Origin: an uncultured Thermoplasmata archaeon | GTDB lineage: Archaea > Thermoplasmatota > Poseidoniia > MGIII > CG-Epi1 | Length of the DNA: 64,000 nucleotides | Reading direction: 5' to 3' | Assembly: GCA_963996465.1 (NCBI GenBank) | Contig: CAXEHI010000014.1 | Span: 11,089 to 75,088 of the forward strand | Part shown: positions 1 to 64,000 of the stretch, one piece after another | Layout of the letters: each line of letters opens with the position of its first letter | Numbering within the stretch: position 1 is the first letter of the stretch | Position numbers and translations under genes: made by a program | Notes under the pieces: model-generated | Told to the model about the DNA's origin: nothing | Databases searched by the model: none | Seen by the model: only the letters and a program-made list of their open reading frames with translations

Positions 1-727
1 CAGCATCTCTTACTCTCTGTAAAGCTCCCGAATCAGTACTCAAATCTATTCCATTTTCTTTTTTAAATGATTCAACTAGATGGTCAATAATCATTTGATC
101 CATATCTGCTCCACCTAATTTCGTGTCTCCACTTGTCGCTAACACTTCAAAAATATCTTCACCTATATCCATCAAAGTAACATCAAAAGTACCTCCACCT
201 AAATCCAAAACAATAACTTTACTTTCTTCTTTTTTATCCAACCCATATGCCAATGCTGCTGCGGTTGGTTCATTTATAATTCTTTCAACTTCCAAGCCAG
301 CAATTTTTCCAGCATCCTTTGTTGCTTGTCTTTGATTATCATTAAAGTATGCAGGGACTGTAATGACGGCCTTTTTTATTTCTGAACCAAGATAAGCTTC
401 TGCATCACCCTTTATTTTTTGTAGTATGAAGGCTGAAATTTCTTCTGGAGAATATTCATCCTTACCTATCTTTATTCTTTCAGAAGTTCCCATTTTTCTT
501 TTCACATGTATAATCGTTTTATCGGGATTTAAAACAGCTTGATTTTTAGCTGCATTTCCTACCAATCTCTCTCCCTTTTCCGTAAATGCAACAACAGAAG
601 GAAACATTTTCCCTCCAAACATTGATCCTTCTGCTGAAGGTATTATCGCAGGACGCCCTCCTTCGAGATAGGCGGCCTCTGAATTTGTCGTTCCTAAATC
701 TATTCCCAATATATGTTCTTTACTCAT
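1..727 (-). CDS. dnaK: Molecular chaperone DnaK (Hsp70); N-terminal part only, the gene continues beyond the window start
   Basis: The reverse-strand translation starts with ATG at 727-725 and reads [34 protein letters not shown]...[46 protein letters not shown]...[14 protein letters not shown], the canonical Hsp70 ATPase-domain motifs. It is absent from the ORF track because it runs off the window edge. Confidence 0.9.
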
Positions 728-728
728 T

Positions 729-1250
729 TTATTCTTCTCCTTCTTTTCGTTTTGATACTATAACTTTTGCAGTTCTAAGTACTTCTCCATTTAGAAGATA
801 CCCTTCTCTTACAATCTCAATAATTTTCTCTGTTTCCCATTCATCATTTTCTATCGCACCAACTGCTTCATGTAATTTAGAATCGAATTCCTTTCCTTTT
901 CCTTCTATCTTAATTACACCATGATTTTCCATTACATTTTCAATCTGTTTATTGAGTGTGTTTAATCCTTCTAAAACATCATCAATTCCATTATATTTTG
1001 CATTTTTTGCCGCTTGCATCGAGTCTAAAATATCTAAAAATGGATTAATAATTTCACCCTTTATTCTCATTCTGTCGTGTTCTATATTTTTAGCAACCCT
1101 CTTTCTATAATTATCGAAATCAGCAGCTAAACGAATAAGCTGTTCCTTAACTTCATCAACACTTTCATCCGATTCATTTTCAATTTTTTCATCTACTTTT
1201 TCATCAACTATTTCTGTCTCATTCATGATTACGTTCTCTTCAGTAATCAA
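729..1250 (-). CDS. grpE: Nucleotide exchange factor GrpE
   Basis: 173 aa with an acidic N-terminus and a GrpE-like core ([18 protein letters not shown]...). It sits immediately upstream of dnaK on the same strand, with its stop 1 nt from the dnaK start, giving the classic grpE-dnaK arrangement. Confidence 0.85.
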
Positions 1251-1313
1251 CCTCAGGTTGTTAACTGTCTCTAGCGCGAAGTTACAGTATATATAAAATT
1301 ATCTCAAAATTAC

Positions 1314-1709
1314 TTATTTTAATCCAAATTTTCTTCTCGCTTCTGCCATACGATCCCGATATTCTTTCGGTAATTTATATCGTGCTAATTGCTCAAGTCT
1401 AGTCCAATTTCTTTGAAATTCAGATTTCGATGGCGTATCATATAATTCTTCAAATTCTCTAATATCGCTAATTATTCCGTATAGATAAAATCCAAAAGTC
1501 GCAGTTGAAATTATCCCTATCACTAAAATCCAAATAATGTAATTACCAAACATTTCCGTTATTGTTGTAGGATTCCAAGTTTCATCTGGATAAAATTCTC
1601 CCACAATGCCCAAATAAAATAACGCTGTCGACAAAATAAATCCCAGTGTACAAACATTCTGCATGTTTTCTTGAAGCCATTTAAGAAATTCTTCCTTGTT
1701 TTTCATCAT
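1314..1709 (-). CDS. Hypothetical small membrane protein (2-3 TM helices, basic C-terminal tail)
   Basis: 131-aa ORF with hydrophobic segments (LGFILSTALFYLGIVGEF, IIWILVIGIISTATFGFYLYGII). I recognise no family. Confidence 0.4.
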   Translation of the reverse strand: MMKNKEEFLKWLQENMQNVCTLGFILSTALFYLGIVGEFYPDETWNPTTITEMFGNYIIWILVIGIISTATFGFYLYGIISDIREFEELYDTPSKSEFQRNWTRLEQLARYKLPKEYRDRMAEARRKFGLK

Positions 1710-1791
1710 TTTTACACCACTACGGCTATGTAAAAAGATTACTGATTAATCCAAACGGTATCTTTTTGAGCATTGTTTACACAGGGGGATT

Positions 1792-2985
1792 ATGAAACTC
1801 GCCGATAGGATGGATTGTTTAGGTACAGAAACGGCCTTCGCTGTTTCAGCCGAAGCTTCCAATTTAGAGGCCAAAGGTGTCAAAATATATCCCTTTCATT
1901 TAGGAGATATAAATTTAGAAACACCCAAGACTATCCGTTCTGCAGCTCTCGAAGCAATCGAATCCGGTAAGACGGGTTATTGTCCAGCACCAGGTATAAT
2001 TGAATTAAGGAAGGCATTAGCAGAAGATGTAAGCAATTCTCGCAATGTAAAATATACTTCAAATAACGTTTCAGTTCAATCAGGAGGTAAGCCGGTAATT
2101 AGTAAATTTATAATGTCTAAAATGAATCCAGGGGATAGGGTTCTTTATCCAAATCCAGGATATCCTATTTATGAATCTCAAATAGAATTTCATGGCGGTA
2201 TAGCGCATCCTTATGGGTATCTAGATACTGATGATGGTTTAGTCTTGGACTTCGATTCCATAGAACAAGGAATCAAAGAAGGTGCCAAAATAATATTTTA
2301 CAATAATTACAACAACCCTACCGGGGCTTCTTCATCTATTTCCGAAATGAAAAAATTAGCAGCTCTTTGCATATCTAACGATTTATTTCTTTTTTCCGAT
2401 GAAGCCTATTTTGATACTCTTTTCGAAGGAGAATCGCATTCCATTGTGTCTATGCCAAACATGCGTGAGCGTTCTTTAATTTTATACACCTTTTCGAAGA
2501 AATTTGCAATGACTGGTTGGAGATTGGGTGCAGCCATAGGTCCAAGCGATATTATCGATGAAATTTCACGTCTAAATGTAAATGATGAATCTTGCACAAC
2601 ACATTTCATACAACATGCAGGCGTAGCAGGTCTCAAAGATTCACAAGATGAAGTTAAGAAAATAATTCGAATTTTAAAGGAGAGGCGCGATTTGGCGATT
2701 TCTATACTAAAAACAATAGAAGGTATAGAGGTTCACACGCCGGTTGCTGGATTTTATCTCTTTCCTAAAATAACCGAAGCTATGAAAAATCGAGGTTTCA
2801 ATGATTTAGAAGAATTTAGAAAAACCGCTCTCAAAGAAACTGGAGTAAGTTTCTGCGGTCGTCATCATTTTGGAAAACCTCTTGATAATGAAAATGAACA
2901 TTACATCCGTTTAGCGTTCAGTGGCATTTCCAAATCACACTTAGAGGAGGGTCTACTTCGTTTCAAGGATTGGATCGATCATTAG
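1792..2985 (+). CDS. PLP-dependent class I/II aminotransferase (aspartate/aromatic aminotransferase-like)
   Basis: 397 aa. The SKKFAMTGWRLG motif carries the PLP-lysine context of AAT-family enzymes, and the protein ends with the ...YIRLAF... tail. A GGGGG Shine-Dalgarno-like run lies 7 nt upstream of the ATG. Confidence 0.8.
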   Translation: MKLADRMDCLGTETAFAVSAEASNLEAKGVKIYPFHLGDINLETPKTIRSAALEAIESGKTGYCPAPGIIELRKALAEDVSNSRNVKYTSNNVSVQSGGKPVISKFIMSKMNPGDRVLYPNPGYPIYESQIEFHGGIAHPYGYLDTDDGLVLDFDSIEQGIKEGAKIIFYNNYNNPTGASSSISEMKKLAALCISNDLFLFSDEAYFDTLFEGESHSIVSMPNMRERSLILYTFSKKFAMTGWRLGAAIGPSDIIDEISRLNVNDESCTTHFIQHAGVAGLKDSQDEVKKIIRILKERRDLAISILKTIEGIEVHTPVAGFYLFPKITEAMKNRGFNDLEEFRKTALKETGVSFCGRHHFGKPLDNENEHYIRLAFSGISKSHLEEGLLRFKDWIDH

Positions 2986-2992
2986 TTTTAGA

Positions 2993-3481
2993 TTACCAAG
3001 TGTCCAGTTTCCACGTCAGTTTATCTCCGTCATCAAGATAAGTGCTTGATGTACCTGCCTCAGCATACATTTCATTGACATACAATGCCCAATAGCTCCC
3101 ACTAGTTTCATTTACATTAGTTTTACTTTCAATCCCATCTATCGATTCCATCATTTCTCCAAGACCTGAATAATATGTAGATGTATATCTTATATCATAT
3201 TCAGCAGAGAATAATGTCCATATCCACCAAGAATTAGTATAATGTGTAGTATAATTGGCACTAAACATCCACGTATCATTTACATATTCAAGATCCAAAT
3301 TTCCCGAAGTTTCATATATCTCTTCAGTAAATTCTAAAGAACCGAAGTCAATTTCTACAACAATGGTTATCTCTTCTTCCTGATACCCCTTATCAAACTT
3401 TTCATCCCATGTTGCAAATGTGTGTATTATAATCAAATTCATTACAATAATAACTACCAGACCACGTTTCGAATCTTCCAT
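2993..3481 (-). CDS. Hypothetical secreted acidic protein (N-terminal signal/anchor)
   Basis: 162 aa with a hydrophobic N-terminus (LVVIIVMNLIIIHTFA) followed by a D/E/Y/T/W-rich region. No recognisable family. Confidence 0.35.
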   Translation of the reverse strand: MEDSKRGLVVIIVMNLIIIHTFATWDEKFDKGYQEEEITIVVEIDFGSLEFTEEIYETSGNLDLEYVNDTWMFSANYTTHYTNSWWIWTLFSAEYDIRYTSTYYSGLGEMMESIDGIESKTNVNETSGSYWALYVNEMYAEAGTSSTYLDDGDKLTWKLDTW

Positions 3482-3525
3482 AGTTTATCTACATTATCAA
3501 CGGTATTTATATCTGAAACTCTGGT

Positions 3526-4227
3526 CTATGAAAATCTAATTATTTTCAATAATTTTTCTGCTTTTTTATTATTATCAAGATACATCAGTATCGCTGCCAA
3601 AAACCATCCCGTTCCACTAATCATTACAAAAGTTTGATCAAAACCAACTAGAAATTGAGGTACTAATACTACAAATCCAATACCAACTAGTAATCCAGAT
3701 ATCCACGCAAAAAGAACTGAACTCTCTCTCATCTGTTTAATAAATAAATACAAATAAAATTGACTAAATGAATAAACCACCACCACTGCAGTTATCAACA
3801 TTTCAGTAACGCCTATCAATTCATTTCCACCTTCACCAATTTGCGTAGTTGCAACAGTAAATGCCCCTATCAAAACTGAAATACCAACGGCCATATTATT
3901 TCTAGTCGTTGTATTTTTATCAAGCTTAATTATTCGTTTTCTTACTATCTTAATTAAATATATTGGAGATATAAGTCTAAATATCAATGTAAATATCGCT
4001 GCTGGCCATAATAATTCCGGCTTACTTTCAGCTAGATGAACTGTCCATATAGATATGAAAAAAGCAGTACACAATACTACGACTACTGCTGCAAGGAACC
4101 AATCACTCGAATTCTGTTTTAACGACTTTTCTATAGACCATATAAACATCGGATATGATAAAATCACCAATCCTAGAAAAAGAACTAAAAGTGAAATTTT
4201 TTGTAGCTCAGAAAGTAGTTCTATCAC
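3526..4227 (-). CDS. Hypothetical polytopic membrane protein
   Basis: 233 aa with about 6-7 predicted TM helices. No recognisable family. Confidence 0.4.
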   Translation of the reverse strand: MIELLSELQKISLLVLFLGLVILSYPMFIWSIEKSLKQNSSDWFLAAVVVVLCTAFFISIWTVHLAESKPELLWPAAIFTLIFRLISPIYLIKIVRKRIIKLDKNTTTRNNMAVGISVLIGAFTVATTQIGEGGNELIGVTEMLITAVVVVYSFSQFYLYLFIKQMRESSVLFAWISGLLVGIGFVVLVPQFLVGFDQTFVMISGTGWFLAAILMYLDNNKKAEKLLKIIRFS

Positions 4228-4300
4228 ATATACTCATCAAGAAGGTCTCTTTTTATCTTTAAGTGGGCAAAGGTATTCAACCTACATTCATTGACAATAT

Positions 4301-5161
4301 ATGGTTGAAGGTAAAACTTGTCTAATAACGGGTGCATCAGACGGGATAGGAAAAGAAACCGCTCTTTCTTTGGCCAAACAAGGTGCCAAAGTAATCATAG
4401 TAGGTAGAAATCAAAAGAAGTGCGAAAATGTAGTTTCTGAAATAATTCAATTAACACAAAATAATCAGATTGAATTTCTTTTAGCAGATCTCTCTTTAAT
4501 GAGGGAAGTAAATAGTTTAGCTGAAAGAATTATGTACGGCTATAGGCATCTGGATATTCTCATTAACAACGTAGGTGCATTTTTTCGTAAAAGGGAATTA
4601 ACAGAAGAAGGTCTAGAACGAACTTTTGCATTAAATCACTTAAGTTATTTCCTTTTGACTCATAAGTTATTGCCGCTTTTAGAACATAGTTCTTCTGCTC
4701 GAATTGTAAATGTCGCTTCTATTGCTCATATACGTACTGATATGGATTTTGATAATTTGAACGGAGAGAAGAATTGGTCTTGGTTTGGGGGTGGCTGGAA
4801 TGCATACTGTTGTTCTAAATTAGCAAATATTATGTTTACTTATAATCTTTCTAAAAAATTAGAAGGAAAGCAAATTACAGCAAATTGCCTCCATCCAGGA
4901 TTCGTCGCTTCTAAATTTGGAGATAACAATGGTCTATTTTCTCGGTCTATTATCAAAACAGCTAAATTTTTCGGAGCTATAGGTGTAAAGAAAGGCTCCG
5001 AAACTAGTACCTATCTAGCTTCTTCTGATGAAGTAGAAGGGGTATCTGGCAAGTATTTTGCCTCATGTTCATTACAAAAAAGCTCAAAACAATCTCATAT
5101 TGAAAAAGATATTGAAAAACTATGGTCTATAAGTGAAGATTTCACATCTGAATATCTTTGA
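4301..5161 (+). CDS. Short-chain dehydrogenase/reductase (retinol-dehydrogenase-like SDR)
   Basis: N-terminal TGASDGIGKETA Rossmann motif and SDR-like length (286 aa). It is convergent with the next gene with a 0-nt spacer. Confidence 0.8.
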   Translation: MVEGKTCLITGASDGIGKETALSLAKQGAKVIIVGRNQKKCENVVSEIIQLTQNNQIEFLLADLSLMREVNSLAERIMYGYRHLDILINNVGAFFRKRELTEEGLERTFALNHLSYFLLTHKLLPLLEHSSSARIVNVASIAHIRTDMDFDNLNGEKNWSWFGGGWNAYCCSKLANIMFTYNLSKKLEGKQITANCLHPGFVASKFGDNNGLFSRSIIKTAKFFGAIGVKKGSETSTYLASSDEVEGVSGKYFASCSLQKSSKQSHIEKDIEKLWSISEDFTSEYL

Positions 5162-5971
5162 TTAAGTAAAAGATCTAAGGAGAACTGCTGCCATAATAAT
5201 AGTCATAATAATCATCAAAATTTCCCCTATTGCAGCAGCACCATCCTCATTTTCAATATAATGGGTATACCGTTCTTCTTTCATTTTTTGAATAGCTTCT
5301 TTTTCTATATCTGAATCATATCTAAACACCGGATTTGGACTTTCCCCCTGTGGTTTTCTTTTTCTATCCATTTCTCCTTTTGAATACGATTCTATAGCTT
5401 CTTTCATTAGTGTCGCCGCCGTAATCAATGTTTTGTAACAAGCATCTTGATACGTTTCTCCTCTTTTAATATCAATTTTACGTTTCCCCACTAAATCTCC
5501 TGCGTCTATTTCAGATGAACAAAAATGACAGCTACTTCCTATTGGAATGTCATGATATATGCTCCATGCAGGTGATGCCGAACCACGACATTCAGGTAAC
5601 AATCCTGGATGGGAATTAAGCACACCATCTCTTTTTTCTCCATATTCTAAAATCTCCCCTCTAATGATACGTGTGCCTCCAAATACAATCATTCGAGGTG
5701 AAACCCTTTCAATATGTTTCATACAATGTTCATCATTATGAATGGGTACTGTTTCTAGAGGTATATTGTTCTCCTTTGCTTGAATAGAAATCATTTTTCC
5801 AATCTCATTATTTCCAATACGGAATTCAAATTTCTTTCTTTCAGTTTCACCCACTTCTGAATCTTCTTCTATTATGAGTGCCGGTTTGAATCCAGCACCA
5901 ATAAGTTGAGATAGCATCTCTCTTCCCCATGGATGCTCCTTGATTGCCATGAATATAAAATGAGGTTTCAT
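5162..5971 (-). CDS. Formyltransferase-family protein (Fmt/PurN-like formyl_trans_N domain)
   Basis: The HPGLLPECRGSASPAWSI motif matches the formyltransferase SLLP..RG active-site signature. At 269 aa it has only the N-domain-sized fold. It is the last gene of the 9-gene operon, with a 4-nt overlap with the upstream gene. Confidence 0.65.
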   Translation of the reverse strand: MKPHFIFMAIKEHPWGREMLSQLIGAGFKPALIIEEDSEVGETERKKFEFRIGNNEIGKMISIQAKENNIPLETVPIHNDEHCMKHIERVSPRMIVFGGTRIIRGEILEYGEKRDGVLNSHPGLLPECRGSASPAWSIYHDIPIGSSCHFCSSEIDAGDLVGKRKIDIKRGETYQDACYKTLITAATLMKEAIESYSKGEMDRKRKPQGESPNPVFRYDSDIEKEAIQKMKEERYTHYIENEDGAAAIGEILMIIMTIIMAAVLLRSFT

Positions 5972-6339
5972 TTATGAGCTACCACTTTAAATTCTACAAC
6001 AATAGGTGTCGGAAGTGCGCCTACTTCAATAGTCGTGCGCGTAACTTCATATCCTTCAATATAGTCTCCATATATTTCATTGAATTTTTTAAAATCCTCT
6101 TCCATATTTGTCAAAAATACCATTATATCTACTACATTTTTCATTTCTAAGTTACACGCTTCTAACACAGCATTAACATTTCTAAACACAGCATGAGTTT
6201 GTTCTTCTATTCCTTTCGGTATCTTATCTGTTTCTGGATCTCTAGGTCCTATTCCGGATAAAAATACAAAACCACCCACTTCCTTTGCATGAACGTATGC
6301 TCCAATAGGTTTTGCAGATTTTTTTGTGTTAATCGCCAT
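5968..6339 (-). CDS. RidA/YjgF/L-PSP family protein (2-aminomuconate-deaminase-like enamine/imine deaminase)
   Basis: 123 aa with YjgF-family size and pattern (KPIGAYVHAKEVGGFVFLSGIGPRD...). It is translationally coupled inside the dioxygenase/ALDH operon. Confidence 0.75.
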   Translation of the reverse strand: MAINTKKSAKPIGAYVHAKEVGGFVFLSGIGPRDPETDKIPKGIEEQTHAVFRNVNAVLEACNLEMKNVVDIMVFLTNMEEDFKKFNEIYGDYIEGYEVTRTTIEVGALPTPIVVEFKVVAHK

Positions 6340-7288
6340 CAGTTCCTTCCATCGTTCCCATTTCTACTTGCCGATATAAATCAAGCACTTCTAAATCCCC
6401 TTCATAAACTTCAGGATCCTCTTCATCATATTCTAAATCGCCAGTTCCTTTTTCGACAGGGGTCAATGAAACCACAGCACCTCCAGTTCCCATTATTGGC
6501 TCATAAGCATGTATTTTTCCAGAATAAAGATTAGTTTGTCCCATAATTGCAGAAAGCCACCAAAATGGTTTGAAACTTACAACTTTAGGTACTCTCGCTT
6601 CTTGATGAAATTGGCGCGATAGTTGAGATACATCTTCTAGCCTCCCCTTTTCTAAATATTCTAAAAATTTTCTATTCCATTCATCATCTTTAGAAGAATG
6701 TATTTTATCATCTTCTGCATTCATGGGTGACGTAATCAATCTATTAGAAAGACTACCCACTACAACTGCAACAGCCTTTCTATTTCGTTCTTCAACTGCA
6801 TCTCTCAAAGCTTTACCCAGTACTACAGTTTCTGTTCTATTCGCATAAACATTGCTACTCACTATTATTGCTGGAATTGAATTATCTGGATTTAAGAGTT
6901 TCAAAGCAACTACAGAACCGGTATCTATAGGGAATCCTTCATAAGCTACAGTACGAGTATGAAGTCCTCTTTCTTCACATTTATCTTTGGTATAATTTGC
7001 AAATTCTGCATCTATTTTGAATTTATACGGCATACTTCCTAATTCATGAAATTCTTCATCAACATGCGTCCATTCTGGATTCGGCATTGCCTGTATTTGA
7101 TGCCCTAATACAGAAGGCCAATATGTACTATAAATTATCAATAAATCCGCATCACTTTCTTCTATCTCCTTTTTACCAATTTCAAAACCATCTCTAATAT
7201 TATTCCACCCTTTATTTTTTTCTGGACAAAGTAATGGATGAGGTAATCCAGGCACTATCATTCCTAATTTGATTATATCATTTCTCAT
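6329..7288 (-). CDS. LigB-type (class III) extradiol ring-cleavage dioxygenase, AmnB-like catalytic subunit
   Basis: 319 aa. MIVPGLPHPLL...LLIIYSTYWPSVL...YEGFPIDTGSVVA...AVAVVVGSLSN...DDEWNRKFLE resembles the 2-aminophenol-1,6-dioxygenase beta subunit and the LigB family. It overlaps the upstream paralog by 4 nt. Confidence 0.7.
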   Translation of the reverse strand: MRNDIIKLGMIVPGLPHPLLCPEKNKGWNNIRDGFEIGKKEIEESDADLLIIYSTYWPSVLGHQIQAMPNPEWTHVDEEFHELGSMPYKFKIDAEFANYTKDKCEERGLHTRTVAYEGFPIDTGSVVALKLLNPDNSIPAIIVSSNVYANRTETVVLGKALRDAVEERNRKAVAVVVGSLSNRLITSPMNAEDDKIHSSKDDEWNRKFLEYLEKGRLEDVSQLSRQFHQEARVPKVVSFKPFWWLSAIMGQTNLYSGKIHAYEPIMGTGGAVVSLTPVEKGTGDLEYDEEDPEVYEGDLEVLDLYRQVEMGTMEGTDGD

Positions 7289-8181
7289 TTTTCACCTCTT
7301 TCAGAATCCCATCCAATAATTGCATTTCCAGTTCCTATCACACTTCCATATGCATGGATTTTCGCTTCGTATTCTGGAAAATCAAGTGCACTGATTAACC
7401 AAGTTAAACTTCCTGCATCAGTCTCTGCCATTGTTTGTTCTGTAAAGTCTGGCATGATGTCTATCAATTCTCTATTTTTTCCTTTTAACATTAAATTAAT
7501 TATTTTCATATCCCAGATGTATTGATTATGATTCGTTACATGCTCTTTACTCATATCTTCAGGCAATTCAGGTTCTATTGTGAAATGTCTATGAGATAAA
7601 GAATTCGATGAAAGCAACAGTGCACGTTTGCCACTTTTTTCTATTGCTCTTCTAGTTGCTTTACCAAGTTTCAACATATTGGTCTGCATCACTTCATTTG
7701 AAAAATAGCTCGATGCACGGTTAGATGAAATCACAACTATAGGCTTGTCCCATTCTGGTCTAGTTAGGTGGCAACTAGTAATTGTTCCATAATCAATTCT
7801 AAAATCCGAATTTTCCATCATTTTAACATGTAATCCATCTTTCTCTGCCATATCATGTATTTCACGAGACAATTTTACATCAACATTCAAATCATAATCA
7901 TATCGAAAAAGATTAGGGAAAACAGGATCAACCGATTTAGATTTGAATTTTTCAACACCTAAAAAATGAGTTCCAATAAATGTTTGCCAATGTGGTGTAT
8001 GTATTACTATAACATCAAAATCTTTATCTATCATACTTTCACGCAATCGTTCATAACCCCATCTTAATTCTTCCCAACCACCTTCAGATGTAGGCTCATT
8101 TTGTGAAGGATTTTCTGCATATACTAAATGAGGTGGATGGGGTGCCAATGCTCCCATAACAATTTTTCCTTTTTCACTCAT
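7285..8181 (-). CDS. LigB-type extradiol dioxygenase paralog (AmnA-like second subunit)
   Basis: 298-aa divergent paralog of the adjacent LigB-type gene (GALAPHPPHLVY...VIVIHTPHW...). The adjacent-paralog arrangement is typical of heteromeric AmnAB/LigAB-type enzymes. Confidence 0.65.
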   Translation of the reverse strand: MSEKGKIVMGALAPHPPHLVYAENPSQNEPTSEGGWEELRWGYERLRESMIDKDFDVIVIHTPHWQTFIGTHFLGVEKFKSKSVDPVFPNLFRYDYDLNVDVKLSREIHDMAEKDGLHVKMMENSDFRIDYGTITSCHLTRPEWDKPIVVISSNRASSYFSNEVMQTNMLKLGKATRRAIEKSGKRALLLSSNSLSHRHFTIEPELPEDMSKEHVTNHNQYIWDMKIINLMLKGKNRELIDIMPDFTEQTMAETDAGSLTWLISALDFPEYEAKIHAYGSVIGTGNAIIGWDSERGEK

Positions 8182-9635
8182 TTTTCTTCACCCATTTCAA
8201 TACAGACATTTCGTAATTCCGAAAAGAAGTCTAAAGAGTATCTGCCACCTTCTCTTCCTACACCAGAGTCCTTCATTCCGCCAAACGGCACCCTCAAATC
8301 TCTTAGAAGCCAAGTATTTACCCAAACCATTCCCGATTCCAGATTTGCACTTATTCTATGTGCACGAGACAAGTCACTCGTCCAAACACTAGCAGCCAAT
8401 CCATAGTTAACGGAATTAGATATTGTAACAGCCTCCTCTTCTGATTCAAATGGATGAATAGTGGCCACAGGTCCAAATATTTCTTCTGTTGCCGTACGAC
8501 AATTAGGCGATAAACCAGAAATGATTGTAGGTTCTAAAAATGCACCATTGTTCCAAGGATTTTCCAATTTCGGCCGTTTACCTCCACACTCAACACGTCC
8601 CCCTTCTTCAATTCCCAATCTTATGTATTCTTCAACTTTATCACGATGTTCATGAGATATAACTGCCCCTAAGTCTACATTTTTATCAGAAGGATTTCCA
8701 ATTTTCATTTTCTTTGTAGTTTTTACCAATTCCTCTAAAAATCGGTCGTGAATTGTTTGTTCTACTAATATTCTAGAGCCACATAAACACACCTGTCCTT
8801 GATTCGTAAACGCCGCCTTTACTGCTCCATTTACTGCTTTCTTTATATCTGCATCAGCAAAAACTATCGTTGGATTTTTTCCACCCAATTCCAATGATAT
8901 CTTTTTAAAAGTCGAAGAAGCGGCCTCAGAAACTTTCGCTCCGGCATTCGTGGAGCCAGTAAATGATACGGCAGATACATCCCGATGTAAAGATAGCGGT
9001 TTACCCACTTTAGATCCAGAACCATGTACTAAATTAAAAACGCCGTTTGGCAGTCCAGCTTCATTCATTATTTCCGTTAATGCCGAAGCTGTTAACGGAG
9101 TCATAGAGCTCGGCTTTGCTACAATTGTATTTCCCATAACTAATGCAGGGGCGGTTTTCCATGATAGTAAATATATCGGTAAATTCCAAGGAGTTATTAA
9201 CGCAACAACTCCTAAAGGTTTTCTTAAAGTATAATTTATGGCATTCTTCATTTTATGAAATCCCAATTCATCATGACGAGCTGCACCTGCAAAAAAGCGG
9301 AAGTTAGCAATAGCTCGTGTAATGTCTGTTTCGAAAGCCAATCTAATTGGTTTACCCGTGTCTAATGATTCTAATTCAGCTAATTGTTGTTTTCTACTTT
9401 CTATAATATTCGCAATTTTTTCTAGAATATTTGCACGTTCATCTACACTTTTAGCACTCCATTCAGGCAAAGCATTCTTTGCCGCATATACTGCAGCATC
9501 CACATCTGATTTATCGCCAAGAGGTACTTTAGAAATTATATCGCCCGTAGCTGGATTTCTATTTTTCTTATATCTACCAGATACTGGGGTATGGAATTTT
9601 CCATTTATGTATTGTTTAAGCTCCATTACTTTCAT
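8178..9635 (-). CDS. NAD(P)-dependent aldehyde dehydrogenase (2-aminomuconic/hydroxymuconic semialdehyde dehydrogenase-like)
   Basis: 485 aa with ALDH hallmarks (ELGGKNP, catalytic cysteine in QGQVCLCGSRILV, EEIFGPV). It is translationally coupled to the dioxygenase genes. Confidence 0.85.
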   Translation of the reverse strand: MKVMELKQYINGKFHTPVSGRYKKNRNPATGDIISKVPLGDKSDVDAAVYAAKNALPEWSAKSVDERANILEKIANIIESRKQQLAELESLDTGKPIRLAFETDITRAIANFRFFAGAARHDELGFHKMKNAINYTLRKPLGVVALITPWNLPIYLLSWKTAPALVMGNTIVAKPSSMTPLTASALTEIMNEAGLPNGVFNLVHGSGSKVGKPLSLHRDVSAVSFTGSTNAGAKVSEAASSTFKKISLELGGKNPTIVFADADIKKAVNGAVKAAFTNQGQVCLCGSRILVEQTIHDRFLEELVKTTKKMKIGNPSDKNVDLGAVISHEHRDKVEEYIRLGIEEGGRVECGGKRPKLENPWNNGAFLEPTIISGLSPNCRTATEEIFGPVATIHPFESEEEAVTISNSVNYGLAASVWTSDLSRAHRISANLESGMVWVNTWLLRDLRVPFGGMKDSGVGREGGRYSLDFFSELRNVCIEMGEEK

Positions 9636-10732
9636 TTTTTATTTCCGTGTTCTTTAGGGTCAAAATACCATCTATCATTGTCAGGATCCCATTCATCCCA
9701 TGTATATATTTCTTTTAATGATGACAAGTATTCTGATGGCACTATTCCCGACACTAGAAATGCTTTCTGCCTTCTTAATGAGTAAGGATTTCTCAATTTC
9801 ATGCCAAGAACTCCCAAAATACCTCTAGCAATATACCATGCTGCTTGAGGGTTCCATCCATGGGCTATTTTTACCACAACACCTAAACCATTTGGATAAT
9901 TTTCGTGCTCTATTGCCATACCCAGAAGTCCATCTGCACCTTCTTTAGCTATTACTTTTCCTTTACAAGATTTTATGATAGTTGTATCTAATCGATTAAA
10001 ACCACCCACTAGGTCTGGATTTTTTACAATAGACTCCCAAATCCAATCCTCCTCTTTATTTGAAACAATACCTGCATAACACATTGCTAATTCATTCACG
10101 GTATTTGATACTGTAGGGAATCCATCTCCATCTCTAGCTATTCTTTCAGGTTCCCATTCTTCTCCTAAAAAACGTTTTACTTGTTTCAAGTATTCAAAGA
10201 AAAATTCATGGCTAGGTAATGTGTATCCAGCTCTGTTCCACCCTTTTTTTCTACACCCTCTCAGAACTGCAGCATGCTGACCTGAAGAATTAGAATACCA
10301 GCGACGCGCTCTTCTAACCTGTCTACCAAATTGTACTAAAGGAAGGTCCAGAGGAGTTTGCATCAATCCCCATTCTGCTCTAGGCAGTAATGATTGTGCA
10401 GTTTTAACATGCTCAGCAGTTCCATTATGACTTGAAACTGATATCGCTTTTTGTTCCCAACTCAAATCATTCAATTCATCAGAAAATACTTTGAGCATTA
10501 ACGGTTTCATCATGGAACGCCCATAGCATAGGACATTACCTCCAAAACTATGTATTATTTCATTACCACTTGCCCAAGATACAGCTCCATGAATTGTCGT
10601 TTCGGATACATCATTACGCCGATAATCAACTAATGGCTCCCATTCTACATCCCTCCCAGTCGGCACTTCTCCTTCTGTATCTCCTAAGGGGTCATTTGGA
10701 TATAAATTTTCAACTTCTTTAGGGTGTGTCAT
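9632..10732 (-). CDS. Asparaginase_II-family (Rhizobium-etli-type L-asparaginase II-like) amidohydrolase, function unknown
   Basis: 366 aa. HGAVSWASGNEIIHSFGGN...CYGRSMMKPLM and SNSSGQHAAVLRGC match the conserved blocks of the Asparaginase_II family as I recall them. It has 4-nt overlaps on both sides. Confidence 0.5.
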   Translation of the reverse strand: MTHPKEVENLYPNDPLGDTEGEVPTGRDVEWEPLVDYRRNDVSETTIHGAVSWASGNEIIHSFGGNVLCYGRSMMKPLMLKVFSDELNDLSWEQKAISVSSHNGTAEHVKTAQSLLPRAEWGLMQTPLDLPLVQFGRQVRRARRWYSNSSGQHAAVLRGCRKKGWNRAGYTLPSHEFFFEYLKQVKRFLGEEWEPERIARDGDGFPTVSNTVNELAMCYAGIVSNKEEDWIWESIVKNPDLVGGFNRLDTTIIKSCKGKVIAKEGADGLLGMAIEHENYPNGLGVVVKIAHGWNPQAAWYIARGILGVLGMKLRNPYSLRRQKAFLVSGIVPSEYLSSLKEIYTWDEWDPDNDRWYFDPKEHGNKK

Positions 10733-11997
10733 TTTCTAAGCTCCTCTATTCTAGGAACCACCTTTTTCATGAATGCTTTCATATTTCTTATAACTCTCTT
10801 TGAATCATGATTGAAAAAATCAAACCAAGTCATAACACAATCTTCAGGATGAAAACGCTCAACTATTTGTTCAGCTATTTCTTCTACATTTCCAATAACT
10901 GCATTATCTGCAGCTTTCGACACTTTCATTGGATCTATAGTCCCTTCAAGAGCTCCCCAATATGAATTAAGTGCTTTTTCCGCTTCTAAATTTGCTTGCT
11001 CTGTTTTTTCTCTTTCCGAAAGTCCATCTTCATCATTAATGAACACCATAATAGTTCTAGGCATATATTCTCTTTTCCAAGAACCACCTTCAGGGTGATA
11101 ATGTTCTCTCATTCGTTCATGTGTTTTTTCTATTACTTCAGGCGGCGTTATCGATAAATTAAATGTTTTTACGGGTCTTATTTTATTCACTTTTTTTTGT
11201 AGTTCTGGATCATGCGAGCCTAATATAAGATCTAGTAAATCTCTATTCCAATTTTGCGGTATATTTTTTACGTCTTCAAACTCATATCTTTTAGGTATTT
11301 CTATTTTTTCAGGCATCTCTTTCAAGCCATCCCTTTCCATAGTCGCTATCTGAACTCGATTCCAATCTTCATCACTTCGAAATAATTTTCTTTCTAGTAT
11401 TGTTTTCGATATCATATCGCTATTGACTATTTCACCATTCAATAATTTCAAGAATATTTCACAAGCTTCAGAAAATATTTGTCCTCTTAGTGCGGGCCAC
11501 GCTATTTCTTCCACAGCATCTCTCGGGACAATCCCATACGGTCTCGCCATAAATTCAAACCTTCCTGCAGAAAATCCAATACGCAGTTTACGATTCTCTT
11601 CTTTTTTAAGTCCATGAAGCGTAATGAAAGATCCTATTCTCTCAGCTATTCCTATCGGTCCTCCATGTGTTAAAAGACTCATCACAGCCGAACCAACATT
11701 TATTTTTTTTGTAGATAAAAATACTAAATGTGCCAACTGAAAAAAATCAGTACATAATCCAACTTCTCCGTTCCAATGAGGAACTACTGGGTTTTTGTTG
11801 TTTTTCTGCACTTCCGTGGAAAGATGTGCCTGTGCCACCCATGCAGTTTCAAAACCAAATTCGTCTGCAGCCTTTACTTGCTCGAAAAAAGACTCAAACA
11901 TTTCTCGTTCACTAGGCATTTCTCCTTCTACAGGGGTATGGCATATTGATAGAAAAATGTCAAATTTCATCTCAAATAGAACTCGTTCTTCCACCAT
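10729..11997 (-). CDS. Luciferase-like (LLM) flavin-dependent monooxygenase/oxidoreductase
   Basis: 422 aa. The FGFETAWVAQAHL motif is characteristic of the bacterial-luciferase-like family. It lies in the operon between the SDR and the Asparaginase_II-like gene. Confidence 0.65.
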   Translation of the reverse strand: MVEERVLFEMKFDIFLSICHTPVEGEMPSEREMFESFFEQVKAADEFGFETAWVAQAHLSTEVQKNNKNPVVPHWNGEVGLCTDFFQLAHLVFLSTKKINVGSAVMSLLTHGGPIGIAERIGSFITLHGLKKEENRKLRIGFSAGRFEFMARPYGIVPRDAVEEIAWPALRGQIFSEACEIFLKLLNGEIVNSDMISKTILERKLFRSDEDWNRVQIATMERDGLKEMPEKIEIPKRYEFEDVKNIPQNWNRDLLDLILGSHDPELQKKVNKIRPVKTFNLSITPPEVIEKTHERMREHYHPEGGSWKREYMPRTIMVFINDEDGLSEREKTEQANLEAEKALNSYWGALEGTIDPMKVSKAADNAVIGNVEEIAEQIVERFHPEDCVMTWFDFFNHDSKRVIRNMKAFMKKVVPRIEELRK

Positions 11998-12724
11998 CTA
12001 CTGGAAGACTAACTCCTCTCACAAAGCTTGCTTCTGGCGATGCTAAAAAAGCCACAACACTTCCTAATTCAGAAGGGGTTGCAAGTCTACCCTCAGGTAC
12101 AGTTTCTAACCAAGTACTTTCAACATCTTCTGTTGTACAATTGCGTTGTTTAGCTAAAGTTTTTTTCAATTCTTCTAATCTTCCAGTCGACGTAAAACCG
12201 GGAAGAACATTGTTAATCGTAATTCCTCTTGGCAGTTCTTTGGACATCGTCTTTGACCATGATGCCATTGCACCTCTTATTGTATTACTAACACCCAGTC
12301 CAGCTATCGGCTCTTTTACAGAGGTTGAAATAATATTAATAATTCTCCCATATTTTGATTGTTCCATACCAGGAAGGGTCAAACCAACCAATTTTTGAGA
12401 CGCAAGTACATGCCTTCTAAATGCCTTTTCAAATTCTTCTACTTCTGCTTTAACAATCGGTCCAGATGGCGGACCTCCTGAATTATTTATCAAAATTTGA
12501 TAGTTTCCATTCTTTTCTATGTCTTTTTTTACATTTTCTTCTAAACTTTTTAAATTTTCCATATCACAAGATATTCCATTTTTACCTTCTGCCGTACGAG
12601 CTAAAATAGTTACTTCTGCTCCTCTTTTAACAAGCGCATCAGCAGCAGCTTTTCCTATTCCTTTAGTCCCACCACACACTAATGCCCTATATCCGCTCAA
12701 GTCAGTCATTTGCTTCTCCCACAA
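11972..12724 (-). CDS. Short-chain dehydrogenase/reductase (3-oxoacyl-ACP-reductase-like SDR)
   Basis: VCGGTKGIGKAAADALVKRGAEV Rossmann motif and an NNSG motif. 250 aa. Confidence 0.8.
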   Translation of the reverse strand: MWEKQMTDLSGYRALVCGGTKGIGKAAADALVKRGAEVTILARTAEGKNGISCDMENLKSLEENVKKDIEKNGNYQILINNSGGPPSGPIVKAEVEEFEKAFRRHVLASQKLVGLTLPGMEQSKYGRIINIISTSVKEPIAGLGVSNTIRGAMASWSKTMSKELPRGITINNVLPGFTSTGRLEELKKTLAKQRNCTTEDVESTWLETVPEGRLATPSELGSVVAFLASPEASFVRGVSLPVDGGRTSSI

Positions 12725-13715
12725 AACTATAAAATTCAGAATTTTTTAATTCGGGCAATGCTTCTTTTTTAATCAATATCGTTCTAACACCCCATAAATC
12801 TGTAAAAACCCGATATCTCGCCGTTCTATCTAAATAATCTACACCAGAAGAACCACCCGTTCCTATTCTACGTCCAATCATTCTTTCAACCATACGGGCA
12901 TGCGAAGATCTCCACAATAGCATTGCTTCTTCTAACTCTACCATTGTATCGATTAGTTTTCTTGGCCAAGATAACAAAGGCAGTTCACGATATGATTCTA
13001 TAAATAAAAGTCCAGTACGACTTCGATCACATTTACCATTCGGTTTTAGAAATTCAGATGCTTGCTTGTTTACCTCTTCAAATTTATTACTAATATTTTC
13101 ACTATCATTATCAGACAACGTACGGGCGGCCTTTTCACCTAATTTAAGATGGATATTTAGGTACTCATTTACAAATTCTTCAACTATTTTATCGTCATTA
13201 GAATCATCCGGCAATGACCCCTGTATAGGTGTTCTTGAAAGCCATTTGGTAACAACTTCTTGTATTGATTTTTCATTTAATTGATTTTCTATTTTTTTAC
13301 CATCAACCCAAAAATCTCCCATTATCGCTTCCATCATTCTCATTTGTTTAGATTCAAAACCAGAAGCAGTTCCCAATTCATCTCTGAACGATAAAAATCC
13401 TTGAGGAGTCAAAGTTTCCATAACTTTCCACTGTTGTGCCATCAATCTAAAAGTTTCAATTGCTCTTTCCATGTGATGTACAGCTTTAGGTATTTCAGTT
13501 TCTTGCACATAACTCCTATCTAATGTATCCCTTGCTTGCGTTAGTTCACTAATCACAAGTTTAAACCAAAGCTCAAAAGATTGATGTACAATTATGAAAT
13601 GAAGCTCATCTGCACTTATATCTTCTTCATTTTCTTTCCACCCACTTTGTAAAGATAACAACTCTTTCAGACGCAAATATTCTGGATAACTTCCTTTATT
13701 TGTAGGTGTAGGCAT
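12702..13715 (-). CDS. kynA: Tryptophan 2,3-dioxygenase
   Basis: 337 aa. YPEYLRLKELLSLQ, HFIIVHQSFELWFK and LDRTARYRVFTDLWGVRT match the conserved TDO blocks (HxxxHQxxELWxK). It is the first gene of the operon. Confidence 0.8.
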   Translation of the reverse strand: MPTPTNKGSYPEYLRLKELLSLQSGWKENEEDISADELHFIIVHQSFELWFKLVISELTQARDTLDRSYVQETEIPKAVHHMERAIETFRLMAQQWKVMETLTPQGFLSFRDELGTASGFESKQMRMMEAIMGDFWVDGKKIENQLNEKSIQEVVTKWLSRTPIQGSLPDDSNDDKIVEEFVNEYLNIHLKLGEKAARTLSDNDSENISNKFEEVNKQASEFLKPNGKCDRSRTGLLFIESYRELPLLSWPRKLIDTMVELEEAMLLWRSSHARMVERMIGRRIGTGGSSGVDYLDRTARYRVFTDLWGVRTILIKKEALPELKNSEFYSFVGEAND

Positions 13716-13753
13716 ACTTTACTAAATTTAGACGGAATATAAAGTATAGAGGT

Positions 13754-14689
13754 TTACTCTATTACAGAAGAAATCAAAATAGGAAGTATAACTGTAGCAT
13801 CCCCTTCTAAAGTCACATGCTCAGCTTCGTGTTTTACTTTCCCCCAAGATACGGCTTCTTTCACACGAGCACCACTTAGAGATCCATCCCATTCTGGGGC
13901 CGTAGTTATCTGTACTGCATAATCTAAACCACCTCTAAATTGATTCCACCATATTGTGTGGTGTTTAGAGATCCCTCCTCCTATCATCAAAGCTCCAGTT
14001 TCTTCGGCTTCGTATATTATGTCAGATAGTTTATGCTGTTCTTGTAATATGTCTAATGTAAATTCTCTTTTATCTTGCCAAAATTGCCATAATTGAGACC
14101 CTATTGATCCATCAGTAAGTCCCGGAACAAAAACTGGAACATTTTTCTCTGCACATTTCGCTAATAAAGATTGCGAACCCCGTTCTTCTTTAGACATACG
14201 AATTCCCATTTCCCTCCATATTTCGCATGGAACCCACCGTTCTTTTTCGTTATATATCTCTTTCAAAAACGGCTGCATCCATTTTTCAATTGGTACTCCA
14301 TACGAGGTGTCTGGGACAAGAACATTACCTAATCGATTAACACCTTTATCGCGTAATTCAGCATCATCCATGTTGAAATCTCCATGATAATAATCAGTCA
14401 GTAATCTAGCTAAATCATGATCAAGCGTTCCGCATGTAGTTACAATTACATCAACTAAATCTCTATCAATCATAGTACGTATGGCACCTCTCGTTCCAGT
14501 AGCTATTACATTCGCTGGAAATGACAGAAATTTCGTACACTTTTTTGCATTCATATCTTTAATAATTTTAGACGCCTTGTTAATTTTTACACTAAGAAAT
14601 CCTCCAGTTTCAGCAAACTGTTCTACGAGCTCTGAAACACTATTATGTGCACTCAATTCAATATCTTTTACTGGTTTTCTATCCATCAT
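13754..14689 (-). CDS. dys: Deoxyhypusine synthase
   Basis: 311 aa, with the pattern ...[43 protein letters not shown]... typical of DHS. It overlaps the gyrA stop by 4 nt. Confidence 0.8.
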
Positions 14690-17220
14690 TCAGCTTCTAC
14701 ATCTGTATCGTCTTCTTCTATTTTCAGATAAACTGCAACAGCTACTACCTTTTCTTCATCTTTCAATTTAATTAACCTACTTCCTCTTCCAATTCGTTTC
14801 ATTTCTCTTAGTTCGTTTATATTCGTGTTGATAACTTTTCCAGAACTGGTCGTTGCCATAATCATATCAGAGTCTCCTACTGATATGGATGATACCACCT
14901 TTCCATATTTTTCCGTTTTAGTGTTTATCACACCTTTCGATCCTCTTCTAGTTAATCTATAATTGCCCGCTTTAGCCCTTTTACCCCATCCCATTTCCGT
15001 TATCGTTAGTAATTCTTCTTCTTCATTAACAATAGCCATACTTTTCACACCATCACCTTCTTTCAATCTAATTCCAATAACTCCTTGTCCAGCACGACCT
15101 ACAACTCTTATTTGATTTTCAGGAAATCTATTTGCCATTCCATCATTAGTTGCTAGCATAATTTCACTTTCTCCATCAGATATCCCTACAGATATCAATT
15201 CATCTCCCTCTTTCAAAGTAATCGCTCTAAATCCTTGATCACTTCTCCAAGCCCGTTCCACTCTAGATGCATACTCTTCTATGCGTGTCTTTTTCACAAT
15301 TCCATTTTTCGTTGCAAAAATTAAGTAATTATCAGGACTGCTTATGTTAGGTACAGGTAACATATTCAAAATCTTTTCATCATTTTGATGTCTACGTTCA
15401 TCCAATTTTTCCAGCAGCTGAACTATCGGAGTTCCCTTTGCATATCTAGATACATCTGGAATTTGCCACCCCTTTAGGAAATACATACTCCCTTCACTCG
15501 TAAAAAGAAGTATATGATTATGAGAATTCATCGAATGCATTTCAACAGGTACATCTCCTTCTTTGGCCTTTATTCCAATCATACCAGTCCCTCCACGGTG
15601 CTGTATTCGGAATTCTTCTAGTGCCATTCTTTTAACATAAGATTCGTCAGTTCTCATAACTACAACTTCTTGTTGAGGAATCAAGTCTTCTGTTTCTATT
15701 TCTCCTTCATGTTCAGATATTTCAGTTCTACGTTCATCACCATATTTTTCTTTTAACATTTCCAATTCTTTTTTTATGATATTGCGTATTCTATTCGGAT
15801 CTGCCAATGTGGCGTCTAATTCTGATATCTCTTCATTTAATTCTTTCAATTCATTCTCTCTAGCATTTCTATCTTGTTTAGATAATTGATAGAGGCGCAT
15901 TTCAGCAATCGCTTCAGCTTGTTTTACACTCAATTTAAATTGTTTTTTCAATCCATCTATTACATCTTTTCTATTATTTGCACTTCTTATGAATGAAATA
16001 ACTTGATTCATTTGGTTTATAGCTATTATCAATCCTTCAACAATATGTGCTCTATCTTTAGCTATCTTTAATTGAAATTTAGTTCTTCTCGTTACTACCC
16101 TTTTTCTATGATCGATATATACTTTCAATAATTCTTTCAAAGACAATCTCTGTGGTTGTCCATTTACTAATGCCGTATTGTTCACTGCAAAGGTACTTTC
16201 TAAAGAAGAATGTTTGTATAATAAATTTTCAATAATAACTGCCGACGCGTCTCGTTTCAATTCAATAATTATACGCATACCTTTTCTATTAGATTCATCC
16301 CTGAGATCTCGTATACCTTCTATTTTCTTATTTTTAACTAAATCTGTAATCTCCCTCAAAAGGCGATTCTTTTCAAGTGAATAAGGTATTTCTGTAACGA
16401 CAATTTGTGTTGATTTTTTTGATTCTTCTATATTCGTTCTACCTCTAATTTTAATCGATCCACGTCCATTTGAATATGCTTCAAATACACCAGCTCTGCC
16501 CATTATCACTCCACCTGTAGGAAAATCTGGCCCGGGTATCACTTGTATAAGTTCAGAAGTCTTAACTCGCGGGTTATCCATAGTCAATACGATAGCATCA
16601 ATCACTTCGTTTAGATTGTGGGGTGCCATTTTTGTTGCCATTCCAACAGCTATCCCTTCAGATCCATTAACGAGCAAATTCGGTAACATGCTCGGCAATA
16701 CGGACGGTTCTTTCAAGGAACCATCATAATTTTCTCCATAATCTATCGTTTTCTTTTTCAAATCCTGCAATACAATTTCAGCAATAGGCGTTAATCTGGA
16801 TTCTGTATATCTCATCGCAGCAGCACGATCACCATCTACAGAGCCAAAATTCCCTTGTCCATCAACTAAAGGATATCTAAGTGAAAATGATTGTGCCATT
16901 CGAACCATCGAATCATAAATTGCTTGATCTCCATGGGGGTGGTATTTACCCATCACATCTCCAACTATACGGGCACTTTTCTTGTATGCAGATCTAGAAC
17001 CTGAACCCATCTCTTTCATTGCGTATAGTATTCTTCTATGTACTGGTTTTAGCCCATCTCTGGCATCTGGTAAAGCCCTACCAACAATTACAGACATAGC
17101 ATATTCTAAGTATGATTTTTTCATCTCAGTTATGAGGGCTTTGTCTTCTATTCTTTCACTGTTATCCTTATTCAATCTATCTCTCCGAAATAGTGCATTA
17201 CCCCAGTTCTGTGGCCCCAT
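14686..17220 (-). CDS. gyrA: DNA gyrase subunit A
   Basis: 844 aa. The N-terminus has the GyrA/ParC DNA breakage-reunion motifs ([37 protein letters not shown]), the C-terminal part has beta-pinwheel repeats, and the protein ends in an acidic tail. Confidence 0.9.
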
Positions 17221-17256
17221 AAAAGGCGTTCGTATAGTCTAAAAATCACTTTCTTT

Positions 17257-17934
17257 TTAATAAAGGTGCATCGCTTCTTCTATTTGCCCTAATTCTATAC
17301 CCGTACTATTCGTTCCACACACGCCACCTTTCGAATTACAAACAAGGCCTGCACCTATCAATGGCATTCCAAAAGCAACTGTACCATCTCTTATCTCAAT
17401 TCCAATAATATCTTTCATAATATCTCTATCTTCTTCATTTAATTCTGGATGAACAAGCGCACCAGTAGATGAAAAACATCCTAACATTCCAACAGTTTCT
17501 ATTCCTATAAACTCTTTAGGTATTATTTCAATTTTTAGGGTTTTTTCAATTTCTTCTCTATTTTTAATCATTATTTTTGGATTACAAAATCCAGATTTAT
17601 TATTTATCAATAAATTATTTCCAGCAGCATTATTCCTGTCATTTAATATCATAAATTCCATTTTATTCTTTTTACACATCTCTTCTATTCTTTCACGTTC
17701 CCTTTCAGTAGCTATGTTGGAACATACAAGTCCATTATCATTTAAACAAATTAATGATCCAATAACTCTACTTCCACCTACTGTAATAATTTCTACCTCA
17801 GTATCAAGAGCCTTTCCTATGTCTCTATACTCTTCTTCTGAAAGGCCTGGAGGTAATAACGTCAATTTTTCTGAAGTCACACAAAAAATACCAGAGTATG
17901 GGCTATTGAATAAATCTCGTTGAATGAGTGCCAT
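17257..17934 (-). CDS. eif6: Translation initiation factor 6 (aIF6/eIF6)
   Basis: 225 aa with eIF6-family repeats (GIFCVTSEKLTLLP..., VIGSLICLNDNGLVCS...). Confidence 0.85.
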   Translation of the reverse strand: MALIQRDLFNSPYSGIFCVTSEKLTLLPPGLSEEEYRDIGKALDTEVEIITVGGSRVIGSLICLNDNGLVCSNIATERERERIEEMCKKNKMEFMILNDRNNAAGNNLLINNKSGFCNPKIMIKNREEIEKTLKIEIIPKEFIGIETVGMLGCFSSTGALVHPELNEEDRDIMKDIIGIEIRDGTVAFGMPLIGAGLVCNSKGGVCGTNSTGIELGQIEEAMHLY

Positions 17935-17938
17935 TAGC

Positions 17939-18271
17939 TTATTCAGGCAACTGAACTTCTACAGTTCCATCTTCAAATTTACGAGCTCTAACTCTTATTC
18001 TTGAAGGTGGCTTTTCAATTCCCCTTGCCCATATTTTTCTATTCACTGGCGGGTCTATGAATAATCTTTTTTCATCTCCCTTTCCAGATTTAGCAATCTT
18101 AGAATCTGTAATAACTTCTCCATCCATTTCAGGTTTCATATGTCTGGTTATATAATCCTCAATAACGCGAATTGCAACCGGTGCTCTTCTTGTACGCGCT
18201 ACATTTTTTACTTTCCTTAACGGGATGGTGTATATTCTCTCTTCAAATGCTATTTCTTCTTCATCAGCCAT
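17939..18271 (-). CDS. rpl31e: 50S ribosomal protein L31e
   Basis: 110 aa with the RIYTIPLRKV...IRV...KIWARGIEKPP pattern of eL31. Confidence 0.85.
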   Translation of the reverse strand: MADEEEIAFEERIYTIPLRKVKNVARTRRAPVAIRVIEDYITRHMKPEMDGEVITDSKIAKSGKGDEKRLFIDPPVNRKIWARGIEKPPSRIRVRARKFEDGTVEVQLPE

Positions 18272-18277
18272 ATTTCA

Positions 18278-18433
18278 TCACTTCTTCAATCTACCTCTTC
18301 TCCAAAAATGCCTTTTTGGATGGTTTACAACTCTTCTATTAGTTCTTTGCATTACCCAAGCAGGAACTCTTCTGTTTCGCTTAGTTAATTTTTGAAGGCG
18401 TATTTTTTTTCCGTATGGCTTTATACTAGACAT
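18278..18433 (-). CDS. rpl39e: 50S ribosomal protein L39e
   Basis: 51-aa ORF found by hand: [51 protein letters not shown], a typical eL39 sequence. It is below the 60-aa cutoff of the ORF track. Confidence 0.75.
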
Positions 18434-18862
18434 TTATTCACCTTTCTTATTTTTTAATTCTAGAGCTATTCCATCTAACATGGATTGGCCTCTAGGGCTT
18501 ATTTTTCTACCTTTACCCTTTTCATGAGTTATCAATTCTGCAGCTTCAAGCTGTTTCATTACGGTTCTAATTATTTTCCTTCCACCAGGATGACTTTTGT
18601 TAGGCTTTCCCCCTCTATCTTTAGATCCAGAATACATTTTGGATAATCTTTCAGTTCCCATTGGCCCTTCTAAGTATATCTTTCTCAATATAGATGCCGA
18701 TCGCATATACCACCATTCATCCGAATCAGGTGCATTTTCTCTATGTGCTGCAGTTTTAGTGGAAACACTCCATTCTGGAATGCTAATATTTTCCATTTTT
18801 TTTAGGGCTTCAGCTAAATCCGATACTAAGCTTTGTCCATGAACATCGTAAACTGTTGCCAT
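18434..18862 (-). CDS. rps19e: 30S ribosomal protein S19e
   Basis: The ORF runs to 18895, but S19e proteins start at M(T/A)TVYDV, so I place the start at the internal Met (MATVYDVHGQSLVSDLAEAL...). Confidence 0.85.
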   Translation of the reverse strand: MATVYDVHGQSLVSDLAEALKKMENISIPEWSVSTKTAAHRENAPDSDEWWYMRSASILRKIYLEGPMGTERLSKMYSGSKDRGGKPNKSHPGGRKIIRTVMKQLEAAELITHEKGKGRKISPRGQSMLDGIALELKNKKGE

Positions 18863-18920
18863 TTTGACACCTTTCGAGAGGGCTTTGCCAGTCAAAGCAT
18901 ATTATAAACTTAATCCTCTC

Positions 18921-19193
18921 TCAATCGTCAAAAATTTTGAGTGTGTGAAACACTTGTACCATTAAAACGAACAACACAATCAATCCACCTATTATAAACA
19001 ACCCTATCGTTTCATCTATCCTCGGAAAAACAATCAAAACTATTGCCCCTACTAACGCAGTCCACAATAACAGATAACCCATGTACACATGGGGGGCTTT
19101 TTCTGAATCTTTCGCACCTTCTACTAGTTCTGTTATCTGCCCTCTATCCATTATCTCCTTTATTGTGTCCCCGTTAAAAGCTTCATCGGTCAT
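18921..19193 (-). CDS. Hypothetical small membrane protein
   Basis: 90 aa with a C-terminal double TM segment. Confidence 0.35.
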   Translation of the reverse strand: MTDEAFNGDTIKEIMDRGQITELVEGAKDSEKAPHVYMGYLLLWTALVGAIVLIVFPRIDETIGLFIIGGLIVLFVLMVQVFHTLKIFDD

Positions 19194-19774
19194 TATCTAC
19201 AATAGATTCTAGCAACATCGTTTGCCATTGCCATTTTACTTTTTTTCCCACCTTTCAACATTATATTCGTAATCCTAAATCTGCGATTTTCATGAGTTAT
19301 ATTGCGTCCAATTTTAAACACCTCTTCAAATGAATATTTTTTGTAAAAAGTTTTAGTATATTCTCCTTCATTAAATGAAAAATTAACCTTTATTTCACTT
19401 ATATTTCTTGACCATACAACAATTCCCTTCCGACTTTCTATTCGGCTGATATTCTTATCTCCCTTTTCAATTCTAGTAATTTCTAACGTTCCTTTTGGAT
19501 GTAAAACCCTTTCTCCAATTTGTAGGTAATCACCTTCTTCTACCTTCAAAACATCTTTATGCGTTTTATCTCCATCAGAAATCAATAATTTAATCTCAAT
19601 CATTTTTTTTTCTTTAATCGTTCTCGTAGTTACATTTTCACACTCAGTGCATTTTACAATTCCATCAAAGGAATTATTTTTCTTATTACGATTTTTTAGA
19701 ATATCATGTATTTTTTCATCTTCGCAATATTTGCATGGAAGCCATATCTGCTCAAATTCCTCTTTGGTCATCAA
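19193..19774 (-). CDS. Hypothetical zinc-ribbon protein
   Basis: 193 aa with an N-terminal CKYC...CTEC C4 ribbon and a basic C-terminal domain. It overlaps purH by 4 nt. I recognise no family. Confidence 0.4.
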   Translation of the reverse strand: MMTKEEFEQIWLPCKYCEDEKIHDILKNRNKKNNSFDGIVKCTECENVTTRTIKEKKMIEIKLLISDGDKTHKDVLKVEEGDYLQIGERVLHPKGTLEITRIEKGDKNISRIESRKGIVVWSRNISEIKVNFSFNEGEYTKTFYKKYSFEEVFKIGRNITHENRRFRITNIMLKGGKKSKMAMANDVARIYCR

Positions 19775-21357
19775 TGCCGAAAGTGTCTTTCTCCCGTAAA
19801 AACCATAGACACTCCTATTTTATTTGCACTATCGATAACTTCCTGATCCCTTATTGAGCCACCTGATTGAATAATCGAAGTTACTCCAGCTTCGGCAGCA
19901 GCTTCTATACCATCTGGAAATGGAAAGAAAGCATCAGATGCCATAACAGTACCTTTCGCATCCGGTCTAGATTTGAAAGAAGCAATTTTCACAGAATCAA
20001 CTCTAGACATTTGTCCAGCACCTATGCCAATGGTTCGTTTACCCTTTGTAAACACTATTGCATTAGATCTAATATGTTTCATCAATCTCCAACCATACAT
20101 TAAGCCAACCCATTCTTCTTCCGTAGGTTTTTTGTTTGTAACTACCGTACATTCTTCTCTAGTTACTCTTTTTTTATCAGATTCTTGAACAAGCCATCCA
20201 CCGGCAACAGATTTCATCTGTTTTCCCGCTTTATATTTTCTAATATCTCCAACCTCTAATAATCTCATATTCTTTTTCTGACTTAATATTTCTAAAGCTT
20301 TTTTAGAGAATGAAGGTGCGATTATTCCTTCTTTAAATGATTCTACTATCTTATTGGCCGTTTCAGTATCTACTTCTCTATTAATGCCAATTATTCCACC
20401 AAATGCCGAAGAAGGATCCGTTTCAAGGGCAAAATCATACGCTTCTGATATTATTTCAGATGAGGCTACACCACAAGGATTGGTGTGTTTGATTATTACT
20501 ACAGTAGGTTCTTCAAAATCAGCTACTATTGCTAACGCACCATCAAAATCAAGTATATTGTTGTAGCTAAGTTGTTTTCCTTGCAATTGTTTAGCTGTCG
20601 CTATAGATGGCGTTTCTACCCTAGGATTTACATAGAATGCACCATTTTGATGAGGGTTTTCTGCATATCTTAATTCACCCTTTCTTTTTCCGCTTATATT
20701 CAAATATTCATTAGATAAAGTATCTATATCGAAACGTTCGGATAATTCATTCTGTATGTATGTATCATATTTTGCAGTATGCTGAAACGCTTTCAAAGCT
20801 AAACGCTCTCTCATTTCTACATCTACCCCCCCTTTCTCAATTGCTCGTATTACTTCATCATAATCTTGAGGTTCTACAACTACACACACTCTAGAATAAT
20901 TTTTAGCTGCAGCTCGAATCAAACTAGGTCCTCCTACATCAATCATTTCTATCAATTCAGATAATGTTTTCTCTTTCTTTGCAGTCTCTTCAAATGGATA
21001 CAAATTTACTATAACTAAATCTATATCTTCTATTCCCAATTCTTCTTTCTGTTCTCGATCTTCTTCTCTGGCTAATATACCTCCAAAAACTTTTGGATGT
21101 AAAGTTTTCACCCTTCCATCCATAATCTCTGGAAATCCAGTTACTTGTTGAACACTTTTTACTTCAACCTTTTCATTTTCAATAACTTTTTTTGTACCGC
21201 CAGTGGATATTATTTCAATTCCACATTTATTCAATCTTTTTACAAATTCAGCTAATCCTTCTTTATTGCTTACACTAATCAAGGCCCTTTTCACAGATAA
21301 ATTTTCCATTTTATTTTCGGTTGACAATTCCAAATTACCTCTATTTTTTGCTTTCAA
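19771..21357 (-). CDS. purH: Bifunctional AICAR transformylase / IMP cyclohydrolase PurH
   Basis: KRALISVSNKEGLAEFVKRL...GGTKKVIE...RVKTLHPKVFGGILAR matches the MGS-like IMPCH domain, followed by the AICARFT domain. The true start is probably the internal Met near 21309. Confidence 0.9.
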   Translation of the reverse strand: MKAKNRGNLELSTENKMENLSVKRALISVSNKEGLAEFVKRLNKCGIEIISTGGTKKVIENEKVEVKSVQQVTGFPEIMDGRVKTLHPKVFGGILAREEDREQKEELGIEDIDLVIVNLYPFEETAKKEKTLSELIEMIDVGGPSLIRAAAKNYSRVCVVVEPQDYDEVIRAIEKGGVDVEMRERLALKAFQHTAKYDTYIQNELSERFDIDTLSNEYLNISGKRKGELRYAENPHQNGAFYVNPRVETPSIATAKQLQGKQLSYNNILDFDGALAIVADFEEPTVVIIKHTNPCGVASSEIISEAYDFALETDPSSAFGGIIGINREVDTETANKIVESFKEGIIAPSFSKKALEILSQKKNMRLLEVGDIRKYKAGKQMKSVAGGWLVQESDKKRVTREECTVVTNKKPTEEEWVGLMYGWRLMKHIRSNAIVFTKGKRTIGIGAGQMSRVDSVKIASFKSRPDAKGTVMASDAFFPFPDGIEAAAEAGVTSIIQSGGSIRDQEVIDSANKIGVSMVFTGERHFRH

Positions 21358-22064
21358 GTACTGTTTGGAAGACGTTTAAGATGTTTCCCTACTACTTCTT
21401 TCGTTACGAATACTGTAGTGCCTGCTTTCATTATTTTTCCACCATCTTTTTCGGCTTCGCGTACATCCAACATCAACACTACGGGCTTCCCAATTATGTG
21501 TCTTCCTGCTTCAAGAGCATTCAGTCTTGTTCCTGATAAGTGTACCATCATTCTATCTTCTGGAAAAAGACCATTTTCTATATATTCTTCTACGTCTTCT
21601 TCTGAACATGCATAATAGAGATGATCTGGTATCCCTTCAGTAGGTAAATCTAAATCTAAATCAATGGAGTGGGCGTAGGTTGCCCTTATTCTATTATCTT
21701 CAAATTGATATCTTCCTTTAGGATCTGTTTCTATTACGGATTTTACATGTTTAATAGTTAAATATCCTAATCCACCCCTCTTTTGTTTAATTGCCTCCAC
21801 AAATTCTCCAACATCTATCCATCCTTGCTGCGTCATTTCTAACTCAAAACGATCTGGAAAATGTCTGAGTATTCCTGCCATTATACGTCCAAATTTGTCA
21901 ACGTGTCTTGGGGACATTATCATTTCCCCCTCCTCTCCACAAAATTGACATTTTTCTCCTCTAAAAAAACCGTGTTCAAATTTTACACATTCTTTTACAG
22001 GTTTTTCCTGCACCCTTCTTCTGTTCGAATAATTACGTCTGTACCCTGTCATACATAACCTCAT
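21354..22064 (-). CDS. kptA: RNA 2'-phosphotransferase Tpt1/KptA family, with an N-terminal Cys-rich extension
   Basis: LRH-P motif region (AGILRHFPDRFELEMTQQGWIDVGEFV) and the C-terminal HLSGTR...GKPVVLMLD block of Tpt1. The start is uncertain. Confidence 0.7.
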   Translation of the reverse strand: MRLCMTGYRRNYSNRRRVQEKPVKECVKFEHGFFRGEKCQFCGEEGEMIMSPRHVDKFGRIMAGILRHFPDRFELEMTQQGWIDVGEFVEAIKQKRGGLGYLTIKHVKSVIETDPKGRYQFEDNRIRATYAHSIDLDLDLPTEGIPDHLYYACSEEDVEEYIENGLFPEDRMMVHLSGTRLNALEAGRHIIGKPVVLMLDVREAEKDGGKIMKAGTTVFVTKEVVGKHLKRLPNST

Positions 22065-22098
22065 TCCAAAGGTGTGTGTAAAATGTTTTTCATTTCAA

Positions 22099-23670
22099 TT
22101 ATTGCAGTTTCGTTTGTTTCGTATCGCTATTTTCTCGTCCTATATCCTCATCATCTAAGTCTAAATTTATATTTTCTAGCATTCTATACATCTCCCGTTC
22201 TTTGGAACGGCTACTCCAATGAGCCGCTTCATCTCTGGTATCTTCAGTCATAAACATATAGACAATTCCCGATGAATCTCTACCCGTTCTACCTCTTCGT
22301 TGAATCAGTCTTATTGCAGAAGGTACTGGTTCGTAAAAAATTACTACATCAGTGGAAGGTATGTCTAACCCTTCTTCTCCCACTGATGTCGCTACTAATA
22401 CGTTGTATTCTCCGCTACGAAATTTCTCTAATATCTCTTTTTGCTCATTCTGTGTTAATCCTTTATCACCTTCTCTACTACTCTGTCCAACAAACCTAAT
22501 AGAATTCGCATTAGGTACACGCTCTAATTTCTCTACAATCAATGTCGCTGTATGTCTTATTTCAGTAAAAACTATTATTCTTTTAGATCCTTCATTTATG
22601 TGCATATTTATCAAATTCAATAATTTCGGAAGTTTAGGATGTTCCGTTTTATCATTTCTTGCAACTTCTAACGCTATTTTCCAAAATTCTTTCTTTACTA
22701 ATTGCTTATTAGCTCTACTACCTCCCTTTTTCGCCGCTTCCTTTTCAATTCTTTCTGCGTAATGTATAAATTGCTCCAAACCCTGACTCTCTATAGTTTG
22801 AATCGCATGCGCTATTTTCATACCTATTGCTTGCGTAGTCATTGCATTATAGAATGGATATTTCGCACTTCCTTTCGCCTGTATTAATCTTACTTGCACT
22901 TCCTTTCCAATTCTTAAAAGAGAACTAGTTGATACGTGTCTTGGATTGGATAAAAATCCTTGCTTATACAGTTCCCCTCCTATAATTCCCAATGCATTTT
23001 TTAATTCTCTTCTCACTCCTTTTTCTACATCTGTCATTTCAACTTTAATCCAATTAGTTTCAAGTTTTTGGATGTACGGCATCACATCTTCATCAGTATC
23101 ACTTCTTTTTTCTATTTTTTTTATTCCTAAATTTTTACATATATTTACAACATGTTCCTTAGTACTTCCAGGTGAAGCTGTCATTCCTAATGTCAAAAAG
23201 CATTCAGCATTTTCTTTGTAAAATTTTCCAATCTTTACATAAGCATAGTTTCCAACCGCTCTATGTGCTTCATCAAATACAACTAAAGAATAATCTTTCA
23301 AATCAGTATATCCTCTTTCTATATCCTTTTCAACAACTTGCGGAGTCGAAATTATAAAGTCAGTATTTTCCCAAAGTCGCTCTCTTTCTTTAGGTGCGAT
23401 ATTACCTGTGAATAATTCAATATTCATATCTAAATATTTTTCGAAGAAGTTAGCGTGCTGTTGAGCAAGAGGTTTTGTGGGTGCAAGAAATAAAATTTTA
23501 CCAATTTCAAGTCTTTTCAAAATAACTCTTAATGCAATAACAGTTTTTCCTAGACCAGTTGGTAGAACTGCTAGTGTAGACTGTTTCAAACAGACTTCCG
23601 AAACTCTGTTTTGGTATTCCCTCTCTTCTAAATCCTTTATTTTCAATAACTGACTCTCAAATACACTCAT
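22099..23670 (-). CDS. Hef/FANCM-family DEAH-box superfamily-2 helicase (helicase domain only)
   Basis: Walker A LPTGLGKT, DEAH box VVFDEAHRAVG, and helicase motif VI QRRGRTGR. It is 523 aa with no nuclease domain. Confidence 0.7.
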   Translation of the reverse strand: MSVFESQLLKIKDLEEREYQNRVSEVCLKQSTLAVLPTGLGKTVIALRVILKRLEIGKILFLAPTKPLAQQHANFFEKYLDMNIELFTGNIAPKERERLWENTDFIISTPQVVEKDIERGYTDLKDYSLVVFDEAHRAVGNYAYVKIGKFYKENAECFLTLGMTASPGSTKEHVVNICKNLGIKKIEKRSDTDEDVMPYIQKLETNWIKVEMTDVEKGVRRELKNALGIIGGELYKQGFLSNPRHVSTSSLLRIGKEVQVRLIQAKGSAKYPFYNAMTTQAIGMKIAHAIQTIESQGLEQFIHYAERIEKEAAKKGGSRANKQLVKKEFWKIALEVARNDKTEHPKLPKLLNLINMHINEGSKRIIVFTEIRHTATLIVEKLERVPNANSIRFVGQSSREGDKGLTQNEQKEILEKFRSGEYNVLVATSVGEEGLDIPSTDVVIFYEPVPSAIRLIQRRGRTGRDSSGIVYMFMTEDTRDEAAHWSSRSKEREMYRMLENINLDLDDEDIGRENSDTKQTKLQ

Positions 23671-23742
23671 GCCAGTACGTAACTCTAGTTACACCTTAAG
23701 AGTTATACACCCAGTTCAATTTGTTGTTTTGAACATATCGAT

Positions 23743-24534
23743 GTGATTATTTTGAGTTATTATTACGAAAATAAAAGAGCAATCGTTCGAGGAATTCCGA
23801 ATACGTTCAGTTCCGCTATCTCAAAATACATGGGTTCTGGCCCCATAGATGTAGATTCTGCAAAGGTTCAACACAATTCTTACGTTGCAAAATTAAAATC
23901 ACTCAAGGTTGAAGTTTTGAAACTAATGCCAGACGACAACTATCCGGATTGCTGTTTTGTAGAAGATCAAGTTGTAGTTATTGATGATAGAGCCCTAATC
24001 ACTAATGCAGGCGCTCAATCTAGAAAGGGGGAAAAAGACGCAATAGTCGGCATACTAAGTGAAAAATTAGTTTTGGAATTTATGGAATCTCCAGCAGAAT
24101 TAGATGGCGGTGATGTTTTACGTGTGGGTAATACGATATATGTTGGTAGTAGTACGCGCACAAATATTCACGGAATAAAATTTTTGGAAGATTTTGCAAA
24201 TAAGGCCAATATTAAAGTAAAAACGATACCCATTCCTACTGATTCTTTACATCTTAAAAGCATCTGCTCATCACCTTGTCCTGATACTTTGATAGTTGCA
24301 AAAGACACACTCCCCCTACACCTTTTCGACCCCAGTCACAAATTGTTACAAATACCAAAAGAGGACATTTATGCTGCAAACACAATAGGTATAGGGCAAG
24401 ATTTAATCGTTCCCGATGAGTATCCAAATACACATAAAATCCTCGAAGATCAAGGTTTTATTCTTCATAAATTAAGTATGTCTCAAATTCGAAATGCCGA
24501 CGGTTCCCTTACCTGTCTTTCAGTATTTTATTGA
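23743..24534 (+). CDS. Amidinotransferase-superfamily enzyme, DDAH-like (dimethylarginine dimethylaminohydrolase / arginine deiminase-like)
   Basis: FVEDQVVVIDDRALI, GGDVL, STRTN and a C-terminal catalytic-Cys context (GSLTCLS) match the DDAH family. Confidence 0.65.
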   Translation: MIILSYYYENKRAIVRGIPNTFSSAISKYMGSGPIDVDSAKVQHNSYVAKLKSLKVEVLKLMPDDNYPDCCFVEDQVVVIDDRALITNAGAQSRKGEKDAIVGILSEKLVLEFMESPAELDGGDVLRVGNTIYVGSSTRTNIHGIKFLEDFANKANIKVKTIPIPTDSLHLKSICSSPCPDTLIVAKDTLPLHLFDPSHKLLQIPKEDIYAANTIGIGQDLIVPDEYPNTHKILEDQGFILHKLSMSQIRNADGSLTCLSVFY

Positions 24535-24574
24535 AAATCATTAATATAAACTGTACTATCTGTGAGTTCAAATC

Positions 24575-25900
24575 ATGACAAATTCCATGGAAATAAAACC
24601 AGCCTCTGGAAAGCTAGGAGTTCTACTTCCAGGCCTCGGTGCCGTTAGTACTACTTTCATCGCTGGTGTAGAGGCTGTTAAGGCAGGCATCGGTAAACCT
24701 ATAGGCTCTCTAACTCAAATGGGAACTTTGAGGTTGGGTAAACGAAACGAACAGCGCGATTCAAAGATTAAAGATTTCGTCCCTTTATATGATTTAGAAA
24801 ATTTAGTTTTCGGAGGTTGGGACATTTTTGCAGAATATCCCGATTGCTATTCGGCCGCTGTAAATGCAGGAGTTCTTGAACAAACTTTACTAGATCAATT
24901 AAAAGAACCACTTTCAGAAATCAAATCTATGCCAGCAGTTTTTAATCAAAAATACGTTAAAAATCTAAATCCAACTAGAATTAAGGATGTTACAAGCCAT
25001 AGGGATGCTATTGATGCTTTAAGGACTGATATTCGGAATTTCAAAGAAGTTAATAACCTAGAAAGGGCCGTTATGGTGTGGTGCGGAAGCACAGAAACAT
25101 TCCAAGCGCCCGATTCAAATATTTTCGAGGATCTTTCTAGTTTTGAAAAAGCATTAGATGATAACAATCCATCAATCTTGCCTAGCGTTTTGTACGCTTA
25201 CGCCGCATTACATGAAGGGGTTCCATATGCTAACGGCGCTCCAAATCTCTCTGCAGATTTTCCAGCAATGTATGAACTTTCTCATAAATTAAAAGTTCCA
25301 ATTGCAGGTAAGGATTTCAAAACGGGTCAGACATTAATGAAAACCATTCTTGCTCCCGGCCTCAAAGCTAGAATGCTAGGTATTGAGGGGTGGTTCTCTA
25401 CAAATATTTTAGGCAACAGAGATGGCGAAGTTCTCGATGATCCAGAAAGTTTCAAAACTAAAGAAGTTTCAAAACTAGGAGTTCTTGAACAAATTCTAAA
25501 ACCTGAGGAAAATCCAGACCTCTATGGGGATTTATATCACAAAGTTAGAATTAATTATTATCCACCAAGAGGTGATGACAAAGAAGGTTGGGACAATATA
25601 GATATCAGAGGTTGGTTGAATTATCCCATGCAAATCAAAATAGATTTCCTATGTAAAGATTCAATCTTAGCTGCACCTATTGTTCTCGATTTAGCACTCT
25701 TTATGGACTTAGCTGCCAGATCTGGTAAGTACGGCATACAGGAATGGCTATCCTTTTACTTCAAATCACCAACATGTAAGCCAGACCTTTACCCCTTACA
25801 TGATTTATTTGTTCAGAAAAATAAATTAGAAAACACACTTAGAGATTTAATGGGTGAGGATCTAATAACCAATCTCGGTTTAGATTATTACGATGAATAA
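24575..25900 (+). CDS. myo-Inositol-1-phosphate synthase
   Basis: The N-terminal Rossmann region (LGVLLPGLGAVSTTFIAGVEA) and an NILGNRDG block resembling the MIPS NHLGNNDG motif. 441 aa. Confidence 0.65.
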   Translation: MTNSMEIKPASGKLGVLLPGLGAVSTTFIAGVEAVKAGIGKPIGSLTQMGTLRLGKRNEQRDSKIKDFVPLYDLENLVFGGWDIFAEYPDCYSAAVNAGVLEQTLLDQLKEPLSEIKSMPAVFNQKYVKNLNPTRIKDVTSHRDAIDALRTDIRNFKEVNNLERAVMVWCGSTETFQAPDSNIFEDLSSFEKALDDNNPSILPSVLYAYAALHEGVPYANGAPNLSADFPAMYELSHKLKVPIAGKDFKTGQTLMKTILAPGLKARMLGIEGWFSTNILGNRDGEVLDDPESFKTKEVSKLGVLEQILKPEENPDLYGDLYHKVRINYYPPRGDDKEGWDNIDIRGWLNYPMQIKIDFLCKDSILAAPIVLDLALFMDLAARSGKYGIQEWLSFYFKSPTCKPDLYPLHDLFVQKNKLENTLRDLMGEDLITNLGLDYYDE

Positions 25901-25903
25901 TCT

Positions 25904-26275
25904 ATGCCAACTATCGATGAAATAGATGTAGCAATTTTAGCTTTTGTTTCAGATCATAAAAAATCTAGCGTTACTGATGGTGCAAAAGCTCTCTATCAAC
26001 CAAGCGATGTTTACGAATTACAAAAAAAAGATGCAATGCTCCGGCATCGTTACAAAGCTTTAGCAGATCGTGGTCTTTTAATTCCCAAAGAAGACGGCAG
26101 AAGAACTCTTTATAGTGTAGATAAAAAAAGAATAAAATTCGGCGTCGGTCTACATGAAAAATTAGGCGTCAGGTTAGATTCACGTCTAGAAGATGATTAC
26201 TGTATTTTAATAATTCTTGAGAATGGAATAGTTATACATTCATTAGATGCACTTGAAGATAAATGGGGGGTGTAG
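25904..26275 (+). CDS. Hypothetical protein, possible winged-helix DNA-binding protein
   Basis: 123 aa. The predicted helix-turn-wing region is YELQKKDAMLRHRYKALADRGLLIPKEDGRRTLYSV. Weak. Confidence 0.3.
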   Translation: MPTIDEIDVAILAFVSDHKKSSVTDGAKALYQPSDVYELQKKDAMLRHRYKALADRGLLIPKEDGRRTLYSVDKKRIKFGVGLHEKLGVRLDSRLEDDYCILIILENGIVIHSLDALEDKWGV

Positions 26276-26308
26276 TTTGATACATCAAAATTCTGTTTCG
26301 AAAATCGG

Positions 26309-26317
26309 TTATATATT
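26309..26317 (+). promoter_or_regulatory. Candidate archaeal TATA box (with a purine-rich BRE-like stretch upstream) for the beta-propeller gene
   Basis: TTATATATT is centred about 32 nt upstream of the ATG at 26345 and preceded by cgaaaa. Confidence 0.3.
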
Positions 26318-26344
26318 GTCTATATTTCTTGTGGAGCGTTCAAA

Positions 26345-28642
26345 ATGAGTAAGCGCAATGATTTCGTCGGTTTTGTAGGTTATCGAAAGCAGAGAGAACC
26401 TTCATTCGTTCAACCAGCTCCTTTCACATCTTCTTGGAATCCTTTATTCAGCGTTTTGATTGTTTTTTGCGTTATTTTTTCAGGAGCTGCAATGTTATTC
26501 AGCCCCTTTGATGATGAAATGGACAATACATATCAGGTAGAATTTCTGAAGACTATGGTTTCAGAAAAGTCTAGAGATTCGCCTGCATTAATCGGTTACG
26601 AGTCTTGTATCGATTTGGAAGATAGATTGAAAACCAATGTTAAAGATGAAATGGTCACTACAGTAGGTTTAGGATATGGGTATGGTATTTCTCCAGAATT
26701 CATGGTCGATGTGGCAATGGACGACGGCACAGCTTTGGAAAGTGTAGACAGCCCTACTAGTGCATCTACCGGCTCATCTTCAAATCAGGAATTTTCTGGT
26801 ACAAACAATCAAGAACAGGATGTCGACGAAGGTGATTTCGTAAAAACAGATGGTGATTTCATTTACGTGTTGAATGATTGGGATTACCAAGTTTACAAGA
26901 ATTGGGGTTGGTCTTACGAATCAAAGAGTATTCTACATATCTTAGCGATACCCGAATTCGGACAAATTGAAAATACATCTTCTATAGCAATCGAAGGAAA
27001 TGCGAGAGAAATGCTCTTAGCGGGTGATAAAATGATAGTCTATTCAGACATTTCTACATGGGATATGCAAGAAGATCACATGCTTTTAGATTACATTCGT
27101 TCCGATGGTAATTATCGTGTCTATGAAATGACCAAAATGACAATTTTAGATATCTCTAACCGTTCCTCCCCACAAGTGAATCAAGAAGTATATATCGAAG
27201 GAAATTATCAGACTGCTAGAGAGGTAGATGGCACTGTTAGGATGGTGTCCTATGCATACTTAGATATTCCTGAGGTTTTAAGTTACATAAATTATGATTA
27301 TGAAGTTTTCTGGGCAGATGGTACGACAGATAGTGCTAGAGAAGACATGTGGCGTGAGGCTGCAACCTCTACCATAGAGCATAATAATAACATAATTGAC
27401 AAGGCTCCACTTTCTGATTTAGTTCCCGCAATTTATTATATGAATGAAGGCGATTTAGAGGAATTCAACTTCGCAACCGATGGCGATTCTGGTTGTGATA
27501 ATTTTGTTATATCTAGTGATGGAACTGGTGATGGTTTCACTTCAATCTTGACTATCGACTTAACCACAGATAATTTCAGTTTTGAAGCAGACCATATGAT
27601 GACCAATTATCCAACTATTTATTCTTCTTCTGATACTATGATTATTTCAGAAAATACTAATGATTGGTGGTGGTATATGTTGGATGAAACAGATTATACT
27701 GAAGCTACCAATATTCATACTTTCGATGTAAGTGGGATGGGGGATACAAAATATATTGCAAGCGGAAGGGTGGACGGTACTGTTTCTGGCCAATTCTCTC
27801 TTTCTGAGTACAATGACGATATACGTGTAGTTTCTACAACTGGAGAATGGAATCGTTGGTGGTTGGATAATCCAGAAGAATCAGAAACAATAGTTTGTGT
27901 CTTGCGTCAAGTTGAAAGTAGTCACGACTTATCTGAAGTGGGTAGGGTAGATGGAATTGCATTAGGAGAACGACTATGGTCTGCTCGTTTTGTTGACGAA
28001 AAGGCATACTTAGTCACTTTTAGAATTATAGATCCTCTTTGGATTATAGATTTAAGCAATCCTACTATGCCGACAATAGAAGGTGAATTAGAAGTTCCAG
28101 GAGTTTCTACATACATACACCCTTTGGATGGGGATAGATTACTAACTATAGGTTATGGCGGCGATTCAGAAGGTCTCGATTGGAGTACACAGATTTCTTT
28201 ATTCGATGTTAGCGATTCTAATAATCCAACATTATCTACTTCTTTATCCCTCATGCCTGCAGATGAGAATGGTGGTTGGAGTTGGGGTTGGAGTGAAGCA
28301 ACTTATGAACACAAAGCTTTCCAATATTGGAATGGTACTTTAGCTATACCAATGAGTACATACAAATACGATTGTGATGAGGATGGCTGGCGCTGTACTT
28401 ATGAGTACGTAACTAAATTAGTGTTAATTGACGTCACAGGTCATAATTTAGAATTAGATGGGGAGATCCATCATTCAGATTTTTACAATGAAGATAATAC
28501 TTATTGGTATAATATCGATGTTCGCAGGTCAATTTTCATGGGCGATTTTGTTTATTCAATAAGTAAAGGCGTAGTTCTAGTTCATAATCTTTCGGACTTT
28601 GAAATGAAGGATTCTGTAAACTTGGGCATCACTTCAAACTAA
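26345..28642 (+). CDS. Secreted/membrane-anchored beta-propeller-domain protein (Beta_propel family)
   Basis: 765 aa. An N-terminal TM/signal (LFSVLIVFCVIFSGAAMLF), a long acidic W/Y-rich ectodomain, and a C-terminal block KAYLVTFRIIDPLWIIDLSNPTMPTIEGELEVPGVSTYIHPLDGDRLLTIGYGG typical of archaeal surface beta-propeller proteins. Confidence 0.6.
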   Translation: MSKRNDFVGFVGYRKQREPSFVQPAPFTSSWNPLFSVLIVFCVIFSGAAMLFSPFDDEMDNTYQVEFLKTMVSEKSRDSPALIGYESCIDLEDRLKTNVKDEMVTTVGLGYGYGISPEFMVDVAMDDGTALESVDSPTSASTGSSSNQEFSGTNNQEQDVDEGDFVKTDGDFIYVLNDWDYQVYKNWGWSYESKSILHILAIPEFGQIENTSSIAIEGNAREMLLAGDKMIVYSDISTWDMQEDHMLLDYIRSDGNYRVYEMTKMTILDISNRSSPQVNQEVYIEGNYQTAREVDGTVRMVSYAYLDIPEVLSYINYDYEVFWADGTTDSAREDMWREAATSTIEHNNNIIDKAPLSDLVPAIYYMNEGDLEEFNFATDGDSGCDNFVISSDGTGDGFTSILTIDLTTDNFSFEADHMMTNYPTIYSSSDTMIISENTNDWWWYMLDETDYTEATNIHTFDVSGMGDTKYIASGRVDGTVSGQFSLSEYNDDIRVVSTTGEWNRWWLDNPEESETIVCVLRQVESSHDLSEVGRVDGIALGERLWSARFVDEKAYLVTFRIIDPLWIIDLSNPTMPTIEGELEVPGVSTYIHPLDGDRLLTIGYGGDSEGLDWSTQISLFDVSDSNNPTLSTSLSLMPADENGGWSWGWSEATYEHKAFQYWNGTLAIPMSTYKYDCDEDGWRCTYEYVTKLVLIDVTGHNLELDGEIHHSDFYNEDNTYWYNIDVRRSIFMGDFVYSISKGVVLVHNLSDFEMKDSVNLGITSN

Positions 28643-28679
28643 ACAAAGGTTTTTTCACCAAAGTTTTATTGAGCATTTT

Positions 28680-31600
28680 ATGAATCGTAACGTTTTGCCG
28701 CTTTTAGTGTGTGCAATACTCATTTCCACTCCATTATTTATGCCTCTTTCAGAGTCATCCAAAAACGACAAAGATGTTCAAGGCTGGTGGTCTAATTATT
28801 CTAGGGATAAAGATAGGGATGGAATCAGTGATGTATTAGAATGGAAATTACAACAAGGCGATCGTTTCTTTGATTCAGATTCAGCACGGGTTTTCATAAG
28901 ATACAATCATCACCCTACAGATTCTGATATTGAAAAATTAGAAAACTTAGGAATAGATGTAACTTATCGTGCTCAATATATCGATTTAGTTGCTACTACA
29001 ATGCCTCGTAATTTGGTCTATCCAGTTTCTACTTGGAACGGCGTTGTAATGCTCGATGACATCGGTAAAGCAGTTCCACATATGAATGAAGCCGTTCCTG
29101 CAATGGGCGTAAATCAAGTTTGGGAAAATTACGGTATTTATGGAGAAGGAATTTCTATCGCTATAGTTGACACTGGGGTCGATAATGCCCATGTTGGTTT
29201 AGATGATATGGATGATAATCAGTTCACTATGGATGATCTAAAAGTTGTAGCTTATTATGATGCAGTTCAAGATAATGTAGTATGTTCACCATGCTTACCT
29301 GGTGAATCTTTAGATAGTGGTACACACGGCACTCATGTTGCAGGAATAGCTGCAGGTACTGGTGATGGGGATGCAGCACCAGACGGATCACGCCATATCG
29401 GCGTCGCACCAAAAGCTAGCTTAGTCAACGTTCTTTCATGTTGTGATGGCGATATTGAAGACATTATCAGAGGCGTCGAATGGACAATAACTAATCAAAA
29501 ACTAGTAGAACCAAATATCAGAGTTATGACATCCAGTCTCGGCGAACAACAAATCGAATTTCATATCGATAATGATGGTAGCTCTGCTTGGAGCCAAGTT
29601 GTTGATGCCGCAGTAGAATCTGGCCTCGTAGTTACTTTGAGTGCAGGTAATGAATTCGGCTCAGCTACTGCAGCCGGTTGCAACACTATTGACTCACCTG
29701 GCGATTCAAGATTACCCATAACAGTCGCTTCTCTTGACAAAGATTTGAGTTTGGCAATATATAGTTCCAGAGGTTACACTTCAGACGGAAGGGTCAAGCC
29801 AGATGTCGCTGCTATAGGAAGTAGTATCATGGCCCCTAACAAAGGTACTGGAACAGGTTACACCAGTAAGAGTGGAACTAGTATGGCTACACCTTTGATG
29901 GCAGGTATTGTAGCTTTAACTTTAGAGGCTAATCCCGATTTAACTCCAACAGAAGTTAAGGATACATTAGTTGCAGGTTATTCTATCGAACGAGAAATAT
30001 TAGATGATGATATAGATGCAGCATCCAATAATTGCTCAATTGCAGAAACTAGACCAGATAATGAATACGGGTATGGTCAGGCTGATCCAAAAACTTTCGT
30101 AGATATTTCTGGAAATATCGATGCTTCTTTGAGTATCAACTGGTCGTTAGAACCTGAATATATGTTAGTGAATGATTCTTACGTAGAGGTCAAACCAAGA
30201 ATATACAACGGAAGTTGGATTCGGGGCGTATCTGATTCTTCTGGTCAATCAGTTAGCATTGGTGTCGAAGTTCGCTTTGGCGTTGATAGTTGGTCTTTAG
30301 CAGACGATTTGTCAGATAATGGTGATTGGAGTGAGTGGCAAATCCAAGTCCCCGAACAGACCAAAAAGGGTAATCAAACATTATATGCAAGATTAGTGGT
30401 CAATTCTGAACAAATGTCTCCTATGGCATCAGCATCCGTAGTTCTTCTTAATGAATATGATACTGATGATATTGGCTCTATTTCTTCTCTTTCAGATTCA
30501 ACAATTCTTTTACTAACAGTATTATTGCTCGCTTTAACTGTCGGAGTAGGTATTCCCGTATGGAAACGTTATCAAAAATTAGTTAACAGTAGTACAGAAA
30601 ATCAAAAACAGAATGTCAATCATCTCTTATTATTTAGATCTTTAACAGATGCTGCTCAGATTGCATTACTATACTGGACGGCTATGCGTTTCTTTTTACG
30701 GGATGAGGGGGCAAGCCAATCTTTAGTTTCCGCCTATTACGGAATCGCGCTATTGGTTTTGGGCGTCAGTTTAATTTTTTGGGGTCACATAGCCGATACA
30801 TACGGTTCTAGAAGAAAAATCCTTCTTTACACCTCACTTGGCTGTACTATACTCTATCTCTTTATTCCATTTTTAGGCATATATGGTACCATTTTCATTT
30901 CTATACTTCTATTGATGCTTCATGGTTCAGGTCGTATACCTAGGGCTATCGCTTCTGAATACTATCCAAATCGTCAAGGTGAATTTAATGGCGTTTTCTG
31001 GGGAATGTTCGCTTTGATATATTCCGTAGCATACCTCGCTGCTCCATCAATATATGAATCTCTTGGTATGAATGCAATAGTCTTGTTCTGTTTATTATTG
31101 AATATTGCTGCAGCATTCTGCGCATTCCGTTTAAACGAAGTCGATATTATGGCTGGAACATTAGTTACCGACTCATCTAATCATCTCAATTTTAATGTAA
31201 ATTCTTTCTCTTTGGATTCTCTACGTTTCAAGAATTCGTGGGTTAAATGGATTTTACTAACAGTTTTCTTAATCTATATTCCTCGAGGCGTCATCGTTTA
31301 CAATGCTCCGAATTATTTTGACGATATTGGCTATGATAGGAGTTTTGTCGGTGTAATAATGGGATATTCAGTTATAGCATCTGTTATTCTTTATCCATGG
31401 CTCGGTTCCATTTGTGATCGTTTAGGAGCTTGGCAGGTACTTCTCTGGTCTGCCTTATTGTATATTCTTCTATGGGGCACTTTCAGTTCTGCTGTATCTA
31501 CTCATCTATCTGCATTTATTTTTATAATTCCCGTAATTCCATTTTTACGTACTTCTAGAGATACATTAATGTCTCAATTAACTGCCTTAGATGAACGGAG

Positions 31601-31817
31601 TAAAGGTATGGGATGGGGTGTTTTCGTAGGGACACTCGGATATTCAGTTGGCGCGTTTTTCGCATCCGCAATGTTAGGTTGGTTAGATGCCAAAGATATG
31701 GAAATTCAAATGCAATATCTTTACACGTTTAGAGCCAGTTTAGTATTTCTTTTGTTGGCTTCTGTAGTTGCATGGTGGCTAAATAAGAATACAACCAAGG
31801 AGGCTACCGTTTGGTAG
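28680..31817 (+). CDS. Fusion protein: secreted subtilisin-like serine protease (peptidase S8) joined in-frame to a 12-TM MFS-type permease
   Basis: Signal peptide, then the S8 catalytic triad contexts AIVDTGV (Asp), HGTHVAG (His) and GTSMATP (Ser) in residues ~150-400. A TM anchor (ILLLTVLLLALTVGVGIPV) follows. The last ~450 aa carry about 12 TM helices and the MFS motif-A-like GHIADTYGSRRK between TM2 and TM3. There is no stop codon between the two parts. Confidence 0.75.
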   Translation: MNRNVLPLLVCAILISTPLFMPLSESSKNDKDVQGWWSNYSRDKDRDGISDVLEWKLQQGDRFFDSDSARVFIRYNHHPTDSDIEKLENLGIDVTYRAQYIDLVATTMPRNLVYPVSTWNGVVMLDDIGKAVPHMNEAVPAMGVNQVWENYGIYGEGISIAIVDTGVDNAHVGLDDMDDNQFTMDDLKVVAYYDAVQDNVVCSPCLPGESLDSGTHGTHVAGIAAGTGDGDAAPDGSRHIGVAPKASLVNVLSCCDGDIEDIIRGVEWTITNQKLVEPNIRVMTSSLGEQQIEFHIDNDGSSAWSQVVDAAVESGLVVTLSAGNEFGSATAAGCNTIDSPGDSRLPITVASLDKDLSLAIYSSRGYTSDGRVKPDVAAIGSSIMAPNKGTGTGYTSKSGTSMATPLMAGIVALTLEANPDLTPTEVKDTLVAGYSIEREILDDDIDAASNNCSIAETRPDNEYGYGQADPKTFVDISGNIDASLSINWSLEPEYMLVNDSYVEVKPRIYNGSWIRGVSDSSGQSVSIGVEVRFGVDSWSLADDLSDNGDWSEWQIQVPEQTKKGNQTLYARLVVNSEQMSPMASASVVLLNEYDTDDIGSISSLSDSTILLLTVLLLALTVGVGIPVWKRYQKLVNSSTENQKQNVNHLLLFRSLTDAAQIALLYWTAMRFFLRDEGASQSLVSAYYGIALLVLGVSLIFWGHIADTYGSRRKILLYTSLGCTILYLFIPFLGIYGTIFISILLLMLHGSGRIPRAIASEYYPNRQGEFNGVFWGMFALIYSVAYLAAPSIYESLGMNAIVLFCLLLNIAAAFCAFRLNEVDIMAGTLVTDSSNHLNFNVNSFSLDSLRFKNSWVKWILLTVFLIYIPRGVIVYNAPNYFDDIGYDRSFVGVIMGYSVIASVILYPWLGSICDRLGAWQVLLWSALLYILLWGTFSSAVSTHLSAFIFIIPVIPFLRTSRDTLMSQLTALDERSKGMGWGVFVGTLGYSVGAFFASAMLGWLDAKDMEIQMQYLYTFRASLVFLLLASVVAWWLNKNTTKEATVW

Positions 31818-32485
31818 CTGTCGCTATTACCTTATCTGAAGATAAATATTTTGAAAAATACGCATCTTGGCTTAGAGAGATAGATATCGAACCAGTACGA
31901 ATTACCAATCCAGATTCTCTTTCCGATTTCGATATATTAGTTCTTTCAGGAGGTGGCGATTTAAGTGTCAAAACTGGAGCTTATGACCAACCAGAAAGAA
32001 CAGATTTCCCTCTTCAATTCATAAAACCTGAACGGGACGAGTTAGAAATATCTCTTCTGAATAAAGCAACAGAAAATAAGATGCCAGTTTTAGGTATCTG
32101 CAGAGGTTTGCAAATAATCAACGTATATTGTGGAGGCACACTATGGCCAGATATCAGTGAAGGTAATTTCGATATTAAATTACATAGAAAACATTCTGGT
32201 GATGATGGAGATACAGAACACGAAGTAGATTTAGTCGATTCAAATTTCAATGTAACCAGTCATCATCATCTAGCTATCCGTAAGTTAGGTACTAATCTTT
32301 CCGCAATAGGCCATAGTGAAGATGGTATAATCGAGGCAGTTAAACATACAAAATTTCCATGGTTCGCTGTTCAATGGCATCCTGAAAGAACTTCAGAGGG
32401 CATGGGCCGTTCAATACCAAAAGAATGGCTTTTACAACAAATTAGAAATATTTCAAATATCCAAGGCCCAGATAGCGTCGCTTAA
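31811..32485 (+). CDS. Class I glutamine-amidotransferase-like / peptidase C26 (gamma-glutamyl hydrolase-type) protein
   Basis: Nucleophile-elbow motif MPVLGICRGLQIINV, a conserved His (VQWHPE) near the C-terminus, and 224 aa. It overlaps the stop of the protease-MFS gene by 7 nt. Confidence 0.65.
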   Translation: MVAVAITLSEDKYFEKYASWLREIDIEPVRITNPDSLSDFDILVLSGGGDLSVKTGAYDQPERTDFPLQFIKPERDELEISLLNKATENKMPVLGICRGLQIINVYCGGTLWPDISEGNFDIKLHRKHSGDDGDTEHEVDLVDSNFNVTSHHHLAIRKLGTNLSAIGHSEDGIIEAVKHTKFPWFAVQWHPERTSEGMGRSIPKEWLLQQIRNISNIQGPDSVA

Positions 32486-32528
32486 ATACACCCCCAAATG
32501 TCCGACGTACTGTTTAGGAGCATTATAT

Positions 32529-32633
32529 TTGAAACGTAGTTCTCGTGTATGGAAGAAAAAAGGCAATCAACGTTGGAAGTGGCGCAAGAAGAAGATGCGA
32601 CGCAGAAAACGGGCAGCCAGACGTAGGAAGTAG
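32529..32633 (+). CDS. Candidate ribosomal protein L41e-like basic micro-protein (no ATG; TTG start assumed)
   Basis: The frame encodes ...KKKGNQRWKWRKKKMRRRKRAARRRK*, close to eukaryotic/archaeal eL41 ([25 protein letters not shown]). There is no in-frame ATG upstream. The closest canonical start is TTG at 32529. Confidence 0.35.
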   Translation: MKRSSRVWKKKGNQRWKWRKKKMRRRKRAARRRK

Positions 32634-32674
32634 TTTTTCAGTCGAGTTTAAAAACACCAGATGTTTAGTGTATT

Positions 32675-34288
32675 ATGCCAGTTATAACTATAGAATTCGA
32701 TGATTTGAATCGTTTACTGGCCGAGTCCATTACTCCAGATGATTTTAGAAAAAATATACCTTTGATAGGGGCAGATCCTGATTATATAGATGAAACAGGT
32801 GCCGCAGTTGAATTTTTCCCAGATAGGCCCGACTTATGTTCTACAGAAGGCGTGGCCAGAGCACTACGTCCCCTTTTAGGACAAAAACCAGGTTTAACAC
32901 AATATCCAGTTGCTAAATCAAAGACATATATGACGGTCGATCCTTCTGTTTTGGATATCAGACCAGTAATGATGAGTTGTATAGTTCATAATGTCAATTT
33001 AGATGATGCTGCTATACGTTCTTTAATAGAACTTCAAGAAAAATTACATCTCACTGTCGGTCGTAAGCGAAGAAAAGCATCGATAGGCGTTCATGATCTT
33101 TCAGATTTAACGCCCCCTTTCACCTATACATCATGTTCAAAACACGAACCAGCTTTTGTACCTCTTCATTTTGATATGGAAATGACACCAGAAGAAATAC
33201 TGACTGAGCATCCCAAAGGGATTGATTATGCTCATCTTTTGACAGATTTTAATCATTATCCAATTCTTACAGATGCCGAAGGTAATGTTGCTTCTCTACC
33301 TCCTATCATAAATGGGGCACTCACAACAGTCACAGCAGATACTAAAGACATCTTACTCGATGTCACAGGTCTCGATGAAAGGGCAGTAGAAACATGTCTA
33401 AATATCGTTGCAACTGCCTTAGTAGAAAGGGGTGGTGAAATCGAGGCTATCGAACTTCGATACCCTTCGCATAGAAAGTCGTATCCCAATCTAAAACCAC
33501 ATATTCATAAAATCGATCATCAATATCTCACAGCTATACTTGGTTGGGATCCAGGTGATGAGCTACTATCAAAATCATTTATGAGGTGTGGTATGGATTC
33601 TTCAAAAGATAAAAATATCTGGGCAGTAAGCGTTCCAGCATACCGTTCCGATTTAATTCATCCTATAGATTTGGTTGAGGAATCTGCTATAGGTTTGGGT
33701 TACGAAACCCTTCCCAAAATCTTACCCACTACGGCTAGTTTTGGAAGTGAACTAGATTCCAGAGTAATAGAAAGAAAATGCCGAGAAACTATGCTGGGTT
33801 TGGGCTTTCAAGAAGTAGTAACTTTAACTTTGAGCTCTGAAAAATCTCAATATGAAATTACAGGACGTAAAAAATCGTCCGTAACAACACTTTCAAATCC
33901 AGTTAATGAAGAATACAATATTCTCCGCCCATCTCTTTTGCCTTGTCTTTTAAACCTTCTAAAATCAAATAAACATAGAGAATTACCTCAAATGGTTTTT
34001 GAAGTCGGTTGGGTTGTTAGAAATAATCGCAACCACCTGTCTCTTTCTTGGATTGAAATAGACAGTAAGGCGCCTTTTTCAAAATTACGCGATATTTCTG
34101 ATGTTATCTGTTCTAAATTAAAATTTACTGAAACTATAATCGAAAAGTCAGATCCAATTTTTGTAGATGGCCGCTGTGCTGGTTTTGATGCAGATAATCT
34201 TTCACTAGTTTTCGGTGAATTACACCCTCGCACGTTGTCTGGCTTTGAATTGGGTTACCCAGCAATAGGCGGAGAGATTTTGTGGTAA
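32675..34288 (+). CDS. pheT: Phenylalanyl-tRNA synthetase beta subunit (archaeal type)
   Basis: 537 aa with the archaeal PheT architecture, including B3/4 and B5 regions and a C-terminal catalytic-like domain. Confidence 0.85.
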   Translation: MPVITIEFDDLNRLLAESITPDDFRKNIPLIGADPDYIDETGAAVEFFPDRPDLCSTEGVARALRPLLGQKPGLTQYPVAKSKTYMTVDPSVLDIRPVMMSCIVHNVNLDDAAIRSLIELQEKLHLTVGRKRRKASIGVHDLSDLTPPFTYTSCSKHEPAFVPLHFDMEMTPEEILTEHPKGIDYAHLLTDFNHYPILTDAEGNVASLPPIINGALTTVTADTKDILLDVTGLDERAVETCLNIVATALVERGGEIEAIELRYPSHRKSYPNLKPHIHKIDHQYLTAILGWDPGDELLSKSFMRCGMDSSKDKNIWAVSVPAYRSDLIHPIDLVEESAIGLGYETLPKILPTTASFGSELDSRVIERKCRETMLGLGFQEVVTLTLSSEKSQYEITGRKKSSVTTLSNPVNEEYNILRPSLLPCLLNLLKSNKHRELPQMVFEVGWVVRNNRNHLSLSWIEIDSKAPFSKLRDISDVICSKLKFTETIIEKSDPIFVDGRCAGFDADNLSLVFGELHPRTLSGFELGYPAIGGEILW

Positions 34289-34350
34289 AATTACCACTCT
34301 GTTTTGATGCAGGTTCTGCAGCATCTGTTTTTCGACAAGTTTTAGATGAT

Positions 34351-34686
34351 ATGAATTTATCTTATTCGAGAAAAGACGGAACTCGCAGCTATACTCGTTT
34401 TGCTGCTGTAGTGGCCCTTGAACAGTCAGCTTTTTCTTATACTTATTTAATAGATAATTCAGATATAAAATTCGAAATATGGTCAGAAGTTCCGGCTCTT
34501 TCTGGAAATATAACTTATCTCGGCTTCAATTCAGATTCTAATCCACATCTTAAAAACATATTACAAAATTACATATCTGCCCTTCCAAGAAATCCTTGGA
34601 ATTTTTCTTTTTCTCAAAAATTGAGAAACGGTTTTATTTCTCCAGGCATTTATGGCGCTAAAAGAAAGTGGAAGGAGTTTTTGTAA
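34351..34686 (+). CDS. Hypothetical protein
   Basis: The ORF runs 34282-34686 and overlaps the pheT end. The first internal Met not overlapping pheT is near 34351. No recognisable family. Confidence 0.3.
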   Translation: MNLSYSRKDGTRSYTRFAAVVALEQSAFSYTYLIDNSDIKFEIWSEVPALSGNITYLGFNSDSNPHLKNILQNYISALPRNPWNFSFSQKLRNGFISPGIYGAKRKWKEFL

Positions 34687-35910
34687 TTGAGTTTAGTCGG
34701 TGAGAAGGAAAGAACACATTTAGAGATTAACAAAACCAATAAATTTTTAAAAGAGAAATTTAGAAATTATTATGACAATGTTAAATTACACACACCTCCT
34801 AGATTCACATCCAGAGAGTGGGGCTTCTTAGGCTGGTCTGGAAAATTGATGAATCGTCATCAAAGTTTTAGATCCAAGACAGACCTCCAACAATATCTTT
34901 CTAGATATGTACCTAGACATGCATATCATTCTGTAGCATACTATAGTATACCTGATGCGCCAACGATGAAAGATAAATCTTGGCAAGGTGCAGATTTAAT
35001 ATTTGATTTAGATGCAGATCACATTCCCAATGCAAAGTCCATGCTAAAAAATCCGGACGGCTTTCAAAAATTAATGAACATAATTCAAGAACAAACACAT
35101 CGCTTAGTTGACGATTTTTTGTTAGGGGATATGGCTTTCGATCTTAAAGATTTAATGATTACTTTTAGTGGTGGAAGAGGGTATCATGTACATATCAGAG
35201 ATTCTTCAGTTCTAAATCTTTCTTCCAGTGCTAGAAGGGATATAGTCGATTATGTAACTGGTCAAGGATTAATCACATCCAATCTTCTGAAAGATACGGG
35301 TCAGGAAACAAATGTTTATGGAAATAAATTTTTCGCTCCAAATATTTCATTATATGATAAAAATGCAACCGGTTGGCAAGGTCATATTTCTAGAAAAATT
35401 CACAATTATTTAGATGAGTTATCTACCTTAGATAGGAAATCTCAACTTGATAAATTATCTACAGTTAATGGCATTACCCCTACCATGGCCAACAAAATTA
35501 AAATCTCAGAAAATAGCTCCCTAACATTCAGCAATATGTCTCGTAAAAATGGCGAACTTTCTAAAGCACAATCTTCACTTGTGAATATGGCTATTCATCA
35601 ACAATCCGTTTTTCCAGACGAGCCAGTAACAGGAGATACTCACCGTCTCATCAGACTTCCTTATTCTTTACACGGCGGTTCAGGTTTATCTGTAGTTGAA
35701 TTAGACTTAGAACATCTAAAAACTTTCAACCCATTAGAAGAAGCAACAGTTTTTGGTGATTCTATGATAAATATCAAAGCATTAAGACCTTCAAAAGTTA
35801 AAATGGGTAAAGTATATGATTTAAAGGAAGGAGAGGTGGCTTCTGTCCCAGAGAAGGTCGGTATCTACTTTATGTGTAGGGGCTTGGCTTCTTTGACTTT
35901 GAAAACATGA
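34687..35910 (+). CDS. priS: DNA primase small (catalytic) subunit PriS
   Basis: The LIFDLDADH catalytic acidic motif, SGGRGYHVHI, and an N-terminal REWGFL motif. The ORF begins with TTG at 34687, and there is no in-frame ATG before the conserved N-terminal motif. Confidence 0.75.
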   Translation: MSLVGEKERTHLEINKTNKFLKEKFRNYYDNVKLHTPPRFTSREWGFLGWSGKLMNRHQSFRSKTDLQQYLSRYVPRHAYHSVAYYSIPDAPTMKDKSWQGADLIFDLDADHIPNAKSMLKNPDGFQKLMNIIQEQTHRLVDDFLLGDMAFDLKDLMITFSGGRGYHVHIRDSSVLNLSSSARRDIVDYVTGQGLITSNLLKDTGQETNVYGNKFFAPNISLYDKNATGWQGHISRKIHNYLDELSTLDRKSQLDKLSTVNGITPTMANKIKISENSSLTFSNMSRKNGELSKAQSSLVNMAIHQQSVFPDEPVTGDTHRLIRLPYSLHGGSGLSVVELDLEHLKTFNPLEEATVFGDSMINIKALRPSKVKMGKVYDLKEGEVASVPEKVGIYFMCRGLASLTLKT

Positions 35911-36545
35911 TGTTGTGCGGTGTCGATGAAGCAGGAAGAGGTCCAGTAATCGGACCATTAGTAGTGGCGGCCGCAGCTATTGAAGATGTAGATATTCTAA
36001 ACTCTATGGGATTGAAAGATTCTAAATTACTCACGCCCACTCAACGTAAATTTTTAAATAACAAAATAAGAAAACATTGTAAATTCGCAATAGAAATAAT
36101 AGATGCTCAAACTATTGATAGTTATGTTAAAAATAACGAACTCAATAAATTGTCAATTATAGCTTTTAGCTCAGTAATATCAAAATTAAAACCAACTAAA
36201 GCAATTGTCGATTCATGTGATGTAAATCCAGAACGTTTCGCTCAAAATATTCTTAATCATTTAGGTAATGATACTGATGTAGAGGTCGATTCACATCATA
36301 AAGCTGATACATTATTTCCCATAGTTTCTGCAGCTTCTATTTTGGCTAAAGAGGTTAGAGAAAGTGAGATGCAATCAATAAAAGAAGAGATAGGGGATTG
36401 TGGTAGTGGTTATCCGTCTGATCCAAAAACCATAGCATTTCTGTCAAAACATTGGCAGAAATCAAGAAGCTGGCCACAATATATACGGCAAGAATGGAAA
36501 ACCATCAAACGTTTCAATACCTCTACACTTGATGATTTTGATTAG
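35907..36545 (+). CDS. rnhB: Ribonuclease HII
   Basis: The N-terminal GVDEAGRGPVIGPLVVAAAAI motif carries the RNase HII catalytic DE. 212 aa, with a 4-nt overlap with priS. Confidence 0.85.
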   Translation: MMLCGVDEAGRGPVIGPLVVAAAAIEDVDILNSMGLKDSKLLTPTQRKFLNNKIRKHCKFAIEIIDAQTIDSYVKNNELNKLSIIAFSSVISKLKPTKAIVDSCDVNPERFAQNILNHLGNDTDVEVDSHHKADTLFPIVSAASILAKEVRESEMQSIKEEIGDCGSGYPSDPKTIAFLSKHWQKSRSWPQYIRQEWKTIKRFNTSTLDDFD

Positions 36546-36548
36546 ATT

Positions 36549-36899
36549 ATGAATGAAGCCGAATTATTAGCAGTCGTTGAGGAAAAAATTACACTCTTCA
36601 ATGATAAAGTAAAAGAAGATTCAGATTTTGCAGAAATCATAGGCACTAGTGATCGCACAGTCTCTATTTCAATCTCTGATGGAGATAATTATATTTGCGA
36701 ACTCAAAGATGGAGTTTTATCACCCGTTTCAAAATCTGACGCCCCAGTTACTTCGGATATTTCGTTAGAAAGCGATTTTGAAACTATAGGTGCTATTTTG
36801 AACAATGAAATGTCTCCGATGAAAGCCTATGTAAAACAAAAATTGAGTGTAAATGCCAGTTTTAGAGATTTAATGCTTTTACGACAATTATTATCGTAA
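36549..36899 (+). CDS. SCP2 (sterol-carrier-protein-2)-like domain protein
   Basis: 116 aa with an SCP2-like pattern and length (…ISISDGDNYICELKDGVLSPV…FETIGAILNNEMSPMKAYVKQKLSVNASFRDLMLL). Confidence 0.5.
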   Translation: MNEAELLAVVEEKITLFNDKVKEDSDFAEIIGTSDRTVSISISDGDNYICELKDGVLSPVSKSDAPVTSDISLESDFETIGAILNNEMSPMKAYVKQKLSVNASFRDLMLLRQLLS

Positions 36900-36901
36900 T
36901 A

Positions 36902-37652
36902 TTATTTTAATTTTATTATTTCATTTGCTAACTGAGCAATCTCTTCCGGTTTCAGAACTTCCCCTCTCAAATCCATAAATGGCAATTTTTCTATTTCAAG
37001 ATTTTCAAAACCAGTTTTTAGTGCATTTTTTAGCGTTTTTCTTCTATGTGTAAAAATCGCCCGAACTACTTTATCGAATACTTCCAAATCTTTTACTCCA
37101 TAATCTGGTATTTCCCTCTTCAATTCAACAACTACGGAATGTACTTTTGGCTGAGGCAAGAACATATTTCTACTTACTCTGAAAAGTTTCTTACATTTCA
37201 CATGCATAGAAGCCATCACAGTCAATCTTCCATACTGCTTAGTTCCATGCGTTGCTATCAATCTGTTTGCAAATTCTTCTTGAAACATAATTATAGCTCT
37301 ATCCCACTCTGATTCAAATAATCTAAAAAGAAGAGGAGATGATATCGAATAAGGTATGTTAGAAACGATGACATCTATGTTTGGAATATCAACTTTCATA
37401 ATATCGCCCTCAATTATCTTAATATTTTCTCCTCTAAGACGTTGCTTCATCACCGTGTATAACCATTTATCCTTTTCAACAGCCGTTAAACTTTTCCCCA
37501 TTCTTGCCAATCTTTCTGTTAAAATTCCTCTCCCCGGTCCTATCTCCAATATATCTTCATCATCAGTTATCTCTGCTGCATCAACTATACGTTGTGCAAT
37601 TTTCTCATCAACTAAAAAATTCTGGCCTAAGGCTTTTCTCCGTTTGTAGGAT
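36902..37652 (-). CDS. ksgA: 16S rRNA (adenine-N6,N6)-dimethyltransferase KsgA/Dim1/RsmA; the 5' end is unresolved
   Basis: KALGQNFLVD and EIGPGRGILTERL SAM-binding motifs. The ORF-track start (37708) lies inside the tRNA-Val gene, and no ATG/GTG/TTG exists in frame between the tRNA 3' end and the GQNFL motif, so the true start is unclear. Confidence 0.8.
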
Positions 37653-37728
37653 TGGTGGGCCGGGGCGGAATCGAACCGCCGATCTTCGCCTTGTAAGGGC
37701 GACGTCATAACCCCTAGACCACCGGCCC
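37653..37728 (-). tRNA. tRNA-Val (anticodon UAC), CCA encoded
   Basis: Hand-folded cloverleaf: acceptor GGGCCGG/CCGGCCC (7 bp), anticodon stem TCGCC/GGCGA with loop CTTACAA, T-arm GGCGG-TTCGATT-CCGCC, discriminator A plus CCA. It stands out as a GC-rich island in AT-rich DNA. Confidence 0.85.
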
Positions 37729-37815
37729 AATCTTAAGTTAACCCCTAAGTCTAGTTCTGTTCTGTATCTGTTATTAGCATAGTACCTATTAATATTACAT
37801 TCGTTGTTTTTTGGT

Positions 37816-37827
37816 TAATTATTTATC
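37816..37827 (+). promoter_or_regulatory. Candidate TATA box for pckA
   Basis: TTAATTATTTAT lies about 25-33 nt upstream of the pckA ATG at 37849. Confidence 0.3.
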
Positions 37828-37848
37828 CCTGTCGCTAGTCCCACATGC

Positions 37849-39411
37849 ATGGAGTTGCTGAATAATTTCGGTATACAACCAAAGAAAGTACATCACAACT
37901 TATCGCAAGATCAATACAGAGATGAAGTTATTGGCAGGGGTGAAGGTAAGTTGTCTTCTAATGGAACTGCTGTTGTAACTACTGGAATTTTTACAGGCCG
38001 TTCACCAAATGATAGATTTTTTGTACTAAATTCAGACTCAGAACAAAAAATAGATTGGGGGGAAATAAACAAACCATTACCTTCAGATTCATTCGATACG
38101 TTATTGGATTTAGTTAAAGATGAGATGAACAATCAAGAATTGTTTGTTTTCGATGGCTTTGCAGGCGCAGATTCAAGATTTCGGCTTCCAATTAGAGTAG
38201 TTACAATGAAAGCATGGCAATCACATTTCTCTAATAATATGTTTATCCGACCATCTAAAGAAGAGTTATCATCCTTCATTCCAGAATTCACAGTACTCAA
38301 TGCATCCAGTGCTAAGGCTGCAAATTGGGCCCAACTTTCTCTAAACTCAGAGATTTTTATCGTTGTTAATATCGAAAAGAAATTAGTCATAATTGGCGGC
38401 ACAGAATATGGTGGCGAAATAAAAAAGAGTATTTTTTCCGTACTCAATTATTTACTTCCTAATGAAGGCGTTCTACCAATGCATTGTTCTGCTAATATCG
38501 GCTCTAATGACGACACTGCTCTATTTTTTGGTCTTAGTGGAACTGGTAAAACCACACTTTCTACTGATTCTACAAGAAGATTAATCGGTGATGACGAACA
38601 CGGTTGGTCAGATCAAGGAGTTTTCAATTTCGAAGGAGGTTGCTATGCTAAAACTATCAATCTCGATTCAGCAAAAGAACCAGAGATATACAATGCGATT
38701 CGTCCTGGGGCGTTACTGGAAAATGTAGTTATGGATGAAGATGGAAATATTGACTACAGTGATTCATCAATAACTGAGAATACCAGAGTCTCCTATCCTA
38801 TCGATTATATAGATAATATCGAACCATCAGAATGTGGCGGTCATCCACTTAATGTCTTTTTCTTAACTGCCGATGCATTCGGCGTTCTTCCTCCTATTTC
38901 GCAGCTAACTCCGGAAATGGCAATGTACCATTTCCTTAGCGGCTATACAGCAAAAGTCGCGGGAACTGAACGAGGCATTGTAACGCCAACAGTCACATTT
39001 TCTACCTGTTTTGGCGCTCCGTTTATGCCCCAGCATCCAACAGTTTATGCTAGGATGTTAGGTGAAAAAATTGCTAAACATAATGCCAAAGTATGGTTGA
39101 TTAATACAGGCTGGACAGGCGGCCCTTATGGAGAGGGCACTCGCATCGACCTTCCTCTAACTCGTAGAATGTTAAATGCAATTTTATTGGGTGAATTAGA
39201 TAATGCAGATTTTATTTCAGATTCTATTTTTCAAGTATTAGTTCCCACCTCTATAGAAGGCGTACCTGATAAAATATTACAACCAAGAAATACTTGGGAG
39301 GATGGCACTGCCTATGATATCAAAGCTCAGGAGCTCGCTACTCTTTTTGTAAATAATTTTGAAAAGTATCGAGATTATGGAGATTTTGAATCAGCCGGTC
39401 CATTGTTGTAA
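37849..39411 (+). CDS. pckA: Phosphoenolpyruvate carboxykinase (ATP)
   Basis: 520 aa with the kinase-1a motif GLSGTGKTTLSTD and PEPCK-ATP family blocks (FNFEGGCYAK, etc.). Confidence 0.9.
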   Translation: MELLNNFGIQPKKVHHNLSQDQYRDEVIGRGEGKLSSNGTAVVTTGIFTGRSPNDRFFVLNSDSEQKIDWGEINKPLPSDSFDTLLDLVKDEMNNQELFVFDGFAGADSRFRLPIRVVTMKAWQSHFSNNMFIRPSKEELSSFIPEFTVLNASSAKAANWAQLSLNSEIFIVVNIEKKLVIIGGTEYGGEIKKSIFSVLNYLLPNEGVLPMHCSANIGSNDDTALFFGLSGTGKTTLSTDSTRRLIGDDEHGWSDQGVFNFEGGCYAKTINLDSAKEPEIYNAIRPGALLENVVMDEDGNIDYSDSSITENTRVSYPIDYIDNIEPSECGGHPLNVFFLTADAFGVLPPISQLTPEMAMYHFLSGYTAKVAGTERGIVTPTVTFSTCFGAPFMPQHPTVYARMLGEKIAKHNAKVWLINTGWTGGPYGEGTRIDLPLTRRMLNAILLGELDNADFISDSIFQVLVPTSIEGVPDKILQPRNTWEDGTAYDIKAQELATLFVNNFEKYRDYGDFESAGPLL

Positions 39412-39415
39412 TAGT

Positions 39416-39967
39416 ATGAAAATAAATCGTTCATCCGTTCTTAATTTTATCTTCTTCTTCGGACCACTAGTTCTCGTCTCTTATCTTTACGGTTTTTCTC
39501 ACATGGATGATCCAACTGTAGCTTGGGGGGGTGTCCCTCTATCTTGGCAAACTTACATAGTTCCATTCATGTTCGTTGCAGCATTCGGTTTTCTAATGTA
39601 TTGGTGGATTGCTTTCTTTCAGCTCGATGAAAAAACTTTACAATCATTTCGATGGCCATGGGGTAAATCTGACGGCCAAGGTCTCAATCGTCTTCTATTA
39701 GCATATGCTATCTTTCTAATTCCATCTTCTTTTTGGCTCGAAAGCACCATCTACCATATCAATCACGATACTAGTTGGACTCCTATCTTACCAATATCAA
39801 TACTGACTATCGTCACTATCGGCAATGTCATGTTAGGTCTATTAGCATACAGTGCTCATAAAGATGGAATCAAAAACGCTAATCTGATGTTTATCGGTTC
39901 AATAATGCTCGGTATTCAATGCATACTCAATGATTGGATAATTTGGATTATAAAATTCCCTTGGTAA
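39416..39967 (+). CDS. Hypothetical polytopic membrane protein
   Basis: The ORF runs from 39359 and overlaps the pckA end. The first Met after the pckA stop is at about 39416. About 5 TM helices. Confidence 0.4.
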   Translation: MKINRSSVLNFIFFFGPLVLVSYLYGFSHMDDPTVAWGGVPLSWQTYIVPFMFVAAFGFLMYWWIAFFQLDEKTLQSFRWPWGKSDGQGLNRLLLAYAIFLIPSSFWLESTIYHINHDTSWTPILPISILTIVTIGNVMLGLLAYSAHKDGIKNANLMFIGSIMLGIQCILNDWIIWIIKFPW

Positions 39968-39969
39968 TA

Positions 39970-40947
39970 TTATAAGAATTCACTTACCATCTCTCTTTCT
40001 TTAGTAAGTTCATCATTCGTTCTTTCTAACGCTTCCTTTGCGAATGAATTATGTTCCATTCCTTTCACAATTTCAAAATTACCTGAAGAAGTGGTCCTTG
40101 TTGGCATTCCTGCCCAGACGCCCTTTGCAAAACTATATTCTCCTCTACTAACAACCGCAATTGAATTTATTTTATCACTAGGTGTATTCAAACTTTGAAC
40201 ATGATTTATCAATGCATTAGCAGCCGATGCAGCACTGGATAATCCTCTCGCTTTGATAATCTCGGCACCACGCTGTCCAACTGCAGGAATAAATTCTTTC
40301 TGCATCCAGCTCTCATCGCTAATGATTTCCATTGCAGATTTCCCCGTTATTTTTGAATTTTCATAATCGGGATACATAGTAGGGCTGTGATTTCCATAGA
40401 TTACTACATCACTCACTTCTGTAATGTCAACACCGGCTTTCTTAGCCAACATCGCTTGAGCTCTATTTTGATCTAATCTAACCATAGCAGTAAACTGTTC
40501 ATCTTTCAATCGACTACACTGTGCCGCTGCAATCATACAATTTGTATTGCATGGATTACCAACTACAACAACTCTACAATTATCGGCAGCATTCTCATCT
40601 ATAGATTTTCCTTGACCTACAAAAATTCTTCCATTATCTCTTAACAAATCAGAACGTTCCATTCCAGGCCCTCTAGGTTTACTCCCAACTAATAAACACC
40701 AATTAGCTCCAGCAAACGCTTCATCAGGATTCGAAGAAGTAATAATTTCTTTCAGTAAAGGAAAGGAACAATCTTCCAATTCCATTGCCACACCATTCAG
40801 TGCATCCATAGCTGGGGGTATCTCTAATAATTGTAAAATCACAGGTTGTTCTTTTCCGAACATTTCACCCGCGGCTATTCTAGGCAATAAACTGTATCCT
40901 ATCTGTCCAGCAGCACCAGTAACTGCAACACGTATGGCTTCTTGCAT
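39970..40947 (-). CDS. mdh: Malate dehydrogenase, NAD-dependent, cytosolic-type (type 2, Thermus-like)
   Basis: The N-terminus [54 protein letters not shown] is near-identical in pattern to type-2 dimeric MDHs. 325 aa. Confidence 0.85.
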
Positions 40948-41052
40948 TCTATTCTAAATAGTAAGAACAGTGCTTAAACGTTTCTGTCTATTTCATCTCA
41001 TAATCTTCATACTACTACAAAGTCCTTTTATCCTATTCACCATTAAGGAGTT

Positions 41053-41217
41053 ATGGATCCTATTACAGATGTCAAGAAATATGACATACAAAGAAGAATC
41101 TATTTGCCAAAGTGGGTGGAGGAAGAACTGGGCTTAGTTCCTGGAAAACATTACGTTACTTTTCTGCCTAAGAATGGGGATATTATTATCAAAAAAGTGA
41201 ATATAAGTTTAGATTAG
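41053..41217 (+). CDS. AbrB/MazE/SpoVT-family small DNA-binding protein
   Basis: 54-aa ORF found by hand: MDPITDVKKYDIQRRIYLPKWVEEELGLVPGKHYVTFLPKNGDIIIKKVNISLD. It has the swapped-hairpin AbrB-like pattern (RRIYLPK..LGL..G). An AAGGAG Shine-Dalgarno-like sequence lies 2-7 nt upstream of the ATG. Confidence 0.45.
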   Translation: MDPITDVKKYDIQRRIYLPKWVEEELGLVPGKHYVTFLPKNGDIIIKKVNISLD

Positions 41218-42677
41218 ACAGTCTCTTTTAACCATTCTAAATCACTTTGAAATAACATTCTTATATCCTTTAGTCCAAGTTTTAACATAGCCAATCTTTC
41301 TAGTCCCAGACCCCATGCTAAAACTGGGCAATCTATTCCAAATGGAGCCGTTACTTCCGGTCTAAACACTCCAGCCCCTCCTAATTCTAGCCATTTACCA
41401 TTGAATACAACTTCTATCTCTAAAGACGGTTCTGTGTATGGAAAATAAGCAGGTCTAACACGTACTTCAGAGAATCCCATCCGTTTGTAAAATTCTTTCA
41501 GAACTCCTATCAGCATTGCAAAGCTTGCATTTTCTTCCATTATTATCCCTTCTACTTGTGTGAATTCTGGTAGGTGTGTTGAATCAACAGATTCATACCT
41601 AAACACACGTCCCACACCAAAAACTCTAGCAGGTGGGTTTGGATTTTCTGATAAATATTTTATCGTGTTAACAGTAGTATGTGTACGCAACAAAGCTTTC
41701 TTCGCTTTTTCAACATCCCATTTTCCTCCCCAACCAGTCGATTCCGTATCTCCACCTTTTTCATGAATGTCTTTAATTTTTTGAACTAATTCTTTATCCT
41801 CAAGATCAAAACTCTTCTCTTCTAAATACAACGTATCTTGTAATTCTCTTGCTGGATGGTCTTGAGGTATGAACAAAGTATCCATATTCCAAAAAGCTGA
41901 CTGTACGTAATCTCCCTCTATCTCTTGAAAACCCATTTGTAGAAATATCAATCGTATATCTTCAATAAATCTAGTGAATGGGTGTAGCGTTGCATGTTGC
42001 GCACTTACTGTTTTTGTGTTCAATGAGTATTTCTGAAAATCCTTATCTTTCCAACTACCGGTCTGTATCATCTCCGGAGTGATTTCTCCTATTGTAGGCG
42101 CCTCTCCTAAATCAATTTCTTCTCCTTCTTTTGTTAGAACTATTTCACGATCAATCTCTTCACGTTTATCTAATATTTTTCTTCCTTTCAATAATTTAAA
42201 TCCTTCTTTCTCTATTTCATCTGCCTTAATCTCTTCTTCAAATAGTAATTGCATTAAGACAGGTTCATCAGGCGTTTCGTCTTTATTTCCAGCGTAATTT
42301 ATCTGTGGTCCACCTTTACCTTTTTCAATAGTCGCAAAACCCTTTCTTTTTAACCACCCAACTGCAATTTTACCTTCACTTTCACTAATGCCTGCTTTCT
42401 CTATTTCAGACAGAGTTATCGTTTCATTTTCAGCTAACCATTCAACAACTCGTCTTTCAGGCAATCCATCTTTAGCATATTTTTTTCCCTCTTCATTTAG
42501 TGATACAAATTCAGTTATATTCTCTTCAAAGTCAACTAGCCCCTTAGTTCTAAGCCAAGATGCTGCAGACATTACTTCTTGTACGCTACTTTCTGTTGTA
42601 GAAGAAATTTCATCAGGTTTTGTTTCCCCATCCCTAACTGCCTTTAGCACTTCATACTCATTTGATGACAGGTCCAC
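41214..42677 (-). CDS. pheS: Phenylalanyl-tRNA synthetase alpha subunit (archaeal type)
   Basis: 487 aa. The class II motifs sit in the C-terminal half (FRPEVTAPFGIDCPVLAWGLGLERLAMLKLG), and the N-terminus has archaeal/eukaryal-type winged-helix domains. Confidence 0.85.
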   Translation of the reverse strand: MDLSSNEYEVLKAVRDGETKPDEISSTTESSVQEVMSAASWLRTKGLVDFEENITEFVSLNEEGKKYAKDGLPERRVVEWLAENETITLSEIEKAGISESEGKIAVGWLKRKGFATIEKGKGGPQINYAGNKDETPDEPVLMQLLFEEEIKADEIEKEGFKLLKGRKILDKREEIDREIVLTKEGEEIDLGEAPTIGEITPEMIQTGSWKDKDFQKYSLNTKTVSAQHATLHPFTRFIEDIRLIFLQMGFQEIEGDYVQSAFWNMDTLFIPQDHPARELQDTLYLEEKSFDLEDKELVQKIKDIHEKGGDTESTGWGGKWDVEKAKKALLRTHTTVNTIKYLSENPNPPARVFGVGRVFRYESVDSTHLPEFTQVEGIIMEENASFAMLIGVLKEFYKRMGFSEVRVRPAYFPYTEPSLEIEVVFNGKWLELGGAGVFRPEVTAPFGIDCPVLAWGLGLERLAMLKLGLKDIRMLFQSDLEWLKETV

Positions 42678-42707
42678 ATTCCGTTACATATCTGGTGCTT
42701 AATAGGT

Positions 42708-43484
42708 CTAAGGTCTTCTTTCAATCCACACAGAATCATGTTTCTCAATTGATTCATTTATCTCTTTCGCTACATCTTCAACTTCTTTGTCATTAGTATT
42801 GATTATTATGTCATATCCACTGGCATCTCTATAATCAAATCCATAAAGTTTGTGATACCTCTCTCTATCATCTTCGTCTCTATTCTGATTATCAATAAAT
42901 GCATCCATCACACTTTCGGTGTTCGGTATCTCCATTCCATTTATCTCTTTCGCTACATCTTCTAAATTTCCAAAATCTTCTTTAGGTAAATTCTCCTTTA
43001 CAAACAAATAATCTTCCTTAGTAGTCTCTCTTTTCAAAAAGCGTAAAGCTTGTTCTCTAACACTACACTCAAGGTATATTCTAACTAAATTATCTTTACC
43101 TATACTTTCCATGAATCCACCCATAAATGCAGGCTGTCTTCCTTCTATAACTGCCAAATCAGAGTCCAATTCAGCCCCACCTATCATTTTACAAGTTGAA
43201 TAGTCAATCTGAACATCAATTCCCCGTTCCTTTTTTAGAAGTCTAGCCTGCTCTGCAACACTCACTCCTCTTTTCTTAGCTTCTTCTCTGAATAAAGTTC
43301 CAACCGATAAATTTTTCCCGTTATATATTTTTGACAATCTTTTCGCTTGAGTTGATTTACCTGTTAATTGATCTCCAGCAATCAATATCATAGGTTTTTC
43401 AGTAATACTTCTTTTCAATTCATCAATAGAATTTTCACCGATATATTCTTTGAATGCTTTTTCAATTCCTTCTATGTATTTCAT
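42708..43484 (-). CDS. cmk: Cytidylate kinase (archaeal type) with an N-terminal extension
   Basis: P-loop ILIAGDQLTGKST, an EGRQ lid block, and a C-terminal RERYHKLYGFDYRDASGYDIIINT matching the archaeal Cmk ending. Confidence 0.6.
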   Translation of the reverse strand: MKYIEGIEKAFKEYIGENSIDELKRSITEKPMILIAGDQLTGKSTQAKRLSKIYNGKNLSVGTLFREEAKKRGVSVAEQARLLKKERGIDVQIDYSTCKMIGGAELDSDLAVIEGRQPAFMGGFMESIGKDNLVRIYLECSVREQALRFLKRETTKEDYLFVKENLPKEDFGNLEDVAKEINGMEIPNTESVMDAFIDNQNRDEDDRERYHKLYGFDYRDASGYDIIINTNDKEVEDVAKEINESIEKHDSVWIERRP

Positions 43485-43490
43485 ACTATA

Positions 43491-44558
43491 TCAACAGCTA
43501 AATGGATTTGAGACTTTATCGGGAATCGGATTTCCAAAATCAATTTTCCGTCCTTCCCAATCATTCTTTGCTATTAAAACAACTCTACTATTTTCAGCTT
43601 CATCTATAATTTTCCAACCTAATTCCCCTGCTATTTTTTTAGCAAATATTCGAACCTCTTCATGGTCTAGCATATTTTTTTTACTCAATCTCTTTCTTGC
43701 CGGTCCTAAATGCATATATGATTTCACCTCAATCATTGTATCCTCTCCACTTCTTCGAATTAATTCGGCATATCCTTTAGCATCAAAATCATTCCATTCC
43801 CTAACTAAAGTCATTCTCAATACCTTTCTCGTTTTCAATTTAGACATAGTTTTCAATGATCCTAATACACGTTCCCAAAAATCAGGTATCAAAGGTATGT
43901 CAATTTTTTTCCAAGTTTTTTTATCAGGAGCATCTAATGACATATACAGTTGAGTAGGCAATGCATTTTCCTTATCCAATTTTTCCAATACTTCAGGGTG
44001 CAATCCATTAGTCACTAGGAATGAACTTATTTCTCTCCTATGTAATTCTTTAATCATTTCTGGCAATCTTTTGTACAGGGTCGGTTCACCAGTAAGAGAA
44101 ATAGCAAAATGCCTTACATGTTTCGATTCTTCAAATGTCTGTTTATCTATTCTTTCATTACCACCAAAGCCAGATAGTTTTTTCAAATGAGCAGTTATTG
44201 AATCTTCTATGATATCATTTGGATCATCATTTGCTTCTTCCATCAAATCTTGTTTTCCAGAAAAGAATTCATTGGCTTTCCAACAGAATGTACATTTTTG
44301 GTCACAAGCTACAGCTGCCGGAGACATCTGTGTGCATTGATGCGATCTTATACCATAGAATTTTTGTTTGTAACATCCACCCTCATTCCCTTTCATACTC
44401 TTTTTAGTCCATCCACAAATCTCTACTGCAGAATGATTTCCAACTATTGCATAGGATGCATTTTCAAGCTCATTTTTGTAATCATCAGTAAATAACTTAG
44501 TACTTTCAGTACTCTCTATCTTGGGTTTAGATAACAGAGGTTGCTGAGTAGATTTCAT
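43491..44558 (-). CDS. taw1: tRNA 4-demethylwyosine synthase Taw1 (TYW1 radical-SAM enzyme)
   Basis: Radical-SAM CDQKCTFC (CxxxCxxC) motif. The block HFAISLTGEPTLYKRLPEMIKELHRREISSFLVTNG and a second N-terminal Cys cluster are typical of TYW1/Taw1. Confidence 0.7.
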   Translation of the reverse strand: MKSTQQPLLSKPKIESTESTKLFTDDYKNELENASYAIVGNHSAVEICGWTKKSMKGNEGGCYKQKFYGIRSHQCTQMSPAAVACDQKCTFCWKANEFFSGKQDLMEEANDDPNDIIEDSITAHLKKLSGFGGNERIDKQTFEESKHVRHFAISLTGEPTLYKRLPEMIKELHRREISSFLVTNGLHPEVLEKLDKENALPTQLYMSLDAPDKKTWKKIDIPLIPDFWERVLGSLKTMSKLKTRKVLRMTLVREWNDFDAKGYAELIRRSGEDTMIEVKSYMHLGPARKRLSKKNMLDHEEVRIFAKKIAGELGWKIIDEAENSRVVLIAKNDWEGRKIDFGNPIPDKVSNPFSC

Positions 44559-45289
44559 ACCGTTTGAACCTCATTTATATTTTCAATAATCCAAGTCGTC
44601 ATAGTTATATTAATTTCATAATCTAACGTATCATCTTCTCCTGGAAAAATTGCATTACTATCATCATATACGACTTCAACAAAAATATATTCACCATCTA
44701 TCTCTAATTGAAATAGAAAATCTTCTTGACTGTCTGCAGACATTGTAATGTTTCCAGCACTCGTCAGATTATTAATCATGTAATCGTATTGCCATGTGTG
44801 TTCGTAGGAGCTTTGAGTATCGGTATAGATGTCCACTCCTTCGCTACCATTAGCTATCCGTATAGATACGGTCGGTTCCGTTTGATCTGTAATTGAAGGA
44901 CTTTCAAAATAGAATTGAACACTAATCATTCCGATATTTCTTATTCCCTTCAAATCACTACCAGATGAATCTTGCATCACATCAAATGTCAAACTCTGTC
45001 CTTCATCAAAGAAACCACTTCCACTTAGCAACTGTTCTTGTGTCGAATTTATTTGAGCAATATACGCATTCACCCCACCTATGGCTGTAGAATCTGTACT
45101 ACTCGCTGCATACTTAAAAGACATCGAAAGAACTAATATTATAACAGTAAAACCAACAATCCCAGAGACCAATCTCCCGGTAACGGTGAATTCCGTATTC
45201 ATTACTGGCAATGCGATTTTTCTAATCTCACGCTCGTTAAATCTTTCGAATTCAACATACTTACGAGATACTGTTTCGAGTACTGTCAC
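44555..45289 (-). CDS. Hypothetical membrane-anchored extracytoplasmic protein
   Basis: 244 aa with a single N-terminal TM (LVSGIVGFTVIILVLSMSF) and an S/T/D-rich ectodomain. It overlaps taw1 by 4 nt. Confidence 0.35.
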   Translation of the reverse strand: MTVLETVSRKYVEFERFNEREIRKIALPVMNTEFTVTGRLVSGIVGFTVIILVLSMSFKYAASSTDSTAIGGVNAYIAQINSTQEQLLSGSGFFDEGQSLTFDVMQDSSGSDLKGIRNIGMISVQFYFESPSITDQTEPTVSIRIANGSEGVDIYTDTQSSYEHTWQYDYMINNLTSAGNITMSADSQEDFLFQLEIDGEYIFVEVVYDDSNAIFPGEDDTLDYEINITMTTWIIENINEVQTV

Positions 45290-45321
45290 AAATAGTCAGT
45301 TTGGTTGTTTTATTTATGGCT

Positions 45322-48300
45322 TTACGAACAACCAGTTGTTGCACCACAACCCAAACATTTGAAGCAACTACCATTAGGAACTAGTTTGAATTGTCCACAT
45401 TCTGGACAAGGATCTCCGGAATATCCCATCTTAATCGCTTCACTCGCAGTTTCATTTCCACCCCGAACATCCGTTGAAACAACATTCACATTTTCTAAAT
45501 CTGTAGTGTCATACATTGTATCAATCGTTCCAACATCATCTAAAGTCATCTGTACTTCGTGATTATCTGTGGTTTCTGAGCTAGGTCTCAATTTGTTTCG
45601 ACTTTCCCGTTCATTTTTTTCTTCAGCCGCAGTTCTCAAAGTATCATGCATCAAATCTTCCGGTGTAACTTGGATGCCCAAGTCTGCTCGTCCTAGATAA
45701 TTTATGGCTAAATCTCTAAATAAATAATCTATAACACTAGTGCTCATCTTTATTCTTTCATTTCCAATAACTGGGCCATTAGGTTCAAATCTGCTGAAGA
45801 CAAACGCATCCACAAATTCTTCCAGAGGCACTCCATGTTGAAGTCCAAGACTAACTGCTATAGCAAAACTATTCATTAACGAACGGAAAGCAGCACCTTC
45901 TTTGTGCATATTGATGAATATTTCACCTAGTGTTCCATCATCATATTCGCCCGTGCTCAAGAATATACTATGGCCAGCTATCTTAGCTTTCTGAGTATAT
46001 CCGCCTCTCTTGTTAGGCATTCTTCTTCTTTGCGCTATATATCTAGTTATGACTTTCTTGGCAACTGATTTTGCATTTGGAATAGGGAGGGATTCAGCTA
46101 GCATCTCTGCCGCAGCTCCAGGCGTCATCATTCCTTCAGGAATCATCATCTCTTCATCTTCCTCCATTTCTATCGCAGATGCAATTTCAAGCAATGCTCC
46201 AGACATCAAAGGTTGACTCAGTTTACTCGCATCTCTATATACTGCCATAGCTTTGTTCATCAATTTCCACGATAATTCATAAACTTCTTCAATATCTTCT
46301 ACAAGAACTTCATGCGGCATGTTTATCGTTTTCGATATTGCTCCACTTATGAATGGCTGAGCTGCCGCCATCATTCGAACATGAGCCTTATAGTCAATAG
46401 ATCGCATTCCATATTTACCACATTTATTGGCACAATCAAATACTGCAAGATGTTCTTCCTTGATATGAGGTGCATCTTCTATTGTAAGTTTACCAAAAAT
46501 ACGATTCTCAGCTTCCTCTATCTGTTGCTCTGAAAAACCCATATGTTCGAGTAATACAAACGTCGGATCATTCATCTGTTCATCCGTAAGTTTCAAATTC
46601 TTTTTACAGAATTCATCACCTATATTGAGGGGTGTAAACAACATTTTCATCGAAGTCAAACTAGCAACACGTTTTTCTAGTTCAGATAATACTTTTTCTG
46701 TAAATCCATAATTCGTTAATGTTTCATTATTGATATGTGGTGCCCCATCAAATTTTCCAGTTCCTATTATGTAATCTATAATCTCATCTCTTTCAGAATC
46801 TGAATATCCCAGTTTTTTCAACGCTAGAGGGACTGATTGATTTATTATTTTTAGAGATCCGCCGCCTGCTAATGTTTTAAATTTAATTAAAGCGAAATCA
46901 GGTTCTATTCCTGTAGTATCACAATCCATTACAATACCTATAGTGCCAGTAGGTGCAATCACTGTTGCTTGAGCATTTCTATATCCATATTTTTCACCCA
47001 TTTCTAATGCAGAATCCCATGCATTCTTAGCTGCATTTACTAAATAATCTGGGCAACTATCTGGATTTATTCCCTGAGGCGTTATTGTTAATCCTTCATA
47101 ATTTTCTGGCTTTTTATTATATGCAGCTCTACGGTGATTTCTAATCACTCTCAACATTTCATTTTTGTTATATTCGTATCTTTCAAATGTCCCTATAACT
47201 CCTGCCATTTCAGCACTAGTTGCATAACTTATCCCGCCTAATATTGCAGTAAGAGATCCACATATCGCATACGCACGAGGGTCATCATATGGTATACCCA
47301 TTCTCATTAACAACGATCCAATATTTGCATATCCTAATCCTAATGTTCGATATTCGTAGCTAAGGCGCGCTATCGCCTCGCTTGGAAATTGCGCCATCAG
47401 TACCGATATCTCTAGAACTACAGTCCATATTCTTACGGCATGTTCGTAGGCCTCAACATCGAATGTTTCCGTTTCTTCATCGTAAAAACTACCTAGATTC
47501 AAACTTGCTAAATTACATGCCGTATCATCTAAGAACATATATTCAGAACACGGATTACTGCCTCTTATTTTTCCATCCTTCGGACAAGTATGCCACTCAT
47601 TTATTGTTGAATGGTATTGTATTCCAGGATCTGCACATGACCATGCTGCCTGAGATATCTTCCTCCACAAGTCATTAGCCGGCATACTCTTACAAGGTTC
47701 AGCCACTCTATCTTCTTTCTTTGCCTTCACTAACTCAGTTCTCCAATAAAGGTTCCATACACCATCTTTGGCAACAGCTTCCATAAAGTCGTTCGTCACT
47801 CTTACAGAATTATTACTATTCTGTCCAGAAACAGTTTGATAAGCTTCACCTTCCCATTCAGTACCATATGTATCAAATTCTATAGATGTCCATCCCTGTT
47901 CACCTAATTCTAAAACTCTTCCTATCAAACTATTCGGTATGTGTGCCTTCATTGCCTTTTTCAAAGCTTTAGCTAGTTCTTGATTCTCATTTTGATCCAT
48001 CCTTTTTTCTGTATCTGGATATGCCTGTATCGCTGCCAATAATTCATTACAATGTTCTTGTATATGCAATGAACCAGAAACCAATCCCGCTACTTTCTCT
48101 TCTTCTTTAACTTTCCATTCTATGAATTCTTCTATATCTGGATGATCCATATCTAAACTAACCATTTTCGCTGCACGTCTAGTTGTTCCACCAGATTTGA
48201 TAGCTCCTGCAGCAGTGTCTCCTATTTTTAGAAACGACATCAATCCAGAACTTGTTCCACCACCAGACAGCGTTTCACCTTCACCCCTTATGTGTGAAAA

Positions 48301-49023
48301 ATTACTACCCGTTCCAGAACCATATTTGAACAGCCTAGCCTCCCTTGTCCATAGATCCATTATTCCCCCTTCTTTGACTAAGTCATCACTTACAGATTGA
48401 ATAAAACAAGCATGCGGTTGAGGTCTCTCATATGCATTTTTAGAATTTTCAACTTGACCCGTTTTTTGATTAACATATAGATGTCCTTGCGCCGGCCCCT
48501 CTATTCCATATGCCCAGTTAAGGCCGGTGTTGAACCATTGTGGAGAATTTGGCGATGCCATTTGTGCAGCCAACATATAGCATAACTCTTCATAGAATGC
48601 CTTTGCATCCTTTTCAGTTTTGAAATATTTATTTTTCCACCCCCAATATGTCCACGTTCCAGCTAATCTTCTAAATAATTCTTTTCCATCAGTTTCTTCT
48701 GTATATCTTTTTTCTTCTTTGATTTTGGAAAGTGCTTTTTCATCAGGTATACTTTTTGAAAGCCAAACGGGCACTCCACGTTCCTTTGATTTTTTTAGCT
48801 TCGCTGCAATTCCTGCCTTTCTAAAATATTTTTGTGACAGAACATTAGCCGCAACTCCACTAAAATTTTCTGGCAAGTTTACATTTTTCATTTCGAAAGC
48901 AGTACTTCCATCAATATTCAATATCTCTATATTTCTTTTTTTCCATCTTAATTTTTCAAACGGATTTTCCCCCTCTTTTGTAAATTTCCTACCTACCTTC
49001 AAACCTTTAGAATTCGGCGGCAC
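45322..49023 (-). CDS. nrdJ: Adenosylcobalamin-dependent (class II) ribonucleotide reductase, long form with a C-terminal zinc ribbon
   Basis: 1233 aa. The active-site region is [21 protein letters not shown], and the C-terminus is CPECGQ...[11 protein letters not shown]-typical blocks run throughout. Confidence 0.85.
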
Positions 49024-49240
49024 CTATGCTCCTCCATCTTTTTATTTTTCCATCCATAATCTTCTACCTCATATCACTCAATTTCAAATTAGATTCTTTT
49101 TTCAGATATTTCAAATTCGAAACCATAGAGTTAATCCGATGTTAGAAACCAGTTTTAAGTGTTGCATACGTTTTTGATTTTTTTACTCTTTATTTTCTGT
49201 GACGACAAGTACTCTAAATTCGTATTTTGACGTAATTCTT

Positions 49241-50074
49241 CTAAGCAATTCCTATCACTTCACGCCAATCAATTCCAACAGTACGCAATCCTATTTTACA
49301 AACCGGAGGAAAAATTCGTTTGTGCACAGTACCTTTAATCATCTCTTTTACTTTCTTAATTTGTTCTTTTTCTACTTCCATCTTTTCAATTATTTTTTCG
49401 TCGTCAAATTTTCTTTCTAACCCCATTAAAATTCTATCAAGCTCACTATATTTCATTCCTATTTCCTGTTCGTCCGTTTGACCCTCCCACAATTCTGCTG
49501 TAGGTTTTCTATCTATTATTTTTCGGGGCACACCTATCTCTCTCGCTAATTGATACACTTGTGTTTTGTACAAATCCCCAATAGGTAATAGATCTGCACC
49601 ACCATCTCCCCATTTTGTATAATACCCTATCAATAATTCAGATTTATTAGAAGTCCCACTCACTAATTTATTCGTCTGATTCGATTTTGCATAAAGTAAA
49701 GACATTCTTATTCGGGCTTTCAAATTCCCTATTTCAGATTTATTTTCAAATAGTTCCGTTCGTCTCATAAACGTTGAAACAATAGAATTGATATCTATTA
49801 TTTCAATTTCTACATTCAAAGATTTTGCATGTTCTGTAGCCATAGCCGTCGATTCCGTTTCTCCATCCGGCATAATCATCCCAACTACCTTTTCATTTCC
49901 CAATGCATCAGTAACTAATTCTAACACAGTCGCTGAATCTATCCCTCCCGAAAGTCCAATCACTACACCCTCTCTTTCTGCTTCCATAACTCTCGTTTTT
50001 ATGAATGAGCGAATTATATTTCGTGTATCTGTTGGAAGATTCATTAAGACCTGATAATCACATAGTATAAACAA
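49241..50074 (-). CDS. nadE: NH3-dependent NAD+ synthetase
   Basis: PP-loop GLSGGIDSATV and NadE-family length (277 aa). Confidence 0.85.
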   Translation of the reverse strand: MFILCDYQVLMNLPTDTRNIIRSFIKTRVMEAEREGVVIGLSGGIDSATVLELVTDALGNEKVVGMIMPDGETESTAMATEHAKSLNVEIEIIDINSIVSTFMRRTELFENKSEIGNLKARIRMSLLYAKSNQTNKLVSGTSNKSELLIGYYTKWGDGGADLLPIGDLYKTQVYQLAREIGVPRKIIDRKPTAELWEGQTDEQEIGMKYSELDRILMGLERKFDDEKIIEKMEVEKEQIKKVKEMIKGTVHKRIFPPVCKIGLRTVGIDWREVIGIA

Positions 50075-50111
50075 ACAGTGTCTTTTATAGACTGCAAAGC
50101 TTGAGACAGAA

Positions 50112-50903
50112 GTGAAGCTGGCCGTTCTACAAGCTGAAGTTAGGAGGGGGGACGTAGTCTCAAATTTATCAACTGTAAAAAGATTGGTTGAAGAATCTAA
50201 GGAAGAAATAAATCTTCTAACTTTACCTGAATTATTTGTTACAGGTTACAATCTTAGAGATGGCTTGAACGACGTGGCAGAAACTATACCTGGAAACGGC
50301 CCCGCTTTGTCTGGTCTATGTGATTTAGCCGCCTCTCATAATATGTACATAGCTGCAGGAATGGTAGAAAAATCATCTGGAACTTTATACAATTGTGCTG
50401 TTTTCGTTGGACCCAATGGATACATAGGTCATTATCGCAAACAGTACCTTCCTAATTTTGGTCCATTCGAAGAAAAAACATATTTTGGAGAGGGTGAGGA
50501 TATTCACGTATTCGATACAGAGATAGGCAAGATAGGGATTCAAGTATGTTATGATCTTTTCTTTCCAAGGCAATCAACAGCATTAGCTCGAGGCGGTGCC
50601 GAAGTAATATTAAATTTAGCCGCCAGCCCCACAACATCTCGTCCGTTATTTCACAGAGTTCTTCCTGCCCGAGCGATAGAAACTACATGCTTCTGGGCTT
50701 TCGCTAACAATGTTGGCGTTCAAGGCTCATTGTCCTTTGCAGGCGAATCAACAATATATGATCCACGTGGAAAAGAGATAGCTACTATACCTAAGTTTGA
50801 AGAAGGAATAGCAGTAGCAGACATCTCATTGGATGACATTTCCACCTTTAGAGATTTGAGGCCAGTGTTACGAGATGGAGCTTTACGTGAAGAAACTTTA
50901 TAG
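50112..50903 (+). CDS. Carbon-nitrogen hydrolase (nitrilase-superfamily amidohydrolase)
   Basis: The catalytic Cys context is GIQVCYDLFFP, and the Glu/Lys blocks of the CN-hydrolase fold are present. 263 aa. Confidence 0.8.
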   Translation: MKLAVLQAEVRRGDVVSNLSTVKRLVEESKEEINLLTLPELFVTGYNLRDGLNDVAETIPGNGPALSGLCDLAASHNMYIAAGMVEKSSGTLYNCAVFVGPNGYIGHYRKQYLPNFGPFEEKTYFGEGEDIHVFDTEIGKIGIQVCYDLFFPRQSTALARGGAEVILNLAASPTTSRPLFHRVLPARAIETTCFWAFANNVGVQGSLSFAGESTIYDPRGKEIATIPKFEEGIAVADISLDDISTFRDLRPVLRDGALREETL

Positions 50904-51737
50904 ATAAAATTTCATACCTTCCGTACCAATTTCCCATCCCATTTCTATAACCTTTTTGTATTCTTCCGTTTCCTCGTTTAGAACTGGGTTTGTATGATTA
51001 AAATGTACAAATACAATTCTAGGATCATCTTTCTTACTCACTCCAATTCTTTCCAGCGTTTCTTCAATCGATGGATGTTTCACATCTTCTTGCGAGCGGT
51101 GCTTTATTTCTTTATCATTCCAAAACGTTCCATCAATCAGAGCTATATCTATTTCACAACTTTTCAACCAATCTTTTATCGATTCAAATCCAACAGATTC
51201 AAGAGTTTCATTCCAAGTATCATGATCTGGCATAAACAATAATTTGTTTTCTATCCCTTCAATTATCAGTGCGTGATTGTCTCCAAGTTCATCTCTATGC
51301 GGTATCTCCACTGGTGTTATTTTTAAGTTTTCATTTCTCACCCCCCAATCTCCAAATACTAAATTTTCATTTTCTAATAGAAGTTTTAATGAGGGCGTTT
51401 TTTCTATATTTTCAGAAACTTTTTTTGAGCAATGCAAAGTCGCTCTTTTTGTATTCATCGATTCAGTTCCAAATTGACCAAGCCCATCAATATGCCCAAG
51501 GTGTACATGCGTTATCCAAACACTTCTCGGTATTTTATTACCGACCATCGTAAGTTGCTTTCCAATCATTCTACTAGCTTCTATTAGATGTAAATTATCT
51601 TTCTCTATAACTCCTAACGACACCGGCGTTTTCCATAGTTCTGGTTTAGAGTGTATGTCTACACAACAATCTAGATTGCAACCCGCTTGAGGTCTTCCCC
51701 CATCTTGAGCAATACCTAGTAAAACAACCTCAACCAT
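50898..51737 (-). CDS. Metallo-beta-lactamase-fold protein, PqqB-like
   Basis: The N-terminus LLGIAQDGGRPQAGCNLDCC resembles the PqqB LGSAAGGGFPQWNC block, and HVHLGHIDG is the MBL HxHxDH motif. Confidence 0.55.
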   Translation of the reverse strand: MVEVVLLGIAQDGGRPQAGCNLDCCVDIHSKPELWKTPVSLGVIEKDNLHLIEASRMIGKQLTMVGNKIPRSVWITHVHLGHIDGLGQFGTESMNTKRATLHCSKKVSENIEKTPSLKLLLENENLVFGDWGVRNENLKITPVEIPHRDELGDNHALIIEGIENKLLFMPDHDTWNETLESVGFESIKDWLKSCEIDIALIDGTFWNDKEIKHRSQEDVKHPSIEETLERIGVSKKDDPRIVFVHFNHTNPVLNEETEEYKKVIEMGWEIGTEGMKFYL

Positions 51738-51990
51738 TTTTTTCCTTTCCCCATATTTTTTCTTTAACTAAAGCTACAGCTTCTGCCACTTCATCAGCCC
51801 TATTTACTCTATTCCAAATTTTTATTTTACTTATTTTATGTCTTTTTCTACAACCATTACAACCGTAACTCACTTTCCCCTCAATTTCTATACCTTGTAT
51901 CTGCATACATTTAGGACAAACAACTATTCCGTACACAATGCCTCCTAAGGAGCGGGTACCAAAGAGTTTTTGTCGGGCCCCTTTCCTCAC
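51730..51990 (-). CDS. Hypothetical small zinc-ribbon protein
   Basis: 86 aa with CPKC...CNGC pairs. Confidence 0.35.
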   Translation of the reverse strand: MRKGARQKLFGTRSLGGIVYGIVVCPKCMQIQGIEIEGKVSYGCNGCRKRHKISKIKIWNRVNRADEVAEAVALVKEKIWGKEKNG

Positions 51991-51997
51991 TATTCAG

Positions 51998-53341
51998 ATG
52001 ACATATCCTGAATTCCCAGATTCAGATAACTTTACCACAATCGGTGATATCCTAAATGGGGTAGTAGATGGCAAATCGATTTCCGTAAGAGGTTGGATTT
52101 ACAGGACACGTTCATCGGGCAAACTATCCTTCATAGTTTTACGAGACAGTACTGGAATTATACAATCAGTAGTCTCCTCTGATTCTGTTTCAGAATCCAG
52201 TTTTACTGCTTCAAAAAAAGCTCTAGTTGAATCTTCAGTGTTAGTTACTGGAACGCCAATAAAGGACGAAAGAGCACCCGGCGGCTGGGAACTTAAAGCC
52301 TCTAATTTTGAAGTACTTCATTATGCCGATACTTTCCCAATTACTAAAGATCAAAGCGATGAACATTTGCTGAACAATAGGCATCTCTGGCTCCGAAGTC
52401 GTGACATGGTCTCATGTCTAAAAATACGTTCAACAATCTTTCAAGCTTTTAGAAATTATTGGATTTCTTTGGGCTATGCCGAAGTGCAATCTCCAAGTTT
52501 TACTACCAGTGCATGTGAAGGAGGCTCTACTCTTTTCAACGTTTCATATGATGATCACAATGAAAAATCAGGACAAAAATTTTATGCTCATTTAAGTCAA
52601 TCTTGGCAACTTTATGCCGAAGCTACAATGTTCGGTTTAGAGAAAATTTTCACCGTCGCTCCATCATTCAGAGCAGAAAAATCTAGAACTAGACGCCATC
52701 TCACTGAATTCTGGCACGCCGAAGTAGAAGCTGCCTGGACTCATAATCATCAAATGATGGAATTAGAAGAAGGTATGATCAATACTATTTTGAATGAAGT
52801 ATTGTCTAATAATCTTTCCGAATTAGAACACCTCGGTAGAGATATTTCTCTATTACAAAATGTCAAAGGGCCATTCGAAAAGATGAAATATTCTGATGTA
52901 ATAGATGAATTGAATTCTTTAGGTTTTGATTTATCTTGGGGGGATGATTTCGGCTATAAAGAAGAGAAAGCCCTTACAAGTTCTAGAACTCAACCTCTAT
53001 TCATAACTCATTTTCCAAAGGAGAAAGGATTCTATCACCGTCCCGATCCCGAAGACCCCAAATCATTAGTTTGTCATGATTTATTAGCTCCTGAAGGTTA
53101 TGGGGAGATTATCGGTGGAGGTGAAAGAATTTGGTCACCCGATGAATTAGATACTAGAATTCGAGAAGAAGGAATGGAACCGGCTTCATATGGTTGGTAT
53201 ATGGATTTACGCAAGTATGGCTCCGTCCCTCATTCAGGCTTCGGTTTAGGTTTAGATAGGTTAACTAGTTGGATTTGTGGTGCAGAACATATTAAGAATG
53301 TAATTCCATTTCCAAGAACAATGAGACGTACTAATCCTTGA
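51998..53341 (+). CDS. asnS: Asparaginyl-tRNA synthetase (class IIb; AspRS cannot be fully excluded)
   Basis: Motif 2 FRAEKSRTRRHLTEFWHAEVE has the EFW context favouring AsnRS, and motif 3 is GFGLGLDRL. The ORF-track start at 51938 overlaps the upstream gene, so MTYPEF at 51998 is the more likely start. Confidence 0.65.
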   Translation: MTYPEFPDSDNFTTIGDILNGVVDGKSISVRGWIYRTRSSGKLSFIVLRDSTGIIQSVVSSDSVSESSFTASKKALVESSVLVTGTPIKDERAPGGWELKASNFEVLHYADTFPITKDQSDEHLLNNRHLWLRSRDMVSCLKIRSTIFQAFRNYWISLGYAEVQSPSFTTSACEGGSTLFNVSYDDHNEKSGQKFYAHLSQSWQLYAEATMFGLEKIFTVAPSFRAEKSRTRRHLTEFWHAEVEAAWTHNHQMMELEEGMINTILNEVLSNNLSELEHLGRDISLLQNVKGPFEKMKYSDVIDELNSLGFDLSWGDDFGYKEEKALTSSRTQPLFITHFPKEKGFYHRPDPEDPKSLVCHDLLAPEGYGEIIGGGERIWSPDELDTRIREEGMEPASYGWYMDLRKYGSVPHSGFGLGLDRLTSWICGAEHIKNVIPFPRTMRRTNP

Positions 53342-54046
53342 TTAATATTTTCCAAGTCGTTCTATTAAGTCAGCTTTCTTTCCACTAACTTTCATTTTTT
53401 TATCTCGGAGCATTTCTTTTAATTCCTTTACGGTTTTCTGCTCTAAATTATCTTCTTCCTCTTCTTCAACAACATCTTCTTCCTCTTCCGCAGTCTCTTC
53501 TTCTTTTTCTTCTACTGTTTCTTCAGGCGTTGAGATTTCTCTTTCAGGGACTTCCAGGTTTCTAAATTTTAGAACTCTACCTGCTCCCATTCTTTTCATT
53601 TCATCTCCACTATCTAGTATTTTCTCTATTTCTGGCATTGCACTTTCTCCCATCTCACTCAGCGATTTTGCCGCACGTAGTCTAACGTGTTTGTCTTCGT
53701 CAGATAACGTTTGAATCAATGCTTCTATAGCTTTGTTAGAATCGAATTTTCTTAGACCTTTAACAGCATGCCATCTAACTTTGGAATCTTCACTCTGTGT
53801 GCCCAATATGAGATAGGGCATCCCTTTAGAGGATTTTATTCTTCCAATCATATCCATTGAAGCTCTCTGAACGTCACTGTCTTCATTGCCTATTCCTTCA
53901 TTAACTAAACTAACCAATGCCGCTTCTCCCATTTTTCCAAACTCAGTCATAGCTTCTCTTCTAGTTTTCGAATCTCCAATCATGGTGATTAAACTTTGAT
54001 TTTCAAGATTGTTCGACTGCTCATTCGTCTCTTCATTCTCTTCCAT
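53342..54046 (-). CDS. HEAT/PBS-lyase-like repeat protein with a C-terminal SAP DNA-binding motif
   Basis: Repeated ..D..V.VR..A...L blocks (DSDVQRASMDMIGRI, DSKVRWHAVKGLRKF, DKHVRLRAAKSLSEM), an acidic linker (EEEEDVVEEEEED), and a terminal KTVKELKEMLRDKKMKVSGKKADLIERLGKY that matches the SAP consensus. Confidence 0.5.
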   Translation of the reverse strand: MEENEETNEQSNNLENQSLITMIGDSKTRREAMTEFGKMGEAALVSLVNEGIGNEDSDVQRASMDMIGRIKSSKGMPYLILGTQSEDSKVRWHAVKGLRKFDSNKAIEALIQTLSDEDKHVRLRAAKSLSEMGESAMPEIEKILDSGDEMKRMGAGRVLKFRNLEVPEREISTPEETVEEKEEETAEEEEDVVEEEEEDNLEQKTVKELKEMLRDKKMKVSGKKADLIERLGKY

Positions 54047-54121
54047 GCTTACTACGGCTTACTGAATTTGTCTATATAACTTTGCTAGACACTAATTTAA
54101 ACATTTACTCATACGTTATTT

Positions 54122-55438
54122 GTGTTAGTTTCCAATTTGTTCAAAGTATTATCAGAATATTATCTCTGTTTATCTTGTATGGGTCGCCAAGTGGGGATGG
54201 TGGGTTCTGGCCTAACAAATCTTGAGCGTGGCATCTCTCTTTTAGAACATAAATACTTTTTAGACAATTCAAAAAAGGAAAATTTAACTACAGTTCAAGA
54301 GAAAATAGGAGATAATCAATTTGTGTTTATAGATATCGACAAATCTAACTCTTCTCATTTATCAGGTGATACGGATTGTGAACTCTGTTTAGGAGTATTA
54401 ACAGAAAAAGAAAATTTCGTAGATATTGCAATGTCGGCTGTTTCTGATTATTCATTTTCAACATTTGAAATCGGAAGTATAGTTGATAAAAAAATATTAG
54501 AATTTGAGAATAAAATTCAAGAGTCTCTAGGAGAAAATTTAGGAGAATCAATCAAAACACAAATTAATAGAGAAGTCGGAATCCTTCTCTCCAAAAAAAT
54601 GGACATTCGTTTGGAGAGACCAAATCCCGAGATTACTATTTTGATAGATACTCTTTACGGTGTAGCCGAACCAACTGTACGTTCTCTTTTCATAGAAGGT
54701 CGTTATGTGAAGTTGGATCGCACAATACCCCAAACACGCTGGCCGTGTAGAAAATGTAGAGGTAGAGGCTGTTCATTATGTAACGAGACAGGCCAGACTT
54801 ATCCAGAATCAGTACAATCATTAATAGCAAAACCATTTTTGGAAAGCAGTCTTTCTATTTTCGATTCTTTTCACGGTATGGGTAGGGAGGATATAGATGC
54901 CAGGATGTTGGGGGATGGTCGACCATTTGTCTTAGAATTAAAAACACCAAAAAAACGAACATTAGATTTAGATTCTCTTCAATCTCTAGTCAACAATGAA
55001 AATGAAGGTAGAGTTTCAATATCACATTTGATGTTAGTGGATAAGAAAAGAGTTAGAGAATTAAAAAACACTTCTTGTGATAAGCTATATCGAGCAAAGG
55101 TATCTTTCGAGCCCCCTATTTCAAAGGAAAAGCTTAAGAAAGGGGCGGCTGCGTTGACCGGCACAGTCGTCGAGCAGAGAACCCCAAAACGTGTTTCTCA
55201 TCGCCGTTCAGACTTGATAAGAAAGCGAGGTATAAGGGATGTCGATATTATCGATTTCTCAGACGACCACGCAGTCTTGGAAATCTGTGCAGAGCATGGG
55301 ACTTACATTAAGGAATTGGTCAGTGGTGATGAAGGTCGCACAGAACCGAACTTCTCAGGTCTCGTAGACTCGCAATGTAAGGTCGAGCGATTGGATGTCG
55401 TTCAACTTTATTTAGAAGAAACCGAGGTAGAAAAATGA
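54122..55438 (+). CDS. pus10: tRNA pseudouridine(54/55) synthase Pus10
   Basis: N-terminal Zn-binding CLSCMGRQ, a second CRKCRGRGCSLC cluster, and the catalytic block GREDIDARMLGDGRPFVLEL. The start is GTG at 54122 according to the ORF track. Confidence 0.7.
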   Translation: MLVSNLFKVLSEYYLCLSCMGRQVGMVGSGLTNLERGISLLEHKYFLDNSKKENLTTVQEKIGDNQFVFIDIDKSNSSHLSGDTDCELCLGVLTEKENFVDIAMSAVSDYSFSTFEIGSIVDKKILEFENKIQESLGENLGESIKTQINREVGILLSKKMDIRLERPNPEITILIDTLYGVAEPTVRSLFIEGRYVKLDRTIPQTRWPCRKCRGRGCSLCNETGQTYPESVQSLIAKPFLESSLSIFDSFHGMGREDIDARMLGDGRPFVLELKTPKKRTLDLDSLQSLVNNENEGRVSISHLMLVDKKRVRELKNTSCDKLYRAKVSFEPPISKEKLKKGAAALTGTVVEQRTPKRVSHRRSDLIRKRGIRDVDIIDFSDDHAVLEICAEHGTYIKELVSGDEGRTEPNFSGLVDSQCKVERLDVVQLYLEETEVEK

Positions 55439-55725
55439 AACGTTCGCGTGGTCTAAGAAGTGCATCTAGAAAAAAACTCTCTAAAAGTATTCGAGATAAG
55501 GGCCTTTCTCCAATTACTAGGTCACTAATCAAGTACACTGAAGGCGAGAAAGTTAGTATAGTAATCGATCCATCTATTCAGAAGGGCCAACCTCATTCAC
55601 GCTTTCATGGTTTAACTGGAGAAGTAATAGGTACTCAGGGACAGGCTTATCTAGTCAAAACACGTATCGGAAAAATGTACAAGGAACTAATAGTACGTTC
55701 CGAACATTTAAGAAAGGCAAATTAG
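55435..55725 (+). CDS. rpl21e: 50S ribosomal protein L21e
   Basis: 96 aa. MKRSRGLRSASRKKL...FHGLTGEVIG is typical of eL21. Confidence 0.85.
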   Translation: MKRSRGLRSASRKKLSKSIRDKGLSPITRSLIKYTEGEKVSIVIDPSIQKGQPHSRFHGLTGEVIGTQGQAYLVKTRIGKMYKELIVRSEHLRKAN

Positions 55726-55738
55726 GAGAATTATTATC

Positions 55739-56239
55739 ATGTCGGAAGAACCACAACCACTCACTTTATCTGAAGTCAAAATCCTCTTTTCAGATGAGCT
55801 ATCTAGACGAGAAAATCGTCTAAGATGTGTCGAATGTGGTCATTTTCAACCAGTTCCAGAAGTTGAGGAAGTTCCCGAAGCTCCAGCTTCCGAATCAACA
55901 GAAGATTCAGAAGATGAAGTGGAAGGTCCAAAAGGTCCAACTTGTGATTCTTGCGGTTCAGATAAAATGATGCTTAATGAACAGATAAAATATGAACACA
56001 ACTTGGCATTAGATCATGTTCAAAAGATTTCTTCTTCAAAATTAGAAAATTCAAAAGCTATAGTAGAGGGCGTTCAAGATTTAGAACACGTCAATAATTA
56101 TTACGCAACTAAAATTGCAGACATTTTACCTCAATCACCAGATGAAGTTAGAGCATTATTTGCTAGAGAAAGATTTACTTTAGGCAATGATGAAATAGCA
56201 CAAATAATCACGGCCGTCAAGGATAATTTAGGGGAGTGA
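55739..56239 (+). CDS. rpoF: Probable RNA polymerase subunit F (Rpb4-like) with an inserted C4 zinc ribbon and acidic linker
   Basis: The rpl21e-rpoF-DUF655 gene order is conserved in archaea. The C-terminal alpha-helical HRDC-like region is VRALFARERFTLGNDEIAQIITAVKDNL. A CVEC...CDSC ribbon flanks an acidic stretch. Confidence 0.45.
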   Translation: MSEEPQPLTLSEVKILFSDELSRRENRLRCVECGHFQPVPEVEEVPEAPASESTEDSEDEVEGPKGPTCDSCGSDKMMLNEQIKYEHNLALDHVQKISSSKLENSKAIVEGVQDLEHVNNYYATKIADILPQSPDEVRALFARERFTLGNDEIAQIITAVKDNLGE

Positions 56240-56243
56240 TTTT

Positions 56244-56783
56244 TTGGAAGAGTTCGCATTTTTATTAGATATATTACCGGAAGGTAGGCCTGATAGTCAA
56301 AGAAGATTTAGAAGAGAGGCTATCGTTTATGGTATCGGTTCAGAAGAATATAAAATTTTTGAAATGGAGCCAGTTAAAGGAGCTTCTCTTTCTATAGGTG
56401 ATAAAGTCTATATCGGAAAAGATCATGAACTAAGAAAGGAAATCGAATCCGTAAAAGCCAGAGTTAAATATAACGATTTAACACATACCGCTCAGTCTGA
56501 ATTGCCTTTCATTCTTGACGAAATCATAAAATCTCAAGAAGAAAAATTCGTTCAATTTTTCAACAATGCTGGGCCAATTTCAAGAAGATATCATTCTTTA
56601 GAATTACTTCCAGGTTTAGGTAAAAAAACAATGCAGGGCATGATTGCCAGTCGCCCATTTTCTTCCTTTCAAGAGATAGAAGATAACGTTCAAGGTTTCA
56701 AAAATCCAGCTAAGTACATATCTGCACGTATAGAGCATGAAATCAAAGTACAAGATCAAAAATACAGATTATTCGTTCGTTAG
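56244..56783 (+). CDS. DUF655-family protein (S1-like plus helix-hairpin-helix nucleic-acid-binding protein)
   Basis: The N-terminus FAFLLDILPEGRP... and the HhH region LELLPGLGKKTMQGMIASRP are typical of archaeal DUF655 proteins encoded next to rpoF. Confidence 0.6.
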   Translation: MEEFAFLLDILPEGRPDSQRRFRREAIVYGIGSEEYKIFEMEPVKGASLSIGDKVYIGKDHELRKEIESVKARVKYNDLTHTAQSELPFILDEIIKSQEEKFVQFFNNAGPISRRYHSLELLPGLGKKTMQGMIASRPFSSFQEIEDNVQGFKNPAKYISARIEHEIKVQDQKYRLFVR

Positions 56784-57925
56784 TATTCTCCACTTCCATC
56801 CATTTTCATTATTTCTCTAGCTTCTGAAACACAATAGAAAGATCCAGTTATCAGTGTTTTTTCATCATCTATCGATTTTATCGCATCTTCAATCGAATCA
56901 TAACTTCTGTATTTATTTTGATTGAGTTCAGCAGCCTTTATCATCTCTTTTACAGCCATTCCTCTTTTATTTTTCATAGGACTTAACAACAATTCAACAT
57001 TTTTTGGTATTGTAGAAATCATTCTCTCAACATCTTTATCTTTCATACAAGAAAAGATTACGTTCTCTATTTTTTCTAAACTCTTCATCAATCTTTCCAA
57101 GGCTTGAAAATTGTGAGCACCATCAAGTATGAAATTATCGTGTTTTTCCATTCTACCTGGAATCTCTATCCTTCTTTTTTCATATCTCACCCCTAATAGT
57201 TTCGATACCTGTTCTGTCCATTCATCTGAATCATCACCAAACTGTATCTGAACGCATTTTGGTATATATCTCCAATTTTCTTTTTGCCATCCTGTAATAA
57301 CTTCACTATATTCTTTCACAATCTTACCTTTTGTTGTACCTATCTTCTCTATCGTATTGCCTAAATATTCTATATGATCTAAACCCAATGTCGTTAGGAC
57401 TACAATATCTCCCCTTCCAATGTTAACAGCATCAAATTCACCACCCATTCCAACTTCCATCACTGCTAGATTTACTTTATTGTTTTCAAAGTAAAGATAT
57501 GCCATGGCGGTCGTAATCTCAAAATACGTTACGAGGATTCCATTCTTTTCTACTACTCTTTTAACCCGATTAAAGATTTCAACGAATTCATTCTTTTCAA
57601 TTATTTTTCCATCGATTCGAAACCGTTCCCTTATTGTATGTAAATGAGGTGAAGTAAAACATCCAACTTTCAGATTATTATTTTTAATCAAATCTTCAAG
57701 TTTGTAGCATGTGGTTCCTTTTCCATTGGTACCTCCTACTATTATCGTTTTTAATTTTTTTTCAGGATTACCAAGTTTTTTCATTATCGCTTCGATTCTT
57801 TCAAGACCGGGTTTTATTACAAATTCTCCAATTCTCTCTAGTTCATCTAGGCATTTGTAGTATTCTTTATTCTTACTCAATTGTTTCCCATTCCATATCT
57901 CTTTCCGTAAGTATTCCCTGATCAC
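56780..57925 (-). CDS. folC: Folylpolyglutamate synthase / dihydrofolate synthase (Mur-ligase family)
   Basis: P-loop GGTNGKGTT and Mur-ligase middle and C-terminal domains. 381 aa. Confidence 0.8.
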   Translation of the reverse strand: MIREYLRKEIWNGKQLSKNKEYYKCLDELERIGEFVIKPGLERIEAIMKKLGNPEKKLKTIIVGGTNGKGTTCYKLEDLIKNNNLKVGCFTSPHLHTIRERFRIDGKIIEKNEFVEIFNRVKRVVEKNGILVTYFEITTAMAYLYFENNKVNLAVMEVGMGGEFDAVNIGRGDIVVLTTLGLDHIEYLGNTIEKIGTTKGKIVKEYSEVITGWQKENWRYIPKCVQIQFGDDSDEWTEQVSKLLGVRYEKRRIEIPGRMEKHDNFILDGAHNFQALERLMKSLEKIENVIFSCMKDKDVERMISTIPKNVELLLSPMKNKRGMAVKEMIKAAELNQNKYRSYDSIEDAIKSIDDEKTLITGSFYCVSEAREIMKMDGSGEY

Positions 57926-58163
57926 GGAGCAATGCTAGAAATTTATCAGTAGAAACGCCAGTTATTTCAGCTCCCTTCGTCAGGGTAACTGTGCCCATTT
58001 TGTATAATGCAACACCAGATGCTTGTTTCAAATTAGGCTTTTTTTCTAATAAGAATCTAAGGGCTTCTTTAACTACGTCAGAACGGCTACTAAAGTGCCC
58101 TGACTCGACGAGACCCTCTATTTGCGAGACCAATAATTTGGGTAGTGAATAGGATTGACTCAT
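57873..58163 (-). CDS. Ribbon-helix-helix (CopG/Arc-like) DNA-binding protein with a C-terminal UPF0175-like region
   Basis: 96 aa. The N-terminal RHH pattern is LPKLLVSQIEGLVESGHFSSRSDVVKEALRFLLEK. It overlaps the folC 5' end in another frame, and it is divergent from the giant adhesin gene. Confidence 0.4.
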   Translation of the reverse strand: MSQSYSLPKLLVSQIEGLVESGHFSSRSDVVKEALRFLLEKKPNLKQASGVALYKMGTVTLTKGAEITGVSTDKFLALLRDQGILTERDMEWETIE

Positions 58164-58205
58164 AAAATAATAATTAATAATTATTATTAATAGTTATTTC
58201 ACAAG

Positions 58206-58214
58206 CTTTATATG
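58206..58214 (+). promoter_or_regulatory. Candidate TATA box for the giant adhesin gene
   Basis: CTTTATATG lies about 29-37 nt upstream of the ATG at 58243. It is preceded by a 36-nt pure A/T tract containing the 12-bp palindrome TAATAATTATTA (58175-58186). Confidence 0.3.
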
Positions 58215-58242
58215 CGGTGCATACGTAAACGCGAAGGGTGCG

Positions 58243-61200
58243 ATGATGAATTTCAGACCAAATAATACCATGTTAGCCAGCTGGCTCGTTATGCTAGCTG
58301 CCGTGGGAGCACTATTCTTAGTCGGGTCAGCCGATGCCGGTTACACGGTATCTGTTACACCGGCAGAACAGAATGGGGTCCCAGAAGAGACACTGTCCTT
58401 CACAATAACTATAGATAATACCGATCCGGATGACGACGATACCTTCAATATCGCTGTAAGCTTCGTCGGTTCTGTCGAACAAGATTGTGACGGATGTTGG
58501 GATACTTGGGTATCTCAAGCTTCACTCAGTATAGATGCAGATGAGTCTGGAAGTACTAATTTCTATGTCAAGATTGGAGATATAGCGCATGCAGAAGCCG
58601 ATAGTGATGAGAGAGTTCTAGTAGAAATAACACCTACCGTCGATAATGAAGCTTATTCTCAAGATGTTCGTATTATTGTTGACCCAGCTTACGGCTGTAC
58701 TTTAGAATTACTAACCGAAGAGTCTCCAAATTTAGATCCCTTTGATACATATCAGTTCGATTTCAACATAACCAATTCAGATGGAAATGCCGAAGATAAT
58801 ATCGCTCTTTCATACAGTGCAAGTAGCGAAGACGGCATGTCAATCGCATACCCGCCTCAAGTTTCAGATATTGGTATGGGTGAAACAGCAGGATTCTCAG
58901 TAACTATATCTATAGATGAGACGACCGCAGCTAAAGGAACTAGATACATAAGTGTCACAGCTACCTCTGCAGACGGTTCAACAAACGTATCCACTACTTT
59001 TCAGTTCACTGTCAATATCTATAGAGATATTCAACTTTCTGAAGTAGATACAGGTTCAAAGGATATTATCGAGGGCGGTTCAGTCTATTATGGTGTAACC
59101 GTTACTAATGTAGGCAATTCTGCAGATACCTTCGTTCTAAGTATCGACGAGTCTTCAATTCCAGCCGACTGGGATGCTCAGTTGGGTTCATTGACAGATA
59201 CAGGTAGTTTGGCACCAGGTGCAAGTTACACTTTCAGTGAAGCTATCTTTGTTTATGCACCAGATGATGCAGTTGCAGATGATATTGCTTTAATAGATAT
59301 CGTCGTGACATCTGATGCAGATACTAATACTTCTAAATCGTTCCAAACTCGTTCTACAGTAGCTCAGAATTATAAGCCTACTATACAAACGACTTCACAA
59401 ACCAGTAGCGGCGCTCCAGGGACTGTAGTTTCATACACATTTACAGTTACTAACGCAGGTAATGGTAATGATGAATTCAGTATTGAAATCACAGAACCAA
59501 ATGCTGATGAATGTGCTCAGAACAATGCAGCATGCTGGGGTGTCGATCTAACTCCAGATGATGTAACGCCACAAATGTCTCCTGATGGCTTCTTCGAGTT
59601 CACACTCAATATAACTATCAATGAAAACGCCTTGAAGCAATCATATACTGTTGTAATTAATGCAACATCTTCAGGCGCAGGATCCGATGGGTCATACACA
59701 ACTAAAAACGTCTATGTGGAAGTTTCCGCTAGAGCAGATATTAGTTTAGATTCATCTGGAACTTCAAATATAGAAGTAGATGCAGGTCAAACTGCAGAAT
59801 ATAATCTAACTATCACTAATGATGGAAATGATGAAGACGATATTTCTTTATCAGCAACTTGTGAGGCATGTGCTGACGGAGATTGGACTTTCCAATTCGT
59901 TGGCGGTTCAACTGTAACTATTGCTGCAGAATCTAGTACTACAGTGGTTTTCAGAGTAGATTCTCCTGATGATGCAATTGCCAATCCTTACACTACAGTA
60001 ATTACTGCAACTTCATCTATCGATGAGGCTGAGACTGCTACAACAGAAGTTATCACTGAGATAAAGGAAAAATTCGAAGTTGATTTAGATTCAACAGAAT
60101 CACAGAAACCAGGTACACCTTCAGACACTGTCGAGTTCTCATTAACCGTAACCAATGATGGTTCAGGTGTTGACGAGATTGAACTAACTTACGAATTTGA
60201 TGAGGCCTCTTCTGGAGAGTTCTTAGAGTTCCCATCTTTCAGTAATAACACAGTTTCTTTGAATCCTGGTGAGAGTGCATCAGTAACTTTTTCATTACAA
60301 GTTTCCGAAGATGCTGACGACGTTTCTCACGGTATCACTGTAACAGCAACATCCAAGAATGCAGAATCTGAAGAAGGCATTTCCGTTACAGATACAGTAG
60401 GATTAACTGTAGTTGTTCAACCAGTATATGATGTTAGATTAACTTCAGATACTACGGTTGTAACAGCCAATCCAAGCGAAAGTATCGATTTCGAAATGAC
60501 GCTTGAAAATCAAGGTACAGATGAAGATACAATTACAATCAGTGCAGAATATCCTTCTGCAATATATTCAGTATCTATATCGCCAAATGCTCCAACAGTT
60601 TCTGAGGGTTCAAACGTAACTATCTCAGTCACAATAACTGTCGATGAAGATGCATTGAAAGATATCTATAATATCACATTCACTGCCACTTCAGAAAATG
60701 ATGCAACAGTTGATGCTATGCATATGCTAGACGTAGATGTAGCTCAGCGATATGAAATTGAAATTCTCTTTTCAGATGGTTCATATGAAGCTGCACCTTC
60801 AGAAGAAGCAGTTTCAAATGTAACATTGACCAACAAAGGTACTGGCGATGATAGGGTTCAATTATCAATCGATAATGATGATTGTATAACTCGATATTCA
60901 GAATCGAATTGTGTTGGAGATTGGGGTTCATTAGCACAAACATTAGTCCCAGCTGCAGACGGTTCGTTTGCTGCTGAAGAGACTGCAGAAGTAGCATTAA
61001 CTGTTACTATCCCATCTTCCGCAGAACCTTCTGTTACTGCAGGCGTGTATTATGTTACAGTAGCCGTTCAATCTTTGGATAATGAAACGGCAATGGATTT
61101 TGTAGATATACAGATAGTAGTCAAAACAATCTCTGTAGATCTTTCTGGTGTCAGTACTACAGCCGACATTGAACCAGGCAGAACAGGCCAGTTCACAGTC

Positions 61201-64000
61201 GATGTAACAAATGATGGTCAGGTTTCCGATACAATAACTGTTACTATTTCAGAAAGTAGCGGTTTCGGTTGGGCCTCTTTTGACGAAGATGGCAGTACAG
61301 AAATACAAATTTCGTTGGCCGCAGGTGCTATCTCAACTGTAACCATCAATTTGGAACTTCCAGATTACGATAATGTTACTGGTAGTGAGAAACAGAAATT
61401 AGCAGCAGGCTATGAATATACTTTCAAGGTTGAAGCGAAGACTTCAGTCGGCTCAGTTGAATCTGACAATTCTGAAACTATGACTGCAACTATCGAACAG
61501 ATATATGGAGTCACAGTTGAATTAATTAATTCAGCCGTAACTAATGCAAGCACATTCCCATCAGCCGAACCCGAGACAACCATTTTCGATGTACTGATAA
61601 CTAATCTAGGAAATGGCCCAGATAATTTCAAGGTCGAAACATCACAACCAACAGGTTTGACAGTTGGCGTATTCAACGTTAAGAGTTCATCCAGTTGTAG
61701 TGATGAGTGGTCTCAGTCACAAGATTCAATAAACGCTGCAGATGATGCTAGAGTTTATCTCTGTTTAACACCACAAGAATCTGATTTAGATGTTGGCAAT
61801 TATCCAATCTCAATGTCAGTCAAGGCTAGAAATGGTCAAGATTCACCACAGACCGTAGATGTTGAATTAGAGGTTAAAGAACCAACTAGAGATTTCACAC
61901 TAACCGTTGAAACAGCAGTGAAAGAAGTAGCTCCTGAATTCAGTTCCAGTGGAACGCCAAGCTCTACAAAGAACGTTGTTAAATTTAGAATAATCGTTTC
62001 AAACGATGGTTCACACGATGACAGATTCGTGCCAGATATGGTAGAAGGTTACAATACAGCAACAAATGCAGATATAGGCGGTAATGGGGATGAATGGTCA
62101 TGGGACTTTTACGAGAGCCAAACCGAATCTAGTAGCAACAAGTGGGGAGCCTCACAAGGATACGAACTAGTAGATAGTGGTGCACAGAAAGAACTCTGGT
62201 TCATCATACATGTAGATTCTGAAGACGTTCAGTCTGGAACTTACAATATGACTCTCAAGGTCGAAATAGAAGATCAAGAAGGAGACATCAAACTATCTAA
62301 GACTACTACCGTTTCAATAATTGTTAATGAACCAACTCCAGGCATGTCCTTGACTATTTACGAGAACGTCAAAGATATCCAACCGGAGTATGAAGGGGCA
62401 TCTAGTGACAATGAAATACAATTCAAGATTAAGATAGAGAATACAGGTTCTCATACAGATTCTTTCATCTATGTAGATGATCCAGACGCGGTTGAAGATG
62501 GCTGGGATATCGAATTCCAGACAAGTACAGGTTCTACATGGGATGATAATAACGGTGAAGATATTCAATCAACAGAATCTAAAGATATGTATGTCGTAAT
62601 CACTGTTGACGATGAGGCAGAAGTCGGTAACTACACTATCAGAATTGACATTCAAAATTCAGAGGGCGACAGTGAAGCTTCTGATACAGCAGTTCTTTAC
62701 GTAATGGTATTGAGGCCAGATTTAGCTTTAACACCTGCAGATATTACATTGTTAGTTAACAATGCAGAGGCAAACGCTTCAGTTATCAGAGAGGACGATT
62801 CTCTAGCTATATCTATAGCTGTTAAGAATTCAGAAGACTCTGATGAATTTGCAACTAAGGCGGATGACGTTTTAGTAGAAGTTTACGTATATCCTAGAAC
62901 CAGCCCAGAACCGGGCTCAACACTAGCTACTGAATTAGAATTCACTTACGGTTTCACACAAGATAACGATTACGGTTTCATCAAGATGATTTACAGCAGA
63001 GAGAACCGAATCGATGTCGGTGGTAGAGATATAGGAACTAGTGATTGGTCTGTAATCGGTGGAGAATGGTATATCGAGGTCCGTGTCGATTATGATGATT
63101 CTGATGACAACGGTAAGATTCTAGAAACTAACGAGAATAACAATAAAGCTCGTTACGCAGAACTACTACAAATTAAAGCAGATTTATCAATATCAGAAGT
63201 TTATGTAGATAGTAAGTATGTCGGTAATGGTTCCAGTGTTCCAAACTTAGGTGATACTGTAACATTCACTGCAACAGTTGCTAATACTGGGGCAGCAGAC
63301 ATTCAAGATGCAAAACTCTTCATTACTGGTGATACAACTACTTCTAATGAAATCTTGAAGACCACTAGCAGTCAAAGTTATGTCGAATTCGATGTTGACG
63401 CTGGTGGAACTAAACAGGTCACATTCCGTTGGAAGGCCGGTTCAGTAGCTAGTACATCTAAACTAGTTTCAGAATCTTGGAACGGTATCAGAATATCTGT
63501 AAATCCAAGATGTAGTGATTTCAATCTGTTCGGTTGTGATACTGATTTAGATAGGGAGTTCGATGAGCTTAACCGTTATCAGAATAACGAATATCCATCT
63601 TCAGGTCAGTTCACTCAGAATGGATATGAATTAGCATTCAACATGCTTCCAGATTTCACAATAGCTAAAGTTAAGTTGAACCCATCAGCACCAACTGTGG
63701 GCGAAACTGTTGCAGTTACAGTTACTATTGAAAATGTCGGTAACACCGATTGGGAATATGGTTCAGGTTCACTGTACCTAGTATTCGACGATAGTATTGG
63801 TGATGAAGTAACTACGCAAATCGGCTCTTCTATTGATAAGGGTGGAGATTTCGATGTAGAATTCGATTGGATATTCCCAGAGGCTGAAAACAAGAATGAA
63901 ATCAAACTTTCATTTGAGCTCGATGCAGGTTCAGGAAGTAATAAGATCGAACAACTATCAAGTGATAACGATGATCAAGAAGTGACATTAGAGGTCGTAC
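58243..64000 (+). CDS. Giant secreted adhesin-like surface protein with at least 12 tandem CARDB/DUF11-like repeat domains; 5' partial, continues beyond the window end
   Basis: Hand translation gives an uninterrupted ORF of more than 1919 codons. The signal peptide is MMNFRPNNTMLASWLVMLAAVGALFLVGSADA. The body is acidic, T/S/D-rich, and organised in ~110-120-aa repeats. Each repeat carries a (V/I)TNxGxxxDx(F/I) motif (VTNVGNSADTF, VTNAGNGNDEF, ITNDGNDEDDI, VTNDGSGVDEI, LENQGTDEDTI, LTNKGTGDDRV, VTNDGQVSDTI, ITNLGNGPDNF, VSNDGSHDDRF, IENTGSHTDSF, VANTGAADIQD, IENVGNTDWEY). It is missing from the ORF track because it has no stop inside the window. Confidence 0.75.
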   Translation, partial: MMNFRPNNTMLASWLVMLAAVGALFLVGSADAGYTVSVTPAEQNGVPEETLSFTITIDNTDPDDDDTFNIAVSFVGSVEQDCDGCWDTWVSQASLSIDADESGSTNFYVKIGDIAHAEADSDERVLVEITPTVDNEAYSQDVRIIVDPAYGCTLELLTEESPNLDPFDTYQFDFNITNSDGNAEDNIALSYSASSEDGMSIAYPPQVSDIGMGETAGFSVTISIDETTAAKGTRYISVTATSADGSTNVSTTFQFTVNIYRDIQLSEVDTGSKDIIEGGSVYYGVTVTNVGNSADTFVLSIDESSIPADWDAQLGSLTDTGSLAPGASYTFSEAIFVYAPDDAVADDIALIDIVVTSDADTNTSKSFQTRSTVAQNYKPTIQTTSQTSSGAPGTVVSYTFTVTNAGNGNDEFSIEITEPNADECAQNNAACWGVDLTPDDVTPQMSPDGFFEFTLNITINENALKQSYTVVINATSSGAGSDGSYTTKNVYVEVSARADISLDSSGTSNIEVDAGQTAEYNLTITNDGNDEDDISLSATCEACADGDWTFQFVGGSTVTIAAESSTTVVFRVDSPDDAIANPYTTVITATSSIDEAETATTEVITEIKEKFEVDLDSTESQKPGTPSDTVEFSLTVTNDGSGVDEIELTYEFDEASSGEFLEFPSFSNNTVSLNPGESASVTFSLQVSEDADDVSHGITVTATSKNAESEEGISVTDTVGLTVVVQPVYDVRLTSDTTVVTANPSESIDFEMTLENQGTDEDTITISAEYPSAIYSVSISPNAPTVSEGSNVTISVTITVDEDALKDIYNITFTATSENDATVDAMHMLDVDVAQRYEIEILFSDGSYEAAPSEEAVSNVTLTNKGTGDDRVQLSIDNDDCITRYSESNCVGDWGSLAQTLVPAADGSFAAEETAEVALTVTIPSSAEPSVTAGVYYVTVAVQSLDNETAMDFVDIQIVVKTISVDLSGVSTTADIEPGRTGQFTVDVTNDGQVSDTITVTISESSGFGWASFDEDGSTEIQISLAAGAISTVTINLELPDYDNVTGSEKQKLAAGYEYTFKVEAKTSVGSVESDNSETMTATIEQIYGVTVELINSAVTNASTFPSAEPETTIFDVLITNLGNGPDNFKVETSQPTGLTVGVFNVKSSSSCSDEWSQSQDSINAADDARVYLCLTPQESDLDVGNYPISMSVKARNGQDSPQTVDVELEVKEPTRDFTLTVETAVKEVAPEFSSSGTPSSTKNVVKFRIIVSNDGSHDDRFVPDMVEGYNTATNADIGGNGDEWSWDFYESQTESSSNKWGASQGYELVDSGAQKELWFIIHVDSEDVQSGTYNMTLKVEIEDQEGDIKLSKTTTVSIIVNEPTPGMSLTIYENVKDIQPEYEGASSDNEIQFKIKIENTGSHTDSFIYVDDPDAVEDGWDIEFQTSTGSTWDDNNGEDIQSTESKDMYVVITVDDEAEVGNYTIRIDIQNSEGDSEASDTAVLYVMVLRPDLALTPADITLLVNNAEANASVIREDDSLAISIAVKNSEDSDEFATKADDVLVEVYVYPRTSPEPGSTLATELEFTYGFTQDNDYGFIKMIYSRENRIDVGGRDIGTSDWSVIGGEWYIEVRVDYDDSDDNGKILETNENNNKARYAELLQIKADLSISEVYVDSKYVGNGSSVPNLGDTVTFTATVANTGAADIQDAKLFITGDTTTSNEILKTTSSQSYVEFDVDAGGTKQVTFRWKAGSVASTSKLVSESWNGIRISVNPRCSDFNLFGCDTDLDREFDELNRYQNNEYPSSGQFTQNGYELAFNMLPDFTIAKVKLNPSAPTVGETVAVTVTIENVGNTDWEYGSGSLYLVFDDSIGDEVTTQIGSSIDKGGDFDVEFDWIFPEAENKNEIKLSFELDAGSGSNKIEQLSSDNDDQEVTLEVV

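Follow-up and report, generated by a model that had tools for sequence, protein, structure and literature searches.

A nine-gene operon shared by marine archaea and bacteria as a candidate route from L-tryptophan to 2-aminophenol ring cleavage

The classical amn clusters serve in xenobiotic degradation (PMC3790839), and the 2-aminomuconic semialdehyde formed in such pathways cyclises to picolinic acid without an enzyme (PMC3790839). The deamination of 2-aminomuconate is not accelerated by human RIDA, a generic RidA protein (bioRxiv 10.64898/2026.06.05.730449). In the window (the whole 64-kb stretch of DNA that was analysed), the ORF listing shows nine intact minus-strand ORFs running from 13715 to 5162 which abut or overlap one another and which join an amn-like gene set to a tryptophan 2,3-dioxygenase (TDO) gene (Table 1). 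We found no description of this operon or pathway in the literature we searched.

Table 1. Features of the operon and its upstream region, with coordinates in the window and the evidence for each.
Feature	Coordinates	Strand	Evidence
TATA-like box CTTTATATT	13736..13744	-	read directly from sequence
Gene 1, tryptophan 2,3-dioxygenase (KynA/TDO), long metazoan-like form, 337 aa	12702..13715	-	PF03301 (Trp_dioxygenase) 192 bits
Gene 2, atypical short-chain dehydrogenase/reductase (SDR)	11972..12724	-	adh_short_C2 108 bits
Gene 3, divergent luciferase-like (group C, FMN-type) monooxygenase (LLM)	10729..11997	-	PF00296 (Bac_luciferase) 35 bits, N-terminal part only
Gene 4, Asparaginase_II (class 3 asparaginase, ReAV-like) Ser-Lys hydrolase (AsnII-like), 366 aa	9632..10732	-	PF06089 140 bits
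Gene 5, NAD-dependent aldehyde dehydrogenase (ALDH), AmnC / 2-aminomuconate-6-semialdehyde dehydrogenase-like, 485 aa	8178..9635	-	PF00171 (Aldedh) 584 bits
Gene 6, AmnB/CnbCb-like catalytic (beta) subunit of 2-aminophenol 1,6-dioxygenase, 298 aa	7285..8181	-	LigB Pfam match
Gene 7, AmnA-like alpha subunit of 2-aminophenol 1,6-dioxygenase	6329..7288	-	LigB Pfam match; 3vsg_A E 8e-41, 7txy_A 1e-40
Gene 8, RidA/YjgF-family protein, 123 aa	5968..6339	-	PF01042 (Ribonuc_L-PSP) 97 bits
Gene 9, formyltransferase-fold (FT-like) protein, 269 aa	5162..5971	-	PF00551 (Formyl_trans_N) 36 bits

The junctions overlap by 23, 26, 4, 4, 4, 4, 11 and 4 nt from gene 1 to gene 9, bearing out the 4–26-nt overlaps on a single strand given in a preliminary description of this DNA, and the family calls made there were confirmed by a profile search of each ORF in which the Pfam families of all nine genes scored above the gathering score. 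The 23- and 26-nt overlaps are probably over-extended start calls, because the SDR and LLM orthologues are 245 and 413 aa long; the probable true starts are the internal ATGs at 12709 (SDR) and 11970 (LLM), which give these lengths and change the junctions to an 8-nt overlap and a 1-nt spacer. Upstream, within the 38-nt spacer between a deoxyhypusine synthase gene and TDO, CTTTATATT lies about 25 nt 5' of the TDO start codon and is a possible operon promoter, with an mRNA that would be leaderless or have a short leader. The host is an archaeon, as eIF-6, L31e, S19e, deoxyhypusine synthase and Pus10 are found near the operon, and the nearest LLM relatives carry Poseidoniia/MGII labels.

LLM relatives are found in at least 589 species genomes, and we sampled 80 GTDB loci (84 when four metagenome contigs are included). 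The order SDR–LLM–AsnII–ALDH–AmnB–AmnA–RidA was collinear in nearly all of the sufficiently long loci among the 80, with this core, often preceded by TDO, present in MGII/MGIII archaea as well as in marine bacteria (MAGs labelled Planctomycetota and Myxococcota, among others), and with unrelated flanks. As dozens of independent loci in two domains share this gene order despite differing flanks, the arrangement is not due to chance. The preliminary description had proposed this neighbourhood search and presented the operon as a candidate archaeal pathway; the combination is not peculiar to archaea, given its wide occurrence in marine bacteria. Inter-domain identities of 57–76% for LLM and 56–78% for AmnB make transfer evident, and the module would have been exchanged as a unit between MGII/MGIII archaea and marine bacteria. 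Essentially no members of the LLM and AsnII-like families occur outside the module, and three loci have LLM–ALDH without an adjacent AsnII-like gene or AmnBA (L019, L033 and L053). As had been suggested earlier, the canonical downstream kynurenine enzymes are missing: kynureninase, kynurenine 3-monooxygenase (KMO), 3-hydroxyanthranilate dioxygenase (HAO) and ACMS decarboxylase (ACMSD) are absent from the 64-kb window, and neither these nor lower-pathway families recur in the flanks of the 80 loci. Similarly, no amnFEHG-type genes, which would provide the onward path from 4-oxalocrotonate, were found near the operon.

The AmnB/AmnA/AmnC-type triad proved to be real and strong, its best PDB matches being the two subunits (beta and alpha) of 2-aminophenol 1,6-dioxygenase together with 2-aminomuconate-6-semialdehyde dehydrogenase, although the AmnA-then-AmnB order first proposed has to be reversed, with gene 6 being the beta subunit and gene 7 the alpha subunit, as in known amn operons (the LigB Pfam scores of the pair are 84 and 75 bits, and they share 27% identity). 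Gene 6 matches 3vsg_B (E 9e-107) and 8ihg_A (4e-106) over its full length and ungapped, these being enzymes which act on 2-aminophenol and 2-amino-5-chlorophenol, and the strength of the match to 2-aminophenol dioxygenases points to an o-aminophenol as the ring-cleavage substrate. Its H15, H64 and E253 align with CnbCb His13, His62 and Glu251, which we take to be the Fe ligands. Among the PDB matches of gene 5, 2-aminomuconate 6-semialdehyde dehydrogenases fill the top seven places (E 1e-149 to 5e-140), and its score against the NCBIfam equivalog TIGR03216 is 591 bits, under the cutoff of 693. Gene 8 is the orthologue, minus 13 aa, of the 2-aminomuconate-deaminase-like gene of the operon (45–50% identity with the bacterial operon orthologues and 37 invariant columns); its PDB ranking is headed by generic RidA proteins, with the deaminase 6izh tenth (E 3e-18), and for a bacterial operon orthologue 6izh ranks first (6e-28).

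At the other end of the proposed pathway, the best PDB matches of the TDO are the Drosophila and human enzymes (E 2e-44 to 1e-40), with a score of 160 bits for the NCBIfam equivalog TIGR03036, under the 390.7 cutoff. Y10, Y13, H44 (HQSFELWF), R111 (SFRDEL), H272 (WRSSHARM) and GTGGSSG are all kept, and presumably represent the TDO substrate- and heme-binding set. TDO lies within the module or adjoins it in 26 of the 84 loci, many of the contigs being truncated, and one planctomycete contig provides a perfect nine-gene parallel (TDO–SDR–LLM–AsnII–ALDH–LigB–LigB–RidA–Cyclase). The Cyclase gene of the bacterial operons is the KynB arylformamidase, or kynurenine formamidase (TIGR03035, 207 bits over the full length, cutoff 223), and the bacterial versions are bracketed by kynA and kynB, which reinforces the link to tryptophan and supports the outline of a rewired tryptophan catabolism drawn in the preliminary description. 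No KynB homologue was found within the 64-kb window, and the last slot after RidA is taken by the FT-like gene in the window and by KynB in L086. Among the 84 loci, KynB occurs in 21 and the FT-like gene in 41, and none has both. On the basis of this complementary distribution we propose that gene 9 may act in KynB's place, as an N-formylkynurenine deformylase or a formyl-to-folate transferase. Alignment with sugar N-formyltransferases, Fmt and PurN shows that it keeps the Asn-His-Asp formyltransferase triad (N119-x-H121 and D156) and the HPGLLPxxRG motif, both of them conserved in 37 orthologues, and the C-terminus has a non-conserved 31-aa hydrophobic extension. The archaeon also has a folate-dependent PurH and a FolC-like gene. 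Some MGIII-type operons contain an alpha/beta hydrolase gene, which may encode the actual formamidase or esterase of those operons.

Kynurenine is placed as an intermediate by the presence of both KynA and KynB in the module, and between it and the o-aminophenol are only the SDR, LLM and AsnII-like genes. No PDB sequence matched the LLM better than E 0.04, and it belongs to a narrow family of 314 representatives out of 1.84e9. Its AF2 model (pLDDT 90.5) has a luciferase-type TIM barrel, with bacterial luciferases, RslO1, the type II BVMO 3,6-DKCMO and RutA as best Foldseek matches (13–19% identity) and F420-dependent reductases likewise among the matches, a fold search which cannot separate Baeyer-Villiger from other LLM chemistries. 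Carbonyl-directed (Baeyer-Villiger) oxygenation best fits the gene set, and we propose that the LLM is a kynurenine Baeyer-Villiger monooxygenase. Gene 4 matches ReAIV/ReAV (E 3e-11), with R72-S73-x-x-K76, S101 and K263 corresponding to ReAV Arg47, Ser48, Lys51, Ser80 and Lys263, whereas Ser, Gln and Asp stand in place of the Zn ligands Cys135, Lys138 and Cys189, with loss of the zinc site. The retained residues include Arg47, which anchors the L-Asn alpha-carboxylate in ReAV, and the nucleophile Ser48, and a beta-aspartyl substrate would therefore fit gene 4, which we propose as a putative beta-aspartyl 2-aminophenyl ester or N4-(2-hydroxyphenyl)asparagine hydrolase. Such a substrate arises naturally only through oxygen insertion next to the ring. 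The SDR has GGTKGIG and NNSGG motifs, but in place of the catalytic YxxxK it carries S141-N-T-I-R145, which is conserved in 52 orthologues and is the same variant motif seen in the closest PDB entries, 5va8 and 1o5i (given generic SDR or FabG-type names by the depositors). It may serve the LLM as its NAD(P)H:flavin reductase partner, or it may reduce the ring-fission product; in loci lacking the SDR, no canonical flavin reductase adjoins the LLM.

We give roughly even credence to the reading that the nine genes form one L-tryptophan catabolic operon reaching 2-aminophenol meta-cleavage as follows. TDO, judging from its family and catalytic residues, would open the indole ring to give N-formyl-L-kynurenine, from which the formyl group would be removed by KynB in bacteria and by the formyltransferase-fold protein in the archaeon, the latter possibly handing it to tetrahydrofolate. 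The LLM, using FMN, would then insert oxygen between the o-aminophenyl ring and the kynurenine ketone carbon (a Baeyer-Villiger reaction with aryl migration), producing the aspartate beta-(2-aminophenyl) ester, which might rearrange to N4-(2-hydroxyphenyl)asparagine. The Ser-Lys hydrolase, with its beta-aspartyl acyl-enzyme machinery, would free L-aspartate and 2-aminophenol. Gene context and chemical logic suggest these steps from deformylation to hydrolysis, and strong homology suggests the next two, the conversion of 2-aminophenol to 2-aminomuconic semialdehyde by AmnB/AmnA and then to 2-aminomuconate by the AmnC-like ALDH, before the RidA/AMD-like protein would yield 4-oxalocrotonate and ammonia. 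This route would bypass kynureninase, KMO, HAO and ACMSD. Counting against it are the sub-cutoff equivalog scores of TDO, ALDH and KynB, the PDB ranking and 13-aa gap of the RidA protein together with the human RIDA result, the loci L019, L033 and L053, and the SDR, which has no step in the scheme.

An alternative which we consider unlikely also has kynurenine as an intermediate but differs in the linking chemistry, for example with the LLM (with or without the SDR) producing 3-hydroxykynurenine or another o-aminophenol bearing a side chain, AmnBA cleaving this directly, and the ring-fission product then being trimmed of an amide or ester by the AsnII-like enzyme. The gene content is identical, 3-hydroxykynurenine is itself an o-aminophenol, and the SDR would have an upper-pathway role, consistent with its remaining beside TDO where insertions part it from the LLM (L061 and L065). 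However, AmnB is close to enzymes whose substrates are small aminophenols, unsubstituted or with chloro substituents, and the ALDH is close to 2-aminomuconate-semialdehyde dehydrogenases, both of which point to an unsubstituted product, and the carboxylate anchor and nucleophile set of gene 4 fit a beta-aspartyl substrate. It is distinctly improbable that the module serves to break down an aromatic amine or aminophenol of exogenous origin, or some other indole or aryl-ketone of marine organic matter, with TDO and KynB as mere neighbours or acting on a tryptophan analogue. The limited number of loci with TDO and the xenobiotic role of the amn clusters would be in keeping with this, but in archaea as well as in unrelated bacterial phyla KynA and KynB bracket the operon with genes that overlap or nearly abut, the TDO retains the L-Trp carboxylate-binding Arg as well as the GTGGSSG loop, the LLM and AsnII-like families are all but confined to the module, and nitroaromatic pollutants seem implausible as a selective agent for open-ocean hosts.

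The preliminary description had suggested a rewired classical pathway, with the LLM as KMO hydroxylating at C3, the amidohydrolase as formamidase or kynureninase, the LigB pair as HAO, and ALDH and RidA finishing at 2-aminomuconate. We regard this as very improbable, even though TDO is there, the canonical enzymes are missing, and ALDH and RidA suit the late classical steps. Cleavage of 3-hydroxyanthranilate would require kynureninase beforehand and, as it gives 2-amino-3-carboxymuconic semialdehyde, ACMSD afterwards, and neither is present; AmnB matches enzymes for simple aminophenols; the release of alanine from (hydroxy)kynurenine is a C–C cleavage by a PLP enzyme which a Ser-Lys acyl-enzyme hydrolase is not expected to perform; and the bacterial operons have KynB alongside the AsnII-like gene, whose product is therefore not simply a formamidase. 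Aromatic hydroxylation is also not the typical chemistry of LLM-type FMN enzymes, and we found no support for the LLM as KMO. Finally, a biosynthetic operon, turning tryptophan into picolinate (by the spontaneous cyclisation noted above), a phenoxazinone or some other small molecule instead of recovering carbon and nitrogen, might explain why lower-pathway genes are not adjacent but is extremely unlikely, as a dedicated ALDH and deaminase directly after the dioxygenase would pull flux off picolinate, the tailoring, export and regulatory genes typical of secondary metabolism are absent, and an amino-acid permease is the recurrent neighbour in the archaeal loci (17 loci).

If the proposed pathway from tryptophan to 2-aminophenol is true, it would be an undescribed and widespread tryptophan degradation route which reaches the ring-opening module of pollutant degraders via three uncharacterised enzymes, encoded by an operon that is nearly unchanged across hundreds of ocean archaea and bacteria.

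The nine genes of the minus-strand operon, numbered 1–9 here from TDO (KynA) to the formyltransferase-fold (FT-like) gene, are intact ORFs in our listing of the window, and a Pfam profile search of each product matched all nine families named from the sequence in the preliminary description, every one of them above the gathering score. Successive genes overlap by 23, 26, 4, 4, 4, 4, 11 and 4 nt, though the two long overlaps hinge on the most upstream of the possible start codons; internal ATGs which match the lengths of the orthologues (245 aa for gene 2 and 413 aa for gene 3) would give an 8-nt overlap and a 1-nt spacer at these junctions. The chromosome is archaeal, as the operon is surrounded by genes for eIF-6, L31e, S19e, deoxyhypusine synthase, Pus10, primase and GyrA, and the G+C content of the operon (0.35–0.38) is the same as that of the remaining window. 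The nearest homologues of the gene 3 protein, a luciferase-like flavin monooxygenase (LLM), among the matches listed are labelled Candidatus Poseidoniia (Marine Group II, MGII). We note that a TATA-like CTTTATATT can be read from the sequence ~25 nt upstream of the gene 1 start codon, within the 38-nt spacer that follows the deoxyhypusine synthase gene, and this candidate promoter element is offered as a lead only. Positions of the operon, of other features of the window and of genes in related loci are collected in the table.

Positions of features in the 64-kb window and in related loci (L numbers)
Feature	Sequence	Position	Strand	Description
Operon, genes 1–9	Window	13715–5162	-	TDO, SDR, LLM, AsnII-like, ALDH, AmnB, AmnA, RidA, FT-like
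Gene 2, internal ATG	Window	12709	-	Start matching 245-aa orthologues
Gene 3, internal ATG	Window	11970	-	Start matching 413-aa orthologues
Gene 5	Window	8178–9635	-	ALDH
Gene 8	Window	5968–6339	-	RidA
Gene 9, 3' end	Window	5162–5254	-	31-aa hydrophobic C-terminal extension
Convergent SDR gene	Window	4301–5161		Unrelated gene; its stop abuts the gene 9 stop with zero spacer
Protease–transporter ORF	Window	28680–31817	+	1045 aa; S8 subtilase domain and MFS transporter domains, an unusual fusion
Class II ribonucleotide reductase	Window	45322–49023	-	1233 aa; barrel domain matched in two stretches, plus TSCPD domain; may contain an intein or large insertion
Giant ORF	Window	58174–64000	+	At least 1942 aa, running past the window end; Ig-like, CARDB, DUF11 and FixG_C-type repeats; presumably a cell-surface protein
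Genes directly upstream of operon	L085 (alphaproteobacterial MAG)	2937–9073		MarR, FAD_binding_3 monooxygenase, NMO-family and Rieske proteins; may be accessory or regulatory
Variant locus	L019 (bacterial)	9–3341		LLM–ALDH–KynB
Variant locus	L033 (bacterial)	2438–5754		LLM–ALDH–KynB
Variant locus	L053 (bacterial)			SDR–LLM–ALDH
Extra alpha/beta-hydrolase gene	L007 (MGIII-type)	13783–14751		Between ALDH and AmnB
APC-family permease gene	L022 (archaeal)	16788–18464		C-terminal EF-hands; just downstream of the module

When one genome per GTDB species was scanned for relatives of the LLM, these were found in at least 589 species-level genomes, and the operon is also represented in thousands of metagenomic protein clusters. 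We analysed the best 80 of these loci, on which the nine window proteins were mapped, together with four metagenome contigs (84 loci in all). The best 80 (57–76% identity) are from MGII and MGIII archaea and from MAGs labelled Planctomycetota, Myxococcota, 'Deltaproteobacteria', Bdellovibrionales, Rickettsiales, Enterobacterales and Holophagales, and in almost every sufficiently long locus among them the order SDR–LLM–AsnII–ALDH–AmnB–AmnA–RidA is kept between unrelated flanks, though in some lineages there are unrelated insertions between ALDH and AmnB or between SDR and LLM. The preliminary description had proposed a search of related archaeal and bacterial genomes for the same gene order, and the core of that order does recur in both. 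A planctomycete contig (one protein of which is present on 58 contigs) carries TDO–SDR–LLM–AsnII–ALDH–LigB–LigB–RidA–KynB as an exact nine-gene parallel with overlapping genes, and a 1.95-Mb alphaproteobacterial contig has a similar arrangement in which unrelated genes separate TDO from SDR. Clearly, an entire catabolic operon has passed between the two domains, with a non-orthologous replacement of KynB by the FT-like gene as the proposed change within it, and the nine genes almost certainly form a conserved functional unit.

A number of loci vary around this core. Three bacterial variants have neither AsnII-like nor AmnBA genes adjoining; in these the module is reduced or split, or else the LLM serves another purpose. 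Five MGIII-type loci (L006, L007, L008, L010 and L012) have an extra alpha/beta-hydrolase gene that could encode an alternative formamidase or esterase, and 17 archaeal loci (including L015, L022, L030, L032, L064 and L081) have the APC-family permease gene, whose product might import tryptophan or kynurenine. Two loci labelled Flammeovirgaceae (L005) and Yoonia (L082) have the archaeal type of operon with the FT-like gene, a low to moderate G+C content and no more than 76% identity to the window, and are probably mis-binned MGII contigs.

The ends of the module point to its substrate. TDO lies inside or adjoining the module in 26 of the 84 loci, from both domains, and in bacterial loci the RidA gene is followed by one for a KynB arylformamidase (PF04199; full length, with 207 bits against a cutoff of 223 for TIGR03035). 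KynB is found in 21 and the FT-like gene in 41 of the 84 loci and never the two together, with the FT-like gene restricted to archaeal-type loci (a count which includes two low-G+C contigs binned as bacterial that have the archaeal arrangement). Gene 1 itself matches PF03301 with 192 bits (cutoff 34.9) over residues 9–314 of 337, and its closest solved structures in a PDB sequence search are the Drosophila and human TDOs (E 2e-44 to 1e-40), with whose counterparts Y10/Y13, H44, R111, H272 and G285–G291 (GTGGSSG) align. These we take to be the N-terminal Tyr pair, the distal His, the carboxylate-binding Arg, the proximal heme His and the substrate loop, respectively, and on such similarity we regard gene 1 as a bona fide TDO-family protein. 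It should be noted that it falls below the NCBIfam equivalog TIGR03036 (160.5 bits against a cutoff of 390.7), a model of 264 positions which matches the 337-aa protein only in two stretches. The operon TDOs of archaea and bacteria are long forms, with metazoan TDOs the closest solved (E 1e-44), and short bacterial TDOs match them at E 1e-30 over an N-terminal stretch only.

In a PDB search, gene 6 gave full-length, ungapped matches to the catalytic beta subunit of 2-aminophenol / 2-amino-5-chlorophenol 1,6-dioxygenase (3vsg_B, 9e-107; 8ihg_A, 4e-106; 7txy_B, 3e-93), and the next different enzyme after these AmnB/CnbCb types was HpaD at only 1e-10. Clustering of the LigB pair with unrelated members such as DOPA or gallate dioxygenases had been named in the preliminary description as counting against its reading; 4,5-DOPA dioxygenase was matched by the alpha subunit (gene 7) only and at E 0.005. 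Gene 6 residues H15, H64 and E253 align ungapped with CnbCb His13, His62 and Glu251, presumably the 2-His-1-carboxylate iron ligands of the beta subunit. The product of 2-aminophenol cleavage by AmnBA absorbs near 380 nm. Gene 7, directly downstream of gene 6 and overlapping it by 4 nt, matches alpha subunits at 8e-41, and since gene 6 matches beta subunits the order is AmnB then AmnA, the reverse of the labels first given to the pair. AmnB also precedes AmnA in known amn operons, which are organised as amnRJBACDFEHG (PMC3790839).

In the PDB search with gene 5, the first seven places were taken by 2-aminomuconate 6-semialdehyde dehydrogenases (E 1e-149 to 5e-140), and the best NCBIfam model is TIGR03216 (2-hydroxymuconic semialdehyde DH) with a score below its cutoff (591 against 693 bits). 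We observed that this ALDH is 53–56% identical to the ALDHs of the closest archaeal operons (L001–L014), where neighbouring genes are 70–80% identical, and 57–63% identical to those of bacterial operons, which suggests an in-operon gene replacement or a mosaic origin. The RidA-like product of gene 8 has the solved 2-aminomuconate deaminase (AMD) 6izh as only its tenth PDB match (3.3e-18) after an archaeal generic RidA in first place (1.7e-23), and it passes the generic RidA model TIGR00004. The planctomycete orthologue has 6izh as its first match (6e-28), and gene 8 shares 45–50% identity and 37 invariant columns with the operon orthologues. It is without a 13-aa insertion found in every other operon orthologue aligned (L027, L035 and L086, the planctomycete contig, among others); the insertion is apparently also in 6izh, judging by the ungapped L086 alignment, and by this comparison has been lost in the window lineage. 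Human RIDA, a generic RidA, does not accelerate 2-aminomuconate deamination, whereas dedicated deaminases do (bioRxiv 10.64898/2026.06.05.730449). On its sequence gene 8 is a probable 2-aminomuconate deaminase, and this assignment is not secure because of its generic look when taken alone, the lost insertion, and the lack of effect of generic RidA on 2-aminomuconate.

Canonical kynurenine-pathway enzymes had been described as missing, and this was borne out. The 64-kb window has no KynB homologue (tblastn), and the Pfam families of kynureninase, kynurenine 3-monooxygenase (KMO), cupin 3-hydroxyanthranilate dioxygenase (HAO) and ACMS decarboxylase (ACMSD) are absent from the window ORFs scanned. 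The same four are absent from the 25 most frequent families of 145 flank ORFs of bacterial loci, a sample in which single occurrences may be hidden, and clustering of the flank ORFs of the 84 loci and the Pfam scan (145 ORFs, top 25 families) returned housekeeping families only. Lower-pathway genes for 4-oxalocrotonate decarboxylase, 2-keto-4-pentenoate hydratase, aldolase and acylating acetaldehyde dehydrogenase are not found in the window either, and in the flanks of the best 80 loci no kynureninase, KMO, HAO, ACMSD, 4-oxalocrotonate decarboxylase, hydratase or aldolase recurs near the module.

With KynA and KynB at the operon ends, kynurenine is the probable intermediate, and the closeness of AmnB to characterised enzymes together with the AmnC-type ALDH makes a simple o-aminophenol the probable ring-cleavage substrate. 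The genes available between these two endpoints are those for the SDR, the LLM and the AsnII-like hydrolase only. The preliminary description had cast the LLM as KMO, the hydrolase as formamidase or kynureninase and the LigB pair as HAO, but this would need a C–C hydrolase and ACMSD, neither of which was seen among the window ORFs scanned or the recurrent flank families; a simple formamidase role for the hydrolase was moreover rejected on its co-occurrence with KynB in bacterial operons. We consider it likely that the operon catabolises tryptophan via kynurenine to 2-aminomuconate.

The function of gene 3 is not transferable by homology, as a search of the PDB by sequence found nothing better than E 0.04, and PF00296 is matched by the N-terminal 113 residues only (35 bits, cutoff 27.9). 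The AlphaFold (AF2) model is a luciferase-type TIM barrel (pLDDT 90.5) that Foldseek matches to luciferases and LLMs with a probability of 1.00 and target-normalised TM of 0.65–0.78, and the top fold matches (13–19% identity) are bacterial luciferases, RslO1, an Agrobacterium monooxygenase, 3,6-diketocamphane monooxygenase, RutA and SfnG, with F420-dependent members lower in the ranking. Structures 8cbb, 1luc and 4uwm are among the best of these, the last being the type II Baeyer–Villiger enzyme 3,6-DKCMO (match 20, 15% identity). Type II Baeyer–Villiger monooxygenases (3,6- and 2,5-diketocamphane monooxygenases) and bacterial luciferase share the TIM barrel with gene 3, use carbonyl-directed flavin-peroxide chemistry and need a separate flavin reductase; gene 3 differs from them in its 13–19% identity, ~80 extra residues and want of a sequence-level PDB match, and the modelled fold alone does not decide whether its chemistry would be Baeyer–Villiger. 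The family is a narrow one, with only 314 of 1.84 billion cluster representatives matching at E<=1e-3 and about a dozen of those full length (34–61% identity). The ~240 homologues listed have generic source labels ('LLM class flavin-dependent oxidoreductase', 'luciferase' or 'alkanesulfonate monooxygenase SsuD') and none is from a cultured host, all being from MAGs.

Gene 4 encodes a member of the class 3 asparaginases (PF06089), like ReAIV and ReAV of Rhizobium etli. In ReAV the residues Arg47, Ser48, Lys51, Ser80 and Lys263 are essential, with Ser48 the nucleophile that forms a beta-acyl enzyme and Arg47 anchoring the substrate alpha-carboxylate (PMC12292245), and all five are retained in gene 4 as R72, S73, K76, S101 and K263, which are invariant or nearly so in 67 orthologues. 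In contrast, the ReAV zinc-site residues Cys135, Lys138 and Cys189 are replaced by Ser, Gln and Asp (SNSSGQHA and RDGDGFPT) in gene 4 and in all 67 orthologues, and gene 4 is not filed as an L-asparaginase because of this replacement. It differs further from ReAIV/ReAV in its low similarity (E 3e-11), in its location within an aromatic catabolic operon, and in the leaving group, which is ammonia for those enzymes and proposed to be 2-aminophenol for gene 4.

Kynurenine is an aryl ketone, and carbonyl-directed flavin-peroxide chemistry is known from luciferase and the type II Baeyer–Villiger enzymes. We infer the steps from N-formylkynurenine to 2-aminophenol as follows. In loci without KynB the FT-like protein would take off the N-formyl group, possibly by formyl transfer to tetrahydrofolate. 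The LLM would insert oxygen into the bond that joins the carbonyl of kynurenine to its electron-rich o-aminophenyl ring, yielding aspartate beta-(2-aminophenyl) ester, a compound able to rearrange to N4-(2-hydroxyphenyl)asparagine, and the AsnII-like hydrolase would act on this beta-aspartyl product to give L-aspartate and 2-aminophenol. A beta-aspartyl acyl moiety is what the asparaginase-II apparatus is built for. This scheme employs all of the genes except the SDR and requires no missing enzyme, and we put the chances of the Baeyer–Villiger and beta-aspartyl hydrolase mechanism at nearly even. Direct cleavage of 3-hydroxykynurenine by AmnBA is improbable by comparison, as it is a poorer fit both to the conserved aspartyl-binding residues and to the AmnB and AmnC similarities. 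With kynA and kynB bracketing the operon and an ALDH–deaminase pair inside it, we think it unlikely that the genes degrade some unrelated aromatic amine or serve biosynthesis, and NAD/quinolinate biosynthesis is ruled out on chemistry, for a 2-aminophenol-derived semialdehyde is without the 3-carboxyl group required for quinolinate.

Gene 2, the SDR, has the Rossmann GGTKGIG and NNSGG motifs but not the Ser...Tyr-x-x-x-Lys of a classical SDR, with S-N-T-I-R at the YxxxK position conserved in 52 orthologues; two SDR structures, 5va8 and 1o5i, show the same variant and bear generic depositor names only. No HpaC-, SsuE- or RutF-type flavin reductase gene is found in the operon, and as the immediate upstream neighbour of the LLM in most loci the SDR is a candidate for this function and may be the flavin reductase of the LLM; we note that no canonical flavin reductase was found beside the LLM in the loci which lack the SDR (L034, L041, L040, L043, L020 and L033). 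A second possibility is reduction of the ring-fission product by the SDR, for which a 2-aminomuconate reductase newly described from metazoans (bioRxiv 10.64898/2026.06.05.730449) offers an analogy.

Gene 9 carries the HPGLLPxxRG loop and Asn–His–Asp triad of N10-formyl-tetrahydrofolate-dependent formyltransferases, with N119, H121 and D156 aligning with 6nbp, 4iqf and PurN and conserved in 37 orthologues, and it can be placed in no named subfamily because its scores are far below every NCBIfam equivalog cutoff. Replacement of KynB by the FT-like protein is, in our view, evenly balanced against other explanations, among which it may carry out plain hydrolysis or have an unrelated role. Formyl transfer to folate is chemically reasonable because N10 of tetrahydrofolate is itself an arylamine, and genes for the folate-dependent PurH and a FolC-like ligase are present in the window archaeon. 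The hydrophobic C-terminal tail of gene 9 was considered as a conserved membrane anchor and this was ruled out, as it is missing from 238-aa orthologues; the extension may have resulted from loss of the original stop codon.

The closest known systems are the amn, cnb and nba operons (amnBACD-FEHG, cnbCaCbDE and nba) of Pseudomonas, Burkholderia and Comamonas, which likewise have contiguous genes for a two-subunit LigB dioxygenase with the beta gene before alpha, an AmnC-type ALDH and a YjgF/RidA-type AMD (the last a probable one in the window). The order here is C–B–A–D, however, without amnFEHG, a MarR regulator or amnJ, and the upper pathway is TDO (plus KynB), SDR, LLM and AsnII-like hydrolase in place of a nitroreductase and mutase; it is carried by archaea and bacteria of oligotrophic marine waters rather than by pollutant degraders. 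The kynurenine pathway (KynA–KynB–KynU; KMO, HAO, ACMSD, AMSDH and AMD) has the same TDO start, with KynB in the bacterial versions, and converges on 2-aminomuconic semialdehyde, 2-aminomuconate and 2-oxohex-3-enedioate with homologous ALDH and AMD-type proteins. It differs in that LLM, AsnII-like hydrolase and AmnBA here stand for kynureninase, KMO, cupin HAO and ACMSD, which are absent from the window ORFs scanned, the side chain would leave as aspartate and not alanine, and no quinolinate/NAD branch is possible.

Two further systems have a comparable logic. In Pseudomonas fluorescens ACB, the 4-hydroxyacetophenone monooxygenase pathway reportedly takes an aryl ketone to a phenol and ring cleavage using a Baeyer–Villiger monooxygenase, said to be a single-component FAD/NADPH (type I) enzyme, and an alpha/beta esterase. 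We propose that the logic is shared (oxygen placed between an electron-rich aryl ring and the ketone, the ester hydrolysed to a phenol, the ring then cleaved), only that here the oxygenase would be luciferase-like and FMN-dependent (type II-like), the hydrolase would have the class 3 asparaginase fold and the substrate would be an amino acid. In the Rut pyrimidine pathway, the LLM RutA attacks a carbonyl with flavin peroxide, assisted by the flavin reductase RutF, the amidohydrolase RutB and the RidA-family RutC. Both operons unite an LLM, a hydrolase and a RidA-family protein, and RutA and RutC structures were among our matches, but the substrates and hydrolase fold differ, the RidA-like protein here groups with AMD (bacterial orthologue), and there is no HpaC/RutF-type reductase.

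The known parts are therefore the entry, which is the ordinary kynurenine pathway, and the lower half, an AmnBA/AmnC/AMD module without amnFEHG; the new part is the junction between them via orphan enzymes. We found no description of this cluster or of a kynurenine-to-2-aminophenol step in the searchable full-text literature other than subscription journals, with PMC12113859 holding PICRUSt-type pathway names only, and the MGII genomics and transcriptomics literature searched does not mention tryptophan, dioxygenase or aminophenol. Work on an actinobacterial microcompartment states that the natural 2-aminophenol precursor for AmnBA-type pathways is unknown (PMC10470539), and our analysis suggests that this precursor is tryptophan. 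The proposal as a whole, in which an FMN Baeyer–Villiger enzyme and a zinc-less asparaginase-like hydrolase split kynurenine to L-aspartate and 2-aminophenol, tryptophan is the natural source of 2-aminophenol, and the archaeal FT-like protein stands in for the formamidase, perhaps salvaging the formyl group onto tetrahydrofolate, is a tentative one that we rate a little short of an even chance.

If true, it would add to marine archaea and bacteria a route of tryptophan degradation missing from current pathway maps, would place three or four new enzyme functions in a single operon of global distribution, and would answer an open question on AmnBA-type pathways away from polluted sites. It would also provide functions for a narrow orphan LLM family, a zinc-less branch of the class 3 asparaginases, a Tyr-less SDR branch and an orphan formyltransferase. 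The MGII genome literature searched does not deal with tryptophan disposal by the abundant uncultured heterotrophs of the ocean (MGII/MGIII and marine Planctomycetota and Myxococcota), and because the LLM is found in at least 589 species-level genomes and operon proteins in thousands of metagenomic clusters, a new route would matter quantitatively for the turnover of marine dissolved organic nitrogen.

Follow-up and report, generated by a model that had tools for sequence, protein, structure and literature searches.

This locus raises the question whether a formyltransferase-fold protein can take the place of kynurenine formamidase in tryptophan breakdown. Such a protein (hereafter FT; 269 aa; nt 5162–5971, minus strand) is encoded by the final gene of an operon headed by tryptophan 2,3-dioxygenase (TDO), within a window (the whole stretch of DNA that was analysed, 64 kb) from a Marine Group III (MGIII) archaeon. 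TDO makes an N-aryl formamide, and to our knowledge the formyl group is removed, in every known tryptophan ring-opening pathway, by a hydrolase unrelated to FT. The original prediction was that FT may transfer or hydrolyse this formyl group, or alternatively N-formylate an amine of the pathway, and its description of the gene (terminal in the TDO operon, with a formyltransferase fold and an HPGLLPECRG block) proved correct. In the reading preferred here, to which we give about even weight, FT would strip the formyl group from N-formylkynurenine, or from a later N-formyl-arylamine (2-formamidophenol is a candidate), and pass it to tetrahydrofolate (THF) or to water, standing in for the formamidase. 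Nothing relevant was found in the literature on a formyltransferase acting on N-formylkynurenine, or on Poseidoniales and kynurenine.

The operon comprises nine minus-strand genes that overlap at their starts and stops and are translationally coupled. TDO (nt 12702–13715; PF03301, E=2e-56) is followed by an atypical SDR (nt 11972–12724; PF13561 and PF00106) without the Tyr-x3-Lys dyad; in alignment with FabG, VSN--T[IVL]RGAMA replaces NYAAAKAGL in 7 of 7 homologs. A weak THF_DHG_CYH_C match of this SDR was judged a Rossmann-motif cross-hit and is not taken as a sign of a folate dehydrogenase. The third gene encodes a highly divergent luciferase-like flavin monooxygenase (LLM; nt 10729–11997), for which phmmer and profile searches of the PDB gave only marginal matches to LuxA; a shallow structure model (pLDDT 71) favours, if only softly, FMN oxygenases of the luciferase/BVMO type over F420 enzymes. 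Next is AsnII (nt 9632–10732; PF06089, E=2e-40), a class-3 (Rhizobium-type) asparaginase-like Ser-Lys amidohydrolase/esterase. Alignment to ReAIV/ReAV, with residue roles taken from PMC12292245, shows Arg-Ser-x-x-Lys, SHNG and the second Lys retained and the zinc site absent, with Ser, Gln and Gly in place of Cys135, Lys138 and Cys189. The ALDH that follows (nt 8178–9635) resembles 2-aminomuconate-6-semialdehyde dehydrogenase (AMSDH), which accounts for all of its top seven PDB matches (best 4i1w, E=1e-149). Then come the beta (catalytic) subunit of 2-aminophenol 1,6-dioxygenase (AmnB/CnbCb-like; nt 7285–8181; phmmer against PDB 3vsg_B, E=9e-107, and 8ihg_A, E=4e-106), its alpha subunit (AmnA/CnbCa-like; nt 6329–7288; 3vsg_A, E=8e-41), and, just before FT, a RidA/YjgF-family protein (nt 5968–6339; PF01042, E=1e-27; TIGR00004, 108.6 bits, above cutoff). 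Judging from the amnBACD-like context, the last of these is likely a 2-aminomuconate deaminase (AmnD-like).

FT itself matches PF00551 (Formyl_trans_N) at 35.9 bits (gathering cutoff 26.1, E=8e-9) and has the Rossmann-like formyltransferase fold of that superfamily. The original prediction had named an Asn/His/Asp triad and a folate-binding loop as features to look for; the triad and a counterpart of the PurN pterin-binding loop were located by alignment with PurN. The catalytic block N119-S-H121-PGLLPECRG130 (nt 5582–5617, minus strand) contributes two triad residues, Asn and His, together with an SLLP-type loop; N119 and H121 are in register with PurN N106 and H108, and the block also matches the sugar N-formyltransferase motif INFHPGLNP. 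Asp156 (nt 5504–5506, minus strand), within HFCSSEIDAGD, is the third triad residue and aligns with PurN Asp144. Across the 32 sequences of alignment A1, H121, P122, G123, P126, G130 and Asp156 do not vary, and the conservation of N119 is 90% or higher. The loop G98-G-T-R-I-I-R104 (nt 5660–5680, minus strand) is the counterpart, by BLASTP alignment, of the PurN pterin-binding loop G87-F-M-R-I-L92; its G98, G99, T100 and R101 are invariant among the cassette-linked homologs described below. The HFxxxExDxG segment is also conserved. A family-specific motif near the N-terminus, E12-H-P-W-G-R-E18 (nt 5918–5938, minus strand), would lie, judging from the fold, in the beta1-alpha1 loop, and since that loop position binds the GAR phosphate in PurN it is presumed to be the second-substrate site; homologs down to 26% identity show little or no change at H13, P14 and G16. 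Beyond residue 174 nothing but helices is predicted, the last of them at residues 242–268. The hydrophobic part of this helix (about residues 245–268; nt 5168–5239, minus strand; Kyte-Doolittle 19-residue maximum 2.58 at residue 247) is a possible membrane anchor, and is confined to the closest FT subclade (homologs P0002, P0005 and L009 have it, those of 238–241 aa do not). On these sequence features, FT is placed in the N10-formyl-tetrahydrofolate formyltransferase/hydrolase superfamily with its catalytic site intact, in a distinct clade of proteins of about 240 aa predicted to act on small molecules.

FT falls outside four characterised groups of this superfamily. On the model for methionyl-tRNA formyltransferase (Fmt; TIGR00460) it reaches 36.4 bits where 201.5 is required, and it has no OB-like tRNA-binding C-domain (PF02911); the database name of the family, methionyl-tRNA formyltransferase, is a widespread over-annotation. 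As PurN (GAR transformylase) it reaches 34.1 bits against 150.1 (TIGR00639) and carries EHPWGRE in place of the GAR phosphate-binding loop. PurU was rejected in the absence of an ACT domain and of any TIGR00655 match (the bacterial homolog P0125 scores 27.5 on that model, cutoff 285.95), and ArnA and the sugar N-formyltransferases on scores of 38.7 against 777 (PRK08125) and 31.8 against 238 (PRK07579). At the 80 closest loci FT has no sugar-nucleotide genes beside it. Among the examples that the original prediction had given of evidence against it were a tRNA-binding C-domain and a sugar-nucleotide setting, and neither occurs in the MGIII relatives or in the kynureninase-linked and FolD-fused homologs described below.

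A pattern scan from the narrower alignment A2 gave 410 related loci, 80 of which were retained. From these a cassette-linked FT clade of the Poseidoniia is proposed, defined by at least 50% identity, the blocks EHP[WY]GREML and N[SA]HPGLLP[ED]CRGSASPAWS, and an adjacent SDR-LLM-AsnII-AMSDH cassette; the FT of the window shows all of these features (alignment A2). At 78 archaeal-type loci, the cassette adjoins FT wherever the contig reaches far enough. A few of the 78 bear bacterial MAG labels, yet have archaeal synteny. In MGIII, 23 loci reach far enough upstream to be informative, and every one matches the operon order of the window, with TDO at the head. In Marine Group II (MGII), FT heads the cassette FT-SDR-LLM-AsnII-ALDH in 46 of 46 loci, 6 of which also have AmnBA-RidA no more than 10 kb away. 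TDO is widespread in MGII and adjoins the FT cassette in L075, but usually it is found elsewhere, beside a thiolase; in the MGII MAG BH13, for example, TDO is on contig 5 and the FT cassette on contig 7. A tie of FT to TDO itself was therefore rejected: in MGII the conserved partners of FT are SDR-LLM-AsnII-AMSDH rather than TDO, so that the tight link is to the pathway. FT is a fixed component, in both MGIII and MGII, of a non-canonical pathway from tryptophan to 2-aminomuconate. As a separate observation, FT and SDR are tightly coupled, two ORFs being FT-SDR fusions, and this coupling is left unexplained by the deformylation model.

Within 10 kb of most MGII cassettes there is no TDO and no AmnBA, which leaves room for a reading in which the core FT-SDR-LLM-hydrolase-ALDH degrades some other N-containing compound, by an LLM ring-opening that yields a formamide, with TDO added secondarily in MGIII. 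The analogue would be the pyridine pathway of Arthrobacter, where these four classes of enzyme also occur (PyrA, LLM; PyrB, SDR; PyrC, amidohydrolase; PyrD, ALDH). We regard this as very improbable: the cassette ALDH is nearest specifically to AMSDH, AmnBA-RidA joins the cassette repeatedly and in both orders, TDO occurs in the same MGII genome, and one member of the FT family is linked to kynureninase.

That member is P0125 (41% identity), a homolog from an independent bacterial locus, which ends 8 nt upstream of a kynureninase gene (TIGR01814, 277 bits against a cutoff of 246), with an amino-acid ABC importer also following. The site directly upstream of kynureninase is the usual place of kynB. 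A second homolog (47% identity), in which the LLPECRGSASPAWS block is the same, forms a fusion with the C-terminal domain of FolD, which interconverts 10-formyl-THF and methylene-THF. Each of these linkages comes from a single locus, the fusion from one 1.1-kb contig; no FolD was found beside FT at the other loci examined or in the window, so that the fusion stays a single observation. Elsewhere the company of FT homologs is different. The genuinely bacterial L051 and L056 (52–54% identity) have no cassette and lie in unrelated neighbourhoods, the cassette is absent at 80 metagenome loci of homologs below 40% identity, where contexts are heterogeneous, and more distant members are fused to, or stand beside, genes for ectoine synthase, GNATs, TauD, methyltransferases and aminotransferases. 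A consistent association with unrelated operons had been set as a test of the original prediction, and the outcome is divided between the uniformly TDO-headed MGIII loci and these bacterial and distant members, whose contexts are mostly biosynthetic.

The contexts of the distant members (EctC, EctB-type aminotransferases, GNATs, TauD, methyltransferases) are naturally read as forward N-formylation, and count against deformylation. FT could then be an N-formyltransferase working in the canonical direction, formylating an amine of the pathway from 10-formyl-THF, with the options of re-formylating kynurenine or an arylamine for entry into N-formyl-dependent steps, or of shielding an arylamine during flavin-peroxide chemistry. 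Every characterised member of the family moves the formyl group from folate, the head of the MGII cassette, where FT stands, is the position of TDO in MGIII, as if both supplied the same N-formyl intermediate, and the FolD fusion is equally consistent with FolD supplying 10-formyl-THF. Such a reaction would, however, spend a C1 unit on a catabolic intermediate with no obvious benefit and would still require a deformylase. Kynureninase takes free kynurenine as its substrate, so that the bacterial FT-kynureninase operon is much better explained by deformylation. Forward formylation is held to be unlikely.

A different objection to FT as the formamidase comes from the operon, which encodes another plausible one. 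The original prediction had stated that no formamidase is present; a canonical one is indeed absent, as are KMO, kynureninase, 3-HAO and ACMSD, none of which was found in the 64-kb window, but the Ser-Lys hydrolase AsnII had been overlooked as a rival candidate. A CN-hydrolase (nt 50112–50903) was also considered and rejected, as it adjoins NAD synthase and is most like a nitrilase or the glutaminase domain of NadE. If AsnII were the formamidase, or the alpha/beta hydrolase whose gene is also in the operon of half of the MGIII relatives, FT could be a 10-formyl-THF hydrolase of the PurU/FDH kind that balances the C1 pool and is co-regulated with tryptophan catabolism. We consider this improbable. 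FT lacks an ACT domain and every other mark of PurU, scores on the PurU model fall far short of the cutoff, a housekeeping role leaves unexplained both the strict cassette synteny of MGII and MGIII and the bacterial kynureninase linkage, and with AsnII so employed the cluster would have no enzyme to detach the side chain and give the 2-aminophenol substrate.

Returning to deformylation by FT, its substrate, direction of transfer and acceptor are what we infer. The Asn/His/Asp triad may work as in PurU, FDH or PurN, where the bond broken or made is also an N-aryl formamide (N10, on the p-aminobenzoyl group). Transfer to N10 of THF would give 10-formyl-THF and spare the ATP cost of formate-THF ligase; the alternative acceptor would be water. 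The host uses 10-formyl-THF, since the window encodes PurH, the 10-formyl-THF-dependent AICAR transformylase/IMP cyclohydrolase (nt 19771–21357, minus strand; NF002049, 712 bits against a cutoff of 402), and makes folates, since it encodes FolC, the folylpolyglutamate/dihydrofolate synthase (nt 56780–57925, minus strand; TIGR01499, 281 bits against 162.65). In an engineered bacterium, formate from N-formylkynurenine is of demonstrable use to the folate C1 pool (bioRxiv 10.1101/2024.10.04.616593). The original prediction is partly supported. The fold, motif and triad, the place in the TDO operon, the MGIII synteny, the lack of a canonical formamidase in the window, the kynureninase linkage, the FolD fusion and the host's use of 10-formyl-THF speak for it, and the MGII arrangement, the rival formamidase candidate in the operon and the unrelated contexts of other homologs weaken it.

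The whole cluster (TDO, FT, atypical SDR, LLM oxygenase, asparaginase-like hydrolase, 2-aminophenol 1,6-dioxygenase, AMSDH and RidA deaminase) appears to be a route to 2-aminophenol that bypasses kynureninase and has not been described. A fuller scheme is offered tentatively, and with low confidence, in which FT is an N-formyl-arylamine:THF formyltransferase, i.e. a THF-dependent reverse transformylase that replaces the formamidase and takes C2 of tryptophan straight into 10-formyl-THF. LLM would carry out a Baeyer-Villiger oxidation on the aryl ketone of (N-formyl)kynurenine, AsnII would split the resulting beta-aspartyl aryl ester into L-aspartate and 2-aminophenol, and AmnBA, AMSDH and RidA would convert 2-aminophenol to 4-oxalocrotonate or 2-oxoadipate; such a branch would dispense with KMO, kynureninase, 3-HAO and ACMSD. 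Literature searches on kynurenine with Baeyer-Villiger oxidation and 2-aminophenol, and on an LLM and asparaginase-II cluster, found nothing relevant.

Among the ocean's heterotrophs, Marine Group II and III archaea rank with the most abundant; none is in culture, and their use of amino acids has been inferred from genomes alone. The cluster is conserved across both orders, beginning with TDO and ending with recognised 2-aminomuconate enzymes, and between these four uncharacterised enzymes take the place of the five canonical ones of the middle kynurenine pathway. If FT deformylates, the kynurenine formamidase step would have a third solution, unrelated to the other two; should THF be the acceptor, FT would also be the first member of PF00551 with a demonstrated physiological direction from formamide to folate, keeping the C1 unit without ATP. 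Should the reverse-transformylase branch be true, it would be found in the ocean's most abundant planktonic archaea. The analysis also corrects the methionyl-tRNA formyltransferase label of an archaeal gene family, and provides testable assignments for the LLM, the asparaginase-like hydrolase and the Tyr-less SDR.

Compared with known systems, the archaeal operon shares with the canonical kynurenine pathway the TDO start and the late AMSDH and deaminase, while in place of KFA, KMO, kynureninase, 3-HAO and ACMSD it has FT, the atypical SDR, LLM, the asparaginase-like hydrolase and a LigB-type 2-aminophenol dioxygenase. Its lower half is homologous to the amnBACD/cnbC/nbaE-F genes for meta-cleavage of 2-aminophenol and 2-nitrobenzoate in Pseudomonas, Comamonas and Burkholderia; in bacteria, however, these follow nitroarene or aminophenol funnelling enzymes, whereas the archaeal operon has TDO and four enzymes foreign to those clusters, and is without genes for 4-oxalocrotonate decarboxylase, hydratase or aldolase. 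With kynurenine formamidase FT would share the reaction, N-formylkynurenine deformylation, and it does share a gene position, inside the TDO operon and, in one bacterium, directly upstream of kynureninase. The likeness is one of functional analogy only: FT is neither KynB (PF04199, binuclear Zn cyclase fold) nor AFMID (alpha/beta-hydrolase with Ser-His-Asp), its fold and catalytic machinery are unrelated to theirs, and those enzymes release free formate while FT may pass the formyl group to THF. Catabolic capture of C1 units on THF is familiar from histidine and purine breakdown, where FTCD (glutamate formimino/formyltransferase) and glycine formiminotransferase act. As proposed for FT, a ring-opening C1 fragment on nitrogen goes there to THF and is not lost, but these enzymes have a different fold, an N5 acceptor and formimino or N-formyl amino acid donors, and no sequence relationship to FT. 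The closest known PF00551 enzymes are the ArnA N-domain, WlaRD/VioF/WbkC, the Fmt N-domain, the ALDH1L1/FDH hydrolase domain, PurN and PurU. We know of no characterised member whose substrates, for transfer or hydrolysis, include an N-formyl-arylamine besides 10-formyl-THF, and all known members transfer the formyl group from folate to the acceptor. FT differs from all of these in its own N-terminal EHPxGRE motif, in scores far below every curated equivalog cutoff, and in a gene context of aromatic amine catabolism, whereas theirs is purine, tRNA or sugar-nucleotide metabolism.

The formyltransferase-like gene FT (nt 5162–5971, minus strand) closes an operon of nine minus-strand genes, in which every junction overlaps by 4–26 nt. 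The operon begins with TDO (nt 12702–13715; PF03301, E=2e-56), followed by an atypical short-chain dehydrogenase/reductase (SDR; nt 11972–12724), a very divergent luciferase-like monooxygenase (LLM; nt 10729–11997), a homologue of 'asparaginase II' (AsnII, PF06089; nt 9632–10732) and an aldehyde dehydrogenase (ALDH; nt 8178–9635) closest to 2-aminomuconate-6-semialdehyde dehydrogenase (AMSDH), to which all of its top seven solved-structure matches belong (E=1e-149). Next come two LigB-family proteins with solved-structure matches to the beta (AmnB; nt 7285–8181, E=9e-107) and alpha (AmnA; nt 6329–7288, E=8e-41) subunits of 2-aminophenol 1,6-dioxygenase, then a RidA protein (nt 5968–6339) and FT itself. 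Judged by similarity, the lower half of the operon (LigB pair, ALDH and RidA) is the probable equivalent of amnB-amnA-amnC-amnD. The closest genome record is the Marine Group III (MGIII) euryarchaeote CG-Bathy1, with 87–94% amino-acid identity over the operon. The ALDH is 93% identical to its CG-Bathy1 counterpart but only 53–57% identical to most other MGIII counterparts, compared with 68–80% for the neighbouring genes, a pattern suggesting that in one sublineage a paralog or xenolog has taken its place. Elsewhere in the window, a single 1045-aa ORF (nt 28680–31817, plus strand) carries subtilase (Peptidase_S8) and MFS transporter domains and, if it is not an artefact of assembly or ORF calling, is an unusual protease-transporter fusion.

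FT has 269 aa from an ATG start, and Pfam assigns it to Formyl_trans_N above the gathering score (E=8e-9), in agreement with the original prediction of a formyltransferase fold. The HPGLLPECRG active-site block predicted with it occupies residues 121–130, and the Asn/His/Asp triad, for which an alignment had been proposed as the check, is present. Among 32 aligned sequences, down to 26% identity, His121 and Asp156 are invariant and Asn119 is at least 90% conserved. Pairwise alignment with E. coli PurN pairs N119/H121/D156 with N106/H108/D144, and G98-GTRII with the pterin loop G87-FMRIL. Fold, triad and model score place FT in the PF00551 superfamily. Assignment to Fmt, PurN, PurU or ArnA/sugar formyltransferases was rejected on defining domains and cutoffs; NCBIfam matches to Fmt, PurN, ArnA and sugar formyltransferases are weak and far below threshold. 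There is no OB-fold tRNA-binding domain in FT, which has only a short helical subdomain beyond residue 174. In the window (nt 5168–5239, minus strand) and in the closest relatives (P0002, P0005, L009) the protein ends in a strongly hydrophobic helix, which is missing from homologues of 238–241 aa; in another homologue, P0004, the N-terminus is extended by 148 aa that look hydrophobic on visual inspection. JGI annotations name the archaeal family 'methionyl-tRNA formyltransferase', a label that is wrong, since the tRNA-binding domain is absent and archaea are not known to formylate initiator tRNA. The family comprises conserved, abundant and wrongly annotated archaeal genes.

TDO yields N-formylkynurenine, an N-aryl formamide, and PF00551 enzymes form or cleave a bond of this same kind on their cofactor, where it involves N10 of the p-aminobenzoyl group; PurU and the FDH hydrolase domain use the triad to hydrolyse it. 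Because the TDO product and the cofactor are alike in this respect, the simplest model is that FT removes formyl groups: it would strip the group off N-formylkynurenine, or off a later N-formyl-arylamine, and pass it to tetrahydrofolate (THF) or water. Moving the group from one anilide-type nitrogen to another would be close to thermoneutral, with a pull from the irreversible oxygenations that precede and follow. In the window, Pfam scans covering nearly every ORF of 100 aa or more revealed no kynurenine formamidase, of either the cyclase or the alpha/beta-hydrolase type, so that the absence originally noted holds across these 64 kb. The window does encode PurH and FolC, both above curated cutoffs, from which it follows that the host makes folates and uses 10-formyl-THF. 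We infer substrate, acceptor and direction alike, and regard removal of the formyl group from the TDO product by FT as an evenly balanced proposition. Within it we lean slightly towards transfer to THF over hydrolysis. A folate-bound form is favoured by the conserved folate loop, by a FolD fusion (below) and by the fact that the host uses 10-formyl-THF.

One genome per species was scanned for FT relatives, giving 410 loci, and the nine window proteins were mapped onto the best 80 of these and eight metagenome loci. Two architectures were seen. The MGIII type has the order TDO-SDR-LLM-AsnII-ALDH-AmnB-AmnA-RidA-FT, and TDO is found in all 23 loci whose contig extends far enough upstream. About half of the MGIII loci carry an extra alpha/beta hydrolase between ALDH and AmnB (nt 5121–6089 in L001), which is missing from the window's operon; it is YheT/PRK10985-like (182 bits, under cutoff) and may either hydrolyse a meta-cleavage product or serve as an alternative formamidase. 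The Marine Group II (MGII) type has the order FT-SDR-LLM-AsnII-ALDH in 46 of 46 loci. AmnB-AmnA-RidA lie within 10 kb of this cassette in six (L004, L054, L057, L075, L085, L086), and TDO adjoins it in L075 only. The predicted position of FT as terminal gene of a TDO operon is therefore true of the window and MGIII but does not extend to MGII. Throughout the MGII loci FT lies directly upstream of SDR, and in two contigs (L075, nt 9986–11551; L086, about nt 7729–9213) the two form one in-frame ORF of 521 aa with both Pfam domains, the genes being separate and adjacent in the other 44. The closest constant partners of FT are SDR, LLM, the hydrolase and AMSDH, rather than TDO as such, and FT belongs throughout to a single pathway, the genes of which are in some cases distributed over two or three loci. 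That the core cassette degrades some other compound, following a PyrABCD-like logic, is very improbable: the AMSDH character of its ALDH and the repeated links to AmnBA, TDO and kynureninase contradict it.

In MGII, TDO is common at a separate conserved locus, paired with an acetoacetyl-CoA-type thiolase and often beside the formate-dependent purine enzyme PurP. In L169–L174 and L182–L186 the syntenic block is NFACT, GNAT, TDO, thiolase, Rpb6, CtaA, CtaB, HMGL-like, and in one assembly (MAG BH13) TDO-thiolase is on contig JAERST010000005 and the FT cassette on JAERST010000007. The pairing hints that tryptophan carbon reaches acetyl-CoA via glutaryl-CoA. PurP (formate-dependent FAICAR synthetase) adjoins TDO in several lineages (L173, L175–L179, L183–L185), and in L075 it directly follows the FT..RidA cassette (nt 17803–18915); this may reflect a second use of formate carbon, or mere synteny.

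Outside Poseidoniia, two bacterial homologues with 52–54% identity, one on a Multivoradales chromosome and the other in a Planctomycetota MAG, have unrelated neighbourhoods. The surroundings of relatives with less than 40% identity vary: some of these relatives adjoin class-III aminotransferases, amino-acid permeases, GNATs, radical-SAM enzymes or AMP-ligases, and others carry a fused ectoine synthase, GNAT, TauD or methyltransferase domain. For relatives so placed, the natural reading is ordinary amine N-formylation. Fusions of EctC to a distant family member (L091, nt 9584–10729; P0180; P0222), beside an EctB-like class-III aminotransferase and an AMP-binding enzyme, could yield a methyl-less ectoine analogue derived from N-formyl-diaminobutyrate. 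If FT behaved as this wider family does, it would N-formylate a pathway amine in the canonical direction, which we consider unlikely, the reading being weakened by the bacterial homologue P0125 (41% identity, E=1e-44). In L188 (nt 10001–12006), the P0125 stop codon lies 8 nt before the start of a kynureninase scoring above the TIGR01814 equivalog cutoff, so that an FT homologue occupies the usual position of kynB. A branched-chain-type amino-acid ABC importer lies downstream, and TDO was not found in the 17.5 kb covered. This case provides a single tie to kynurenine metabolism that does not depend on the archaeal operon. P0122, with 47% identity and an identical LLPECRGSASPAWS block, provides one link to the 10-formyl-THF pool: on a single JGI contig (1094 nt) it is fused in frame to a FolD C-terminal domain, which could be a genuine FolD-FT fusion or the result of losing the stop codon that separated two neighbouring genes. 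The functional reading of FT as a formyl remover draws on context and two single-locus linkages.

The same Pfam scans gave no match in the window to kynurenine monooxygenase, kynureninase, 3-hydroxyanthranilate dioxygenase or ACMSD. Since ring cleavage falls to a 2-aminophenol dioxygenase and ACMSD, kynureninase and kynurenine monooxygenase are lacking, a route via 2-aminophenol can be hypothesised, and LLM, AsnII, AmnBA, AMSDH and RidA, in that order, would make up the only chemically complete one constructible from the enzymes present. LLM would carry out a Baeyer-Villiger oxidation of the (N-formyl)kynurenine aryl ketone; its model (pLDDT only 71) most closely resembles luciferase, RslO1 and the type II Baeyer-Villiger monooxygenase 3,6-diketocamphane monooxygenase. 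AsnII would hydrolyse the resulting beta-aspartyl aryl ester to aspartate and 2-aminophenol through a beta-aspartyl acyl-enzyme, the same chemistry as asparaginase, after which AmnBA, AMSDH and RidA would act in turn. AsnII keeps Arg47, Ser48-Lys51 and Ser80-Lys263 of class-3 asparaginases, i.e. both Ser-Lys tandems, and has Ser, Gln and Gly in place of the three zinc ligands Cys, Lys and Cys; from its residues, it is unlikely to be an asparaginase. It might instead be the formamidase, leaving FT as a C1-pool enzyme, but we find this distinctly unlikely. The Tyr-x3-Lys dyad is missing from SDR in each of the seven sequences compared (nt 11972–12724 of the window, L001, L004, L006, L025, L075, L085), which have VSN--T[IVL]RGAMA where FabG has NYAAAKAGL. 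SDR may serve LLM as an NAD(P)H:flavin reductase, a precedent with the SDR fold being BLVRB; alternatively, it may reduce an enoate on the way to 2-oxoadipate, a role that would agree with the thiolase accompanying TDO in MGII. Formyl capture by THF combined with this Baeyer-Villiger route is, as a whole, doubtful.

The literature searched holds no description of an FT-type enzyme or of this cluster; if the formyl-removal reading is true, FT represents a third type of formamidase step, possibly within a new branch of tryptophan catabolism. In engineered Pseudomonas, formate derived from N-formylkynurenine feeds the folate pool only via an ATP-dependent ligase (bioRxiv 10.1101/2024.10.04.616593). 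FT would do work like that of kynurenine formamidase, to which it is unrelated.

Follow-up and report, generated by a model that had tools for sequence, protein, structure and literature searches.

The window analysed here, a stretch of 64,000 nucleotides from an uncultured Thermoplasmata archaeon of the deep sea (Marine Group III, CG-Bathy1 lineage), contains a gene in which a subtilisin-like (S8) protease is continued by an MFS-type permease. From the N- to the C-terminus, the protein is laid out as a signal peptide, a propeptide-like region, the S8 protease, an all-beta domain, an anchor helix that we call TM0 and a 12-helix MFS core (Table 1). We refer to S8 proteases fused to an AmpG-like MFS as "type A", and to the archaeal 13-TM MFS, as in the window, as "type B". 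The original prediction, made from the sequence alone, had described a signal peptide, the S8 triad motifs, a TM anchor and about 12 TM helices with an MFS motif A; Pfam, hydropathy, AlphaFold and sequence reading confirmed all of them. Its claim of an uninterrupted frame across both modules also held, since no in-frame stop occurs within the 1045 residues.

Table 1. Features of the protease-permease gene and of its two neighbours (nucleotide positions in the window).
Feature	Position	Strand	Basis
Whole gene, S8 protease-TM0-MFS fusion, 1045 aa	28680..31817 (stop codon counted)	+	ORF listing, Pfam
Predicted Sec-type signal peptide, aa 1-27 (MNRN / hydrophobic core / SES)	28680..28760	+	Hydropathy peak at residues 2-27, sequence reading
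Propeptide-like N-terminal region, aa about 28-140, predicted beta-alpha-beta at 68-126	28761..29099	+	Model secondary structure
Peptidase S8 catalytic domain, aa 155-466	29142..30077	+	Pfam PF00082, E 2.7e-47
S8 residue Asp164	29169-29171	+	Alignment A1
S8 residue His216	29325-29327	+	Alignment A1
S8 residue Asn324	29649-29651	+	Alignment A1
S8 residue Ser401	29880-29882	+	Alignment A1
All-beta C-terminal ectodomain, aa about 480-592	30117..30455	+	Predicted strands 485-590, pLDDT 80-92
TM0 anchor helix, aa about 606-628, then cytoplasmic KRYQK	30495..30563	+	Strongest hydropathy peak, 2.65
12-TM MFS core, "type B", aa about 640-1038	30597..31793	+	Pfam MFS_1 and MFS_1_like, AlphaFold, Foldseek
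MFS motif A GHIADTYGSRRK, aa 702-713, TM2-TM3 cytoplasmic loop	30783..30818	+	Sequence reading
Upstream beta-propeller protein PF09826, membrane-anchored or secreted	26345..28642 (ends 37 nt before the fusion gene)	+	Pfam, E 4.9e-107
Downstream Peptidase_C26 / class-I glutamine amidotransferase-like protein	31811..32485	+	Pfam, E 3.4e-34

The sequence of the ectodomain identifies it as a Peptidase S8 enzyme. PF00082 is matched over its full profile (1-288), its 161.9 bits exceeding the threshold of 21.8, and the catalytic residues follow the Asp-His-Ser order in the motifs AIVDTGV (Asp164), HGTHVAG (His216) and GTSMATP (Ser401). None of these three residues varies among the 12 relatives of alignment A1, nor does the oxyanion-hole Asn324. 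Mycosin (TIGR03921) was the best NCBIfam match for the S8 part, but this identity was rejected: the score of 69.5 bits falls below the equivalog cut-off of 278.75. The nearest solved structure by sequence is Tk-SP of Thermococcus kodakarensis (3afg, E 8e-34). The region that precedes the catalytic domain has a local pLDDT of 67-91 in the full-length model (m4bfd8cee68f0), and its top fold matches are unprocessed pro-forms, namely ProN-Tk-SP (3afg), Pro-subtilisin E and Pro-Tk-subtilisin; it is thus probably propeptide-like. The fold alignment to ProN-Tk-SP, for which residue ranges are not given, is long enough (586 columns) to take in the all-beta domain. Over its whole length the AlphaFold model reaches a pLDDT of 59, which is too low to judge any protease-permease interface. 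The protease might also cleave itself from the MFS part after export.

The C-terminal part matches PF07690 (MFS_1, 78.1 bits vs 33.4, E 7.5e-22) and, at residues 670-940, PF12832 (MFS_1_like, 47.3 bits vs 25.2, E 2e-12). AlphaFold confidently modelled residues 601-1045, with a pLDDT of 86.8 and a pTM of 0.87, as 13 helices that comprise TM0 (helix 6-36 of this model) and a 6+6 core. In Foldseek, the same TM0+MFS model retrieved MFS transporters with TM-scores of 0.56-0.68 when normalised to the query and up to 0.76 when normalised to the target, the top matches being carriers of carboxylates or organic anions with 14-15% identity. Residues G702, D706 and R711 of motif A are invariant in the type B family alignment (A2), and a second-half counterpart read from the sequence, GSICDRLGA (aa 909-917), is conserved as well. 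The profile matches, the 12 predicted TM helices in two six-helix bundles and motif A (G-x3-D-x2-G-x-R-R/K) all indicate an MFS transporter. As for topology, a check that the original prediction had proposed, the 1+12 TM count and the K/R bias expected from the positive-inside rule (17 inside vs 3 outside) make the protein consistent with a protease facing the outside and an MFS in the canonical N-in/C-in orientation.

By sequence, this MFS matches no characterised subfamily. The window protein gave no match to PF13000, PF03092 or TIGR00901, which places it outside the AmpG/PAT family (TC 2.A.1.25), and the PTR2 (POT) profile was absent from its Pfam and NCBIfam matches at E <= 0.01. The DHA antiporter motif C (G-x8-G-x3-G-P-x2-G-G) was sought by eye in TM5 (...SVAYLAAPSIYES...), where no G-P...G-G occurs; this helix reads AYLAAPSIYES, and the type B family consensus there is AGxIY. 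The best PDB sequence matches of the module are EmrD, NorA and SV2A, with E about 1e-5.

The protease and the MFS form one genuine gene and protein. The continuous frame is kept in independent assemblies, at 95% identity in an MGIII CG-Bathy1 locus (L009) and at 87% in a separate ENA SPAdes assembly (L008), both with an architecture identical to that of the window protein. Several further full-length members of 1045 residues fall into the same 90%-identity cluster, which altogether occupies about 20 contigs from NCBI, JGI, ENA and Logan. No in-frame ATG that could start a separate permease lies between Met582 and Met668. The linker evolves fast, with a dN/dS of 0.25-0.4 vs 0.03-0.06 for the modules: values are 0.04-0.055 in the S8 domain, 0.05-0.21 in the all-beta domain and 0.03-0.06 in each half of the MFS, on par with the protease core, with 0.3-0.6 in the central loop of the MFS. 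Judged from these ratios, both modules are intact and under strong purifying selection. That a sequencing or assembly error merged a protease gene with a permease gene, a reading which has the unusual architecture in its favour and nothing else, is exceedingly improbable and was dismissed, because the frame is identical in assemblies whose proteins diverge by 5% and 13%, members of the cluster recur across four sources (about 20 contigs), fused relatives number in the hundreds, the junction lacks long homopolymers and its indels are multiples of three, and selection acts on both modules.

In an exhaustive phmmer search, the type B module retrieved other archaeal ectodomain-TM0-MFS proteins (P0121-P0128) at E 1e-63 to 1e-25, and no type A fusion was among these best matches. 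An alignment-based homology search with the MFS module gave eight proteins. Members of the family carry varied, unrelated ectodomains or TM0 alone, and TM0 itself can be aligned between them, with the common pattern LT...G[IV]G..W..RY. The family alignment (A2) has 21 invariant columns, and the motifs common to its members are PRG, which closes TM7, CDRxGAERV, in the loop between TM8 and TM9, and T..(D/E)ER, in that between TM10 and TM11; the window protein has TM0, the 12-TM core and these motifs. The idea that the window MFS is a diverged AmpG-like copy was rejected, since BLAST against the type A modules gave no significant match (E > 0.2) and the nearest sequences in the exhaustive search are ectodomain-MFS proteins of other archaea. 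The same idea is countered by a stand-alone TM0+MFS-B gene in a Thalassarchaeaceae MAG, the Thalassarchaeaceae S8 protease being itself fused to a type A module. Type B is a separate and rare archaeal 13-TM MFS subfamily, as yet unnamed and defined by sequence in this analysis.

The search for orthologous fusions, also proposed at the outset, showed the fusion to be common to most MGII/MGIII reference genomes. At 80 species-representative MGII/MGIII loci, the orthologous protease is of type A in about 62 cases and of type B in one, and it carries a TM anchor only in about 12. The S8-MFS architecture is old and occurs widely across MGII/MGIII. In the ectodomain tree, a quick midpoint-rooted neighbour-joining tree without support values, type A proteins lie on either side of the root, the window lineage is sister to the MGIII-Epi type A proteins, and orthologs with a TM anchor only appear at no fewer than three places. 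The type A MFS of the relatives matches TIGR00901 (E 3e-34), RhtX/FptX (E 1e-27) and AmpG in the PDB (E 6e-14), remains below the NCBIfam AmpG cut-off (118 against 350 bits), and has a central-loop insertion with extra hydrophobic segments. AmpG-family and RhtX/FptX carriers import peptide-bearing compounds. Since the window MFS comes from a different and rare subfamily, the permease module has most likely been swapped. The ancestral form was most likely an S8 protease with an AmpG-like MFS, and in the CG-Bathy1 lineage the entire TM0+MFS cassette was most likely exchanged for a non-orthologous type B. In several other lineages, the MFS was cut down to a bare TM anchor.

These protease-only orthologs were also considered as halves of a split gene pair, an idea that was rejected because no MFS gene adjoins the protease in the loci where the split form was sought (L001-L003). 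As some orthologs do without any MFS, the coupling of protease and MFS is not obligatory. Anchoring of these forms by PGF-CTERM was not supported by profiles: their tails gave no NCBIfam match to PGF-CTERM or MYXO-CTERM even at E <= 1, the resemblance (PG-x-P, a hydrophobic helix, RRRD) was seen by eye, and the corresponding JGI label is automatic. The fusion itself is automatically labelled "subtilisin family serine protease/MFS family permease" at JGI and "hypothetical" in GenBank.

The two neighbours are as originally identified, a beta-propeller protein and a C26 protein. The C26 gene begins with a TTG that overlaps the stop codon of the fusion, with an SD-like AAGGAGG 8 nt upstream; its product lacks a signal peptide and is therefore probably cytoplasmic, a qualification of the original description. 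Adjacency of the beta-propeller gene is kept in the CG-Bathy1 locus (L009), and at L008 its position is taken by a truncated gene (464 aa) that lacks annotation; adjacency of the C26 gene is kept in these two loci only. Neither neighbour occurs at the MGIII-Epi and MGII loci, and no conserved operon partner was found, neighbourhoods varying between lineages. The peptide-scavenging context that the original prediction had read from the neighbours thus supports the proposal weakly, since the adjacency is conserved only in the closest lineage. A promoter and terminator scan that applied bacterial models to this archaeal DNA returned fewer matches than shuffled sequence.

The best explanation of the fusion, held with moderate confidence, is that a surface protease may cut polypeptides and the fused MFS may import the small products. 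The protein would be exported by means of its signal peptide, and a Tk-SP-like subtilase, with propeptide, catalytic domain and beta domain, would come to lie at the membrane's outer surface. TM0 would span the membrane and lead directly into the 12-helix MFS, oriented N-in/C-in. There the tethered protease would cleave polypeptides; the MFS, a few nanometres off and in 1:1 stoichiometry, would import small products (short peptides, amino acids or other organic acids) that diffusion in dilute seawater would otherwise carry away. Which way transport runs, what is carried and whether the two activities are coupled are all inferred here; the link between proteolysis and import is drawn from the relatives, because their orthologous protease carries AmpG-like importer modules. 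S08A peptidases rank among the genes with the highest transcription in deep-sea MGII/MGIII (PMC4660358), and the ecology thus fits the proposal. Against import count the lack of a POT/PTR2 signature, the marginal E values (about 1e-5) of the EmrD, NorA and SV2A matches and the identity of 14-15% in the fold matches. More tentatively, the fusion could be a lineage-wide and ancient "protease-permease" machine of the planktonic Poseidoniia (MGII and MGIII), in which the subtilase would sit over the mouth of the MFS and pass its products directly in; selection for coupling would have been strong enough for the carrier to be replaced in CG-Bathy1, and type B might be a general platform for ectodomain-assisted uptake.

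Alternatively, the MFS might mainly retain the protease at the surface, or carry an unrelated substrate, so that the fusion would amount to co-expression and membrane retention. The protease indeed does not need the permease, as about 12 of the 80 orthologs lack an MFS, fused or adjoining, and those that end in a single C-terminal TM helix stand at three or more places on the tree. Moreover, the same position is open to two unrelated MFS subfamilies, and the type of MFS being interchangeable, a scaffold role also fits; type B, found with many unrelated ectodomains, may be a general-purpose membrane platform. Yet one helix suffices for anchoring, and the full 12-TM module has been kept under a dN/dS of 0.03-0.06, with motif A and other invariant residues. 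The fusion also persisted through the divergence of MGII and MGIII, and where the module was lost its replacement was another complete MFS and not a plain anchor. We consider this alternative rather unlikely.

An improbable alternative is that transport runs outwards: the MFS would export a small precursor or metabolite for processing by the outward-facing subtilase, as in LanT/LanP or the peptidase-containing ABC exporters. Several systems for peptide natural products use S8 proteases to remove leader peptides outside the cell, which speaks for this reading, as do the drug exporters EmrD and NorA among the closest PDB sequence matches of type B and a weak PatA/PatG-type match (E about 1e-4) in the TM-only orthologs. 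However, the EmrD and NorA matches are marginal and span half-domains only, motif C is missing from TM5, the type A modules of the relatives belong to an importer family, and the neighbourhoods, which vary between lineages, have no conserved genes for biosynthesis or for a precursor. To our knowledge, MFS carriers do not pass polypeptides, which also argues against export. More improbable still is a mainly regulatory rather than nutritional coupling, with the protein acting as a sensor or "transceptor", or with the protease switching the transporter on or off by cleavage. The architecture alone would be compatible with this, and the fast-evolving linker and central loop (dN/dS 0.25-0.6) would suit cleavable or regulatory segments, but there is no cytoplasmic signalling domain, the cytoplasmic loops are short, the C-terminus comprises 10 residues, and the gene neighbourhood holds no hint of regulation.

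MGII and MGIII are among the most abundant ocean heterotrophs and are uncultured; their role in protein turnover has been deduced mostly from peptidase gene counts. If the uptake of protease products by the fused MFS is true, a conserved protease-carrier fusion would be a molecular answer to the diffusion loss of the products of extracellular enzymes in dilute water, and a single gene would lend itself to tests of protease specificity, transported substrate and benefit of the fusion. For transporter biology, it presents two unrelated MFS modules behind an orthologous protease, and a type B module with many ectodomains. The claim of novelty stands in part. No publication describing an S8-MFS fusion was found in the literature covered, which included MGII/MGIII genome papers and excluded the original paper naming CG-Bathy1, and we found no description of any MFS fused to an enzyme whose catalytic domain is extracellular; but the fusion is not specific to the window, being the usual state of this protease in MGII/MGIII.

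Among known systems, Tk-SP, which is also archaeal, is the nearest solved relative of the ectodomain both by sequence and by fold. The length of the fold alignment and the predicted all-beta domain suggest that the two share their order of parts, with an N-propeptide, a subtilisin domain and a C-terminal beta domain. In contrast to the window protein, Tk-SP is soluble and secreted, with no membrane helix or transporter; identity is about 24%, and the fold match comes from the low-confidence full-length model. The functional logic that we favour, a surface subtilase feeding membrane transporters, is that of the lactococcal system, where the surface-tethered S8 protease PrtP yields peptides and Opp and DtpT import them. 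There, however, protease and transporters are distinct polypeptides, with PrtP attached to the cell wall and uptake by ABC and POT carriers, whereas the window encodes one polypeptide with a different, uncharacterised type of MFS. AmpG/PAT importers (TC 2.A.1.25; PDB 8zgz; RhtX/FptX) are the family to which, or near which, the type A module of the relatives belongs, with the window MFS outside it; since these archaea lack murein, the substrate of the type A relatives must differ from that of AmpG.

Other systems join a protease or an ectodomain to a transporter by different means. The mycosin MycP of type VII secretion is a subtilase with a C-terminal TM helix that is physically tied to a membrane transport machine, but non-covalently, in a protein-export complex of Actinobacteria and not with an MFS carrier. 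In MCT1-basigin and MCT2-embigin (7ckr, 9l0b), among the top fold matches of the TM0+MFS model, an MFS is likewise accompanied by one extra TM helix with an ectodomain; these are however animal proteins of 12-15% identity, in which helix and ectodomain form a separate, non-enzymatic chaperone subunit. The best-known covalent protease-transporter fusions are PCAT1 and the C39 bacteriocin exporters, where a cytoplasmic cysteine peptidase is joined to an ABC exporter and the leader is cleaved during export. The fusion in the window instead joins an extracellular serine protease to a secondary carrier, with import as the likelier direction.

The protease and the permease are encoded by a single gene. 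The same protein, 95% identical over all 1045 residues and with identical flanking genes, is found in the species-representative genome of 'Marine Group III euryarchaeote CG-Bathy1', and a separate SPAdes assembly from ENA contains a 1038-aa version (87% identity) that has the same C26 and PheRS-beta genes downstream of it. The 90%-identity cluster includes several more full-length 1045-aa members, which together occur on about 20 contigs from NCBI, JGI, ENA and Logan. Where the orthologs differ by indels, at the junction and within the central loop, these span 2 and 9 codons, thus the reading frame is kept. Nei-Gojobori dN/dS between orthologs was 0.04-0.055 for the S8 core, and each of the two MFS halves gave 0.03-0.06, so the permease half is constrained as much as the catalytic domain; TM0 (a single anchor helix before the MFS core) together with the linker gave 0.25-0.40, and the central loop 0.3-0.6. 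The junction DNA contains no long homopolymers, and no in-frame ATG for a separate permease start occurs between Met582 and Met668. All together, continuity in independent assemblies, in-frame indels and constraint on both modules bear out the original reading of a single ORF and speak against an artefact, and the protein is almost certainly a real bifunctional fusion.

Features of the fusion gene, its product and other genes of the window
Feature	Position	Strand	Remarks
Beta-propeller gene (PF09826)	26345-28642	+	ends 37 nt upstream of the fusion gene
Fusion ORF	28680..31817	+	1045 aa, no interruption (ORF listing)
Signal peptide, N-terminal	residues 2-27		hydropathy
Peptidase_S8 domain, complete	residues 155-466		Pfam, E 2.7e-47
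TM0, very hydrophobic helix	residues ~607-628		hydropathy
MFS_1	C-terminal 400 residues		Pfam, E 7.5e-22
MFS_1_like	residues 670-940		Pfam, E 2e-12
MFS motif A, textbook form	residues 702-713		GHIADTYGSRRK
Conserved external stretch of type B	aa 868-886 (nt 31281-31337)		Tyr879 and Gly884 invariant in the type B family alignment (A2)
Motif A counterpart, second MFS half	residues 909-917		GSICDRLGA
C26/GATase gene	TTG start 31811		overlap with the TAG stop codon of the fusion ORF; AAGGAGG 8 nt before the start (region 31797-31817)
KsgA/Dim1-like ORF, as called	36902..37708	-	
tRNA-Val (anticodon TAC)	37653..37728		
Class II B12-dependent ribonucleotide reductase	45322-49023	-	1233 aa, C-terminal TSCPD domain

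Pfam, hydropathy and AlphaFold all agreed with the features first read off the DNA, namely the S8 motifs, signal peptide, anchor helix, MFS motif A and helix count. Asp164, His216, Ser401 and the oxyanion Asn324 show no variation across 12 aligned relatives. By hydropathy, TM0 is followed by KRYQK and then by a series of more helices. An AlphaFold model of residues 601-1045, computed from an alignment of family members, was confident (pLDDT 86.8, pTM 0.87) and had 13 helices, with TM0 ahead of an MFS core of 6+6; with this model, Foldseek matched solved MFS carriers at target-normalised TM-scores of up to 0.76. The topology was further supported by the distribution of Lys/Arg on the model's helix map, 17 in predicted cytoplasmic loops versus 3 in external loops. 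TM0, the odd extra helix, thus solves a topological problem, placing the protease outside while the MFS core keeps its usual N-in/C-in orientation. The full-length model was poor overall (pLDDT 59) and locally confident in a propeptide-like region (residues 68-126) and an all-beta domain (residues 485-590, pLDDT 80-92). The spacers are short, ~15 residues between the beta domain and TM0 and ~17 between TM0 and TM1, therefore the protease must be near the membrane, beside the N-domain of the carrier.

PheRS, primase, RNase HII, Pus10 and gyrase genes mark the window as archaeal, and it falls within CG-Bathy1, a bathypelagic lineage of MGIII. Among 5.8 billion proteins searched, more than 100 close relatives of the protease half were found, mostly of 1164-1272 aa with S8 and MFS domains, some labelled 'subtilisin family serine protease/MFS family permease' by the JGI pipeline. 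Orthologous fusions thus exist in related genomes: among 80 GTDB species-representative loci, ~62 encode a protease-MFS fusion and ~12 a single C-terminal TM helix, the remainder being truncated by contig ends. In MGII (Poseidoniales/Thalassarchaeaceae) and MGIII the protease is thus commonly found fused, and the fusion is not specific to the window. No MFS gene adjoins the single-TM protease loci, which rules out that they are a split version of the fusion. Protease-only orthologs (L001 8001-9833, L030, L032, L039) end in '...SPG[LP]PL...ALRRRD', resembling a sorting-signal tail; these tails matched no PGF-CTERM or MYXO-CTERM profile, though JGI labels one MYXO-CTERM. A Lactamase_B gene lies immediately downstream in three protease-only loci (L001-L003) and a few genes downstream in two fused MGIII-Epi loci (L004, L005).

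Protease halves are 50-74% identical across MGII and MGIII lineages, and BLAST detected no similarity (E > 0.2) between the MFS half of the window protein and that of other fused proteins. The modules of those other fused proteins (type A) match Acatn and BT1 in Pfam, and the AmpG family TIGR00901 (E 3e-34) and the RhtX/FptX family in NCBIfam; among solved structures they come closest to AmpG and the acetyl-CoA transporter, and their central loop bears an insertion with extra hydrophobic segments. When 1.84 billion representatives were searched exhaustively by phmmer with the window module (type B), only 56 matches reached E <= 1e-3. The strongest are to archaeal proteins of 450-850 aa (E 1e-63 to 1e-25, 27-36% identity), two of them in a clearly archaeal gene context, whose TM0+MFS cassette is preceded by nothing, by a signal peptide and an unknown beta-rich ectodomain, or by a PQQ-like beta-propeller. 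A TM0-only type B member is annotated from a MAG of the Thalassarchaeaceae, where the protease carries type A. The window TM0 aligns with that of the type B family (common pattern LT...G[IV]G..W..RY), thus the swapped unit is the entire TM0+MFS cassette; the alignment would place the breakpoint directly after the beta domain, near residue 595. In a quick NJ tree of the ectodomains (midpoint root), type A occurs on both sides of the root, in an MGII and an MGIII-Epi clade; the window and its CG-Bathy1 ortholog form the sister group of MGIII-Epi, and TM-only forms sit at three or more positions in the tree. Most parsimoniously, an ancestral S8-AmpG-like fusion had its carrier replaced by type B once, in CG-Bathy1, and was cut back several times to a bare anchor, an order of events that we infer from an NJ tree without support values.

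Type B ectodomains of other archaea are mostly unrelated, beta-rich and without Pfam match, a PQQ-like beta-propeller being present in one (P0128), and the family would seem to be a general platform that combines an ectodomain with a carrier. Varied N-terminal extracellular domains were seen in P0121, P0123, P0124, P0127/P0177 (L089 693-2642), P0134 (L090 7001-9328) and P0128. Across the family, ectodomain-less members included, a PRG motif is conserved where TM7 reaches the outer face, as is a short external helix, NYFDDIGYD. A conserved external face is unusual among MFS carriers, thus this stretch may be an external gate or a docking site.

The protein joins an intact, surface-exposed subtilase covalently to an MFS carrier that is likewise intact and maintained by selection, a design kept across a deep archaeal radiation and rebuilt with another carrier in one lineage. 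The carrier would import small products made by the tethered protease, and we give this coupling of proteolysis to uptake a nearly even chance. Characterised members of the type A family (AmpG, RhtX/FptX) are importers of peptide-bearing or amide-bearing compounds, and import is favoured because the modules of the relatives fall in this family. It is also favoured by the type B sequence, in which the TM5 antiporter motif C is absent, and by the lack of biosynthetic or precursor genes near the fusion gene in any lineage compared. Moreover, the hosts are protein-scavenging heterotrophs whose S08A peptidases rank among the most transcribed genes (PMC4660358), which points the same way; each MGII MAG codes for between one and four extracellular S8 enzymes (PMC6864105). 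The nearest type B fold matches are carboxylate/organic-anion carriers (SfMCT, OxlT, MCT1/2 with basigin or embigin, VGLUT2), which at 14-15% identity may at most hint at a substrate class. The main rival to coupled uptake is that the MFS module serves mainly as an anchor, or as a carrier unrelated to proteolysis, as could be expected from its interchangeability and from the orthologs that do without it; however, strong selection acts on a module far bigger than anchoring requires. An export/maturation or a regulatory role of the fusion is possible, with little to support either.

The neighbouring genes, originally taken to fit peptide scavenging, add little to the argument for coupled uptake, because the propeller and C26 genes adjoin the fusion gene only in the CG-Bathy1 lineage (L008 and L009, the ENA and reference-genome loci), MGIII-Epi and MGII loci having other neighbours, and because the C26 protein lacks a signal peptide. 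The gene overlap and the AAGGAGG ahead of the TTG suggest that S8-MFS and C26/GATase are co-transcribed and translationally coupled; the host archaeon evidently uses SD-like sites. The window propeller gene lies directly upstream of a type B fusion, and in P0128 a different kind of propeller (PQQ_2) is fused to the type B module: propeller ectodomains may work with type B carriers, or this may be coincidence.

Elsewhere in the window, the tRNA-Val gene overlaps the 5' end of the called KsgA/Dim1-like ORF, whose first ~20 codons are probably untranslated, the true start being further downstream. The ribonucleotide reductase is unusually long and its barrel domain was matched in two stretches, which could reflect an insertion such as an intein.

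The CG-Bathy1 ortholog is named 'hypothetical protein' in GenBank and 'Uncharacterized protein' in UniRef, and only automatic JGI labels name both domains of the fusion. Searches of the full-text literature open without subscription, and of MGII/MGIII genomics papers, turned up no subtilase-MFS fusion. The covalent order from extracellular S8 through TM0 to MFS, the wide occurrence of the fusion in Poseidoniia, the exchange of the carrier behind an S8 protease for a non-orthologous one and the 13-TM type B family with varied ectodomains all appear to be undescribed. The two domain families themselves are familiar, and a surface protease that acts together with a peptide transporter is an established paradigm. 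The best NCBIfam match of the ectodomain was mycosin, yet at 69.5 bits it fell far under the 278.75 cut-off and this identity was rejected. By sequence (E 8e-34) and by fold, the closest solved relative of the ectodomain is the Thermococcus kodakarensis subtilisin-like serine protease Tk-SP (3afg); the fold alignment to ProN-Tk-SP extends over 586 columns, a length that could take in the propeptide, the subtilisin domain and the C-terminal beta domain.
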